DNA of 64,000 nt from Macrostomum hystrix (GCA_950097015.1 CATNEN010000002.1:6944001-7008000), one strand, 5' to 3'; positions 1 through 64,000 are shown, counted from the stretch's first letter. A program made the numbers and translations. The notes: a model not told the origin generated them from the letters alone.

Positions 1-396
1 GAGCTCCAGGCGTTTCCTAGGAATGCGCAGACCGCCGAACGGCTGGCTTGGCAGCTGGCGCCAGCGATCCAGGAGGTCGCGAGCAGCGCCGCAGCCGCCG
101 CTGTCAGCCAGGCGCTCCAGTAGCGGCATCACCTGAGCAACATGCTGCACGTAGGTCACTGGCAGACGGTCGAGAGCCAGCACCAGAGTTTCAGCCGCCC
201 TGTCAGTACCGCTAGAGCCCGCGAAGCCATCTGAGGTCGGCTCTGAAACCGACGGGTCCCGAGCGTTGAACTCGCGCAGATAGGAGGCCAGAACGTCGAT
301 GGCGTGACAGCGGCGCAGGGCCTGAAGTCCCGCCGGGCAGGTGCTGCTGGCCACCAGGCCTACAAGCCGCATGCGGGTGTCCCAGTCCAGGCTCTC
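1..396 (-). CDS. SETD2: SETD2 exon 2 (continues past window edge)
   Basis: A phase-0 acceptor ccgcag|GAG AGC at 396 opens a frame to base 1: ESLDWDTRMRLVGLV..LDRLPVT..LLDRWRQLP..LRIPRK. This matches the post-SET helical region of SETD2 proteins (LEHLPI..LLDxWxxL..YRIPK). Confidence 0.85.
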
Positions 397-564
397 CTGC
401 GGTGCATCGTAGCGGGGGTGGCTGGAGCTGCTACAGCCACACACAGTAAGAAAAAGAGAAAAAATCAGAGGAGAAGGAAGGGAAGAACAGTGAAGATTAG
501 GGATAGGAATGAAGTTCTAGGTTGATGAGAATTAGAAGAATAATGATGAAATGGGAAGGAACAT

Positions 565-752
565 GGGGTGAGTGGGAGAGCGGCCTAACGCGCTTGCCTC
601 TCGCGCCCGGAGATCGATGCTACGGCGAGTCGACATTTTATTTGAGGTGCAACCGCAGACAGAAGGCTTTGGATGAGAAAGTCAGGGCAGATGTACACAC
701 ACCAGTGTTTGTGAGTGCTAAGAAGTCAGCGGAATGGGCAGCTGAATTGCCT
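565..752 (+). mobile_element. tRNA-derived SINE, truncated copy (SETD2 intron)
   Basis: The head GGGGTGAGTGGGAGAGCGG and core GATGAGAAAGTCAGGGCAGATGTACAC are shared with the copies at 8411, 34420, 44462 and 53645. Confidence 0.7.
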
Positions 753-1502
753 ACTATTTGAATTGCGGGTCTACTGTCACCAAATGATGTGTCTTCAGCC
801 CCTTTAACAGTAGACCACGGGTACCCATCTTTTTGCTCTTGAAGATTCAAAAATTTAAAGCTTCTAAAACATTAAGCGATTCCCATCGGAGTGTCTGGTG
901 GGAAGAACCACAAATATAGGCATAATATATCTGCTAACAAAATCTCATCATGTAACCATGTTAACGGTATCATTGCTAACTTCTTTGGAATGATAAAATC
1001 GTTAATATTTTAATTTCTGAACCAATATAGCTAGTAGATTCGCCAAAGAAGTTATACAGAGCAATGTTACTTATTCTTGTCACCAGGGTCTTAGACAAGA
1101 ATCGCTGAATATCTCGACGATGATTAAGTCTGACGGCTTTAAAGGTTAACTCATCGAAAAGGACGGAAATGTAGATCCCTAAATGGTGGATTTTTACGAA
1201 AAGTAAGTCATTCGGTTTGGGAGCGATCGTGAAGTAGGCATTTGGTATTTGAAATACACCCAGGGGAAAAAATGACGTGGCATTTCTACGGCTAACGAAA
1301 TGCCGAAACGTCGCTAAAGAATTTCACGTAACAGAGTCGCTTGCGGCGCTGTAGAGAAGTTTGGAGTCGCTCAAGAAGCGCTTCGGTGGTAAATAAGGCC
1401 TTTAAAACTAATTTTCAATCGTTCAAGAAACGGCGCAAGTAAAAAGCTTAAAGCGAGCAAAAAAAGACGAAGGAAGAACAAAGCAAGCGTCCCGGAACTC
1501 AC

Positions 1503-4412
1503 CTGCACCAGCAGGCGCACCAGGCTGCGAGCATCGTCAGCTGACTGCAGGCCTTCAAGCCGCAGCAGTCTGGCAACCTGGCGATCCCTAGCTGCGAAAT
1601 CGCGGGCCTGCACCCGATCCTGCAGCTGCTGACTGCGGCTGCCCATCACGCCGGTGCAGTTCGGGCTGTTGCAGTAGCACTTCTGCAGCTCCCTGCCGTA
1701 CTGCACGAATCCGTAGTCGACTGTCACCTCCTCCCCGGCCGGTATGTCGCGCAAGGCAAAGAATCCAACCCGCTGTTCCCTAGCAACCGTCCATTTTTGA
1801 ATATCGGAGTTTGGCGCGCAGCTGTGGTTGGCGAATCTAGCCCAGTTACCCATTGCGCCAGCGTCAATGATGACATCCGACTCCAGCGACATAAAGTAGT
1901 GATGCGGACAGCCACTCTTCTCATAAGCTACTATTCGTCGTTTAAACTGCGAGAAGTCTATGACTTCGCCAACGTACTCGATGAGGAAAGCGCCAGCTGG
2001 CACATCGGCGGTTGTTTTCAAGCCCCAGCCTTTGGCCGGACCGGCATAAAATGGGGTCAGGGGTGCGTAGCGCCGGTTAGCGAACTGATTGTTGGTGCAG
2101 TAGCTGCCGCAGCCGCACTTGTCAGTGCATTCAATCTGCAACAGGCGGTTCATGCAATCGTCTGTGCAGGCTTCGTAATCCTCGGTTAGCTGGCCTTCAT
2201 CAGTTGGCAGAACGCAGTCGCAGGCCCAGGCACGAAAAGTAAGCTTTGGCTGGCTGCGGCGATAAACATTCGCATCGATGTGCTCGTATTTGGGACGCGG
2301 TGGGCCGCCCGGCTCACATCCGGGAAAGCTGCTAATCTGGCTAGCGGCCTCGTCAGCAACAGGAGAGCCGGAGGGCTCACCCGACCTCAGCGGCTGGTCA
2401 GATTTGGAAGGACTGCACTTCTTTGATTTCTCTGATTTGAAAGCCTTGTCGATGTCTTTTTCCGTCATTGGCGGAGTGGCTGAGGCTGCGCTGTCGGAAG
2501 CAACTGGAGAATCGGACGGCAGCTCCACAGCCGGTTGAAACTGTTCAAGAAAATAAGCAAATGTTGAATGCGGCTTTAAACATTTTGCAAGTTCTGGACC
2601 AACTTGACCATTTTTTATTTTCTCCTGATCGCTATTACCAGATGAATTGGCTGCAAATTGCTTGCTAAAGAATTGGCGATAACGAGACAGCTGATCGTCA
2701 ATTTGCGGCTTTTCGATGGCAACCTGCTGCTGAGGAGTAGGCGCCTGTGCTGGGGGTGGAGGCGGCGGAGGAGGTGGCGGTGGGGGCGGTATAGGTGGCG
2801 GAGGCGGGACGGAAGCTTCTTCACAGTCGGGCGGATCAAGTTGTGGATAGTGCGACTCCATGGCCTGAGGCTGCGCGTACATATAGGCTGCGCCGTAATC
2901 TGAGCTATACGAGACAGGATCGACAGTGGCCTGGAAGTCATTCAGGTAGACATGACCCGGGTAGTCCGCCAGCTGCTGCTGCTGATAAACGTCAAAGGGG
3001 TATTGAGTATGCAAGTAGCCAATCGGAGGAGGTGGCTGCTGCATGTAGAAGCTGGCATACATGCTAGCTGCCTCTATTGGATTTGGCGGCAGAGTTTGCA
3101 TTCCAAAATTAGCCACCATATCTCCAGTAACAACACTAGTTGCCTCAGCTGATCGACGCGGTTCCATCATTATCGGCTTGACGTCAGCTGACGAAGTCGA
3201 CGCTCCACTAGATAATGACCTAGATGTCGATGAAGACACGGACGACGACCGCGCTGTTCGTCGATTGTACCTTCGATAGCTTGGCCTGGGTGATTTTCGG
3301 CGACGGTTAAAAGACGCCGATCGACTTCGACGACGTAGGGATGGACGTTGGACGCGAGACGGTGACTTTGGCCTGGGCCCAGATCGAGACCGTCGACCCG
3401 ATTGCCTAATCAACTTAGACCTTTTCCTCGATGTTGACCTTGACTTCCTTCTTAGACTTGTTTGTTGTCTAGATCTTGATCTTCTCAACCTGGTTTGCTG
3501 TTTCGAAAAAGAATTCGACCTGGACCTCGAGTTTGAACCTCGCCTAATTTTGCGCCTGGCAGTTGATCTTGATCTTGACTTTGACCTCCATCGCCGTCTC
3601 GACCTTGACCCAGATTTCGATCTTCGCCAAGCCCTTGGTCTTGAAATCGATCTAGATCTCGACTTTGGCTTGGATCGCCGTCTCGGACGAGATCTACGCC
3701 TCAATCGCTCTTTTGAATTCGAACGCGACTTTGATTTTAACCTTTCGTGACGCCTTGATCTAGACTGTGATGTTTGCCTGGAGTGCGACCGAGAGTTTGA
3801 CCTAGGTTTGAATCTTCGCTCTGCACTTCTAGACTTAAGCCTTTGCCTACTTTCCGCCGATTTCGCGTTCAAATGCTTATTACAGTGATCCTTCTTGACA
3901 AAGTTTTTAATCTCTTGTCTAGGTTGTGCCACAGCTGCTCTTTGATCCGATGGCGAGTCTCTTTGCTTGCTTATCATCTTCTTATTCTGTTCTTTTGCAT
4001 TAGAACCATTGTGTGCTTTTGCATTAGAACCATTGTGTGCTTTTGCAATAGAAGGTGAAGTCTCTTGATCAGAAATCGAGCTATCCGCCCGGTGTCTGAG
4101 GGCACACTTCAAGCCATTGTGGGCTCTGTCACCACTACGACAGCTACGACTGCGATGTCTGTTGCGCTTGCTTCTGCCCGAGATCTCATGCCGAAGATCA
4201 CACTCATCCAGTTTGCTTGCAGCTGTGCTTTTTCGCTTCCGATCCAAGGTTTCCAAATGTGAGCTATTCTTCAAGTGAACATCGACTGTAGCGTGCCCTG
4301 ATTTGCTATGTTTCGCGACTGTCTTGATGGAATCAGGCGAAGATCTCTTTGTTTTAGACTCGCTTTGCTGATTTGAAGAATGATTTTCTGGTTTAGACAA
4401 TTTGGTATCCAT
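1503..4412 (-). CDS. SETD2: SETD2/Set2 histone H3K36 methyltransferase, exon 1 (RS-rich N-terminus, poly-Pro, AWS-SET-postSET)
   Basis: ORF 1371..4412 contains the AWS (CDCVLP..CTDDCMNRLLQIEC), SET (GWGL..EYVGEV..NWARFANHSCAPN..EEVTVDY) and post-SET (CYCNSPNCTG) motifs. A CAG|GTGAGT donor at 1503/1502 is phase 0, so the ORF tail after LLVQ is intron read-through. Confidence 0.93.
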
Positions 4413-5102
4413 TTTTTGATGCAGTGGACATTGTGCAATTCAGAAAGCCAAATTATTTGATAAACCTATAGCTAACAAAAAATCCACTGACAGCAACTTA
4501 TTTGTGGCAATGCCAAGGCCTAAGTAAAGTGATACTTGCTTTACCAGAGCACCAAATTGTGGCTTGAGGTCTGAAATAGTAAAAATTATAATTTAAAGGC
4601 ATAAATTCTAATAGAATATATTTAAACAGTACAGAAGTCATTTGAATTCAAAGTACAGGTGCTTCTAAAAATTAGTAAAATTCTGAACAACTAGCCTTAC
4701 AAAATTTATAGAAATTATTCTTTTTGACATACATGTTCAATATTGCTTTAATTTTATATAGAAGCATATGTACATAATGTACCTCAGATAAAATGCTTTT
4801 ATGTGATATTATGCTACAGGCCTTTTGACATATCGTTTTTGCTATAGGCGCTTTATACATTCATAACTGAAGTGGATCTATCTAGTATTTTATGCTGATA
4901 TTGTCAAGTTTGCCATATTACTATTATCATAGTACCATGGTAATAAAATACTTTAAAATGGTACCATGCTGAATTAGCTTATGTTTAAGAATCAAGATAA
5001 ATATGCTCTAGATCTTAAAGATCCTTTCTAATCTCCAGAGTCTAGACTTAGTATATGGCTATAGGCCTAATACTAGTATAATTCTTAGAATAAGTATTAG
5101 TA

Positions 5103-6259
5103 CAAGGGGTGTTGCAAAAGTTTCCAGACTGTGGATCTTGTGCAAGAATGAAATGTCCAAATGAGCTGAAATTTTCCTCAATACCTCTTACACATATGCT
5201 CTATTGAATGGTAAAGCAGCATAACAATTAAACATACGGAACAAAAACTTATAGCCATTAAATACATGTACACATTAATTTTTTAATACAATTGGAAAAT
5301 CATTTGACTAACACCAATAATTCAATAAGAACAAGGGTTCCAGACTTGCTGATTAGGGAAAGGTAATTTTAAAGTTTATTACCATAAAAGATAAAGCAGC
5401 TAAGCATAAGCCATAGACATTTTTGTTATTTTTTCATGTCATTTGGGAAGTGCAAGAAATCAATCAAAGCACAGAGTGACTTCCACTTCTCAGCTAATAT
5501 TTTTTTACTTACTCAAACAAATTGATAAATCAGCCAAAAATATGTTTGAATTAGGACCAAGAGAAAGAGTAACCAATTATGGATTTTTCCTTGCATGCAG
5601 GCTTACAACAAGTAAATCACTTAGCCTATAATCCAGACCTTGCCATCACTGACCTACATCTGTTTGATCTAATGAAGATGTCCATCCAAGGCAAAGTTGT
5701 TACCACATGTGAGCAGGTTATTATTGCTGACAAAAACACTACATCATCTGGATGCAACATTCTGAGAGACTGGCTTGAATAAACTTGAAAGAAACATAAA
5801 AGTTTGCAGATTGTATTTAAAAAATCATGTGTACATGTTTTAAATGGCTATACATTTTGTTTATCTAAAAAAATATATACTGGTATGTCTAATTACTATG
5901 TTGCTTTATAATTCAATAAAGCAGGTGTTTAAAGGGTAGTGGGCCATATTCATGAAGGTGGCACTGTGCACTAGAACAGTTTTTGGGGCACAAACTGTGC
6001 ACCATGTGTACACTGCATATGCAAACATTGCCAAGGACCACTATGTGAGCCATGTTATAATGCACCATGTTGTGCCAAAGACCACTGTGTGCCATGATTG
6101 TATGCTGAGTATGCTGGGTACCACTGGTGTGCACTGGAATTTTCCATGACAAATGCCACCTTCCTTACTATAGGTAGTGAGTTCATGAGCTCAGAGCTCA
6201 TTTGGACATTCCATTCCTACATAGCAACCAGAGTCCAAAAACTTTTGTAACACCCCTTG
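5103..6259 (+). mobile_element. Degenerate Tc1/mariner element
   Basis: TA-flanked TIRs CAAGGGGTGTTGCAAAAGTT / ACTTTTGTAACACCCCTTG, with further inverted similarity (gaaatgtccaaatgagct / gagctcatttggacattcc). A transposase relic AYNPDLAITDLHLF near 5620-5665 matches the mariner YSPDLAPxDxHLF motif. Confidence 0.85.
5946..6173. mobile_element. MITE nested in the mariner, same family as 7400..8344, CpG-decayed
   Basis: Ends CCATATTCATGAAGGTGGC / GCCACCTTCCTTACTATAGG resemble the TIR of the 7400 element. Confidence 0.55.
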
Positions 6260-6488
6260 TATAAGTAATGCTAACTAGGTTTTTTAGGTCTTTAAACTCC
6301 TAATCCTAACCTCATTTTAATTCTATTAGTGTTGGCCCTAGGTCCAAGATCAATAAAACAGCTAAATATCTCAGATCCACATCTTTATGTTAAAGTATTA
6401 TTTAAATACAATAAATAGGCCTACATTATTGTACTGCCTATTAGCACAATGCTATTCTACAATCATTGCAATCTATTTGTATCTCACT

Positions 6489-6769
6489 CATACATGCGCA
6501 ACCTCCCAAATCTTAGCCGGCCGCGCAACTTAGTTTTTGCTCTTATTTGCGACTTAGTTCATTTCATTGCTCTATTTACGACCTAGTTTGCTCTCATTTG
6601 CTCTCTTTTTCTCTCCCCTTTTTCCTTTTCTTCACACCTTCCTTTTTTGTCCTTTGGTCCCCCCTTTGATTTTTTTGCGCTTGGTCTATTGGTTTTTGCG
6701 ACTTACCTTGCTTGGCCCTCGTTTCACCTGGCCGGTTCGGCCAGGTCGGCCAAGTATTGCGCATGTATG
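6489..6769. mobile_element. hAT-type MITE (281 bp)
   Basis: Perfect 13-bp TIR CATACATGCGCAA / TTGCGCATGTATG and perfect 8-bp TSD ATCTCACT (6481-6488, 6770-6777). Confidence 0.85.
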
Positions 6770-7399
6770 ATCTCACTTAAAAAATAGTACTAGCTATCTA
6801 GTCACAACTGCATGGCCCAAAAATTTGACTTAGTGGAGAAATACTTTCTACCTCTATCTACAGAAGCAGAGAGAAAATGCTCTCATTAGCAGGCAAGCAA
6901 TGTCTCCCCTATGCTGGCCATATGCCGAAGAAAATTGACATGTTTTCCTCATTCTATGCCAAATTATGCAAAGTGGAAAAGGCCCCAAAGTTTTTTGCCA
7001 AATTATGCAATCAGAAAAGGGTGCCTAGGATTTAGAAAAAATATAAAATAGCATTACTATAATGCTTTAAATTTATGACTAACCAAAAATTGGTATAATG
7101 ACAAAGAACAAAAAGATGAGCAATAAAATATGATATGTAAAGTTTTGTCTAAGAAGCTCTGTTAAAAACAACAACAAAAATTAATGTAAAGTTAATGAAT
7201 TTACATTAAAAAAATATACTGCATACTTGGCAACCAAAATTGTATCATAACAAAGTCAACAACTTATTTCTTACTCTATCCAAAGTCTAAACTTTGGATA
7301 GAGTAAGTTTTGCTACAGTTAATTTACAACATTTAACTGTAAATATAGGCCTATGCCAATGCTTTTGTTTGGACATTTTACAACAAATAGGGCCTATGT

Positions 7400-8344
7400 C
7401 CCATAGTCAGGAAGGTGGCATGTGTACGCTGGAATGAAATTCAGGCAGGGCTACCTATGTATGCCAAATGTAACCATATGTACGCCGAATATACCGTAAT
7501 GCACGCCGAATATACCGTAATGCACCCATGCACGCCGATTAGTTAATTGTTTATCGGCTTATTAGGACACTGAATGGACACCGATGAACGGACATCGCGA
7601 GTCCTGAGTGCAGCGCCGGTCGATAACTTTGCTGATGTCATACTTGTCAGCACCTCGACCTCTAGAGCCATTTGAATTCAGAATTTTGAGTTTGCAGCAA
7701 CAGAGTAAGCCAGTAAAGCCAAAGGTGGTAATTAATACAATTTAGCAGATTCAGACATTCATTCTGCTTCTAACATTGTCGACATCACGACATGTATCCG
7801 TGTATGGTGTATTATAATAAAGTAAAAACCTTCCGTTGCATCGAATATTCGACAAGTTTGGTTGTTATACTATACCAACAAGTTTAGTCTTTTTTAATTT
7901 TTTAACTGAAGATGTTAAAATTACCATTTTAAACTATTTTATGTCATTTTAACTTATTTTAACTCATTACAACCAATTTTTTGGTTGGTGTAAGTCTGGC
8001 GTAAGTGCCAAAAAATGTTGGATTTTTCCTCTGGCGTAAGTCCAGCATGATCCGGACTATGGCTCATTCTAAGCAACTCGAACACACCCAAAGATTACCG
8101 TCAAGTTTTGGCACAGATTTGAATAAGAATATATGGTAGACATAATAGAGAATTAGCACTGCCTCATATGCCAACCTTATATCCCATATCATGCCACATA
8201 TTTGCGGCGTACATGGCATATGCTAAATGTACGCCAACTGTTGCAAGGCAGACCAAATGTATGCCGAATGTACGCCGAATATCTTTGGCTATGCCTATGC
8301 ACGCTGGAATTTTCGACGAAAAAGGCCACCTTCCTGACTATGGG
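7400..8344. mobile_element. Non-autonomous DNA transposon (945 bp)
   Basis: Perfect 20-bp TIR CCCATAGTCAGGAAGGTGGC / GCCACCTTCCTGACTATGGG with subterminal ACGCCGAAT-type repeats. Superfamily not assigned. Confidence 0.8.
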
Positions 8345-8410
8345 CTATGCCAATGTGATTTTGGTGTCCAAGTTTAAAATTTTTGGTATAAATTATATGA
8401 TACAATGATA

Positions 8411-8777
8411 ATAATAATAATAATAATAATTGCAGGACGGCTGCCGGCAATGACACATAGTTTGGTGACACTAGACCCGCAGCCAGCGAGGAGGCAATTC
8501 TGCCCATTTCACTGACTCCTAAGCACACATGCATACAGATACCGTACGCAGGCATATGCTCACAGGTGTGTACATCTGCCCTGACTTTCTCATCGTCAGG
8601 CTGTGTACACTTGAACTGTGCCTTGGAGGTTGGCCCTCAAGGGCGTAAATTGCACGAAAAGCCCCCAAGCCTTCTCTCCATGGCTGCGCCCCAAATAAAT
8701 GTGGCCTCGCCATGGAATCGAACTTAGGGACTGTGGTGCGAGTGGCAAACGCGTTAACCGCTCTGCCACCGACCCCC
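8411..8777 (-). mobile_element. Full-length tRNA-derived SINE
   Basis: The minus-strand head GGGGGTCGGTGGCAGAGCGGTTAACGCG carries an A box, followed by a GTTCGATTC B box. It has an (ATT)n tail and a 15-bp TSD TATGATACAATGATA on both sides. Confidence 0.88.
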
Positions 8778-10059
8778 TATGATACAATGATACAATATGA
8801 TCAGCAGGTAGGCCTAACCAATGTACTACAAGCAGAGAAATAGGCCTCCTTTGCTTCCTTTTAGCAAAGAACCAAGGCCCCCTTTAACAGAGAACAAATG
8901 AGTCAAATGACAATTTAGCAGAGTCTAACCCCTCCTTTAGCTAAGAAAATTTTCCTTTTTTTCTTTGTCCAACCCAAATGGACAGCCAAAATCAGGGACA
9001 AGACAATTCAGTCATAGATAATTCAGCAATGGACATGTAAGTAACAAGAAATATTTGCATTAGTAGGCCTAACACTATCACTCAGTACATTTAGGTAAGA
9101 CACTGAGACATTTAGGTAACAAAAAAGTTTAACCTGTCTGTTATGTAGATTTAATTCTATGCAAACTATTTAGTGCTTTTTAATCTCATCAAAGACAGAT
9201 AGATAGACATAAAGACAAAGACAAAAAACTGACCTTACATAAGAGACTTAGTATAATTGAATAAATATATGGAATTGGAATAGAATAGTGGATGGAGTAT
9301 ATTTGGAAGGAATTGAGAGAGTTCCAGAGGGGATGAAATCGATGGATGCACAGCACAACAGCATAGCCTACAGAGGCAAGGCAACAAGTTTCTAGAAAGA
9401 AGCCTTTATTTTATCAATTGAATGCAGTGCATATAGAACTTCAAAGTAAAAAATGAAATAGGTAGTGAAAAACGAATATATTCTGACATCTATTAACTTG
9501 CTTTTTTAGTTTTGGGACTGAATATTCATGGTCATGTTGGCATTTACATCTAGTAGATACATGTTAATACGTGAATCGTGAAGTACGTGAAACTTGGAAT
9601 GAATTCTCAACTTCCAGAAAATAAAGGAGTAAAACTTTATTTATTCCTGTTACATATTATTCTTCCCGAACCCTATTTCAGTTCACATTTTGCATTCCTA
9701 CCAATAAAATCTGCTTCTAATATTCTCTCACTTTACCAGAAATAAAAATAAATATAAATAAAACTTCTTCACGTATTTTTAGACTGCTTTAAAACATATT
9801 TTAAAATATGTTCTGGTTGCATGCTCGAATTCGAGCAGGCCAACTGCCCCAGACCCGCCTACTATCGTCACCGCATTGCTACCAGAGAGGAGTGTGCTTG
9901 CCGTCTATGTGAAGGACCTGTAGACCAGTTCTACGTCCTTTATTCTTCCCAGCTCCCGGCTTCTACTTACCAAATTCAGAATCAAAAGTTTTGATAACCT
10001 CACAATGGTGCCGAAGTGGTGAAAAATGAGGGCGTTTGAATGGCGCAACTTTTAAGCGG

Positions 10060-10460
10060 CACCCCGCCTACAACAACAACGACAAGTCAAAGATGCAGTA
10101 TCAGATGGCGCGCCACAGAGCCAGCGTGTGAACAAAGTCCGCCTCGTTGGCTGTATAGTGTTTGGCGCCCCGGCGTCGCTTATATTTTAGCTGGCAGTCG
10201 ACATAGCGGAGGGTCCGAGCATGGCCACGCCTGAACTGGCCCTGCAAGGTGAGCAGCAGAACTCCTGGACACGTTGGCGGCAGTAATTTTCAGCCACATT
10301 GGCCCGCTAGTCGAAGTCGACGCAAGGACAACTGAAGTTACGCTATACTCGTATATAGGAATAATTCAGTTGTTCTTGAGTCGATGCTGGCGCAGGATGG
10401 TGTAGCCGTGTCATCGTCCACGACTCGGCGACGGCGTTGTACAGCAGGACGGGAATTTCG
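10060..10460 (-). mobile_element. 3' end of a non-LTR retrotransposon (RTE/L2-like), decayed
   Basis: Minus-strand pieces translate as IPVLLYNA..ESWTMT, RQHRLRLAG and VLLLTLQGQFRRGHARTLRYVDC..LALWRAI*, typical of the C-terminal RT tail of such LINEs. A (TTG)n tail follows. Confidence 0.65.
10323..10378. mobile_element. 56-bp micro-MITE inserted in the LINE
   Basis: 14-bp TIR CAAGGACAACTGAA / TTCAGTTGTTCTTG (1 mismatch) and 8-bp TSD AGTCGACG / AGTCGATG. Removing it restores the LINE frame RQHRLRLAG. Confidence 0.8.
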
Positions 10461-10532
10461 AGGAAAAAATTATTAGAGACAATCTCCACCACTTTAAAAG
10501 TTCGAATATTATAAATTACTTAAATATTGAAT

Positions 10533-10701
10533 TGTAAGGTATCGTCCATCTACGCTATGTACATTCTCGCATGTGCATCGTGCAACGTACGTGCTGGGGT
10601 GCGTGTCGGAGCCACCCCAAAGCTTTCAAATATAAACCTGCAGTCAGCTTAGGCTGTCTCTCATATGGGCTTCGTGCCTACCTAAACGCTATAGTCTTAC
10701 A
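10533..10701 (+). mobile_element. 5' LTR of Ty3/Gypsy element (169 bp)
   Basis: Bounded by TGTAAG...CTTACA and followed immediately by the PBS TGGTGGCAGCGGT (10703-10715), complementary to the 3' end of tRNA-Leu (..ACCGCTGCCACCA). Confidence 0.8.
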
Positions 10702-10742
10702 TTGGTGGCAGCGGTAACTCAGCTTGATAATCTCAACTCACC

Positions 10743-11879
10743 ATGGCATCCAAAGAAAATGCACTTTTACCGCCGAAGTTTTCTGGCTCTGCAGATATTG
10801 ATGTGAACATGTGGCTGCAGATGTTCGAGGACTTCGCTGCTGATTCCGGCTGGGACGACAGGAAAATGGCGTCCAAAATCAAGTTGCTTCTGAACGGAGA
10901 AGCAATGTGTTCGTCTGGGACCTCAAGGACGACCAGAAGACGAGCTACAAAAGCATCAAGGAGCAGCTGACGACTTTCTACAGCAGCAAGGAGAATGCAT
11001 TCCGCGCCATGACTGAGCTGAAGAGCAGGAAGCGACAGCCAGGAGAGTCTCTTAGAGAGCTGTGCTTCTCGCTCAAGCTGCTGCACCGCAAAGCCCGCCC
11101 AAACCACAGCCAAGACGTCAGAAATCAGGAGGTGAGGCACCGACTGCTGACGCTGTTACCAAGGGACATCCGAGAGTCGTTGCTGAAGCAGCCCGACTGC
11201 AACGAAACAGTCCGGAGGCGCTGGCGGACCGCGTCACAGCGCTGGAGAGCATCGGCTGCAACAAAGGCGCCTCCACGACCGTAGCGGCAACTACAGCGGC
11301 CAATCCGATGGCAGATCAGCTAGCGCGAAAAAAATTGGTTCAGTCAGTCAAGAAAACTAGTCAAAAAGTATTAAAACTGTGCGAGATAGAAATCAGGTGG
11401 TCTCCGAGTGCGTGCCGAGCGCCTCGGCTCAGCGGTAGGTGGTTCATCAAGCAGATCTGCCCAGGCCTTCCGGCCTGTTGTCATCTTCAGCAGGCTGCAC
11501 CGGCACGGGAGCAGGAGCAACTCATAAGAGCTGGCCGCCACTGTTGCGACCATCGGCATGCGAGGAGGACAGCGCAGCGGAGGAAGAGGACGAGGCGGCA
11601 CCCGAGTTCGAGGTAGCGGCCGAGGCAAGTGTTTTAATTGCCAGCAGACCGGGCACTTCGATGCACAGTGTCCAGTCCGGCAGCTCAAATCAGCTCAGCC
11701 TCAAGTCTGCGCTCGCTGCCACGGCAAAGGGCATCGGGACGAGGTCTGCCCGACACCGACTTCGGGAAACTTCTGAGGACTGGTGACTGCGGGCCATCAC
11801 CAGCCCTGCTTAGCAAGGCCCAAGCCGCTTCAATTTTCGTTCCCGGAAAAATCGCTGATCAACCATGCCGCATGGTTTT
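10743..11879 (+). pseudogene. Ty3/Gypsy gag (frameshifted) with two CCHC zinc knuckles and the first residues of the protease
   Basis: Segments MASKENALLPPKFSG..WLQMFE, KRQPGESLRE, CFNCQQTGHFDAQC and CARCHGKGHRDEVC are split across frames. IFVPGKIADQPCRMV ends just before the expected DTG, where a MITE interrupts. Confidence 0.85.
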
Positions 11880-12246
11880 CCGCATGGTTTTCCGCATAGT
11901 TTTTTTTCCCTATATGTTATATGTTTTTTTGCTATATGTTATCATAGACAACCATATCATACAAGTTAATGTCACATGCTACTACAGACAACTATAATAC
12001 AAGATTATATGATACTAGGTCATATCTTACCAGATCATGCTGGCCCATATCATACCATAACATGCCATATAATACAAAATCATGTCATATGCTAACATAT
12101 AGACTACTTCATCATACAATATTAATACTATACCAGGTCATATCATACCATCCATTAAATTAAATTACAGTTTCACAGTAATTTTTACACCATACAAAAT
12201 TTTTCTTATTTTTACACGAAAAAAAACCGTGCGGAAAACCATGCGG
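11880..12246. mobile_element. MITE truncating the Gypsy element
   Basis: ~28-bp TIR CCGCATGGTTTTCCGCATAGTTTTTTT / AAAAAAACCGTGCGGAAAACCATGCGG around an AT-rich interior. Confidence 0.7.
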
Positions 12247-13163
12247 TGAAAGACCCACTCATTATTAAATACATTCATGTGAATACGAATAAATAGCTGA
12301 AAATTACACCACGTAGGGAAAATTTGAAAATTATGAAAATATATGTAAATATAAATTATGTTAATATGTATATGTAATGTATATGTATGTACATACATAT
12401 GTACATAAATATGTACATATACATATACGTATGTATATGTATATGTATGTATATGTAAATATGTATATATAAATAATAATTGATTTTTGATGTAATAAGT
12501 TTATATAAAAAACTGTTTAAAATACTGGAAAAATAATAACAGTTTTTCTGAAAATTTTCCTTTTTGGGAAACAAATAAACAATCGGAAACAATGATATGA
12601 TGAGCGTCAATTACGCGTATAATATGAGTGTGAGAGATACAATTCAGACTACTGACAACAGTAGAAAAGCAAAGACTTGGCTGCAAAACTCTCACATAAC
12701 ACTAAAAAAATATCGCCATAGAAAATGACAAGCTTAAAAGAGACTTCTGTGCACACTAAGAGTGGTGGGAGAGGACTGCGTGTGGCTATGGCTGACTGAC
12801 GAAGGCAAACAAGCCAGAAACCGGTCTCGGTCTGCCAGAGCGAGGTTCGTTCCCCACTTTTAGTGTGTTACAACGAGTAAAGAACAGTGAAATTCCCGGT
12901 TGACTGATAAAATTATCAGCCACATGATCCCTACTATATGTAACAAAAACATTTAAAAATTTAAATGGGCAGGCAAATAGAGTGCTTAGCGGCGCAGGGT
13001 CGCAATGAAACTCAATGCACACCAGTTACTTCAAACCTCATGCCTTTTAAATCCGGGTTAGCATGACGCTTGAAGTAAGACGAGATTTCATCAACGACTT
13101 CCGTAGAATCATGACAGAATCCCTTAAAAGTCTCGACATGCTGCTTGTTCAAAGCCATGATGC

Positions 13164-15111
13164 TTAGCACAAAAGAGTTGCTGGAAGGCTTGAATAAAAT
13201 CTGAGACGAAGCGTATTTGGCTCGCTAGACGACAGGAGATCTGGTAAGTCACCGGCATGCTCATTTAGCCGCTTCTCAGTGTCTTCTATCGCACTCTTGC
13301 TAGCGGTCGCGTTGTTTCTAAGGTTGGCTTTAAAGTACACCTTGGCAACGTAAAAAGCCGGTTTGCAGCTTGGTACGACTAAACTGGCTTCGGCAAGAGT
13401 GTCCGTGTCACTGTTGTCCTTAAATTTGATCTCCGCAGGTGAGCCGGTGCTCAATGGTCTGATGTCTGAGTCGATGCGACTTGCCAGTTCTTCTCCATTA
13501 ATTCTTTTGTTTGCGTCCCAAAGAAGCAGGCCATCAACTAGGCTCCAGATTCTCGGATTACGTGAAAAGTCTGTAAATATGCAATTTTCCTTCCTCACAA
13601 CAACTTCCCGTATCGCATCATCATCAGTGGACCTAAGAAACATGGCGCAGTCATCGATCTGGCAGCCGGGTAGCTTAAAATTACTCCCGTCAAAGACTCT
13701 GGATATTCTCTGCATCAGATCGCAGTTTGCAGAGTAGTAGCATTTAAATGGTTCCTCGCGAAAGAGCGCCTCACACATGAGTAGGCCAAATGAGTAGAGG
13801 TCAGCAGTCTTTCCATATTCAACGTGGCCCTCGGAGTCGATGTTACGGTACAGCTCAGGTGCCCTCCACCAGCTGGTTCCCATCTTTGCCGTCATATTGT
13901 TGCTAACGTCTCTACAATCCTCGAAGTCACACAGCTTGCAGAGAGTCTTGCCGTTGAAGAGCAGCACATTGTAGCTCTTCAAATCGCGGTGTATCATTTC
14001 CTGTTTATGCAAGAAGTTCAACGCGCCATGTATTTGGACAATAAAGGTGAAGCAGTGGTCAGACGTGTAGTATCCGAATTGTCTGTCCATGATAGTACCT
14101 GATGCTTCAGCTGCTGCTGTTGGGCAGTCAGACTTCCTGTAATGCAGCAAGTGGCCCAGGCTACACTCTGCATGCTCAAGAATGACGAATGGACCGCAAG
14201 GAGACGAGTCCGAGATCACGTCCTTGCCAAGAACCATGACGAACCAATTTTTTTCAGTAAGTTTAGCAGCAGCCAGGTCCTCACTAAGTTGTCTTAGTCT
14301 TTTAAACTCGTTCTCGCATCTCTTCTTAGCTTCCAACTTTTTTTCTTCCTCGGGGCCATCGAGAAACAGCTTCATAACAACTGTCTGTCCCGCTTTAAAA
14401 ATGTTGGATATGTTGCTGGCTTGGACTTCGATGTCATCTGTATGCCAATCTCTCCGCAGTCGGACACTGTACAGCCTGGTGTTGTAGTGAGGATTCGACC
14501 TCGGCAGCTCCTCTTTGGTATCGATATTAATGTCTTCAGCAGTCAGTGTGTCAAGCCTGCCTCCCTGTAAATGATAATGTAATGTAGGTTATTTGTACTT
14601 AAAAATGTACCATCATTGGTTTCAGGTCTTTCACAGGGGTCGCTTTCACAAAAACTAATTTTCTGAAGTTTCTGTGCATGGCTTTTCGACGTTGTGAAAT
14701 TTAGGTCTTGTGAAATTTAGGGCTTGTGAAATTTAGGGCTTGTGAAATTTAGGTCTTGTGAAATTTAGGTCTTGTGAAATTTAGGGCTTGTGAAATTCTG
14801 TGCACGGCTTTTCGACGTTGTGAAAATTAGGGTTTGTGAAACCACCCCACCATATGAAGGTAAAAAATTACAACTCGCTATGGCATACACTTATTTAATA
14901 AATTAAAGCCATTGCTTTATCTTCTGTTAAAGATGACACAAGCAATTGTGTTCACAGTGTGGAAAGCAATACTCACATGATTTACATGCGGAGGAGACTC
15001 GCCAGAATCATCATGTTCAGCAACTTCGCCTTCGACGCCGGAGTGGATCAGTGACTCATTATCAGAGTCCTGCGCGTTTCGTTGGATGCAAAATTGACAA
15101 CAATTCCCCAT
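13164..15111 (-). CDS. Divergent TKL-group (TAK1/MAP3K7-like) protein kinase with N-terminal MGNCC; exons 15111-14977 and 14564-13164
   Basis: Motifs VVMK, alphaC Glu, HRDLKSYNVLL, KLCDFE, GTSWWRAPE and TADLYSFG. The frame is open upstream to the acceptor ttacag|GGA at 14564, and the donor CAT|gtgagt at 14977 joins in phase 0. Confidence 0.82.
14692..14840. repeat. 17-bp minisatellite TTGTGAAATTTAGGGC(T) in kinase intron
   Basis: Direct tandem units are visible. Confidence 0.85.
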
Positions 15112-15766
15112 TTTTTGAACTACAAGAAGCTTCGTTTAATTAGTTAGCCTCAGCTTTGTTATTTTGTAGTTATAGCCGTCCGTTGCGTTCTCGGCTCGTC
15201 CATGTACTCGTAAAATGTCTACCTCGCTTATACTCGTAGACAAGCCAATGAAATACAAGCGAACATATCCAGATGTGAGATATAGAAATGAGATAGACTT
15301 AAAAGAGTTAGACATTTTACAAGTGCGTGAAATATAGAATGCTAGATTCAAAAGCATAAAATAAAAGCTAACAGCAAGGACTTCTATAAATAGCACTTGA
15401 ATAAAAAGGCTAAAGAAAATATTCGCACCCAGCAGTTAAAACAAGAATCTAAAATAAAATTTCTAGAACGAAAAAAGAAAGCTCTACAACCATTTTAAAT
15501 TATGCCGAAAATTCTTAACTCCTGATAAGTACGAGATACTACATTTCCACTACATAATCCTCTATTCGAATTTATATCGAGTTCCTGAACAATCCCTAGT
15601 TACCTGCGGTTACCTGACAACAAATCAATCAACATGTCAACAAATTTTAGCTGACTAATTATTCTATCTATATTTCCAAGGTTGCTATACATAAAGCCCC
15701 CTTCAGTTGGCAGTTATCCATCAGTTGATGGGCTTTAAAACCAGTTAGCAACTTATTTCTCACCGT

Positions 15767-15962
15767 ATGCGCTGATATTTCTTAACATCGCAGCCACGCA
15801 CGAGTTGAGTACAATGAGTATGGCTACTCATGCAGCTTTAGCCTGGTGAAATTGAAGCGTGAAGTATAATATAAGACGCAAGTTTTCGGCGGCAGAGCGT
15901 GACAATGATTGATTCCTACACGCCGATGAGTGCGTGGCTGCGATGTAGAAATATCAGCGCAT
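15767..15962. mobile_element. Fold-back MITE (~196 bp)
   Basis: ~34-bp inverted repeat ATGCGCTGATATTTCT(TA)ACATCGCAGCCACGCAC / GTGCGTGGCTGCGATGTAGAAATATCAGCGCAT. Confidence 0.7.
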
Positions 15963-15999
15963 TGAATATTAACAGTAGAACTACCAAATTTTTTTTGCT

Positions 16000-16092
16000 G
16001 CACCCGAACGGAACAATGCAAGCACACGAAACTCAAGAACACGGGCCAACTTTTTGTTGCGCATCTTCTGAAACAAGAAACAAGTCGCCAGC
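16000..16092 (+). repeat. Dispersed repeat, second copy at 47654-47742
   Basis: GCAAGCACACGAAACT..CACGGGCCAACTTTTTGTTGCGCATCTTCTGAAACAA..CAAGTCGCCAGC is present at both sites. Confidence 0.8.
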
Positions 16093-16100
16093 GGGAGCAA

Positions 16101-16828
16101 GAGACTTGCCCGCAGGCGAACTGCCCGCAGAGATTTGCCCATCGAGATTTGCCCATCGAGATTTGCCCATCGAGATTTGCCCATCGAGATTTGCCCGCCG
16201 AGATTTGCCCGCAGAGATTTGCCCGCAGGAGATTTGCCCGCAGGAGATTTGCCCATCGAGATTTGCCCGCAGGAGATTTGCCCGCAGGAGATTTGCCCGC
16301 AGAGATTTGCCCGCAGGAGATTTGCCCGCAGGAGATTTGCCCATCGAGATTTGCCCGCAGGAGATTTGCCCGCAGGAGATTTGCCCGCAGAGATTTGCCC
16401 GCAGGAGATTTGCCCGCAGAGATTTGCCCGCAGGAGATTTGCCCGCAGGAGATTTGCCCGCAGAGATTTGCCCGCAGGAGATTTGCCCGCAGAGATTTGC
16501 CCGCAGGAGATTTGCCCGCAGAGATTTGCCCGCAGGAGATTTGCCCGCAGGAGATTTGCCCGCAGGAGATTTGCCCGCAGAGATTTGCCCGCAGGAGATT
16601 TGCCCGCAGGAGATTTGCCCGCAGGAGATTTGCCCGCAGAGATTTGCCCGCAGGAGATTTGCCCGCAGAGATTTGCCCGCAGGAGATTTGCCCGCAGGAG
16701 ATTTGCCCGCAGAGATTTGCCCGCAGGAGATTTGCCCGCAGAGATTTGCCCGCAGGAGATTTGCCCGCAGGAGATTTGCCCGCAGAGATTTGCCCGCAGG
16801 AGATTTGCCCGCAGAGATTTGCCCGCAG
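16101..16828. repeat. 14/15-bp minisatellite GAGATTTGCCCGCA(G)
   Basis: Tandem units explain all the overlapping 240-315 aa repetitive ORFs here. Confidence 0.95.
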
Positions 16829-18018
16829 TGCATTCTACCCGAATGAATTTACAAATTTATCTCTTCTTCAGTGCATCTGACAAGAGCTGCAGTAGTCGAT
16901 CGGATAAGGTCTAGGCAGACAAATTAACTTAATTTTAGGGCTGGCTGTGCACGGAAGGGGTGTCAGACTGCATCATTGTTTGGACTATATTTTCTTATGA
17001 AATCCATTGATTAATTTTCAGTTTCAATGCTGGGAAAACCTGGAAAATGAAATTTAACTTAGCGTGGGCACACTGTAATGGCGTTTGTTTCTTTTTCAAT
17101 TTGGTTTTATAAAACATCTAAATAAACTGTTTCTGAAAAGCATTTGACGGGTTACTGCTGAACGTCTTGAATAAATCACACGAATAAAGCTTGTGCAGGA
17201 ACATCCTGCATCCTGTGACATCCTGCACGCAAAAGTGTGCAGGAATGAAATCTTGCACGCGTGGTCAATCGACAATGCACTTGCACACGCGGCTGAAAAT
17301 ATACATTAATGAAGGTCTGCAGTTATCTGCTTTGACGAACACCATCTGATATAAAATAATCAAATCTAACAAGGCTACAATTTACTGTTCTGCAGGACTC
17401 AGGTCATCAAACCCCTAATTAAAAATCCAGTTTTAAATAAAAGACGGTTCGCCATTTCAATGTAGTTTGCTGTGGATTGTACAGGACCTCATTTGGACAC
17501 ACCTGTACCAGACTCCTGTCACGCCCATATATTTTTAAGGAGAAATAATGTGCATATATTCTCGGTTTTATGCGGAAAAGCAAGTTAGATCAACACATTT
17601 TCCCCCATGCTAAAAATTGCACCGAAATATATTGATCTCGCTACTTCAAGTAGCTAGAAAATGTCTTTCATAAATTATTTCTTGGTAACAATTTTGCTTC
17701 TGCCAATAATATGCTTCTGGCCACTAAACAAACAAAAAGCAAGCTAGGCAAGGAAAGCAAGCAAGGTAATAAAAAAGACGGTTTCCTATTGCTTAGCAAG
17801 TGAAAATTAGCGAAATTCTTCGACGATACAAGTGAAAAGATTTGGTATTATGCTGGAAAAAAGCACAAAGCTTTCTTATCAAGAAAGTCTCGATCAAAGA
17901 GCCAACAGCTGCTGATAAAATGCAATTGGCAGTTTCTTATCAAGAAATCCAAGCAAAGGGATGGCGAAATTCGCCACGCGCATCAGAACCGGCCGAATAG
18001 AAAATGGGAAGCTCAGCG

Positions 18019-20946
18019 CTACAATGCGCAGCTCTTCAGCCCAAATCCGCCGTAGCCTTGGTGTACGAACACCGGACCGAGGAACTCCCGCCTAGCCGCA
18101 GCCGGCTCCTCTTCGTCTCGCTCTTTACCGTTGCTGCGTCGCTGGCAAGCAGCGGTGACGGTGGCCGCAGCTACCGCCGACATTCCCGCGGGTGACGCAT
18201 CACCAGTCTCGTCACAATCGGACGATGGATCCAACAGCCGGGCGCGAGCGGCAGCTGCCACCAGCGAATTGTCTAGGCGGACTTTGGCCGATTCGCGCCG
18301 GTTGGTGAAGAAGAACTCCACCAGGGCGATGGCCAGCGCGAAGCCGAGCCCGGCGACCAGGATGTAGAACACTCCGGCCACGTTGACCACAGTCAGAGCC
18401 GAGAGGCCGCCGCCGCCCGAGTCATCGCTGATGCACTGGCCCTTCTCGATCCACCATTTCTTGTAGAGCTGGGCGAGTACCTGAGCCTCTCGCAGCTGCA
18501 GCACCGCGTCGTTGAGCTTCTCGTGAAGCGGTGAGTTTTTTGGAGTGGCGATGCCATAGCCCTTGTCGCCGAAGGGCTGACCGACCATCATGGTGTCACA
18601 GGGGTCTCGATTGTTGTGAAACTCGTTCATCTTTGACTCCAACAGGAAGGCGTACGAGCCCTTGGATTCACGCACCTTGCGAATCCCGTCCTCCGTTGTA
18701 TTCACGTAGACGCCTCGTCCTCTCTTCTCGTTCTGCTGCATGTTGCTGCCAATGACGTCAAATGGGGGCAGCTTTGTGGTCAGGAAGAAGGCTTTGGTCG
18801 ATCCAGAGTTCAGAGTGCCGTACAGAATGTCCTTGGACTCCGCCAGATCCTCCCAGCTGTCTATGGGAGTCCTAAGTAGCTCTACTGTAAGAAAGGCGGC
18901 CAGGGTAGCTGTGTAGTAGGCGATCATAATGAGCGTGAAGAACCACCAGGCGCTGGCCACAACACGAGTGCCGGAACTTCGCGGCGACAGATCGACACCC
19001 TGGTTGACCACCGCGGCAAAGGAAAACCAGAGTGAGTTGCGCATTGTAAAGTCGCGCGATACTTTCTGTACTGGCGGGAGCTCATTTTCGGACTCGACTT
19101 GCCACTCGAGCGGGCTAATGCGGGAGCAAAGGTACAGGCCTAGGCTCACCCCTAGGCAGCCAGTCAGGATGTAGCTCCACACTTCCGGTGAGAGCGGTCT
19201 CAGGAAGCTGAAAGTACCTGGCTTCTCCTTCTTAGGCTTTTTAATCATGATAGAGATGCCAAACGTGAGAAACGGCTCGGTGAAGTCCACGAATTCAGCT
19301 CGCTCAGTTGTGATGGTGAGCGGTGCCAAGGCGATGTCGGCCTCCTTTCTAAGCAATTCGCCGATCATCCCATTCCACTCGTTTCCTTTGTTCTTATCCA
19401 TCCTGCCGTACTGGTTATCGCGCACCATGTGAATCTCGAACTGGATTCCCAGACGTTCGGCCATCTTCTCAAACATTTCGATGCAGAAGCCTTCGAATCT
19501 GTCGTTACCAACGGGCGCTGGCTCGTTCGGCTTGGCCTCCACTGGCTGAATGAACGGCTCGGCTTTGATGGTCACCACTCTGATAATCTTGGTGATGTTT
19601 CTAGAGCCAGATGTAGTCTTTTCGGGCCTACTAGGCGGCCTCTGTAACCCCAGTTGGGAGTGCCAACCGCCCACTGGTTGAAGAGACTTGGTTCCCACTA
19701 GCTCCATCAGTTGGATTGAGAAGTTGGAGCGAAAGCCGTTATCGTCGAACGCCACCTGGCCGCTGTAGCCAGGGAAGCTGACGGTGGACATTTCGCGCAT
19801 GAGCAGCTCTCCGATTTTCGACGTGCCGACAGGCACAGAGGGGCCGAGGTACTGATAGGCGTACACCCGGGGGTTCAGCAGCTTGGACCTCGACTGATAC
19901 ACTTTCTGGAGGCAGTCGACTCTGTTCGCTTGTGGCTGCTTCAACGCGGCTTCGATCTGCATTCGAGTATCTGGCCGCGAGAGCAGACTGTCTATGGCAC
20001 GAGCAAAGGTCTCCACACCGTCCATTAGAAGCGCGACTTCGTACAGCGGCAGACTGCTGCCGCCTCGTTTGCAATTCCAGCGCTTCTGAATGCACAGGGC
20101 TTGCCAGCGCTGATTTAAAGACTTCACATTTGCCTGGCTTTCGTTCAGCAGTTGGAAGCCAGTAATGTTAACGCCGCTGTACTGCATACCGTCAGTTTCG
20201 ATGTCTAGCGCAGAGAGTCCAGTTATCATATAGTGATACTCCCTGCGATTCATGCCCATCTCGTGAATCTGGTGCAGAAAGTTGGATACAGTCTCTGGCG
20301 GGTCGAGATCAATCACGATATGCTTCCGGTCCTCCGACTTCAGCATGCTGTCCAGTCTTGCAAGGTCCGGATAGACGAAGCGAGTATCCGACAGGAAGAT
20401 CAGCTGCACATTCACATCTCTGTAGACGTGGCGGCGCTGGTACTCGTGCAGGATCTCCTGGAAGCGATGAAGACCCTCGTTAGTGTTGACCAGGTAGGCA
20501 AAGTTGGACCACTTGTACAGGTCCAGGGTGTCGATGATGGCAATTGTGTGGCGCGGTCTTAGATTGAGCACGTAGTCCTGGCCCTTGGGATTCTCGGCCT
20601 TGACGATGCCTGGCGTGATGAATGGCACATGGAAGACGGACACAAGGTTCTGAATGCCGTCGACAGTGTGGGCATTGGTGGAGCCGAACACGGCGAAGGC
20701 TCCAGAAGGGAACAAGTGCTGACAGAGCCTCCGCTGCACATTGTACGAGCTGTTGCTGTTGGTGACGGTGTAGTTCACGAGCAACTCGAAGCGGTCAGAC
20801 TTGAACCGCTGCACCGCCAGGAACAGGGCGTTCTTCAGCTCCTCCTGGCTTGCGTCGAAGATGGCGCCAACTGGGATCTGCAGCGGAGCAGCCGACGCTC
20901 TGACCAAGATGGAGGCGATGATGAGCAGCCGCAGTGAGTAGTTCAT
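18019..20946 (-). CDS. GRIA: Ionotropic glutamate receptor, AMPA-like, intronless (975 aa)
   Basis: Signal peptide, ATD (CQHL..GAFAVFG), S1 (NDRFEGFCIEM, WNGMIGELL, APLTITTERAEFVDF), M1, M2 pore (SLWFSFAAVVNQG), M3, S2 (GSTKAFF, LLESKMNEF, GYGIATPKNSPL) and M4 (NVAGVFYIL). Confidence 0.95.
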   Translation of the reverse strand: MNYSLRLLIIASILVRASAAPLQIPVGAIFDASQEELKNALFLAVQRFKSDRFELLVNYTVTNSNSSYNVQRRLCQHLFPSGAFAVFGSTNAHTVDGIQNLVSVFHVPFITPGIVKAENPKGQDYVLNLRPRHTIAIIDTLDLYKWSNFAYLVNTNEGLHRFQEILHEYQRRHVYRDVNVQLIFLSDTRFVYPDLARLDSMLKSEDRKHIVIDLDPPETVSNFLHQIHEMGMNRREYHYMITGLSALDIETDGMQYSGVNITGFQLLNESQANVKSLNQRWQALCIQKRWNCKRGGSSLPLYEVALLMDGVETFARAIDSLLSRPDTRMQIEAALKQPQANRVDCLQKVYQSRSKLLNPRVYAYQYLGPSVPVGTSKIGELLMREMSTVSFPGYSGQVAFDDNGFRSNFSIQLMELVGTKSLQPVGGWHSQLGLQRPPSRPEKTTSGSRNITKIIRVVTIKAEPFIQPVEAKPNEPAPVGNDRFEGFCIEMFEKMAERLGIQFEIHMVRDNQYGRMDKNKGNEWNGMIGELLRKEADIALAPLTITTERAEFVDFTEPFLTFGISIMIKKPKKEKPGTFSFLRPLSPEVWSYILTGCLGVSLGLYLCSRISPLEWQVESENELPPVQKVSRDFTMRNSLWFSFAAVVNQGVDLSPRSSGTRVVASAWWFFTLIMIAYYTATLAAFLTVELLRTPIDSWEDLAESKDILYGTLNSGSTKAFFLTTKLPPFDVIGSNMQQNEKRGRGVYVNTTEDGIRKVRESKGSYAFLLESKMNEFHNNRDPCDTMMVGQPFGDKGYGIATPKNSPLHEKLNDAVLQLREAQVLAQLYKKWWIEKGQCISDDSGGGGLSALTVVNVAGVFYILVAGLGFALAIALVEFFFTNRRESAKVRLDNSLVAAAARARLLDPSSDCDETGDASPAGMSAVAAATVTAACQRRSNGKERDEEEPAAARREFLGPVFVHQGYGGFGLKSCAL

Positions 20947-21919
20947 GGTGATTCGGCTTCACTTTCACTCAGACGTGGAAGCGATTACAAGGGATTCGGG
21001 TCGAGTCAGCTCAAGCCGAATGCGCGCTCAGGCAGGGCATATAATGAGGCGAATCTAGATGGCCACTTGGGATTGGCCCGGCACGGGGAAGAGGCTCCGG
21101 TTGAGCATAGCCGGGGGATTAGGGAATCGAATTACGTGTACGAGTGTCTGGTAGCGGCAGGCGAATTGCCTTCAATTTCATTGAAAATAAAGCTGACGGA
21201 GACGGGCAGGCAAAGTCGTGATTTCCGCGCAGCTTTCATCCTGGAGCTGCAGCTAATGCTGTTTAAAGTACAAAGCTTATCGACGACTCGGGACTGGTCA
21301 AACGCATCGTTATCCTGTTAGAGATGACGGAGACACTCGAATTCTAGGTGCATAAGTGTTTCGAGTCCTATAAAATATGTTTACATTAGCTTACGCCTCA
21401 TTTCAGTTAGCGGCATCAGATCTCGGGATCGATTTTCAATAGGAGGCCGCACCAGAGAAGACCTTGCCAGACCGCCTGCGATAAAATCGAATTTCCATCT
21501 ATTTAGTTGGGCGGGGGACATTGCGGCCAGCAAAGTCAGCGCGCACTCAACCGACGAAAGTGAATGTCGGAGAGTCACTGGAAATGAAATTATGCTCGAG
21601 GGTGGTCGAGAAACACCGAGCCTTCACTGGAGTTTGAGCATTTCCCAAATGTTCTAAAATTAGAAACACAGTTCAACTGACGGCTATATGCAGCTTTGCC
21701 AAACTGGTTCAAGTGCACATTGTGTAATATTTGAATATGTTGAACAAAATTTAGCGACAGAATCAGAAAATAAAGTAGAAAAATTAGTTCGTTGCCAGAT
21801 TTTCATAATCGAAATGTCGAAAAATGCTTCGGTAAAATTGATCATCAATTTAGTTCCTAATTGAGCACAATATCTCGAGGATCACGCAGCACTGATAGAT
21901 AGAATCGTTGACCAGAAGG

Positions 21920-22561
21920 TCACACCGGGTCAACCGCTCGGTCCCACACCGTGAACTGGAAGTCCAGGCCGCCTTCGCTCTGCCTGTCGAAGCTGAACTC
22001 GGCCAGCAGGTGCTCCGGCAGGCGGTCCCGAGGCACCTGGGCGAACCGGGCCCAGTCCAGCTGGTCCGGGAAGCGGCAGTCGCCGATGCAGTTATCGTCG
22101 TAGACCCGGGTGAAGTAGATCCGGCCCAATCGTGGGTGCCTGGCAGCTTCGGCGTACACCGCCGAGCCGCCAATCACGTGAATGTCGGCGACGCTCTCGG
22201 CCAGCGGCCCGCCGGGATCGGCCAGGGCCAGAGCGGCGTCCAGACTGTCAACAGCATGGACACCGTCGGGTAGGCGCGGCTGCAGGTCGGCGGGGCTGCG
22301 CGATAACACAACGGAATAACGATTCGGCAGAGGCTTGCGGGGCAGCGAGTCCCAGGTGCGCCGGCCCATGATGATGAGGTTGCGGCGCGACAACTCCAGG
22401 AGCGACGGCGGGCCGCTGGTGACAAGGCGGAAGAACTTCAGATCGGTCTTCAGTCCGTAGCCCCAGGGCAGGCCGCCGTCGCGACCAATGACGCCATTGG
22501 TGGCGGCGGCGACTACGAGGCTGAAAGTCTTCTGATTGGCTGGCTGAATACCGGACTGCAT
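21920..22561 (-). CDS. DHFR: Dihydrofolate reductase, intronless (213 aa from ATG 22561; in-frame upstream ATG at 22624)
   Basis: Motifs LVVAAATNGVIG..LPW..DLKFF, IIMGRRTWDSLPRKPLPNR, IHVIGGSAVY, IYFTRV and GDCRFP. Confidence 0.93.
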   Translation of the reverse strand: MQSGIQPANQKTFSLVVAAATNGVIGRDGGLPWGYGLKTDLKFFRLVTSGPPSLLELSRRNLIIMGRRTWDSLPRKPLPNRYSVVLSRSPADLQPRLPDGVHAVDSLDAALALADPGGPLAESVADIHVIGGSAVYAEAARHPRLGRIYFTRVYDDNCIGDCRFPDQLDWARFAQVPRDRLPEHLLAEFSFDRQSEGGLDFQFTVWDRAVDPV

Positions 22562-22819
22562 GCTGGCTGCCTTTTGTGTGCCGTGGCTGGAGATGCGAGA
22601 GCGAAGGGCTTGAAGGTTCATCATGGACACGATTTGATCCCCAAATGTGTACACTGGTGTGTTTCCATCTATCTATCTCATTTATTCTTGATTGGTCCTG
22701 CGTGTGTGCGATTGTACACTGAGGTTGAGCGTGTTGTTACTGTTGAAGTCTGTAAAATAGGGGCTAGCAAACTATAACGGCCCACGAGACAATATAAGGC
22801 CCACATAAATATCATCTCA

Positions 22820-24042
22820 TCTATCCCGTGTCTTCTCTCCCGAGTCTTATCTATCCTGATTCTTATCTATCCGAGTCTTATCTATCCGAGTCTTATCTAT
22901 CCCGTGTCATCTCATTCGAGTCTTACCTATCCCGTGTCATATCTCTCCCGAGTCTTATCTCTCCCGAGTCTTATCTCTCCCGAGTCTTATCTATCCCGTG
23001 TCATCTCTCCCGAGTCTTATCTATCCCGTGTTATCTCTTCCGAGTCTTATCTATCCCGTGTCATCTCTCCCGAGTCTTATCTCTCCCGAGTCTTATCTAT
23101 CCCGTGTCATCTCTCCCGAGTCTTATCTATCCCGTGTCATCTCTCCCGAGTCTTATCTATCCCGTGTCATCTCTTCCGAGTCTTATCTATCCCGTGTCAT
23201 CTCTCCCGAGTCTTATCTCTCCCGAGTCTTATCTATCCCGTGTCATCTCTCCCGAGTCTTATCTATCCCGTGTCATCTATCCCGTGTCATATCTATCCCG
23301 TGTCTTATCTATCCCGTGTCATCTATCCCGTGTCATATCTATCCCGTTTCTTATCTATCCCGTGTCATATCTATCCCGTGTCATATCTCTCCCGAGTCTT
23401 ATCTCTCCCGAGTCTTATCTCTCCCGAGTCTTATCTATCCCGTGTCATCTCTCCCGAGTCTTATCTATCCCGTGTCATCTCTTCCGAGTCTTATCTATCC
23501 CGTGTCATCTATCCCGTGTCATATCTATCCCGTGTCTTATCTATCCCGTGTCATATCTATCCCGTGTCATATCTATCCCGTGTCATATCTATCCCGTGTC
23601 ATCTCTCCCGAGTCTTATCTATCCCGTGTCATATTTATCCCGTGTCTTATCTATCCCGTGTCATATCTATCCCGTGTCTTATCTATCCCGTGTCATATCT
23701 ATCCCGTGTCTTATCTCTCCCGAGTCTAATCTATCCCGTATCATCTCATTCGAGTCTTATCTATCCCGTGTCATCTCTCCCGAGTCTTATCTATCCCGTG
23801 TCATCTCTCCCGAGTCTTATCTATCCCGTGTCATCTCATTCGAGTCTTATCTATCCCGTATCATCTCATTCGATTCTTATCTATCCCGTGTCATCTCATT
23901 CGAGTCTTATCTATCCCGTGTCATCTCTCCCGAGTCTTATCTATCCCGTGTCATCTCATTCGAGTCTTATCTATCCCGTATCATCTCATTCGATTCTTAT
24001 CTATCCCGTGTCATCTCATTCGAGTCTTATCTATCCCGTGTC
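22820..24042. repeat. Compound minisatellite (TCTTATCTATCCCGTG / TCATCTCTCCCGAG units)
   Basis: Tandem 14-16 bp subunits; the 400-aa ORFs here are artefacts. Confidence 0.95.
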
Positions 24043-25258
24043 TAAAGACACGCTTTTTCCATATTGTCCCTGTTTTATGTCTTTCTTTATTATCTCTACG
24101 GTTCCTCTTTTCTACTCTCATTTTGCACTTGTTTAATCTCTTCTTATCTCTCCTCTATCCGGCCCGCTGTATAAAGACTTGGATTCTATCTTCGACCGGC
24201 GAAGCAATCAAGGTTTTCCGCGAAGCAGTTATTTTAAGCCCCGGTGTATTTAGGTCAGAATATGAAAATAAAATCATTATTAACTGAGTAACATACAAAT
24301 AAAGCGTGTCAGTCGCTAGGCGTAGGCGCTTTCTACTTTTTTTGCCAGAAAATTCTAAAAAAGCGATGCACAGCAGCGTGCTGTACAGACCGATGGTCAT
24401 AAATCAAATTCCCACGACCAGTTTGGGAGAAGCCCTTTTAGCTAGCGGGATCGAGAAAAGAGGAATAAAATATCCCAGTTCCAGCAGCCCCAATGCTCAT
24501 AAAACAGGCGCCAAAGTGTCAAGTTTCTCAGCGGCTTCGAGGCCGATTAACCCATCTGGGATTAATGGGGCCAGCTGCAGCCCCGCCACCCCAAATTGCA
24601 GACAGGAGAGCGCGGGAACTAGACAGGAATTTCTGACCACAAGCGTTTAGTCGTTCCCCCTAGAGATTCCGCGCAACGGAGGCCAAAACCATCTGCGGTA
24701 ATTACAATGCGATGCTCTCAACTTTTTTTGCTTTGCCAGTTGGTTCTGTTTGGCTGCTCCGAAGGTTAAAAAATGCGACAACTGCAGATACACTGTGATA
24801 GACCGCGACTGACGTTTAGTCGATTATTCGCACTGGAAGGCGCACAAACGGGGCGCTTGGCGACAAACCAGATAACTCATCGCCTGACTGACAGAAGCCG
24901 TAATTGCTCCCGGGAGAAAGTTGGGAGAATCTAAGGCCAAGCCAGACCGTGGGTCCGTCAGAACTTATGCGGGGGGACAATTAGAACTCTCATCGCTGCT
25001 GAATGAGCACTTTTAGTTTGAGAACGCACACACACAGCTAATAGAGCTCATCAGATAAGAGTAGCAGCTCATCAGCTTGGTTGGCCGGAATCCTCAATAA
25101 GTTTTGTGCCTCATGAAAGGCAGCAAAGCCAATGACTTGAGATGGGGATCTCATGTCTGAGAAGGGAAGTTGGATTTGGCATGAGAATGAGTAATTTAGA
25201 TGGGGATAAGGATTCAGGAAATGGTCCGTTTGGGAAAAATGTTCAAGTTGGGATGGAA

Positions 25259-25459
25259 AATGTTGGTTTGGGATACAAATTTGGCCAAGGTGGGATCAAA
25301 ATGTTGGTTTGGGATACAAATTTGGCCAAGGTGGGATCAAAATGTTGGTTTGGGATACAAATTTGGCCAAGGTGGGATCAAAATGTTGGTTTGGGATACA
25401 AATTTGGCCAAGGTGGGATCAAAATGTTGGTTTGGGATAAAAATTTGGCCAAAGTGGGA
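25259..25459. repeat. 41-bp tandem repeat AAAATGTTGGTTTGGGATACAAATTTGGCCAAGGTGGGATC
   Basis: About 5 direct copies. Confidence 0.9.
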
Positions 25460-26151
25460 TGAAAATGTGGCTTTGAGATAAAACTTGGCCAATGATTGTC
25501 GGGTTTTAGTGTCGACTAATTTCAAAAAAATTAATTGCGATTTCGATAAAATGTAAATTTTAAAAAGGAAATATTCAAGCTGCAAATATAACAAATAGAA
25601 AATCCCCAAAAGCAGCAGATTGGCAAAAACACGAATTCCAGAGTTCGAAGAGGTCCAGCATTTGTCATAGCAGCGAGCCGTGCTAATTAGCATTCAGAGC
25701 CAATGCTGTGAGTAGCCAAGCTCAGAAACAGTGGGCAAACTCGAATCAATCACCCGGGAGGCCACCCAGTGTGATCAGCGGTCATGGAAGGACGGCCAGC
25801 GGGTATACCGGCTCCCACCCAGCCCACAAAAATTCTCAACATAACCAGAGATGTCATACACAATGCACCCTCCCATAGACTAGTATACCCATATACTATA
25901 AATCTAAATTCAATGTGCAGTAGAAATGATACACGAATTGAGCAGGCAGAAAATTTCTGGACGGTTCAGACACTGAGTCATGTGTCCGTGAACTACGTTC
26001 GTATTGGCCTAAAATATATCATTTACTGTTATATATAAACAAACGGCAAAAACATCATATCATATTATATCGTATTAGTGAAGGCACACAGCGCCTTTGA
26101 CAATGCAGTTTTAAGCAGACAACTATATACTTCTAGTTCGTCTATAATGAT

Positions 26152-27237
26152 CAGCAATCTACGGGAGAGGGATTGACAATATATGGTAGAGGGATTGACA
26201 ATATACGGGAGAGGGATTGACAATATACGGGAGAGGGATTGACAATATATGGTAGAGGGATTGACAATCTACGGGAGAGGGATTGACAATATATGGTAGA
26301 GGGATTGACAATATACGGGAGAGGGATTGACAATATACGGGAGAGGGATTGACAATATATGGTAGAGGGATTGACAATCTACGGGAGAGGGATTGACAAT
26401 ATATGGTAGAGGGATTGACAATATACGGGAGAGGGATTGACAATATACGGGAGAGGGATTGACAATATATGGTAGAGGGATTGACAATCTACGGGAGAGG
26501 GATTGACAATATACGGTAGAGGGATTGACAATCTACGGTAGAGGGATTGACAATCTACGAGAGAGGGATTGACCATCTACGGGAGAGGGATGGACAATCT
26601 ACGGGAGAAGGATTGACAAACTACGTTAGAGGGATTGAAAAACTATGGTAGAGGGATTGACAATCTATGGGAGAGGGATTGACAATCTACGGGAGAGGGA
26701 TCGACAATCTACGAGAGAGGGATTGACCATCTACGGGAGAGGGATCGACAATCTACGAGAGAGGGATGGACAATCTACGGGAGAGAGATTGACAAAATAC
26801 GTTAGAGGGATTGAAAAACTATGGTAGAGGGATTGACAATCTATGGGAGAGGGATTGACCATCTACGGGAGAGGGATCGCCAAACTATGGTAGAGGGATT
26901 TACAATCTACGGAAGAGGGATTGACAAACTGCGGTAGAGGGATTGACAAACTACGTTAGAGGGATTGAAAAACTATGGTAGAGAGATTGACAATCTATGG
27001 GAGAGGGATTGACCATCTACGGGAGAGGGATCGCCAAACTATGGTAGAGGGATTTACAATCTACGGAAGAGGGATTGACAAACTGCGGTAGAGGAATTGA
27101 CAATCTACGGGAGAGGGATTGACAATCTACGGTAGAGGATTGACAATCTAAGGTAGAGGGATTGTCAATCTACGGGAGAGGAACTGACAATCTATGGTAG
27201 AGGGATTGTCAATCTACCGGAGAGGGATTGACAAACT
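26152..27237. repeat. 22-bp minisatellite GAGGGATTGACAAT(A/C)TACGGGA
   Basis: Tandem units are visible. Confidence 0.95.
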
Positions 27238-27590
27238 GCAAGATTTGGGATTGGAAAACTCTGGGATTTAGGATTAAAAAAACTCTAGAATTCGGGATTG
27301 AAAAACTCAGGCGATTATGGAGACAAACTTTAAAACTTGGGATAGACAAACTCCAGGATTTGGAATTGGCGAAATTCGGGATTTCGGTTTGAAAAACAGA
27401 AGGATTTGGGATTCAAATACTACAGGATTTAGGATCGAAGATTTCAAGATTAGGGAAGGGCAAACACAGACTCAGAGGGCCCACAAAAATGAGTACAGGA
27501 ATGTTAATTTTAGGTTTCAACAAGCAAAGCAGATAAAAATGTCAGCGAACATTTAAACCAAAGGTAAATAAGAATATGCAATAATATTCC

Positions 27591-29480
27591 TCAATCGTAG
27601 GGCACGTAGCCGCAGTAAAAGCCGTGGACTCTTCTGAAGCACGGCGCCAGCTGGCCTGTGCTCTCCGCCAGCAGCAGCAGAGCCCGCATCGCCAGCTGCT
27701 CCGGCAGGCAGACGCTGCCAACCGATACATCGCGCGACCACTGGCTGAGCGCGCCAGAGAATGCCGAGTCAGCGCTAGGCAGGTACAGCAGCCGGCAGGC
27801 CTTTCGGCCGCGGCAAACCGACACCCGACTAGTAGCCGTCGACTTCTCATCGACGTCACCGTCGGGTGCAACCAGGCCGATGTCGGCGGAGTAGACTCGG
27901 CAGCGACCGTCCAGGCGCCACAGCAGAGCCACCTCCCTGGCGCCGGAGTCACTCAGCGCCATCAGGCTGGCTCGCCGAACCGCCTCGCCTTCGCCAAGTC
28001 GACGCAGCAGTCTGGCAAAGGTAGATAAGGCGAAGGCTTGGCAAAACACTACAAACACTAAATTCAAAGATCTCAGCAGTTGAAGCGTCGCTGTTCAAAT
28101 TCTAAATCTCACCCGAGTACCCCACAAAATCTCACCCCTCAGAAAGTAAGCCCTTCAAAATCTCACCCCTCAGAAAGTAAGCCCCTCAAAATCTCACCCC
28201 TCAGAAAGTAAGCCCCTCAAAATCTCAACCCTCAGAAAGTAAGCCCCTCAAAATCTCACCCCTCAGAAAGTAAGCCCTTTAAAATCTCACCCCTCAGAAA
28301 GTAAGCCCCTCAAAATCTCAATCCTCAAAAAGTAGCTCCTCAAAATCTGACCAATCGAAGAGTGACTCCAGAAAAAAAAAACTTCATCGCTCAGATTTTC
28401 GCTCTCGTAATCTTATCTCCTTAAAGTAAAATTCTTACCTACTCAAATTCTAAAAAATAACACATCCTTAAATCTATCATCAGAGATAAAAATTCACGAA
28501 CTCTCCGCATCTTCAATCCCACATTCCCTATGCAGATTGTGGAAGCGAACAAACCTCCGCAAATGGAAATCATCGTCGGTGACATCGCCGACAGCGCCGT
28601 TGGCGGACAACTCAGCCGACGCCAGCGACACGACCTCCTCGCCGACAATATCGTCATCGACGTCGCGCACATCGCGAAGCAGCCGGACTAGATCCGGAAA
28701 GAAGACGCAGGAGGCTGCGGCGCTGGCAGACGTCGAGAAGCCGACGGCGGAGCGGCATCTGGCGCACACGACCAGACCGCGGCTGACTCTGACGATGGCG
28801 TCGGACAGAATCGACGAGGCCGGCAGGGTTAGGTCGACGCCGTCGTAGCGGCACTCACCGGATCGCGGCGAAGTCGGCCCGGAATCCACCAGCTTCTTCT
28901 CGTCGGCGTGGTCGACGTGGCAGAAATAAGCGGCTGCCGCCTCGTGCAGGCAGTCGGCGCCGGACCCGGCTGCTGAGGTGCTGGCCTCCAGGACGGCGCT
29001 CAGGTCGGCAAGGCGAGCGGAACAGAAGCCGCAGAGGAGGCTGCGGGACTGCCTGAGAAGGCTGGCTGCCGCTGCCAGGCCTGCAGCTTCGCCTCGCTCA
29101 GAGTCCGTCGACACGCCGAGGCCGTCGGCAGGCCGACTGTCCAGATCGTCATCAGCCACTGCCGAGACCGAGAGTTCAACGCCGGCACCAGGCAGCGAGG
29201 GCGACTGACGCCGCAGGCCGGAGCAGGTGATGGGCTCCAGGCGAAGGCCTTCCAAGCTGACGGTGCGCCGTTGGCCATCGTCGGCTGCTAGCTCAACGGT
29301 GACGAGATTCGGCTGGCTGACCTGCAGGCAGCGAGAGCCGCCAACGGTGGCGTCATCTGAGCTGGAAGCGTGCAGGCAGAGGCTGACCTTCTTGAACGAG
29401 TAGGAGTAGATAGCGGACAGCTGAGGCGCGGCCGCACTCACCTGGGCTGCACCGGCTAGAGAATCAGCGACTGACGGCAT
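27591..29480 (-). CDS. UBE3D: E3 ubiquitin-protein ligase E3D (HECT_2 family); exons 29480-28555 and 28011-27591 (~448 aa)
   Basis: Contains CGFC, YFCH and VCARC zinc-type motifs. Exon 2 has LLWRLD..RLLYLP..WSRDVSV..LPEQL..LLLLAES..LAPCFRRVHGF, matching the UBE3D C-terminus. The phase-2 junction AG|gtttgt..tttgccag|A is in frame. Confidence 0.82.
28126..28350. repeat. 31-bp minisatellite in UBE3D intron (AAAATCTCACCCCTCAGAAAGTAAGCCCCTC)
   Basis: About 7 tandem copies. Confidence 0.9.
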
Positions 29481-29562
29481 GTGGGCTGCAAAACATCGCA
29501 GATGTAAGTACGTGGCTCTTAACTCGCTTTCTTAGCTCGCCTAGTTTGAGTCCATATTTGTT

Positions 29563-29990
29563 CTCATCTTGAGTCTAGGATACTTCTCATCTTGAGTCTA
29601 GGAAACTTCTCATCTTGAGTCTAGGATACTTTCATCTTGAGTCTAGGATACTTCTCATCTTGAGTCTAGGAAAGTTCTCATCTTGAGTCTAGGAAACTTC
29701 TCATCATGAGTCTAGGATACTTCTCATCTTGAGTCTAGGATACTTCTCATATTGAGTCTAGGATACTTCTCATCTTGAGTCTAGGATACTTCTCATCTTG
29801 AGTCTAGGATACTTCTCATCTTGAGTCTAGGATACTTCTCATCTTGAGTCTAGGATACTTCTCATCTTGAGTCTAGGATACTTCTCATCTTGAGTCTAGG
29901 ATACTTCTCATCTTGAGTCTAGGATACTTCTCATCTTGAGTCTAGGATACTTCTCATCTTGAGTCTAGGATACTTCTCATCATGAGTCTA
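29563..29990. repeat. 23-bp minisatellite TTCTCATCTTGAGTCTAGGATAC between BLOC1S2 and UBE3D
   Basis: About 18 tandem copies. Confidence 0.95.
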
Positions 29991-30345
29991 GGCTAGTTGC
30001 CAAAGCGATTTCTAAAAACTAAAAAAAACAGATTAAGAAACCTTATCTAATCAAATTGATAAAAATAGTTTGGTATTGATATTGAACATTTTTATGCATA
30101 GATTAGCTAGTCTATTAGAAAACATCAACAATAATGTGGACAACAATCAAAAAAGATTATTCAGTATTGTGTAAATAATTACAACAAGTTCTCATCGAGA
30201 ACAAGCAATCGATAAAACTGAAAGCGAATTCTGAAACCGCCTACTTATGTAACCGTAGCGCAAGCATAAATAAGCAGGTAGTGATTATGGAACACTGAGT
30301 CAATCAAGACAGGGCGACAGCTCAGAATCTGTTCAGATGAGTGAA

Positions 30346-33122
30346 TCACCGCTTCTCCAATGATTTGAACTTGGCTTCTGAAAATGTAATTCACGGGAGA
30401 GACAAAATACTGTTAATAATTGAGTGTTTGTTTCTTCTTTAAAACGGCTTAGCCTAAATTAGCCGGCAGGGTACCGACCAACTTACCAGTTCTCCTCAAT
30501 TTTTGCTTGTTAGCTATCAATCTTACTGTACATTCCGCCTTGATTTGTTCGGCAGATTACAGCTAACTCTCTCGGCAGATTCCAATCAATTAACTAAGCA
30601 AATTCTAGCTAATTATCTCGGAATATTCCGGCTAATTATCTCGGCAGATTCTAACTAACTATTTCGGCAAATTCCAACTAATTATCTCGGCAGATTCCAG
30701 CTAATTATCTCGGCAGATTCCGCCTACTTATTTCGGCAGATTCCAGCTAATTATCTAGGCAGATTCCGGCTAAATTATCTAGTCAGATTTCAAATAATTA
30801 TCTCGGCGGATTCCAGCTAATTATCTAGTCAGATTCCAGCTAGTTATCTCGGCAGATTCTAGCTTATTATCTCGGCAGATTCCAACTAATTATCTCGGCA
30901 GATTCCAGCTAATTATCTCGGCAGATTCCGCCTACTTATTTCGGCAGATTCCAGCTAATTATCTAGGCAGATTCCGGCTAAATTATCTAGTCAGATTTCA
31001 AATAATTATCTCGGCGGATTCCAGCTAATTATCTAGTCAGATTCCAGCTAGTTATCTCGGCAGATTCTAGCTTATTATCTCGGCAGATTCCAACTAATTA
31101 TCTCGGCAAATTCCAACTAATTATCTCGGCAAATTCCAACTAATTATCTAGTCAGATTCCAGCTAATTATCTAGTCAGATTCCAGCTAATTATCTCGGCA
31201 GATTCCAGCTAATTATCTCGGCAGATTCCAACTAATTATCTCGACAGACACCGGGTTGCCACAGACACTAGGGAGACCCAATGAATGACTCAGCGTTTTT
31301 AAGCAAAAAAAAAATAACTCGATACTATTACTGACTATTTCAGTAGCTAAGTGTGCGCAAATATAAGACTAGCAGTGATAACTAAAATTACACTCATACA
31401 ATATAAAGCCGTGGAAGCTCACCTAACCGCTTACTATAGGCGTCCAACCTGTAGGCAGCCTGCTCCAGCTGGGTGACACTGGCCTCCAAGTGATCCACCT
31501 GGTCCAGGTAGGGCTGCAGAGCTCGGTCTAGGGATGAAGGCAAAACACTGATGATGGAACTATGGAAACTAAAGATTTGAATTGCACGTCTGGAGGTTGG
31601 TAAAAAATAGGTAAACATAGTACAACTCAGCTTTCCTGATGACAAACGTCGGGAAACGTGCAAACTAAAAACATTATCAAACAGTCAACACAGCGCTGCT
31701 TATTAGCAATATCAAAATCTGAATGAAAAAAACTCAAATTCATGCCATTGTGAGTAAGGCATAACAACAACCCTGCACAATGCTCACATTTTTCATTGAG
31801 ATCTTCCAGACTCTTGGAGACGCCAGTCGCCACGTTGTGCATGTCGGCGTACTTCTGCGTGGCAACGCGATTCATCTCAACCAGCAGAGCGTAGTCATCG
31901 ATTGTAACTGGACAATTTGGAGATGCGGTGGGTTGGGCAGTGATTCATCTATGACCTGTTGGGTAGGGTGATGCTTGATCTATGGCCTGTTGGGTGGGTG
32001 ATGCTTGATCTACGGCCTGTTGGGTGGGTGATGCTTGATCTACGGCCTGTTGGGTGGGTGATGCTTGATCTATGGCCTGTTGGGTGGGTGATGCTTGATC
32101 TATGGCCTGTTGGGTGGGTGATGCTTGATCTATGGCCTGTTGGGTGGGTGATGCTTGATCTATGGCCTGTTGGGTGGGTGATGCTTGATCTATGGCCTGT
32201 TGGGTGGGTGATGCTTGATCTATGGCCTGTTGGGTGGGTGATGCTTGATCTATGGCCTGTTGGGTGGGTGATGCTTGATCTATGGCCTGTTGGGTGGGTG
32301 ATGCTTGATCTATGGCCTGTTGGGTGGGTGATGCTTGATCTATGGCCTGTTGGGTAGGGTGAGGCATAAACTATGGCCTGTGGGGTAGGGTGATGCTTGA
32401 TCTATGGCCTGTTGGGTAGGGTGATGCATAAACTATGGCCTGTGGGGTAGGGTGATGCTTGATCTTTAGCCTGTTGGGTAGGGTGATGCTTGATCTTTAG
32501 CCTGTTGGGTAGGGTGATGCATAAACTATGGCCTGTTGGGTAGGGTGATGTTTGATCTTTAGCCTGTTGGGTAGGGTGATGCATAAACTATGGCCTGTTG
32601 GGTAGGGTGATGCATAAACTATGGCCTGTTGGGTAGGGTGATGCATAAACTATGGTCTGTTGGGTAGGGTGATGCTTGATCTGTGGCCTGTAGAGTAATG
32701 CTTGATGTACAGAATGTGTAGGCTAATGCTTGATTTATAGACATATAGGTAGGTTGAATCTTTAATAATGGTAACATATTCTTTACATACTATGATTCAT
32801 CTACTAACTGTGACTCACTTTCCAGTTCGCCTTTAACATAGTCCGAAATGGCTTGGAATGTGTTTCTGCTGAGCTCTTCAATACTGAGCTTTCCAGCGGC
32901 TTGCAGCAGAAGGGCATCGCCAGCCTGCTCAACTGAGGTTGAGTCTGCTTGAGTCTGTGGCTGCTGCTGCTGCTGCTGCTGCTCTGTAGCCCCAGTTGTT
33001 GCAGCAACTGCAGCCATAGCAGATTCTGCCGCACTGGCCTCAGTAACAGACAAAGAATCGGCTGCAGCCACTGCTGCAGCTTCTTCCACAGCAACTGCTG
33101 CTTCTGAGTGGATTGAATCCAT
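30346..33122 (-). CDS. BLOC1S2: BLOC-1 subunit 2; exons 33122-32819, 31907-31788, 31527-31423, 30377-30346 (186 aa)
   Basis: The spliced product reads ..[82 protein letters not shown]. All junctions are GT-AG and phase-consistent. Confidence 0.92.
30540..31244. repeat. 23-bp minisatellite GCAGATTCCAGCTAATTATCTCG (BLOC1S2 intron 3)
   Basis: Tandem units are visible. Confidence 0.93.
31957..32690. repeat. 30-bp minisatellite GGTGATGCTTGATCTATGGCCTGTTGGGTG (BLOC1S2 intron 1)
   Basis: Tandem units are visible. Confidence 0.95.
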
Positions 33123-34419
33123 TTTTTCGAGGTTTGAGTTCACTGGGAACTTGTCAGCTCTCTATAAATATATAATTTTGATGAGTAAATATCATTGTAT
33201 AGTATTCATAAAGCAAGGGTTATGCAATACAAAATTGCCTTACAAGCATATTAACAGGCTCTAGAAAACGATAATTAAACTATCAATACAAAGCAGTTAA
33301 AAATATACCAAGACTAAAAAAGGAGTTAGACATCACAAAAAATTAATAACATGATGTAATGATAGAATGATGTAAATATGTTCTTTAATTATGAATACTC
33401 TATTTTAGTGGCCTCAAATGCTGTACCAGCCAGTCTAGCCCAACCACAGACTGCTAATCTATCTGCCAACCAAATTAGACCTAGATACAAGTCTTCTGTT
33501 GTATTACAGCCAGGGACCACTGTTAGTTGCATCCAAGAATGGAAAAAGTATGGTAGGTGGCCAGCACAAGGTAGCTATCTAAGACAATAGCCCTTGTCAC
33601 TTGGATAAGGCAACAAGGGTGTAACAATAGTAATAATCAACTGTACCTGGGCAATGGAAATTTCAAACTGAAAACTAAACATTCAATGAGCAAACAAGGA
33701 AAAGAAAAGCAAATAATTAACTCATATGATTAATTACTGGAAAGAAAGTGCAAAGAATCTAGCATAGCAATCATTAGGCATCAAGGCACTACAGCTGAAA
33801 CTCAAGAGTCAAAATTGAACCCTAAACAATGACTTACTAGCAATAGAGACTTACAACAGAATATGTCAACACCTTTAAAACTAGTCATTAAAAGTTAAAC
33901 TTAGATGTTAAAAGTTTAATTAACATCTTACAAGCTAACAAATTCACAAATTAACAAAAAGATTAAAAGTTTAAAGTTTAAAGTAGAAAGACCATAAAGT
34001 TGTACAAGAAATGTTTTTATAGACAATTGAACTCTATTTGTTTTTAGTTGAATCCTGGGACTGGGTCATTTTTGTCTAGAATCCTAGGATTTGAATTTGG
34101 AAAAGTTTCCATTATATGTGACCCCAAAAAAAGAATGGTAGTGCACAAAAATTCAGACTTTCTGATTTGCCATAGTTAGTCTGAATAATGCTAGGTGCCC
34201 ATCAGAAAAAAGGAATTGGAAAGCTTGAGTGGATGTTGAAAATTATTTTTTTACATGCTTTGAGGTTAAAAAAATGAATATTGCAGGCCAGAAAAGTTTC
34301 TTAGTTTTATAATTTAATTAAGTTTAATGTCTATAGAGTATAGCTTTATATCTATAACTGACAATCCGTCAATGTCATAGAAATGCCCATCTTTCAACCT
34401 GCATGCTAATATAAAAAAT

Positions 34420-35132
34420 AATAATAGTTGCAGGAGGGCTGCTGACAATGGTACATAAATTAGTGACACTGGACCCACAGCCAGCAAGAAGGCTATTTTG
34501 CCCATTTCGCTGACTCCTGAGCACACACATAGACACAAAGACACATGGTTTTTTGTGTGAGTTGGGTGCAACTTGCACCCCAAAATCCTGATTTGCACCT
34601 AAATTTTGGGAATCAGATACAAATCTTACACTGGTTGAGATGCAAATGCAATTTTAAAATTCTTATTAAAAAAATAAATTATAATAAATTGTACTTATAA
34701 AGGATTTTTTGTATTTTGAATCTGTTTCATTCAGTTTGTTTCATTTCAAATGTTTTTTCAGCTTTAAATGTTTCAGTTTGTTAGGCTTTAGGACTTTAGG
34801 CTGTATTTTATAAACCACATGATTCAAATCAGCATGCACCAATGAAAATCTAATAAATACTTGTTTTTTTTTATCTAATGCAAAAACCTGCTAGCAAAGA
34901 CTTTGGGATTCACAGAGAACTTTTGGTCAAAGTAATATATATAAAGGTCCTTGTGCTGAAGAAAAACATTTTAAATTGGCAGGCTTGATAAAAATTGCAT
35001 GAAAAGCCCCCAAGCCTTCTCTCTCCTCTGCACCCCATACAAATGTGGGCCTCACCATAGAATTAAACTCATGCAGGGACTGTGCTGTGGTGCAAAAGGC
35101 AGACACATTAACCACTCTGCGACCAACCCCAA
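34420..35132 (-). mobile_element. tRNA-SINE copy split by a CAGG-ended MITE (~34544-34890)
   Basis: The SINE 3' part (34420-34540) and 5' head (34990-35132) match the 8411 copy. The insert resembles the 40682 element (TGCACC-rich, AAAAACCTG end). Confidence 0.7.
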
Positions 35133-35647
35133 ACTGCACTCTAAAAATCTCATAACAAGCTTACATAATTATTAAATATTTCAAAAAGATAAAGATGATA
35201 AAAAATTATAGAGGATGAGTAATTTTATATACAAGTAGGCCTACTAGGAGCTATAAAAATCGAAATGTGTAATATTATTCTTACTTCAACTGAAAACTGT
35301 AGGCCTAAAGTAGTTCTTTATAGTTTATATTATATATATATTACAAATATTAGTTTAAAAATCTTAAGACTTCTCACAAACAACAGTTGCAAAAGGCATC
35401 CTGAGGTGTAGCTACATTTTAAACTGAACTGAAATAAAGTAAGCACGCTTCGATTCCAAGAAATCATTCGTCACTTTGAATTCGTACAACGCCTAGCAAA
35501 ATTTGTTATACAACTTATCTTTTTTTGTTAAAATGGAGACAAAAAATAGTATATAATCAAGAAGTTTCGGCGATAGTTTTCGACGAAAGTAAGCAATCAA
35601 TGCTGTGGTAGACACCTATTAGCAATCCGAGCTTGAAGTCGTAAAGA

Positions 35648-36457
35648 ATGAATCAGCAACAATTCCGTGGACACACCATCAATACTCAAGGACGTTTTGT
35701 TAACGGAATCATGAGAGGTCAAGAAGTTTCCTTTTTGCTGGATACCGGAGCCGGATACAACTTCCTTAGTCCGACTTTGTGGAAGCAGATTTTCAACGAC
35801 GAAGAAATCCAAGCCCCAAGTCGTCTAGTGACCGCATTCGACGGGTCAAGTATCTCCATCCGAGGCGAGGTCCTGGCTAAGTTCACCCTGGACAAATCCG
35901 AAATCGAGACTCTATTCCTGCTGTGCAACAACCAGAGCGACAACATTCTCGGCATGGATTTCTTCCTGAATTTCTGCTCAACGTTTAATTTCAGTCCTAT
36001 GTATGAATCGTTGGGCATAATTGACGACGAGCACGACTTTGTCTTCGTGAAATTGCACAGCTCGCAGTTCCCGTCAGTTCAGGCTGCATTGGCGATGCCA
36101 GACTACTCAGGTTATCAGCAGATGATCAGTGAGCTCATTGAAGCCCAAGGCGACTTCATCATCAGGGATGTGATGTCCGACATCCAGCTCTACATGAAGA
36201 AAATCGCCTACCTGAAGTTGGACCGGCAGCTGCCGCAGCGAAAGGAATTATCTGAAGCCGTCAAGAACCTGCGCAGCTACTTTAACACGGACCAGAGTGT
36301 TGCCATCCTCCTTGGCGCTGCCGATGAAGTGCACGAGATTATCCAGGCCGAAAGTCAGGTAGCAAATCGCGACTTGCTCAATATTGAGTTCAGATGGCTC
36401 TTCTCTCAGATAGGATGGCCCTCTTATCACGATCTGCCTAACCCGTGCTCTTTTTGA
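35648..36457 (+). CDS. Stand-alone retropepsin-like aspartic protease + unknown C-terminal helical domain, paralogue A (269 aa)
   Basis: Intact ORF with FLLDTGAGYNFL and NILGMDF (clan AA retropepsin motifs). TATATAA lies about 95 bp upstream and AATAAA about 250 bp downstream. No gag, RT or LTR is adjacent. Confidence 0.85.
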   Translation: MNQQQFRGHTINTQGRFVNGIMRGQEVSFLLDTGAGYNFLSPTLWKQIFNDEEIQAPSRLVTAFDGSSISIRGEVLAKFTLDKSEIETLFLLCNNQSDNILGMDFFLNFCSTFNFSPMYESLGIIDDEHDFVFVKLHSSQFPSVQAALAMPDYSGYQQMISELIEAQGDFIIRDVMSDIQLYMKKIAYLKLDRQLPQRKELSEAVKNLRSYFNTDQSVAILLGAADEVHEIIQAESQVANRDLLNIEFRWLFSQIGWPSYHDLPNPCSF

Positions 36458-37382
36458 ACAACTTTTATCCTTGTGACGATGGTTATCGTTTTTTCGTGCA
36501 ATGCTAAATTAGGCTAGACCTAGTCAACATATTTCACAATTTTATCACTGCCTTTCATCCGATTTTGACGCATTTAGTGTACTAGCACTTGTAGTAGGCC
36601 CTAGGCCTAGTTGCCTATGATCTGAAACGTGTTTTTGTACAGTCAGTCAAATGTTCATTTTACGCATCACCAGCTCACCAGTTTAGTCTACGCCAAACAT
36701 TTAGCTAATAAAAAAATCTAAAATATGCTCGTGAAATGTGCTATTTTCGTACTTGTATTTAATGCTTGCTAAACTGCCAGGCATTTGCTAGCCAACTTTT
36801 ATGTGAACTTTTTTAATCAATATAATACACGTGGCATAGGCCCTACTGTGCATGTGCACTGTTCGCTGTTTGATCATTGAGTCTGGCTGACCAGAAATCG
36901 ATCAAGGTTTACTTAGGTAGTGTGTGAACAGTTTCTGAGAACTTTTAAGAGTATATAAAAAATGAAACTTAAAAAGTTAATAAACCAAATATTGTCGCTT
37001 AAGAGGGCTGCTTTAGCAATACAAAGGTTGCGAGAAATCTGGCAGTGTTCTGACAGAAAACGGCTGCCCGTGAGGCAAGTGCTCGCTATATTTATGGAAT
37101 TAAATTTGCAGTTTACATAGAGAAAACTAATATACATTACAATTTATTCAGCAAGGACTAAAACAATTACAAATACATTTCCAGTATAATTTGACAAGGA
37201 CGTGTGAATTAACTGAGAAGTTCCCAAGTTTTTCATTGCAGTACAAAAATATGTAACTACAGTACTCTTTTTTAAAGCTACTGCACAATACAAACTGTAG
37301 GCCTACAAACTGATTAGAGAAAAGCGAACAGAAGCTGCACTTTAGCGTGCAATTTGCAGTAGAGGCAGCACGTTTAGAAACT

Positions 37383-37483
37383 TTATTCACACTGGTCTTC
37401 TTGTGCGCCTTCACATTCCGGCAGTGTGTACTTTTCGCTGTCTTCGTCCTTGGACGCCATCACCAGGTTGTCGTGGCGCTCCT
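37383..37483 (-). other. Diverged duplicate of the last ERM exon (candidate alternative terminal exon)
   Basis: Acceptor ccttcag|AG GAG CGC CAC GAC AAC CTG versus ccttag|AG GAG CGC AAC TAC AAC CTG at 43954. Further identity includes GCCGG(A/G)ATGTGAAGGC. The phase-1 frame is open to a TAA overlapped by AATAAA. Confidence 0.6.
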
Positions 37484-37694
37484 CTGAAGGTTTGGGATTC
37501 TTTGAGTGTTAATGAGGCTGTTTCTGTGGAATCAAATAGCATATCATGTAAATATAGGAGACACATTGTTGAAGACTAGATTAACGTTTGAGTTCTACTC
37601 ATGGGGTGACATATATGTACTTCGGGTTCCTGTTAATGGATTGCTTAATAAGACCTGGAGTTCCAATTCATGGTTTGCTGGATAAAGAAAAGAG

Positions 37695-38470
37695 TGTAAC
37701 TGGTATTAAAAAAATTGTAACTGGTACTGGAACAAGATTGTAACTGGTACTGGAACAAGAGTGCAACTGGTATTGGAACAAGAGTGCAACTGGTATTGGA
37801 ACAAGAGTGTAACTGGTACTGGAACAAGAGTGTAACTGGTACTGGAACAAGAGTGCAACTGGTACTGGAACAAGAGTGCAACTGATATTGGAACAAGAGT
37901 GCAACTGGTACTGGAACAAGAGTGTAACTGGTACTGGAACAAGAGTGCAACTGATATTGGAACAAGAGTGCAACTGGTACTGGAACAAGAGTGTAACTGG
38001 TATTGGAACAAGAGTGCAACTGATATTGGAACAAGAGTGTAACTGGTACTGGAACAAGAGTGTAACTGGTACTGGAACAAGAGTGTAACTGATATTGGAA
38101 CAAGAGTGTAACTGGTATTGGAACAAGAGTGCAACTGGTACTGGAACAAGAGTGTAACTGGTACTGGAACAAGAGTGTAACTGGTACTGGAACAAGAGTG
38201 TAACTGGTACTGGAACAAGAGTGTAACTGGTACTGGAACAAGAGTGTAACTGATATTGGAACAAGAGTGTAACTGGTATTGGAACAAGAGTGCAACTGGT
38301 ACTGGAACAAGAGTGTAACTAGTACTGGAACAAGAGTGTAACTGGTACTGGAACAAGAGTGTAACTGGTACTGGAACAAGAGTGTAACTGGTACTGGAAC
38401 AAGAGTGTAACTGATATTGGAACAAGAGTGTAACTGGTATTTGAACAAGCCTAACTGGTATTGGAACAAG
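37695..38470. repeat. 23-bp minisatellite AAGAGTGTAACTGGTACTGGAAC
   Basis: Tandem units; the ORFs here repeat every 23 aa (3 units). Confidence 0.95.
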
Positions 38471-39029
38471 ACTAACTAGACTGCAACAATTGAAAAAAAT
38501 ACTATATTAAAGTGTCTGAACAAATGTTGCTCTTAGTGGGATAAGAAAGTCACGATTTTATTTCACATCTGAGTAAGAAGGTGTTATTGTTTAGGTGAGA
38601 AATTGAGAATATGCTCAAACTAAACTTGGCATGTTGGCCAAAATTTCGCACCTCGAATATTACGCAAAAATACACGGGGTAACAAAAACCAACAATGGAC
38701 CCGACTGAGCACGTTGGACCGTGATGCATTCAGGGTTTCGACAAACTTATAGTCTACAAAACCTAAATGATAACAAATCGCACAATGCAGATTGTGTAAA
38801 TTCCCTGCAGGCCTAGATTTGAGACCTAAGAATAAATTTAGTAGACAGCAAGTTTGTCTGATATAAGAAGTTTGATAAGTTTGATCTGGCGCATACTGAT
38901 AGCAGAGGACTGCGCAATACTCACAATTCTCATTGGGATCAGTTTCAGTCCCGGGACAGGGGGGTTGCTGGCACCCATTTTGCAGCTTTAATTTGGCAAT
39001 TTGGAATTTTGCTTTAATAGTTGCAAATC

Positions 39030-39116
39030 GGCTTAACAGAAATAGTTGAGTTTCTCCTGTTTGGAGCAGCAGAGCGTCGCCAACCGACTCAACTGGGGTT
39101 GAGTCTGCTTGAGTCT
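39030..39116 (-). pseudogene. Duplicated fragment of BLOC1S2 exon 1
   Basis: Translates TQADSTPVESVGDALLLQ versus TQADSTSVEQAGDALLLQ at ~32905-32958. Confidence 0.75.
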
Positions 39117-40681
39117 AAGCAAGAAATGACATATTAATTATGCATGAAATTGCAATAAATCTAAGCGATAGTGAATAAAAAATCTAACACTTAAATCAAG
39201 TTAAAAAAAGAACTAATATAATTATATCAATAATGGCATGAGTACTAGCAACAGGCGTGTATCTTTTAAAAAGTGTCCAAATAATATATCCTTCCTACAA
39301 ACTCATAATGTTCATGTATGTATTGAAAAAATTCACTATCTTTATGTATAAAAGGAGCGACTAGTCATTTTAAGACATAACTTGCTGGTTAACGTCTTTC
39401 TAAAAGAAATAAGGCATAACTGAAGCATTATGCCTAGAAGTTTGTATCATTAAAAAACTCTTTAATCTTTACTCTTTACTCGTTAGTCGAAAGTCATGGT
39501 GTGCCCTGAGGAACTGTGAGGTTAATACCAGTAGAAGCTTTGGACAGTGACAACTTGTGCCAGAGAGCGAGACGCTACTATAGTAAGAATATTTAAAACG
39601 GCCCTTCTCAGGGCCACCGATATCTAAAATTAGGTCAAGACTAGGTCAAGTCAAGTACATTGGAAAAGGCAAGCAGGACTCTGCTTAGCAATTAGCAATG
39701 GACAACGCTTGTGCTAGGAAGAAGAGCCACCACAGAGAATATTATTAATGATGTAAGCCACTTGATTACTGGTTGAACTGAAGCAATGTAGATTTAAGTG
39801 TCTTCCTTGATCGAAACAGTGAAGTCGCAACTTGAGCCATGGACCTTCAAGTCGTGAGTCAGACACTGTAGCCATCATTCCATCATTTTTTAAATTAGTA
39901 TTTTCTGTTAGAGGCCTTAGCCATCTATAATGTGTTATTAAGGTATAAGCGATATAATTAGACAGATAATTTCCAGTAGTGCGTGCTATTTGCTCAAGGT
40001 ATCATTGTATATAATAGCACAAACCACTGTGTACTCACATCCTAACCCAATGTCCCTGATCTGCCCATTGGACTGACAGTGAACACTATATTAGTATATC
40101 TTTTGTTCCTCATTTAGTTTCAGTTGCAGAAAAAATAACTTATTTATTTATTTATATATAATATAAATATAATTCCAGACAGAATAGACAGACATAATTC
40201 CAGACCATGAAGATAGGAATTGGAATTAGCTAAATTATTGTTGTCTATAATTCCTTTTCTCAATATTCTAATAGACCTACATTTTGGTTAAGAGTCAATT
40301 ATTTTCACGCTAAACACAATAATTAATAGTAATATTATCAACCAACCTTTCAATTAGTATTTAATATTATTTAGGATTATAAAAGCTAGATATACCCAAT
40401 TATATAGTCAAGTTTATATCTTATGAAAGTACAAAGTATCTCGTATCTAGTAGAATGTAGTATAATTTTATAGCTAATCTAAAAATAAAACATTTTTTCA
40501 GCTAGGAGTTTCATTTTAGCAGGTACAAAAAGTATATATAATTAAAATATTCAAATGCACTTAAAGCTTAACAAAGTACCCAATACTGCACATGAAGATA
40601 TGATAAAAGACAACACAGTGTTATAAACTGAAAAGGTATGAATCTAAAATGTCTAGCAACTAGCTTTGATGATGTCGTGAC

Positions 40682-41010
40682 CAGGTTTTTTTATGCAAAT
40701 AGGGTGTAATTTACACCCTGAAATTTGGATTTGCACCCACTTTTTTGGCACTGGATGCAGCTCGTGCATCTGCATTTTTTAGATCAAGATGCATGCAAGT
40801 CATTTTTTAGCAAAAGTTACAAACAAAACATCATGTATAAATATATTGTATATAATGAAACAATAAGATAATTAATTATTCATCCCAACAAAATTCGCAA
40901 ATTTAGACCTTGATGCAAGTTGCATCCATACTTCATATTTTTCAGATTTGCATCCATTTTTTAAGCTTGACATGCAAGCTTGCATCCACATTTTTGGCAG
41001 AAAAACCCTG
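40682..41010. mobile_element. hAT-type MITE upstream of retropepsin B
   Basis: Ends CAGGTTTTT / AAAAACCCTG and 8-bp TSD GTCGTGAC / GTAGTGAC. Confidence 0.78.
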
Positions 41011-41241
41011 GTAGTGACACGTGCGAATACGCGATGTCTTAGAAATACCTAACAGTTGAATTTGTGCGAGAAATTTTTAACTTTGTTATAATGATTTGTC
41101 CCTTTGTTATACTTCATACTAGGGTGCGTATATATACGAGTTCACTTACTTTAGTAAAAGCACCAGAACCAGCTCGGAAACTCTGCTCTCGCTGAATAGA
41201 AAAGCCATAGCTTGTATACGCAACGTGTGACTCTTTAGAGA

Positions 41242-42036
41242 ATGGAGCAGCAGCCAGTAAATCGAGGTCGTACCTTAACTCAAGGTCGATTTGTAACCGC
41301 AGTAATGCGAGGACAAGAAGTCATTTTCATGCTAGATACCGGTGCTGGATACAACTTCCTAAGCTCCAGTCTATGGAGGCGTATTTTTAACGAAGAAGAA
41401 ATCAAGGCCCCAAGTCGCCGAGTGACCGCATTCGACGGGTCAAGCGTCTCCATACAAGGCGAGGTCCTGGCGAAGTTTACCCTAGACGAAGCCGAAATCG
41501 AGACAAAATTCATGCTGTGCAACATCGACTGCGACAACATTCTCGGCATGGATTTCTTCCTGGCCTTTTGCGACAGCATCAACTTTATCGCCGGATTGCT
41601 GGACCTGAACGGTGGTGGGCACCACATTCAGATGCACAGCACGCGGTACCGGTCCACACAAGCTAGCTCACTGATGCCAGACTACTCAGGTTATCAGCAG
41701 GTCATTAGCGATCTCATCAAGGTTCACGGGGACCTGATCAAGGACATGATGTTCGCCATCGGGCTCTACATTAAGAACGTCGCCTACGTGAATTTCGAAC
41801 GGGAGCTGCCGCAGCGCGACGAATTGTCGGCCACCATTCGGAGCATGCGCAACCGGTTGAGCATGGACGAGTGCGTCGCCATCCTGCTTGGCGTCGGCGA
41901 GCAAATCCACCAGATCATTCTGGCTGAGAATCAGGTAGAGCCCAGTCTCACCATGCTGAATATTGAATTTAGATGGCTGTTTAATGAATTTGGATGGCCC
42001 TATTATCGCGAGTTGCCAAACCCGTGCAGTTATTGA
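41242..42036 (+). CDS. Stand-alone retropepsin-like aspartic protease + unknown C-terminal helical domain, paralogue B (264 aa)
   Basis: Intact ORF with FMLDTGAGYNFL and NILGMDF, collinear with paralogue A down to the terminal LPNPCS(Y/F). TATATATA lies about 110 bp upstream. Confidence 0.85.
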   Translation: MEQQPVNRGRTLTQGRFVTAVMRGQEVIFMLDTGAGYNFLSSSLWRRIFNEEEIKAPSRRVTAFDGSSVSIQGEVLAKFTLDEAEIETKFMLCNIDCDNILGMDFFLAFCDSINFIAGLLDLNGGGHHIQMHSTRYRSTQASSLMPDYSGYQQVISDLIKVHGDLIKDMMFAIGLYIKNVAYVNFERELPQRDELSATIRSMRNRLSMDECVAILLGVGEQIHQIILAENQVEPSLTMLNIEFRWLFNEFGWPYYRELPNPCSY

Positions 42037-43679
42037 TCAGCTAGGCCTAGCTAGTTTTTCTGATAGTGCATTGATGCATTGTCCAAAAACCGTTTTTTTA
42101 TTTGCATTGGCCTATTTCGCATGCAAGCTGAACTCAAAATATTTTATGTACTGAGTAAGAAGCTTCGCTACTGTACTATTTACTTTTATTTGTTGGTTCG
42201 TTTTTACATGTGTGCTTTGTGCCAATTCAAAATAATTATATTGTCTTAAAGTACTATATGATCGGGCAGTTGCGTTTTATGTTCTATTAAACTGTAGGCC
42301 TGCACTTGATGTACATTGCTTAAAAGCCTAATTTCGCAAGATATAAATCTGTGTAAATCAAGTACCCTTGTACATCAATTACATAATGCTCCCCAGCTTT
42401 GGCTGCCCCACTCTGTGTCAAATTTTAAGCAAATAAATATTGACTGTCGTAATTAACCTTGAAAAGGGCCGTTTTAGCTTTCCAAATGTACCATCTTGTG
42501 CTGTTTTCATGCTACTATTAGTACAGTTAGATGAGTGTAAGTAGTCTGCAATTAAAATAGAAAAGAAGTATTCAGAATATTCCGAACTTGACTGCACTGC
42601 ACTTATTTATGTGCAGACTACTTAGAGTTATAATTTTACAATAGTATTGTATGGTTTTGTATAGTAGTACTAGTAAATGTATAGGGCACGCATACACTTT
42701 TATTGACCATTTGTGCGATAATCCAATAGCAATGAAAAATATAAACTATAACAGGGGAATTGGAATGTCTGATGAGAAATAGCTTTTTTGTTAAGCTTTA
42801 GGACTTTAGGAGGAAAAAAAATGGGCAAAATTCAATAGGCTGTACACACCATACAAGCTTGCCTAACCAAATTGTGAGGAAATGCACAATGCCTGAATTG
42901 CAATTTATAGCTACTCAATGTCGGTTAGAATTTTGAGTAATTCACAGATTGCAAGGGAAGGTAAAGTGCTTGTAATTAGGGGAGCTATAGAGATATAAGA
43001 TTGAGTAAATATAATGAGGTGTGACATTGCTGTATCTGCGCTCCTGGCCGTGCAATTTGCATTATCAGCGTGAGCAGCCTAAGGCCAACTGTTCTCAAGT
43101 TTTACACGAAAATCAATAAACAAAGACTAAAGAGTATAAGTTACACGTAAATAGTAAAGAGTAAATCCAAGAAAGAAAAAACACCATGAAAATATAGATT
43201 TAGATTAGACAGTAAATCATAGATTGGAAAAATTGACACAACCGAATAGAGAGGAGCCCAATAAAAAGAATGCTGTAATTAATTAAAAATAACTAAAAAA
43301 CGGCAAGCTACTCTGCTTGAAGTAGTATCAGGTTTTAAAAGTACCGAGAGTGTGAATTGAATTGAATTGAATTTCAAGCAGCATTGATGTACAGTATCCA
43401 TGCATGGCTGGCAAATGACAGCACCAGCCACATGTCAATCCAAAAACACGATTTGAACATGAAAGAGTAAGAGTAACAACTCAACGGAAGACGGGGTCAG
43501 GGGAAGTACATTGGATAAGCTGTTAGAAATGTGCAAATTTATAGAAATTTGACCTTTATTAGCTCTCGTCTACGCATGCTTTTACAATGAGTGAGCGTGC
43601 AATATGGAATATTATATATAAAAGTGAAACAAAAATCAATAACTTTCTCAAACACAGTCAAGCGAGGAAGCTCGGAGTC

Positions 43680-46600
43680 TCACATGGACTCAAACTCGTC
43701 GATCCTCTTCTTAGTGTTGCCCATGCGGATCTTCTGTAGGGTGCGGAATTTCGACCTGCCCTCGCGCACGTTGCTCTCGTGGATTTTGTCTATGGGCTGA
43801 ACCCGGTCCTCGTGCCTGGCCGAGCGGAACTGGTCGCGCATCTGGTCCAGGCGAGCCTTCACATCCCGGCTGTGCATGTACTCCTCGCGGTAGTCAGCCC
43901 TTGGCACCGTCTCCTCGCCGTTTTGAAAAGTCTCCAGGTTGTAGTTGCGCTCCTCTAAGGGATAATTTGGGATTTTTGTTCATGGGTTGCTGGATAAAGA
44001 CAGGTTTTTTGCTCATGGGTTGCTGGATAAAGACTGTTCTTTCTAAATAGATAGAAATTCTCGAAGTAAGCAATGAATTTGTCGATCGGGATTAAAATCA
44101 TTCTAAGAAATTTCGAAAATGAAAAAAGACAATTTTCACCCAAAGATAATCATCACATGCTCAAGCCACCAGTAAATATTAAGATGAGTAAAGCAAGCAC
44201 CAAAATTGTGTAAATGTAATTCGTAACAGCAAAAGGTGAAGATTTCCAGGTGCCTAATTGAAAGGACACTCCTGCACCAGCGACTGCAAACACCTGAGAC
44301 TGTCGATAGGCTGCCGCTACTGGAGTGCGACTCGGTCCTTGTGGCAGCTCGGCTGGCGTTCACGCTGGAAGCCCTCTGAGGTTGTACTTTAATTTTAGGG
44401 AAAGAGTCGCATTGGACTGTGAAATCTGCACGATGCATATCTGGATAATCCCACTCATCTAGGGGGTCAGTGGCAGAGCGGTTAACGCCTTTGCCTCTCG
44501 CACCAAGGTCCATGAGCTCGATTCCGCGGCGAGGCCGCATTCATTTGGGGCGCAGCCGCAGCCGAGAGAAGGCTTTGGGGGCTTGTCGTGCAATTGACGC
44601 CCTTGAGGGCCAACTTCCAAGGCACAGTGAAATGAACAAATGAGAAAGTCAGGGCGGTTGTACACATCTGTGTGAGTGTGTGCTCAGGAGTCAGCGAAGT
44701 CAGCAGAATTGCCTCCTCGCTGGCTGCGTGTCTAGTGTCACTGTGTAATGACCATTGCCCACAGCCCTCCTGCAAAAATTATTATTGTCCTATTTATAAG
44801 CCAATCATCCGAGCACGTCAGCAAAGCTCACTCTGTGGCTCGTCGTCCAGCTCTCGCAGATGATGTTGGGTCATTGGTGCCATCATCGAGTGCTGCTGCT
44901 GCTGCGGCTGCGGCTGCGGCTGCGGCTGGGGCTTCGCTGCTAAGGCGTGGTTCGCGCGTCTGGGCTGCACGGATGGCTCTGCTGAGGCGACCGGCTGCTG
45001 ATGCTGCTGTCGACGAGCAGCGGCCTGCTCCTGCTGGCTGCGCATTGCCCTCAGCTCCTCGGCGGCCTGTCGCGCCTCGTCTTCGCGAGAGGCCACCAGC
45101 GCCTGGGCGCGTCGGTTCTCCTCTTCAAGGCGGCGTCGCTCCTCCTGTTGGCAACCGGTGTTTGCGAGGGTTTTATGGTCACAAAATACAGGTGAGATTA
45201 TAAATTTACTACTTGCCCCACTGTCATTAGTTTGTTTGTCATTTCCTGAAAGTGCTTATAAGTGGGAACCTTCAACTGGCCATTTTAGCATCTTTATTTA
45301 TTTTCGATAACTGCTTTCGTGTTTTAAGCGTGCTACTGTTAGTAGAGCAAGATGAAACGTTTAGAAAATGTTCTGCTTTTCAAATTGGCTAACAGAAAGA
45401 TCGTAGACTAATGGGTGAACTCGCACACCTGACTGAGCTGCGCCTCGGATTCCAGCCTCAGCCTGATCTCCTCGACGCGAGCCCTGGCCGTCTCCAGTTC
45501 GTCGCGCTGCCGCTGAATGTCTTCCATCTGGCGCTCCATGTCGGCCAGCTGGCTCGCCCGCTCCTCTCTCTCATTGTTCATGCCGGCCTGCAGGCGCTCG
45601 AGCTCGTGCACCCGGTCCTCCAGCTCGCGGCGTCGAGCTTCAGCAGCTTCGCGGGCCGCACGTTCGCGTTCGAGACTGATCCTGTGCAATTTTGGGGAAG
45701 GGGGTAGGGGAAGCTCGAATTGTTACTGCGGTTTATAGTGGTTTATTGTTGTTTATAGTTTTTCATCGTGGTTTATTGTTGTTTATCGTGGTTTATTGTT
45801 GTTTATCGTGGTTTATTGTTGTTTATCGTGGTTTATTGTTGTTTATCGTGGTTTATTATTGTTTATCGTGGTTTATTGTTTTTATCGTGTTTTATTTTTG
45901 TTTATCGTGGTTTATTGTTTTTATCGTGTTTTATTTTTGTTTATCGTGTTTTATTGTTGTTTATCGCGTTTTATTGTTGTTTATCGTGTTTTATTGTTGT
46001 TTATCGCGTTTTATTGTTGTTTATCGTGTTTTATTTTTGTTTGTCGTGCTTTATTGTTGTTTATCGTGCTTTATTGTTGTTTATCGTGTTTTATTTTTGT
46101 TTGTCGTGCTTTATTGTTGTTTATCGTGCTTTATTGTTGTTTATCGTGTTTTATTTTTGTTTGTCGTGCTTTATTGTTGTTTATCGTGCTTTATTTTTGT
46201 TTATCGTGTTTTATTGTTGTTTATCGCGTTTTATTGTTGTTTATCGTGTTTTATTTTTGTTTGTCGTGCTTTATTGTTGTTTGTCGTGCTTTATTGTTGT
46301 TTATCGTGTTTTATTTTTGTTTGTCGTGCTTTATTGTTGTTTATCGTGCTTTATTGTTGTTTATCGTGGTTTATTATGGTTTATCGAGGTATATCTTAGT
46401 GGATTCAGGTCAGAGCTTCGGAATGCGGGCTTACAAGAGAGAATTGTTTCCTTTAGAAAGGCACCTTATTGCCCACTGCTTTATTTAAATGGTGCCAGCA
46501 TTAGCTGGGGTAGAAAGGGCACCCAAGTCGATGGACTGAATAGCCTGAGTACTAAACATTAGTCTTTGTATTCGCCTCGCTTCGCCCAACCGGGTCAGGG

Positions 46601-49600
46601 GTCATTTGTATTTTTATGGATATTGAAATTTTAGGAATTAAGTTTGCTTTTTTCTAGCATTTCTACTCTAAGTAGTAAAAATATAAGTTTTTTCCTAAAT
46701 ACTTTTTCATTAATCAACAGAGATTTATTTTTAAGTCTGGACAGGACCCTTTCAGCTTGTGCTGGACCAGATCCCCCACACAGCTATTTCTGTGGTAAGC
46801 AATGGGGAATGAGAGGCGAGAGACAGAAGGAGAGTGTTTCAGAGTTTGTGCGAGTTGCAGCAGGGCAAACTTTCCTGGATTTCTATTTGGGCAAAGGACA
46901 GACCTGAGTCTGTCAACTCAAAGCTACAAAAAACTCAGCGGTCTAGACAGCCAACTGTTAGCATGCGGAAATTATTCAGTATCTCCTCCTACTTCCGGCA
47001 CCCTGGTCGCTTCCATACAGGCCATTGTTGAGAAAGACTGGTATTAGCTATAATAATCCTGTCCTAGAAAGTTAGGCAGCTTTCAGAATGCAAAAACACG
47101 CCTTGTAAACACAGAGTTTGACTTAAAATTGACTTTTAATGCTCCTCTAGAACTTCTTGGGGCAAATCGCGCCTTGACATCGTACCTGTGGGTACCTGAA
47201 AGCTGAAAAATGAGCTTATGAAAGACTCTATGGAATATGATATATAGCATAGAATCGATCCAGTAAAACTACCAGATCCAGTTACACAGAAAACCACAGA
47301 AAACCACAGAAAACCGTAGAAAACCACAGAAAACCACAGAAAACCACAGAAAACCACAGAAAACGGTAGAAAACCACAGAAAACCAGAGAAAACCACAGA
47401 AAACCACAGAAAACCGTAGAAAACCACAGAAAACCACAGAAAACCGTAGAAAACCACAGAAAACCACAGAAAACCACAGAAAACCACAGAAAACCACAGA
47501 AAACCACAGAAAACCACAGAAAACCACAGAAAACCGTAGAAAACCACAGAAAAAAACAGAAAACAGTAGAAAACCACAGAAAACCACAGAAAACCACAGA
47601 AAACCGCAGAAAAACACAAAAATTAAAAATTCCCCCAGACAATTATTTGTACCGCACCCGAATCGAGCAACGCAAGCACACGAAACTTAACACGGGCCAA
47701 CTTTTTGTTGCGCATCTTCTGAAACAAAAATCAAGTCGCCAGCCCTTCAGACCGTCGAGATATTCGACAGTTTTGGCCGGAGGTCAGATTTTTTCTATAA
47801 GAGCTTGTGTACCTTATACCCCAATACACGGATTTGCACTGCGCCTCAGTGCAGCCTTGCCAGGCCTTCAAACTTTATCAACACGTCACATCAATGTGTC
47901 TTCATCATCTCCAACTTCGGTGGTGGTGACCGCCGACCACGATCGACCATCACTTCTCATCTTGGTATAAAAACTGGTGGCGAAATTGCATTGTAGTCCT
48001 ACTGTGAATCGATACATTGTCGATTCTAAACTAATTTGAAACTTGACAATCTGCAGAAACTTGACAATCTACAGAAACTTGACAATTTACGGAAGCTTGA
48101 CAATTTACAGAAACTTGACAATCTACAGAAACTTGACAATCTACAGAAACTTGACAATCTACAGAAACTTGACCATCTACAGAAACTTGACAATCTGCAG
48201 AAACTTGACAATTTACAGAAACTTGAAAATCTACAGAAACTTGACCATCTAGAAGCCCTTAATGAACGCCATAAAAGCTTTTAAGCGTTAAAATGCAGAA
48301 AATGTATTTGAAGAGGAAACGGAGGTCTGACTTAAAAAATCGATAAGCTATAAGCCTGTCTCCAGGTGCTTCACAAATAACAGTGTCAACTCTGTCAATC
48401 CGCACAACACTTTCCCTTGCTTAAATAGTACTCATATGGCTTTGGCCTAGAAAGAAATTGTTTCAAAAGAGCTACTATACAGGAGCAGCAGCAGCAGCAG
48501 CTGAATTAGTCATTATGGCCGAAAGTCGACAGAGAAAAATGCTTGCCACATTTTCTGCCAAACGGGGCGGCACCCCCAGCAACCGAGAAGCAGCAATGAG
48601 AAAGCGGCGAAAAAGAAGGCATTTCGAAGGGAGCGAAAATAAATGAATCGAAAAATATACTGGAGAGCTCAGAGAAAGAGCAAACTCTCCCACACATGAT
48701 CGGCTCTGAGCACACAGGTAGGTTAGGCCGCACAGGGTCGCCTTCCACTGCTCTCTCTCTCCCCGGTTCTCTTTTTAAGCTGACTGCCTGCAGTGCGTGT
48801 GAACTGCATTCTGACCAAGAATTTGCCAATGGCGCCGCTTGGGGTTTGCAGCTCTCCTGGTCGCGGGCGACAGCAGTTATAGGAGTTTAGGAGGCTCAGC
48901 GCGTTCTCAAATCCCAGCATGGATCAGTTGAAATCGTAGCCCCAGCTAGCGAGCCACAGTCATTTCCAAGTTTGGAACAAAATTACTTTTAAAAGAGAAA
49001 GAATTATAAGTGAAAGTTTCTGTTTTTTTGTCTATGGCCAAATCGCATTCACGGGGTTGAGTGGCAGAGCGGTCTTCAAATGACTTTAGAGAATGCACGG
49101 ATGAGGTTCGAGAGCAGAATTTTTTTAAGACCTGAGCAAAACTACCTTCAAACATCACTAAAGAAAATACTGAAGCTTTACGAAATTTGTCTCGGATGTA
49201 TCAGAACAGCTTGTTCTCCACTGTTCTTTAAACCTGGCCAATCTAAAGCATATTATGCATGAACATTCTTATAAAGTTAAATTTGTACTTTAACTTTCCA
49301 CTTTAAGAAAAATCATCAACGACTACTAGAGTAACTTAGTTACTGTAAAAACGAGACATTAGTAGCCCTTAAATGACTAGTAAAATATTTCGTGTTCAAC
49401 TCTGCTTCCCGTGAATTTGTTGACCCGGGTTACACTTAAATACGCTCGCAGTGCATTTTCACTGACGCGAAAAATGTTGCCTTGAGTTCGGTCATCGAAC
49501 AGGCCAAGCGTATTATGCAGTGTATACATAATTAGTGCTAGCGTGGGTGAGTAACCTGACCCGACTTCACACATGCGGGACAGGGCTGAGGGGTGAGGCA

Positions 49601-52600
49601 CAGACGCAACACCCACAGCAACCCAAACTGGACCTGGGACAACCTGTACTTGTTCTGCACAGTTCGGTTCAGTTCAGGATATTTTATGCCCATATATGCC
49701 CACTGGGTTAAGCCCGCAGCCCGGATACCTGTGTGCCTACTGCTCACCTGTCCTGTTTTATCACCTGTCCGTGTCTCACCCTTTTCTAAGGTCGCCATAG
49801 GGTCGTCGGATTCACCCTTCCACAAGGTCCTTGGATTCACCCTTTCCCAAGGTCATTTGATTCACCCTTCCCCAAGGTCATTTGATTCACCCTTCGCCAA
49901 GGTCATTTGATTCACCCTTCCCCAAGGTCATTTGATTCACCCTTCCCCAAGGTCATTTGATTCACCCTTCGCCAAGGTCATTTGATTCACCCTTCCCCAA
50001 GGTCATTTGATTCACCCTTCCCCAAGGTCATCGGTGCATTTTGACCCGCGAGAAAGTCCTCTGGATAATTGGCCATCAGTTCTCAGCAGAGTGCTTAAAA
50101 TTTTTTTTCAATTCAATGTTAGCTATAAAATATATACATATATATATATTCCCAGCTGATTAGCTGCAAGTACAACTATTTAGGAAAAAGCTTTACTATG
50201 CTCACCTCACAAAAGCAGACTTTGAGAGGCCTGGAGAGTTTCTTGACTTCTGCCGCCAAGAAAAGCGATTTTTTTGTTGATTCAGACCTCAAATTTAGTC
50301 CAGGAGTTGGGAGAAGAAATGAGAAAATGAGGAATTTTCGGTAAATTCAAAACTAAGCGAAGATCTGTGGCGTGAGTAGAAATTCTTCTAGTCTTAGAAG
50401 TTATGGCAGTCCTATAATTAAACAGTATTTGTCGGTTACAACCGATCATAGAGCTTGAGTTGGTCCTATGGGCCACATGTACAACCAGTTGTACAGCGCT
50501 TCCAAGCCTGTGTACAGCTGTTCAGTCCGTGGACTGCCGGGTCAACTGGCTTGCTCAAAGACTAATGGTCCAGCCAAATGTGTCCATCACGTCGCGAGAA
50601 CACACTCACAGGTGATAATTAGCATGAGCAGTTTCTCTCCGCAGGTTAATTAGCATACAACAGTGTCATTACAGCGACATTTGCACGGAGGAAGTAACTA
50701 TATAAATGTTTTAATTAGACTCCTCTTAAGTTCTCTCAAATTGGACATCCTGTGCCTTGCCTTACCTGAACTCTCTTACGCACGTGTGTGTGTGTTTTTG
50801 TGCTAAAAAAACTCCATTTCAATTTGCCCTAATATGAGACTAGCCTTTATGAGCTTAAAGCATGCTTATATATGACCATCAATTAACAATTGAAGCGGTA
50901 ACAAAATCACCGTTCTCCGGTAATTTACATGTACTTTAAAAATAGCTTACCCCACTTAAGCTCCACATTATTGTATTTTTCGTTGTCTTCGTCGTTTAAA
51001 AAATATTTTTAGGTTATCAATAGCATCAACCTGTCAATTAGTCTAGTCTCAGATAAATGTCACCCTGCCATTCACACAGCTTCAGATTAATGTCACCCTG
51101 CCATTCATACAGCTTCAGATTAATGTCACCCTGCCATTCACACAGCTTCAGATTAATGTCACACTGCCATTCATACAGCTTCAGATTAATGTCACCCTGC
51201 CATTCATACAGCTTCAGATTAATGTCACCCTGCCATTCACACAGCTTCAGATTAATGTCACTCTGCCATTCACACAGCTTCAGATTAATGTCACTCTGCC
51301 ATTCACACAGCTTCAGATTAATGTCACTCTGCCATTCACACAGCTTCAGATTAATGTCACTCTGCCATTCACACAGCTTCAGATTAATGTCACTCTGCCA
51401 TTCATATGGCATCAGTGAAATGCCACTCTGCCATCCAGACAGCTTCAGAGAAATGTCACTCTGCCATCCAGACAGCTTCAGAGAAATGTCACTCAGCCAT
51501 CCAGACAGCTTCAGAGAAATGTCACTCTGCCATCCAGACAGCTTCAGAGAAATGTCACTCTGCCATTCACATGGCATCAGTGAAATGTCACTCTGCCATC
51601 CAGACAGCTTCAGATTAATGTCACTCTGCCATCCAGACAGTTCAGAGAAATGTCACTCTGCCAAGTTAAAAGTGCACATGCACACTTCCTCACCTCTCGT
51701 GCTGCCTACTGGCGCGGTCCTCCTTGGCCTGCGCTTTCATCTGCTGCACCTCGATGGTGTCCGGCTTACGGCGGCGCATGTACAGCTCGTGGTTGCCCAT
51801 GCACAGAGCCAGGATGCGCTTGTTGATGCGCAGCCGCGGGGCGAAGAAAATGAAATCCTGCGACGGCGGTGAGGAGAGGAAATCCCTGTTACAGAACGAA
51901 GGGAATCCCTGCTGGAGAATGAAGGGAATCCCTGCTGGAGAATGAAGGGAATCCCTGCTGGAGAATGAAGGGAATCCCTGCTGGAGAATGAAGGGAATCC
52001 CTTCTACAGAACGATGGAAATCCCTGCTACAGAACGACGGGAATCCCTTCTACAGAACAAAGGTAATCCCTGCTACAGAACGAAGGGAATCCATACTGGA
52101 GAACGAAGGAAATCCCTGCTAGGAAGCGAAGGGAATCCATGCAAGAGAACGAAGGAAATCTGTGTTAGAGAATAAAGGGAATTTCTGCTACAGAACGAAG
52201 GGAATCCCTACTACAGAACGATGGGAATCCCTTCTACAGAACGAAGGTAATCCCTGCTACAGAACGAAGGGAATCCCTGCTACAGAACGACGGGAATCCC
52301 CTCTACAGAACGATGGGAATCCCTGCTACAGAACGAAGGGAATCCATACTGGAGAACGAAGGAAATCCCTGCTAGGGAGCGAAGGGAATCCATGCAAGAG
52401 AACGAAGGAAATCTATATTAGAGAATAAAGGGAATTCCTGCTACAGAACGAAGGGAATCCCTACTACAGAACGATGGGAATCCCTGCTACAGAACGATGG
52501 GAATCCCTGGAGAACGAAGGGAATCCATGCTTGAGAACGAAGTGAGTCTCTGTTAGAGAATGGAGGGAATCCCTGCTGGAGTATAAAGGAAATCTCTGCT

Positions 52601-54723
52601 AGAGAACGAAGGAAATCTGTGTTAGAGAATAAAGGGAATTCCTGCTAAAGAAGGAATGAAATCCCTGGTAGAGAACGAAGGGAATCCATACTGGAGAACG
52701 AAGGGAATCCATACTGGAGAACGAAGGGAATCCATACTGGAGAACGAATGGAATCCATACTGGAGAACGAAGGGAATATCTTTTAGAGAATAGAGCGAAT
52801 CCCTGCTGGAGAATGAATAGAATCCCCGTAGAAGACAGAAATTACTGTTAGAGAGAGTAAATTCCTATTTGTGGCTCAATAAAAGAAGGATATCCCTATT
52901 AGAGAAGAGAACTCCCCGTTGGAGAAGGAGAATCTCAGTTAGAGAAAGGTATTCAATGTTACAAATTCCTTGTTAAGGAGATGTCATTCCAAATTGGAGA
53001 GTACTGGAAAACTTCGGAATGCTCAGCAGGACAGGGCAGAACAGCAAATTCTAAGTCACGTGATCTACCGGAGCCCGGCGATCATTCGGCTTGATGATGA
53101 ACTTTTTGTCGCTGAAGGAGATGTTTCGAATCTCGGACCAAGGAAAACCGATCTTCGGCGTCAGCTTGTCCTCCTTTGAGTAGACATTGAGCCCCAGCGC
53201 GTCGATGCCCAGGTAGAGCTCTGTGCCCTTCTTGTTCTTGATCTCGAAGTAGTTGACGCCGTACATCTCCAGGTCCTGAGCCACCTTCAGGAATTCCAGC
53301 ATCGCGTCCTCTTTCAGACGGCCGCGCATCTCGCGGTACCAGTTGACGATCTTGTCCTCCCAGTCCTGCTTGGACAGGCTGTGCTGCTCCAGCACCCCAG
53401 CTGCTATGGGGAATCTGGTGCCCTCTGCGTGGCTCAGGAAGCCGGGCGGCTGAGTCTCCGGATTGTAGTCGCCGAATTTCACCTGTCCGATAGGCAGACA
53501 TTCAACAGAGCTTAAACAGACCACAAGATAGATAGGTAGATTAATAGAGCTATAGCTAACCCTGTGTCTTTCTAAAAAATACTTCTCTTAGATTACACCT
53601 CTTAAACCTGTGACCTCATTCTTCGTTCTAAGAAAGGTGTTGGGCTCTAGCAGCAATGTTCCAGAGCTCGATTCCACGGCGAGGCAAATTTAATTTCGTT
53701 TTGAGGCTCGCCATGCAATTTACGCATTTGAGGACCAACCTCCAAGGCGCAGTGAAAATGCACACTGTCTGATGATGAGAAAGTCAAGACTGATTTGTGA
53801 CCTGTGGGATTTTGTACCTGCGTACCGTATCTGTGTGCGTGTGTGCTCCTCACAGGCTGTCTAGTGTCACCAAATGATGTGCCACAGCCCTCCGGTAAAT
53901 ATTTTTTTTCATGACCAAGCGACAAAAATTTACGTGATTAAACAGCTACTACAGGCATTCACTAACCAATTGCATCTGAGATGGGAAAATGCATATAGTT
54001 TTACCTGACAGGCTATGCTGGCCAGGAGCACGGCAGTCTCTGGTGGACAGTAGATCTCTCCACTGAGAATGTCCTCCTTGACTTGCAGGTAGAACATTCG
54101 CTGCGTCACCTCTTGAATGAGCTCCTCGCAGGCGTCTTCCGGGTAGAATTTCACCCGAAACTCGAAGGCCAGCGGGCCGTCCTTGGGCACGTCCTGCTGC
54201 AGCACTTTGTTGTTGAGCTTGAGCCAGGCGCTGAAGCCCTTGCTGTCAGTGAATCGCAAGCCGAAGTACCAGATTTCGCGGAGGCCGATGGTCTTCACGA
54301 CCTATTTGTGTTTGTTTTTGATTTGTAGCTAGGCCTTAAAAATAGAAACAGTAAGGCAGTATGGTCGTATATTATCACTGTCAACATCTGGATTCTAGTC
54401 CATTTAAGGATGCCGACCTTCAAGTCCTGAGTCCGACGCTCTAATCACTAGCGTTTGTAGAGTGTATAGACTCCAAAAAAGGACACAACTTAAAAAGTTA
54501 CCTGATCAAACAGTTGCTTTCCAGTTGTGTTGGGCTGAATCGTAAACTCCAGCTCAGCATCCATCGTAGTGACTCGAACGTTAACCTAAAGTTATTTCCA
54601 CGAAAGACGAATACAGAATGTGGTTTTTCGGACTAAAAGCTTAAAAAAGTGCTAACTCAATCGTAATTAACATATTTTAAGCAGTTCAGTTACAGGCATT
54701 TAATTACTTACCGGTCGTACCAT
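43680..54723 (-). CDS. Moe: Ezrin/radixin/moesin protein (603 aa); exons 54723-54712, 54585-54502, 54301-54005, 53482-53069, 51857-51694, 45681-45429, 45144-44832, 43954-43680
   Basis: MVRP|[18 protein letters not shown] motifs ([66 protein letters not shown]), a coiled coil, and the [29 protein letters not shown]. All junctions are GT-AG and phase-consistent. Confidence 0.95.
44462..44786 (+). mobile_element. Full-length tRNA-derived SINE in ERM last intron
   Basis: Head GGGGGTCAGTGGCAGAGCGGTTAACGCC, B-box-like GCTCGATTC, and ATT tail; homologous to the 8411 copy. Confidence 0.88.
45735..46390. repeat. 20-bp minisatellite TTTATTGTTGTTTATCGTGN
   Basis: Tandem units; the hydrophobic ORFs here are artefacts. 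Confidence 0.95.
47287..47616. repeat. 10-bp repeat AAAACCACAG
   Basis: Tandem units are visible. Confidence 0.95.
47780..47935 (+). repeat. Dispersed repeat, inverted copy at ~61665-61815
   Basis: AGGTCAGATTTTTTC..GCACTGCGCCTCAGTGC..CCTTGCCAGGCCTTCAAACTTTATCA matches the reverse complement of the RhoGAP intron 2 sequence. Confidence 0.8.
48037..48251. repeat. 18-bp minisatellite AAACTTGACAATCTACAG
   Basis: Tandem units are visible. Confidence 0.93.
49812..50031. repeat. 25-bp minisatellite TTCACCCTTCCCCAAGGTCATTTGA
   Basis: Tandem units are visible. Confidence 0.92.
51055..51661. repeat. 33-bp minisatellite AATGTCACTCTGCCATTCACACAGCTTCAGATT
   Basis: Tandem units are visible. Confidence 0.93.
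51880..52800. repeat. 23-bp minisatellite GGGAATCCCTGCT(G/A)(G/C)AGAA(T/C)GAA (ERM intron 4)
   Basis: Tandem units, degenerating rightwards. Confidence 0.9.
53645..53900 (+). mobile_element. tRNA-SINE, degenerate copy (ERM intron 3)
   Basis: Shares GAGCTCGATTCCACGGCGAGG, CCAACCTCCAAGG, GATGAGAAAGTCA and TGTCTAGTGTCAC with the other copies. Confidence 0.7.
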
Positions 54724-55442
54724 TTTTGTTGCTTTTAACTTTGCCGGAGAACCTGTAATATTTAGGCAGAAAAATACCAAATCAAGTTGCAAGTTATAAA
54801 TGAAATAGAGCGTATGATACACGTGAAGGTTAAATATTTTCTGCTACGGACAAGGTTAGAATTGTTTTAAAATAAGGGCTCCATTCTTTAGACAATAGAT
54901 CGGTTGTAAAATTATTGTTTAAACTAATACAGCGGCTGCATGGTAAACCTGCATAGATAGCGAAAAAAGCCCCTGTTTGAGTTGCATAATTTAAAGCCAG
55001 CTAGCTAATTTTTATGTCCTCTAGTAATCAAATGGTCTAGCAAAAAGAAGGAAAAAATGCTGCACAAATTCAGCTTAACGCAAGCGTTTTTATCAGCAGG
55101 AAAAAAAATTTGTCAGTCGAAACTAAATGAAAATACTCACAAAAGAATTTTTCACTAAAGTTTTAATTCCAGGTGCTCTGTAGAAAAAAGACTCTAAATT
55201 TTAACTGAAAAATCACGGTTTCAGAGTTTGAACTAGCGAATTTGTGAAATTAATTAAATTTCATTTTAATTTTCGTTTACGTGGATAAACAAATATTATT
55301 GTACTTTGTACTAGAGTAATCAAATATTTGACAAAGAAGCTAAGCTAGTGATAATAATTAACTTCTAAATTGATGTTATAGCAATGTATATTTTTAAAAA
55401 GAGTAAGCGTTTTTTCATGGAAAGCGTTATATTTTTATCGTT

Positions 55443-55453
55443 ACATGGCGGCG
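55443..55453 (+). promoter_or_regulatory. YY1-like motif (ACATGGCGGCG) in the divergent ERM/RhoGAP interval
   Basis: A single motif match in a small CpG-containing patch between head-to-head genes; function not shown. Confidence 0.3.
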
Positions 55454-55896
55454 ACACAGCATGGTCACGACGTGCTAAACTAGTAATGATTAATTGATTA
55501 TTATAAAAGCGTAAGACTCTTGAGATCCTGTTATTTGACTATATCTGTGCTTGTGCGTTAGGCCTAGCTACACATGAAATTTATATTCGACGAAAGTCTG
55601 CCAAAAAACTGTTAAACTATATTATGTCTAGGACGCTGAAGCCTAAAGCTATGTCTAAACCAGACGTCGACAAACTTATTAGCTAGCGAAACTAAAAGAC
55701 GACAGCGACTGTAGAATTATGAAAAAGGGTAGAAATGAGACACAGGAGCGATGGAACAGGAAAGAGATGAGACTCGGTAGGCTAGAGATGAGACAGGGAA
55801 GAGAGATGAGGCATTGAAGAGACGAGACACTAGAGAGATGAGACAGGATACTAGGCCTATAGGTGTGGGAAGGGGCAATAGGCTGGATTTGGGAGC

Positions 55897-55942
55897 ATTG
55901 AGGGCCGCATCTGGCCTGCAGGCTGGAGTTTGCTGACCCCTG
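55897..55942. mobile_element. hAT/Charlie-like terminal fragment
   Basis: GGGCCGCATCTGGCCTGCAGGCTGGAGTTTGCTGACCCCTG resembles Charlie-type ends (..GGCCCGCGGGCCG..TTTG..GACCCCTG) after CpG loss. Confidence 0.5.
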
Positions 55943-56460
55943 GTCTAAACTGAAGCATTTTTTAATAAATGAGTTCAGTCCTAAAATGCAGGCTTTAGGA
56001 TTGTTGGTTTTAGGCCACAGCTACAGTTCTGTATTTTTTATCAAGCCTAGAATCAGCTAGATAGATGAATTTTACTGAAAAAAGTATATATCTATCTTTA
56101 TTAACACAGATGACATGCACTTTATCTTAGCTACATAGGCTGTCTTAGGCCTCCTAGGCCTACTAGCAGCAGGACCAAGGAGGCTTTGCTGCTAAATCTG
56201 CTAGCCCTAGACCTTAGTCGGTACCTGGACACTTCATCATCTTACAACTTGTTCATCCAGATGATGATCTGTCCAAAATCTCAGAGGGTGGATGACAAAG
56301 AGACTTAGACTTGTGGACACTTTGTTATCTGTAAAACAAAAGTTTGCAAAGTTAGAACAGAACCACCCCTCCTCACAACATGTTGGCACCTGTCTTGCAA
56401 CTCTTACAATGAAATCAGCTTCGACACCTCTCTTGACAATTTAGAGTGTGAAGTGTGTTC

Positions 56461-57936
56461 GGATCCTAGAATTTTTGTCAACTTTTTTTTCGTCAACTGA
56501 GAGTTGACGAAAATTCATTGGTAGTTGGAATGTTCGTCAACTGCCAATAGGAACAATGGAATCTTCGTCAACTACCAATGAGAAATGTTGAAATTTTGTC
56601 AACTGGGTAGCATTGGATGCGCATTTTACCTCATTTTACTTTTTCGTTTTTCACTTCTAACCTCGACAGTAACAATGCAGTAAACACGTCATTGTTTATT
56701 GTTTATTGTTTTATTTTATAGTAAAATTAATAAAAGCATATAGTCTTCGTCTCATAAAACAGTATTCATTGTCCTCTCTGACCAAATTTTGGAATGTGAT
56801 TTAGCCGGGAGCATTCCACCAAAAGCCTGCGGATAGTAAGATGGCCGTCACGATAATTACACCAATGCCGGTCTGCCAGTTTTTGCAGCTTCTTGTATCG
56901 ACCGCGATGCTGCCGTTGAGTCTGCCCTTGCTGCACCAGTGCTGCCTGAACTGGCACTATGAGAGCCTCATTGTGTAGTAGCTGCAACAAGCTGGGGTAC
57001 AGGCTGATGTTACCTCGCTCTGCTCGTTGCTTCAATCGCCAATGCCACCCCTCACACTCATTGTTCGTGCGAATGGTCTGGTTGTAGACGCTCAGTTCCT
57101 CGCGTTTGGCACCAGGTGGCATCGACATACTCTGCGACTTCGAGAAGGCGTGGTTCGACAATTCCAGCGACAATCTGTACCAGGCCCTCTTCCATGTGCT
57201 CGGCCGGGAGATATGGCAGCGCCATGAGCATCCGGCAGAAAGTGTTCGTACCAGGATCTGCTATATATGCCTGCTGGAGGCCAGCCTGTTGAATGCGACG
57301 GAACACGGCCTGTGCGTAATGGAACAGGCAGCCCTTCAGTGTTGCTTCAGGAAAGACGACACGTAGGGCCTGCCATGCGGCACATTCGAAGTCCAGAACG
57401 AATGCCTGCGGAAGACCGCCGTTCAGTAGTAGGCTTCTAAGGTGCTGGAAGACTGCCAGGTAGTCATGTAGAGCCTTCCCAGACATTAAAGCAATATTCA
57501 TATGCCAACTCGCAAGTCATGTACATCTGCTTGCTAGTTCATGCTCAGATTGTAAAGTTGTCACTATTTAAGACTTTCACTGTGCACATAAGTTCTTCTC
57601 TTCTCGCACTCTAATCTTCCAAGCCATCTACAGTGCACATTGATTTGCATTTACAGTACAATTTTATTAGTGCGATAACCGTCTGAAGCGCTTCACATAA
57701 TTCAAACTTGCATATTAAAATTACATTAAATTAAAGAAACAACGTCACAAACACATGTTGAATACGCAATAAATCGTGCACAAAGGCACTAAGTTCTCCA
57801 ATGCCTTCAGTCTGTCTGTGGAACTTTCGTCAACAGGCAATGGAAGATTTGGAATATTCGTCAACTGCAGAAATGAGGGTTGGAACATTCGTCAACCAAG
57901 TTGACGAAAAAAAAGTTGACGAAAATTCCATAAACC
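56461..57936 (-). mobile_element. Mutator/MULE transposon, internally deleted, frameshifted transposase (56766-57501)
   Basis: Motifs DFECAAWQA, GCLFHYAQAV and RTNNECEGWH. TIRs GAATTTT(T/C)GTCAACTTTTTTTTCGTCAACT with subterminal TCGTCAACT repeats, and an 8-bp TSD GTGTGTTC (56453-56460, 57937-57944). Confidence 0.88.
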
Positions 57937-59600
57937 GTGTGTTCACACCTCTGCCCACCACCCCACCCTCATTTTATTGATGATGAACTTGTTTGCTTGT
58001 TATTAGTAGATGACAAACTGACCAAACTTTAAATCATGCCAATTGGCTAGATGACGAAGTTTCCTAGGCCTACCTTCCAAGTGGATGATGAAGTTGTAAG
58101 ATGCCCTAGTTGTAAGAAATGTCATTGTTGTTGAAGTGTCTAGGTGGTGACAATCCATGACTATATAGTCTAGACTTTGAATAATTGATCACATCATGTT
58201 GGTACATTCGAGAAAAAACTGAGACCGTGATATAATGCACACAAAGATATTTTTTTACATTCTAATAAATAAAAATAAATTGAAAATGGGTATATGGGCA
58301 GTGGATCAAAGTCAATTTTCTCTTTTAACCACCTTTATTACTTATTATTATTTGTCATTTTGCTACACATACATTATACTAACCCTGAACACTAAATATA
58401 CAAGCCAATAATTCAATGTGAATGATGCATGTAGAATTGGGTAGGCAACACCAGCACAAGACACTATAGATTTCAATGTAAGCACTGGTACATGTAGACT
58501 GATAGAGTTACAAGTGAAACTGTGTGCTGTCTATATTTGCAAAATTGTTGGGTAAAATTTCAAGTTAAAAAGTTTTTTTTCATTTAAAAGTTATGACTAA
58601 ATTCTTGTTACTTTTGAAATATCCCTCATACTTTCTACAAAGCTAAACCTTTATTATTTAGACACACTTGCCAGCTTAATGCTAATAATGGCTTCTTATA
58701 TTTTATAGCTTTCCAGTTGGTCCTCAATCATTTTTAGTAGCTTTTAACAAGTAGAATGATAATGTTCTACAAAATCATTTTTTATTTTTAATTTACACAA
58801 TTTTTAGTAAAATAGTATCATTAAGTTTTGAATTATTAGGCCTAGCCTACCCTTTTAGTATGAGGCCTTGCCGTTTTCAGACAAAATATTAAGAAATCAA
58901 GTTCATTTGATTTTACTACCCACCATATTTTTCTTGATATTGATAATAATTGGCATGACAGCCATCCAACATGGCTAAAACATACTGTTGTACAAATTTT
59001 TAGTGACTATTCATTTAAACATTAAATCACGTTTAATAATAAACAATACAAGGTATTTAATGCCAGTGTGAATAAGCAGACACTTAACTCTGTGTTGCTT
59101 CAGTTTCACCCAGCTGGATACCAAAATTAAGCTCAGGTTATTGAGGCTATGGACTATGGACTAAGCTGCCACACTTAGCCTTCTGATGCACTGGGATGTG
59201 TCGTAGGCTGCATATCTGGCCTAATTGAGGCAGGTGTAATCACTTATTTATTATTATTCTTTCATTAATTTTATTAGCTTTACAAAAAGGTTTATATTGT
59301 GAATCTTCCTATTTTAGGCCTATCAAACAACTGTTTCAGTTGTTATGCAAAGGTAGTTATTTTGAAGCCTTAATAAATATTTACAGCTATTTTTGAGTAC
59401 ACTTCTTCAGTATTCATGTATGAATTGCGTGAATTTAAATATTTTATTAGTGATATGAGTGATCTTAATTATAGTGATAAGCATTTTTATTTTTTATTCA
59501 TATTTATTGATTATAATTTTTTCCACTAGTTCGCCTATTAGTAGTTTTATAATGCTTTATTTCATACCTCAAACCACTCGCTTTCCAGTCAGCCCTGGAC

Positions 59601-62600
59601 ATGGAAGAACTGCCTAGCAATGGCCAAACAGAATTCCAACAGGGCTGCCTCTGCCTTCAGCCGCCTGACGCTGCTTTGAATGCAGACGACAACACGGCAG
59701 ACCCTGGCAACATCAGCTCAGAGGATGGCGGACTGCTAGACGAGACCTCCAGCTCCGACTTGGCTGTCGCAACCGGCGGTGCTGTTGCATTTGACGAAAA
59801 CTCGCCGCTGGCAAGTGCCACCGAGGAGGCCGCGGTGAGCCTGCAACCGGCTGACCGGATTGCCTTCTTCCGGCTCAGTCTGGGCAGTAGCGGCGGCGGA
59901 GGCGGAGGATGCGGCTTCAGCGATGCTGGCCTGCGAATGAATTTGACTGTGATTGGCCAGTCTGTGTCGGTGAGTAAATCTGGCTTGTCTGTCATCCTCC
60001 CTTTCAGGCCCTGTGTCATGTTTCTTATTAGGCTCATTATCTATCGTGCGTCCACATTCAACTCTTACTTCAGGTCACATTCAAATTCAGGCTACATTCA
60101 GAATCAGATTCTGCTTCAGGCAACATTCAGCTCCTCCTTCAGGCCACATTCATCTCCTCCTTCAGGCCACATTTAGCTCCTCCTTCAGGCCACATTCAGC
60201 CCTCCTTCAGACCACATTCAGCCCCTCCTTCAGGTCACATTCAGTTCCTCATTCAGGTCACATTGGCCACATTCAGCTACTCCTTCAGGTCACATTGGCC
60301 ACATTCAGCTCCTCCTTCAGGCCACATTCAGCTCCTCCTTCAGGTCACATTCAGCTACTCGTTCAGGTCAAATTTAGCTCCTCATTCGGGTCAAATTCAG
60401 CTCCTCCTTCAGGCCACATTCAGCTCCTCCTTCAGGCCACATTCAGCTCCTCCTTCAGGCCACATTCAGCTCCTCCTTCAGGTCACATTCAGCTACTCGT
60501 TCAGGTCACATTTACCTCTCATCTAGCTACTGTAAGTAGACAACGCAATTTCTTTAAATATCGATCCTTCTCAAAAACCCCTGACCACTCACAGGACACT
60601 TCGCCCACCTCGCCGCTGTCCGGCGACACAGTGTTTGTTGAATCTTCGGCTTTGTCGCCGCTGCAGCAGGCGCAGAGTCTGCCCCGTCGTCTGGAGATTT
60701 CCAGCCCGTCGGTTCGCCTGCTGGAGACTCGCAAAGAGGGCCTCGCCCGGGTGGCCGTCATCAAGAAGAGCCAGTCGACATCATCGGCTGCTGTCAAGGT
60801 GGCAAAGCCGGGTAGATTGAAGTCTCACCGACTGCTGCTGACTGGCCCGGATCTGCTGCTGTACAGAGGCAGCGGCGGCGGCGGCTCCACGGACAAAAGA
60901 CGTCGCCAGGCAGATGTCACCCTCAGCCTGGCTGCTGCCTATTGGATGGCGGTTCCAGGCAACGACAAGGCCCTGCACCTGCGCTGCGAGCTGTCGCAGG
61001 GTGGCCACGCGGCCGGTTCCAAAGACGCCGTGACTGACGACAAGCGGCAGCTGTTCGAGTGCCACATTCAGTGGGAAACTGTCGAGCTCAGGCGAGCTTG
61101 GGAGGCCGCACTGACCATGGCTAAGGACCTGCTGTTGAATAAGCAGTTCACCCAGCAGCAGCAGCAGCAGCCGGGCCATCTGGCGGGTCTCCAGCCGGCC
61201 AGGCAGACCATTGTTCAACGCTTGAACGATTTCTTTAGACGCCGTCCGGCTATTGATGAGCTAGAGAGGCGGGGCATTGTGCGCAGCGAGCCTGTGAGTC
61301 TTTGTAACTCAAATTTTCGTTGTATTGTCATTTATCTACTTCGTTAGATTTTTTTATTTTACCTGGTTTCTCAGAAGTAAAAATTCTTATCGCGAGTTCC
61401 TTAAAACTGATTTCCTAATCTTCCATTTCCTAATCATTCATTTCCTAAAAGTTCATTTCCTAAAAGTTCATTTCCTAATCACCGCCAGTTTTTTTACCGT
61501 GGTTTTTTTTATTCTAAAAATGTTCCAAAATTTTCTGGCAGCGTACTGTGGTTGAGCTGCGCCTAATATTTTAGGCTTGAGCAGTAAAATTAGAGAAATT
61601 CGCGTCATGGTGTCCATAGTGGCCTAGTTTCACCTGTTGTAGCCGGCAGTCCGTCTGTATAAAGGTGGGTGACCACCGAAGATGGAGATGATGCAGGCAC
61701 ATTCGGGTGACGTGCTGATAAAGTTTGAAGGCCTGGCAAGGTAGCACTGAGGCGCAGTGCCAATTCGTGTATTTGGGAAATACACTAGCGCTTATGGAAA
61801 AAATCTGACCTTAGTTTCGTGTGCAGCACAAATAATTGTCAGTGGGCGGAGATCCCACCCCTCGGTAGTTCTATTGTTAATCCTCGGCATTCTAATCTCG
61901 TCATCTCGCCAGGTGTTCGGCGCTTCCCTAGCTGATGTGTGCGCCCGAGACGGCGCCGACACGCCGTTGTTCCTTCGCCTCTGCATCGCCGCGCTGGAGT
62001 CTCGCGGCGGCCTCGAGACGGTCGGCCTCTACCGGGTTGGCGGCAACGCGGCCACCGTGCAGCGCCTTCGCCTGCTGGTTGACCAGTCGGCTGATTACGA
62101 TCTGAACCAGCCGCACTGGGATATCAACGTGTTGGCCTCAGCTCTGAAAACATTTCTGAGAGAGCTGCGGCAGCCTCTGTTGGGACCGGAGCTGTTCCAG
62201 GTACCAGGGACCTGAGGGTGTATAGCAACAGACTGAGTAGTTGGGGTAGCAACAGACTGAGTAGCTGGGGTAGCAACATACTGAGTAGCTGGGGTAGCAA
62301 CATACTGAGTAGTTGGGGTAGCAACAGACTGAGTAGTTGGGGTAGCAACAGACTGAGTAGTTGGGGTAGCAACAGACTGAGTAGTTGGGGTAGCAACAGA
62401 CTGAGTAGTTAGGGTAGCAACAGACTGAGTAGTTGGGGTAGCAACAGACTGAGTAGTTGGGGTAGCAACAGACTGAGTAGTTGGGGTAGCAACAGACTGA
62501 GTAGCTGGGGTAGCAACAGACTGAGTAGTTGGGGTAGCAACAGACTGAGTAGCTGGGGTAGCTACAAACTACAGAAAAAAACTACAAGCCCCCATTGTCA

Positions 62601-62942
62601 TGGAATGTCCCGCAGTCCGTGGCGCGGCACCACCAGTCGGGTGCAAAGCCCAGCATGCGTCGCGGCGCCATCTGGCAGGAGCTGCAGGCGGCTGCTGGCC
62701 TGCCCACAATGCGCCTGCTGTTCGGTCACCTGTATCGCGTGGTGCAGCACAGCGAGCGAAACCAGATGACTGCCAGGAACCTGGCTGTTGTGATTGGCCC
62801 GAACCTGCTGTGGCCAGCTGGGGCGTCTGCGGTGGCCTGCAGAACTGGCTGCGGACTGGCCACTGATCTCGCGCTGCAGACCGGCGTGGTCGAGTACCTG
62901 ATACTGGAGGCCAACTATCTGTTCGATTTGAGTAGGAATTAG
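59601..62942 (+). CDS. PH-RhoGAP of the ARHGAP9/12/15/27 family; exons 59601-59969, 60595-61293, 61913-62200, 62616-62942 (~560 aa)
   Basis: A PH-like region is followed by RLNDFFRRRPAIDELERRGIVRSEP|VFG, GLETVGLYRVGGN (arginine finger), WDINVLASALKTFLRELRQPL and NQMTARNLAVVIGPNLL. All junctions are phase 0. Further upstream exons cannot be excluded. Confidence 0.88.
60040..60510. repeat. 23-bp minisatellite CACATTCAGCTCCTCCTTCAGGC (RhoGAP intron 1)
   Basis: Tandem units are visible. Confidence 0.92.
62220..62562. repeat. 24-bp minisatellite GCAACAGACTGAGTAGTTGGGGTA (RhoGAP intron 3)
   Basis: Tandem units are visible. Confidence 0.95.
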
Positions 62943-63059
62943 ACTGACTGCGCTGATTACTATGCCAGTTCTCAATGTTAGTTGTCGGTATGTTATTCCT
63001 ATTTTGATCTATTCAGAACCTGAATGACTTATGGTCCATCCGCACTGTGAAGATGCTTC

Positions 63060-63520
63060 GAGTCCTTCAGGATCAACCTGTATGATCCTTCAGGACATTC
63101 AGGCTCACCCCACATCATCCTTCAAGCTGACCCCTTCCGATCCTTCATGTCCTTCAGGCTGACCCCATCAGATCCTTCAGGTCCTTCAGGCTGACCCCAT
63201 CAGATCCTTCAGGTCCTTCAGGCTGACCTCATCAGATCCTTCAGGTCCTTCAGGCTGACCCCATCAGATCCTTCAGGTCCTTCAGGCTGACCCCATCAGA
63301 TCCTTCAGGTCCTTCAGGCTGACCTCATCAGATCCTTCAGGTCCTTCAGGCTGACCCCATCAGATCCTTCAGGTCCTTCAGGCTGACCCCATCAGATCCT
63401 TCAGGTCCTTCAGGCTGACCTCATCAGATCTTTCAGGTCCTTCAGTCTGACCTCATCAGATGCTTCAGGTCCTTCAGGCAATCAGGCTGACCTCATCAGA
63501 TGCTTCAGGTCCTTCAGGCT
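63060..63520. repeat. 32-bp minisatellite CCTTCAGGTCCTTCAGGCTGACCCCATCAGAT
   Basis: Tandem units downstream of the RhoGAP stop. Confidence 0.92.
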
Positions 63521-64000
63521 CTCCATATCTGATCTAGTTCCTTCATGTCCCTCTGAGGTTTTCGAGTTTTTCTGCCACAGCATGGCCTCTATTTTGCGAT
63601 AGCAGAAGCAAGAATTGTGTATGCCAATCCTAATCCAGAATTATTTATATAAACTCATCGATAACTATGAGCAATAAAGGTGCAATACTAGCATAGTCAT
63701 TGTGCAGAGTTTTTTATTCTACACATTCACCCATGGATCTCTCCATTCAGTATATTCGCGTTGCGGTTTCATTTAAGCGGCAAGTTTTTCGTCTGTCAGT
63801 AGAGCAACGCAGCTTTTCAAAATCTGGCAGTATTTTTTCTCGCGCCGTATAAAAATTCATTTTTTGTGAACGCCCTTGTTGACTACTTTTAATTTTGTTT
63901 TGTCTCCGTATTGGAACACAGTTCTTATTCGGTTACTTTAGGTGAAGAAAGCTTTTTGTCTAGAAAAAGAAGAAAAATCGAATCGTTTCAAATACGCCTT

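Follow-up and report, generated by a model that had tools for sequence, protein, structure and literature searches.

Few host genes keep a retroelement protease (DDI1/2, ASPRV1, NRIP2/3, and PEG10/RTL1), and one of these, ASPRV1, acts via a flanked, self-processing precursor. Retroelement-derived restriction factors include mouse Fv1, sheep enJS56A1 Gag, and p22, a truncated Gag of yeast Ty1. To our knowledge, no domesticated protease has been described that joins an accessory-protein domain of the same element. Macrostomum is a flatworm genus used as a transgenic regeneration model. The window, that is, the whole stretch of 64,000 nucleotides from Macrostomum hystrix analysed here (GCA_950097015.1 CATNEN010000002.1:6944001-7008000), holds a pair of genes that appear to combine these two kinds of domain.

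An earlier note on this DNA had reported two plus-strand open reading frames (ORFs) of 269 and 264 amino acids, open and collinear, and both were recovered. They are referred to as A and B, and their features are the following:

35648..36457 (stop codon included), plus strand: gene A, a 269-amino-acid chimera of protease (PR), linker, and C-terminal domain (CTD), by ORF scan, alignment, and Pfam
35687..35998, plus strand: retropepsin domain of A, residues ~14-117, with D32-T-G-A and I100-L-G-M-D-F, by Pfam, element homology, and AlphaFold2 (AF2)
35999..36094, plus strand: linker of A with the fusion junction, residues ~118-149, by pLDDT <50 and homology limits
36095..36454, plus strand: ORF3-type CTD of A, residues 150-269, five helices and an ordered C-terminal extension, by element ORF3 homology and AF2
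41242..42036 (stop codon included), plus strand: gene B, a 264-amino-acid paralogue with the architecture of A, by ORF scan, alignment, and Pfam
41278..41592, plus strand: retropepsin domain of B, residues ~13-117, with D32-T-G-A and ILGMDF, by Pfam and element homology
41593..41673, plus strand: linker of B with the junction, residues ~118-144, by A/B alignment and homology limits
41674..42033, plus strand: ORF3-type CTD of B, residues 145-264, by element ORF3 homology

The two genes lie ~5.6 kb apart in the same orientation. Their products align collinearly from end to end (58% identity, 77% positives), with a 5-amino-acid indel in the linker, which in A is predicted by AF2 to be disordered (pLDDT <50). 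A stop codon stands in frame two codons 5' of each ATG (TAA in A, TAG in B).

By motif, profile, and predicted fold, the first half of each protein is a retropepsin (peptidase family A2). LLDTGAG, with the catalytic D32, and ILGMDF occur in both copies, and the Pfam families Asp_protease_2 and gag-asp_proteas match residues ~19-106 above their gathering cut-offs, with scores of 36.4 (cut-off 24.3) and 33.6 (cut-off 28.2) for A, and 30.5 and 30.0 for B. Foldseek pairs the AF2 model of the protease domain (pLDDT ~90) with the DDI1 RVP, EIAV, and HIV proteases (probability 1.0, TM-score on the target 0.6-0.73). The best fold match is the DDI1 RVP domain, while the best PDB sequence match is ASPRV1 (E 1e-4). 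The protease of A is 50-52% identical to the pol protease of the Ty3/gypsy elements in this genome. The assignment of a Gypsy-type protease in the earlier note is upheld by the retained DTGA and ILGMDF motifs, the Pfam matches, and the ~50% identity to element pol proteases.

Many young Ty3/gypsy elements (Metaviridae) of this genome and of Macrostomum lignano carry a third gene, ORF3, between pol and the 3' LTR, and no description of it was found in the literature searched. Four whole elements have the layout LTR, gag, pol (PR-RT-RH-IN), ORF3, LTR, with LTRs of 590-860 bp that are 97.5-100% identical. At its N-terminus the ORF3 protein has an acidic helix; its other parts are an NLS-like motif, a long disordered stretch, and a five-helix end domain predicted with confidence. 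This last domain, the CTD, is constrained in the elements (dN/dS 0.04-0.10).

The second half of A and B corresponds to this CTD. The tail of A shares 29-41% identity with the C-terminal ends of ORF3 proteins from the elements and aligns to their full conserved CTD, collinearly over ~115 amino acids, with E-values down to 1e-17 in this genome and 1e-16 against M. lignano proteins. The invariant ORF3 columns P-Q-R, E-x-x-W, and P-x-x-C-x-F(end) are present in both copies, and of 15 ORF3-conserved CTD positions, 13 are kept in A and 11 in B. Both carry W202S, at a position where 90% of element ORF3s keep the Trp. Homology to pol ends at about residue 116 in A and at residue 125 in B, and homology to ORF3 begins at ~142. 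On these alignments, the tail is the CTD of ORF3 from the same Ty3/gypsy elements, and not an orphan host domain.

The motifs quoted for the tail in the earlier note (PDYSGYQQ, LPQR, NIEFRWLF, GWP.Y, LPNPCS) are common to A and B, and its apparent helicity agrees with the AF2 prediction (helical at pLDDT 88-98; the tail-only model is a confident five-helix bundle with an ordered C-terminal extension, pLDDT 92.4, pTM 0.86). The idea that the tail is an unrecognised, possibly regulatory host module fails, as it matches the ORF3 CTD of at least 60 LTR-flanked elements here, and of M. lignano. Nor is a death fold, a six-helix Greek-key bundle, supported: the model has five helices plus an extension, no death, CARD, pyrin, or DED domain is among the matches listed, and Pfam gave no match.

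Searches for a relative of the domain outside the elements were negative. Pfam returned no match for the tail of A or B, nor for three ORF3 proteins; PHROGs had none for the tail/ORF3 domain; and when a profile built from 23 CTDs was run on PDB sequences, the best E was 0.22, which is not meaningful. With the tail model as query, Foldseek against the PDB gave generic helical matches (best E 1.1, top 47 listed), VIA-align against 48,161 chains gave generic helical bundles (best Z 7.5, KaiA and 2S albumin, top 50 listed), and BFVD gave no convincing match (best E 0.56). The ESM Atlas held no usable match for the tail of A. It did pair an element CTD with the Basidiomycota families DUF6532/DUF6698 (0.93-0.94), a kinship set aside as chance on the basis of few shared features and no Pfam support. 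Nor is the CTD a Gag duplicate (hhalign of the CTD profile against element Gag, probability 0.1).

The halves are common in this genome and the fusion is not. Residues 14-117 match ~70 pol frames (970-1,600 amino acids, 35-52% identity), and residues 157-269 match ~60 separate frames (160-520 amino acids, 28-39% identity) that lie 3.7-5.7 kb downstream of the protease-matching pol frames on the same strand. In 220 Mb, the fused architecture has only two full-length matches, A and B, and the junction segment occurs in these two alone. The many LTR-flanked copies that the earlier note regarded as the sign of an active mobile element exist for either half taken alone; the fusion has no such copies. 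Among 1.84 billion representative proteins in protein libraries, none combines protease and CTD, a weak negative with this as the only flatworm genome searched. Word-based protein searches were blank for the whole of A, for its residues 150-269, and for an alignment of A, B, and ORF3 (the last probably swamped by low-complexity words), as were exact-sequence look-ups for A and B.

Nothing else of an element was detected around the pair. No similarity to gag, RT, RNase H, or integrase was found beside A or B or elsewhere in the window, and tblastn of gag, pol, and ORF3 from the four elements against the window matched only the protease and CTD inside the two genes. No LTR-like direct repeats bounding A or B were found, and the element LTRs gave nothing beyond a 25-nt chance match in the 30-47 kb region. 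Similarity between A and B ends exactly at the ORF limits, and their flanks align no better than shuffled sequence (upstream z 0.35, downstream z 2.4). Both observations of the earlier note, that neither gene has gag, RT, or LTR next to it and that the flanks have diverged beyond alignment, are in keeping with these searches. With Ty3/gypsy elements that have a third ORF, A and B have in common the protease motifs DTGA and ILGM(D/E)F and the C-terminal motifs LPQR, IE.RW, and LP.PC.F (protease 50-54% identical to their pol protease, tail 29-41% to their ORF3 CTD). Unlike the elements, they lack LTRs, gag, RT, RNase H, integrase, and the N-terminal region of ORF3, and carry the modules in one 265-amino-acid frame that exists twice only. 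They are also old (dS 0.79) and have host-like codons, whereas the LTRs of the elements are near-identical.

Comparison of A with B gives a dN/dS of 0.33 (CI 0.22-0.46; Fisher p 7e-11) at the dS of 0.79, with 0.19 for the protease, 0.66 for the linker, and 0.43 for the CTD. By this measure the pair evolves under purifying selection, as the earlier note had proposed, with both frames open at that divergence. The constraint on the CTD is much looser than in the elements, which, together with W202S, could mean a relaxed function. GC3 is 0.63-0.65 in the two genes, amid flanks with a GC of 0.32-0.39; an element protease has a GC3 of 0.37 where their protease part has 0.56-0.57. By codon log-likelihood ratio, A and B lie within the range of host genes and beyond that of element pol. 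They group as sisters in trees of both the CTD (98/97) and the protease (83/57), and the latter tree places their protease half inside the same element clade; built from 26 ORF3 and 10 distinct protease sequences, these trees are unrooted, with an unresolved backbone, and fix neither donor family nor age.

Protease and tail both come from one type of element, and A and B are therefore chimeras of two of its non-adjacent parts. We read them, with a probability of about 0.6, as a tandem pair of host-retained (domesticated) chimeras made from two non-adjacent pieces of a three-ORF Ty3/gypsy LTR retrotransposon. The data establish the descent of both halves from these elements, a single origin of the fusion, and the maintenance of both open copies under purifying selection while their flanks decayed. 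The lineage-specific domesticated family envisaged in the earlier note fits the stand-alone genes, the two-copy fusion, and the dN/dS of 0.33.

Such a gene probably arose in a single element copy, where a template switch or an internal deletion joined the complete pol protease domain in frame to the complete ORF3 CTD. This step would have removed ~4.5 kb, comprising RT, RNase H, integrase, and the disordered N-terminal part of ORF3. The LTRs, the leader of pol, and the gag region would have been lost or have decayed, and the start codon now stands where the protease domain begins. The chimera would then have been duplicated in tandem; as the flanks cannot be aligned, this duplication, with copies ~5.6 kb apart, is inferred from adjacency and orientation. 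The catalytic Asp and ILGMD are kept, so dimers of the retropepsin (A-A, B-B, or A-B) should form an active aspartic protease; a flexible linker connects the domain to the five-helix module. Because the module retains the invariant residues of the accessory protein, its binding partner is probably that of ORF3.

Alternatively, A and B could be what remains of the coding part of a low-copy, non-autonomous LTR family, an internally deleted gypsy that retains protease and CTD and is mobilised in trans; they would stem from two independent insertions that diverged while selection acted on the element. We consider this improbable, even though both halves are element proteins and internal-deletion derivatives are common here: one deleted element that retains ORF3 (L035) shares its LTR with a full-length copy, and gag+ORF3 elements that lack pol occur in M. 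lignano. With separate insertions of such a rare lineage, part of the low dN/dS of the pair would reflect selection at the level of the element. Yet just these two copies exist in 220 Mb, side by side and on the same strand, neither is bounded by LTR-like repeats, and the region has no element LTR match. Their similarity also stops at the ORF ends, whereas related element copies would share UTR and LTR too; their codon usage has shifted away from that of the elements; and the active families have 97.5-100% identical LTRs, unlike these old copies.

The chance that the frames are decaying relics, open by accident and without function, seems slight. No orthologue of A or B was found in the protein libraries searched, CTD constraint is looser than in the elements, and one truncated stand-alone CTD relic occurs in M. 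lignano, all of which would suit relics. Against this, when neutral substitution was simulated at the A/B divergence (indels not counted), one copy was still open in only 4 of 10,000 runs, and here both are open; both domains have a dN/dS significantly lower than 1, catalytic residues and conserved CTD residues are retained, and the ORFs are GC-rich islands amid AT-rich flanks. Hardly more credible is a reversed direction for the tail, in which a host gene for the helical domain is ancestral and was captured by gypsy as ORF3, with A and B descending from the donor after gaining a protease. Capture of host domains is known for LTR elements, and the unrooted CTD tree, with its unresolved backbone, places A and B on their own deep branch. 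Two events (capture and a separate protease fusion) would nevertheless be needed in place of one deletion, the protease half falls inside the same element clade, the CTD occurs in many diverged element families of two species, where it invariably forms the end of ORF3, and no protease-free host homologue was found except the truncated relic.

As domesticated chimeras, A and B resemble the domesticated animal retropepsins (ASPRV1/SASPase, DDI1/DDI2, NRIP2/NRIP3, and the PEG10/RTL1 protease; PMC11402058, PMC3406341) in placing a single retroelement-type retropepsin domain in a host gene. They lack the UBL and UBA domains of DDI1/2 (Pfam) and the gag of PEG10/RTL1. ASPRV1, which works through a flanked precursor, offers a further likeness as the best PDB sequence match, but its type of flanks is absent and the match is only E 1e-4. 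The partner domain sets A and B apart from all of these, being a retroelement accessory-protein module. A and B are far closer to the elements of their own genome (~50%) than to the known domesticated retropepsins, and would therefore represent an independent, much younger domestication. If expressed, the pair would show, in compact and recent form, two non-adjacent transposon modules assembled into a new gene.

The likeliest role would be that of a protease, or a protease-shaped decoy, carried by the CTD to complexes of parent elements that are still active, and such targeting would make A and B regulators or restrictors of these elements. A fuller version of this idea, which is speculative and on balance unlikely, casts them as host restriction factors assembled out of pieces of the parasite itself: their ORF3-derived domain, which would be a new fold among retroelement accessory proteins, would bring them to the assembly or nuclear-import complexes of active ORF3-bearing gypsy elements, where the protease would either cut element proteins at a wrong moment or pair with the element protease in dead heterodimers. 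Fv1, enJS56A1, and p22 are similar in the proposed logic only, in that part of an element protein, retained by the host or truncated, keeps the interaction surfaces of its parent and interferes with relatives. They are Gag-derived, whereas A and B consist of a protease and an accessory-protein domain, and here interference is only proposed. The pair also draws attention to ORF3, a third gene under strong constraint in gypsy elements active in flatworms, and a CTD-tethered protease could offer a direct experimental handle on what ORF3 binds.

Two further features of the surroundings were considered and discounted. The sole repeat flanking the pair (34417-35130 versus 44463-44786, inverted), a candidate for LTRs or TIRs, belongs to a short repeat that is abundant and dispersed, with candidate sites numbering at least 1,371. 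The TATA-like element that the earlier note saw at each gene does exist but carries little weight as promoter evidence, as the AT-rich stretch at 33-44 kb has many such strings: the window holds 61 TATAWAWR matches, about half of them within it.

Two intronless ORFs, A and B, lie on the plus strand of the window, where the earlier note had placed them, and both reading frames were confirmed:

35648-36457 (+): gene A, ORF of 269 aa
41242-42036 (+): gene B, ORF of 264 aa

The two proteins align from end to end with 58% identity and 77% positives, interrupted by a single 5-aa indel mid-protein. Pfam assigns Asp_protease_2 and gag-asp_proteas to residues ~19-106, both above gathering scores, and leaves the rest of each protein without a match. 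A and B share the motifs LLDTGAG (containing D32) and ILGMDF, and the nearest solved protein by sequence is ASPRV1 (E 1e-4). Because an in-frame stop precedes the ATG by two codons in both genes, the N-terminus is defined, barring splicing.

The halves of these proteins have separate relatives in the 220-Mb assembly, where only A and B match A over its full length. Residues 14-117 of A are 35-52% identical to ~70 long pol frames (970-1,600 aa), while residues ~157-269 are 28-39% identical to ~60 other, shorter frames (160-520 aa), located on the same strand 3.7-5.7 kb downstream of the protease match. These frames belong to Ty3/gypsy LTR retrotransposons whose third gene, ORF3, lies between pol and the 3' LTR. 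In both A and B the tail aligns across the entire C-terminal domain (CTD) of ORF3, and tblastn of gag, pol and ORF3 from four elements found matches in the 64-kb window nowhere but in the protease and CTD of these two genes. Consequently, the tail, which the earlier note left unrecognised, is the terminal domain of the accessory protein that the same retroelement encodes, and a new host-type module finds no support. In A, homology to pol stops near residue 116 and homology to ORF3 begins near residue 142; in B the corresponding residues are about 125 and 138. This places the junction within a ~12-25-residue stretch of the linker. A and B are chimeric derivatives of a three-ORF gypsy element and join two modules ~4.5 kb apart in the parent. 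The fusion probably occurred by internal deletion or template switching within one element copy.

Four whole elements each have the organisation LTR-gag-pol-ORF3-LTR, and the one measured is about 8.3 kb long. Their LTRs span 590-860 bp and are 97.5-100% identical within pairs, so the families are young. The gag carries a CCHC knuckle, and pol has the domain order PR-RT-RNase H-integrase, as in the Ty3/gypsy type. An apparent exception to the element order, with ORF3 5' of pol, proved to be an internally deleted element of 3.7 kb sharing an LTR with a full-length copy (L035:2408-6418). This is one of the head-to-tail, LTR-sharing arrays, and another carries four ORF3 matches at a 6,162-bp period (G000:C38:33129701-33148453).

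ORF3 encodes ~220-320 aa in the four elements, and other families reach ~365 aa. It begins with a short, acidic, Leu-rich conserved helix. After this come a conserved Pro/Arg motif, an NLS-like KRPR..SP, a disordered, low-complexity region of some length rich in Pro, Gln and Ser, and lastly the conserved CTD of ~115 aa, which extends to the final residue in nearly all families read. Examples of this layout include L031:3940-4605(-), L032:4075-4947(-), L033:3986-4861(-) and L053:950-1891(+), among others. ORF3 has no Pfam match, no counterpart was found in Pfam, the PDB or the literature, and neither a signal peptide nor a membrane segment is obvious in the sequences by eye. The layout resembles that of accessory proteins that act as shuttles or adaptors. 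As a gene of the elements, ORF3 is real and under constraint; dN/dS of its CTD between diverged element copies is 0.04-0.10.

Among public sequences, the element proteins have their closest relatives in the Macrostomum lignano assembly GCA_002269645.1 (PMC5730564). Three M. lignano elements (L042:6958-10270, L043:7522-11047 and L044:7525-11047) have a partial gag and, 2-3 kb further on, ORF3; the interval between the two shows no match to protease or RT. They are non-autonomous derivatives that retain ORF3.

An AlphaFold2 model of A, built on a 26-sequence alignment, is confident for the protease domain (pLDDT about 90) and very confident for the tail (pLDDT 88-98), while the linker between them (residues 113-147) is disordered, with pLDDT < 50. 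The protease model matches the RVP domains of DDI1 and the EIAV and HIV proteases with probability 1.0. Modelled alone, the tail (pLDDT 92.4, pTM 0.86) is predicted to form five helices and an ordered C-terminal extension. It has no convincing relative: the best match was E 1.1 by Foldseek against the PDB, E 0.56 against BFVD, and Z 7.5 (KaiA, 2S albumin) by VIA-align against 48,161 chains, a level that the tool's own notes describe as generic among helical bundles. A death fold, suggested earlier from the tail's size, thus finds no support, as no death-fold protein occurs among the matches listed. Element CTDs have 15 positions with conservation of at least 85%; 13 of these are retained in A and 11 in B, and one conserved Trp is Ser in both (W202S).

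A and B are sisters in trees of the CTD (support 98/97, stem length 0.78) and of the protease (83/57); both trees place the pair among the element families, with an unresolved backbone. An 84-aa probe spanning the junction matches A and B alone genome-wide. Similarity between the two loci is confined to the interval from ATG through stop codon, and beyond it, over 400 nt to each side, the alignment does not exceed what shuffling produces. No direct repeats enclose A or B, and the region holds no match to an element LTR. A and B stem from a single fusion event and have lost all mobility features. Tandem duplication of the fused gene would have produced the two copies, and we infer that they are a host gene pair.

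Divergence between A and B (dS 0.79, dN 0.26) was partitioned by domain:

dN/dS between A and B (Nei-Gojobori, bootstrap CI)
Whole gene: 0.33 (CI 0.22-0.46)
Protease: 0.19 (CI 0.10-0.34)
Linker: 0.66 (CI not estimated)
CTD: 0.43 (CI 0.24-0.74)

Changes are commoner at synonymous than at non-synonymous sites (Fisher p 7e-11). In a neutral simulation of the same divergence, with substitutions only, a single copy was still open in 0.04% of runs; both A and B are open. Purifying selection has kept both reading frames over the long term, and, within the reach of this sequence analysis, the earlier proposal of a domesticated protease under such selection is supported. The CTD is less constrained in A and B (0.43) than in the elements (0.04-0.10), which fits either an arms race or a relaxed function.

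A and B form GC-rich islands: their GC is 0.49-0.51 and their GC3 0.63-0.65, whereas the flanks have a GC of 0.32-0.39. GC3 of the protease part is 0.56-0.57, compared with 0.37 in one element's protease and 0.39-0.44 across element pol. The log-likelihood ratio of host versus element codon usage for the protease parts (A +0.03, B -0.03 per codon) falls inside the range from -0.03 to +0.31 that four host genes nearby define, whereas an element protease scores -0.26. Since the host range rests on four genes, this argument is supportive, not decisive.

The domain boundaries in A and B are clean: each protein contains the protease and the CTD in full, joined by a flexible linker, and both functional cores are kept, which argues that both modules are in use. 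In the mechanism we prefer, the protease part would dimerise and the CTD would bind whatever ORF3 binds, which would bring A and B to complexes of still-active parent elements. This mechanism is speculative and drawn by analogy with element-derived restriction factors.

Among 1.84 billion representative proteins, none combines the protease and CTD, and the tail has only four matches. Three come from M. lignano: two are ORF3s, and one is a stand-alone, truncated relic of 118 aa. The fourth is on a Logan contig carrying pol-ORF3-gag. Word-based protein searches gave no match. In the literature searched on Macrostomum LTR elements and domesticated retropepsins, no description of ORF3 or of a protease-CTD fusion was found; A and B are a transposon-derived gene type whose architecture we have not seen described. 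The 118-aa M. lignano frame mentioned above (L065:8001-8357, NIVC01000846.1) resembles the ORF3 CTD and stops before the C-terminal GWPYY..PC.F motif. Its neighbours are a peroxiredoxin gene on one side and a cystatin-like gene on the other; the surroundings contain no further parts of an element, so the frame may represent an independent second relic or a co-opted piece.

The window is otherwise ordinary gene-rich host DNA with long single-exon frames. The five named host genes are all on the strand opposite to A and B:

1371-4412 (-): SET/AWS methyltransferase, long single frame
13164-14375 (-): protein kinase, long single frame
18019-20946 (-): ionotropic glutamate receptor, long single frame
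21920-22654 (-): DHFR, long single frame
28494-29480 (-): HECT_2-like protein, long single frame
32000-32691: minisatellite, 30-bp unit
37690-38471: minisatellite, 23-bp unit, between A and B
45732-46386: minisatellite, 20-bp unit

Two further intact ORFs, 51057-51872(+) (271 aa) and 60013-61347(+) (444 aa), resemble neither A nor B and are unmatched in Pfam. A repeat pair (34417-35130 and, inverted, 44463-44786) brackets A and B. Both are copies of a short repeat scattered through the genome, where 1,371 or more candidate sites exist, and the pair is therefore unrelated to the two genes. This repeat consists of two conserved ~120-nt blocks, usually spaced about 120 nt apart, and within one copy the stretch at ~35080-35130 looks tRNA-like by eye. 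The 23-bp array yields spurious minus-strand ORFs of 198-274 aa.
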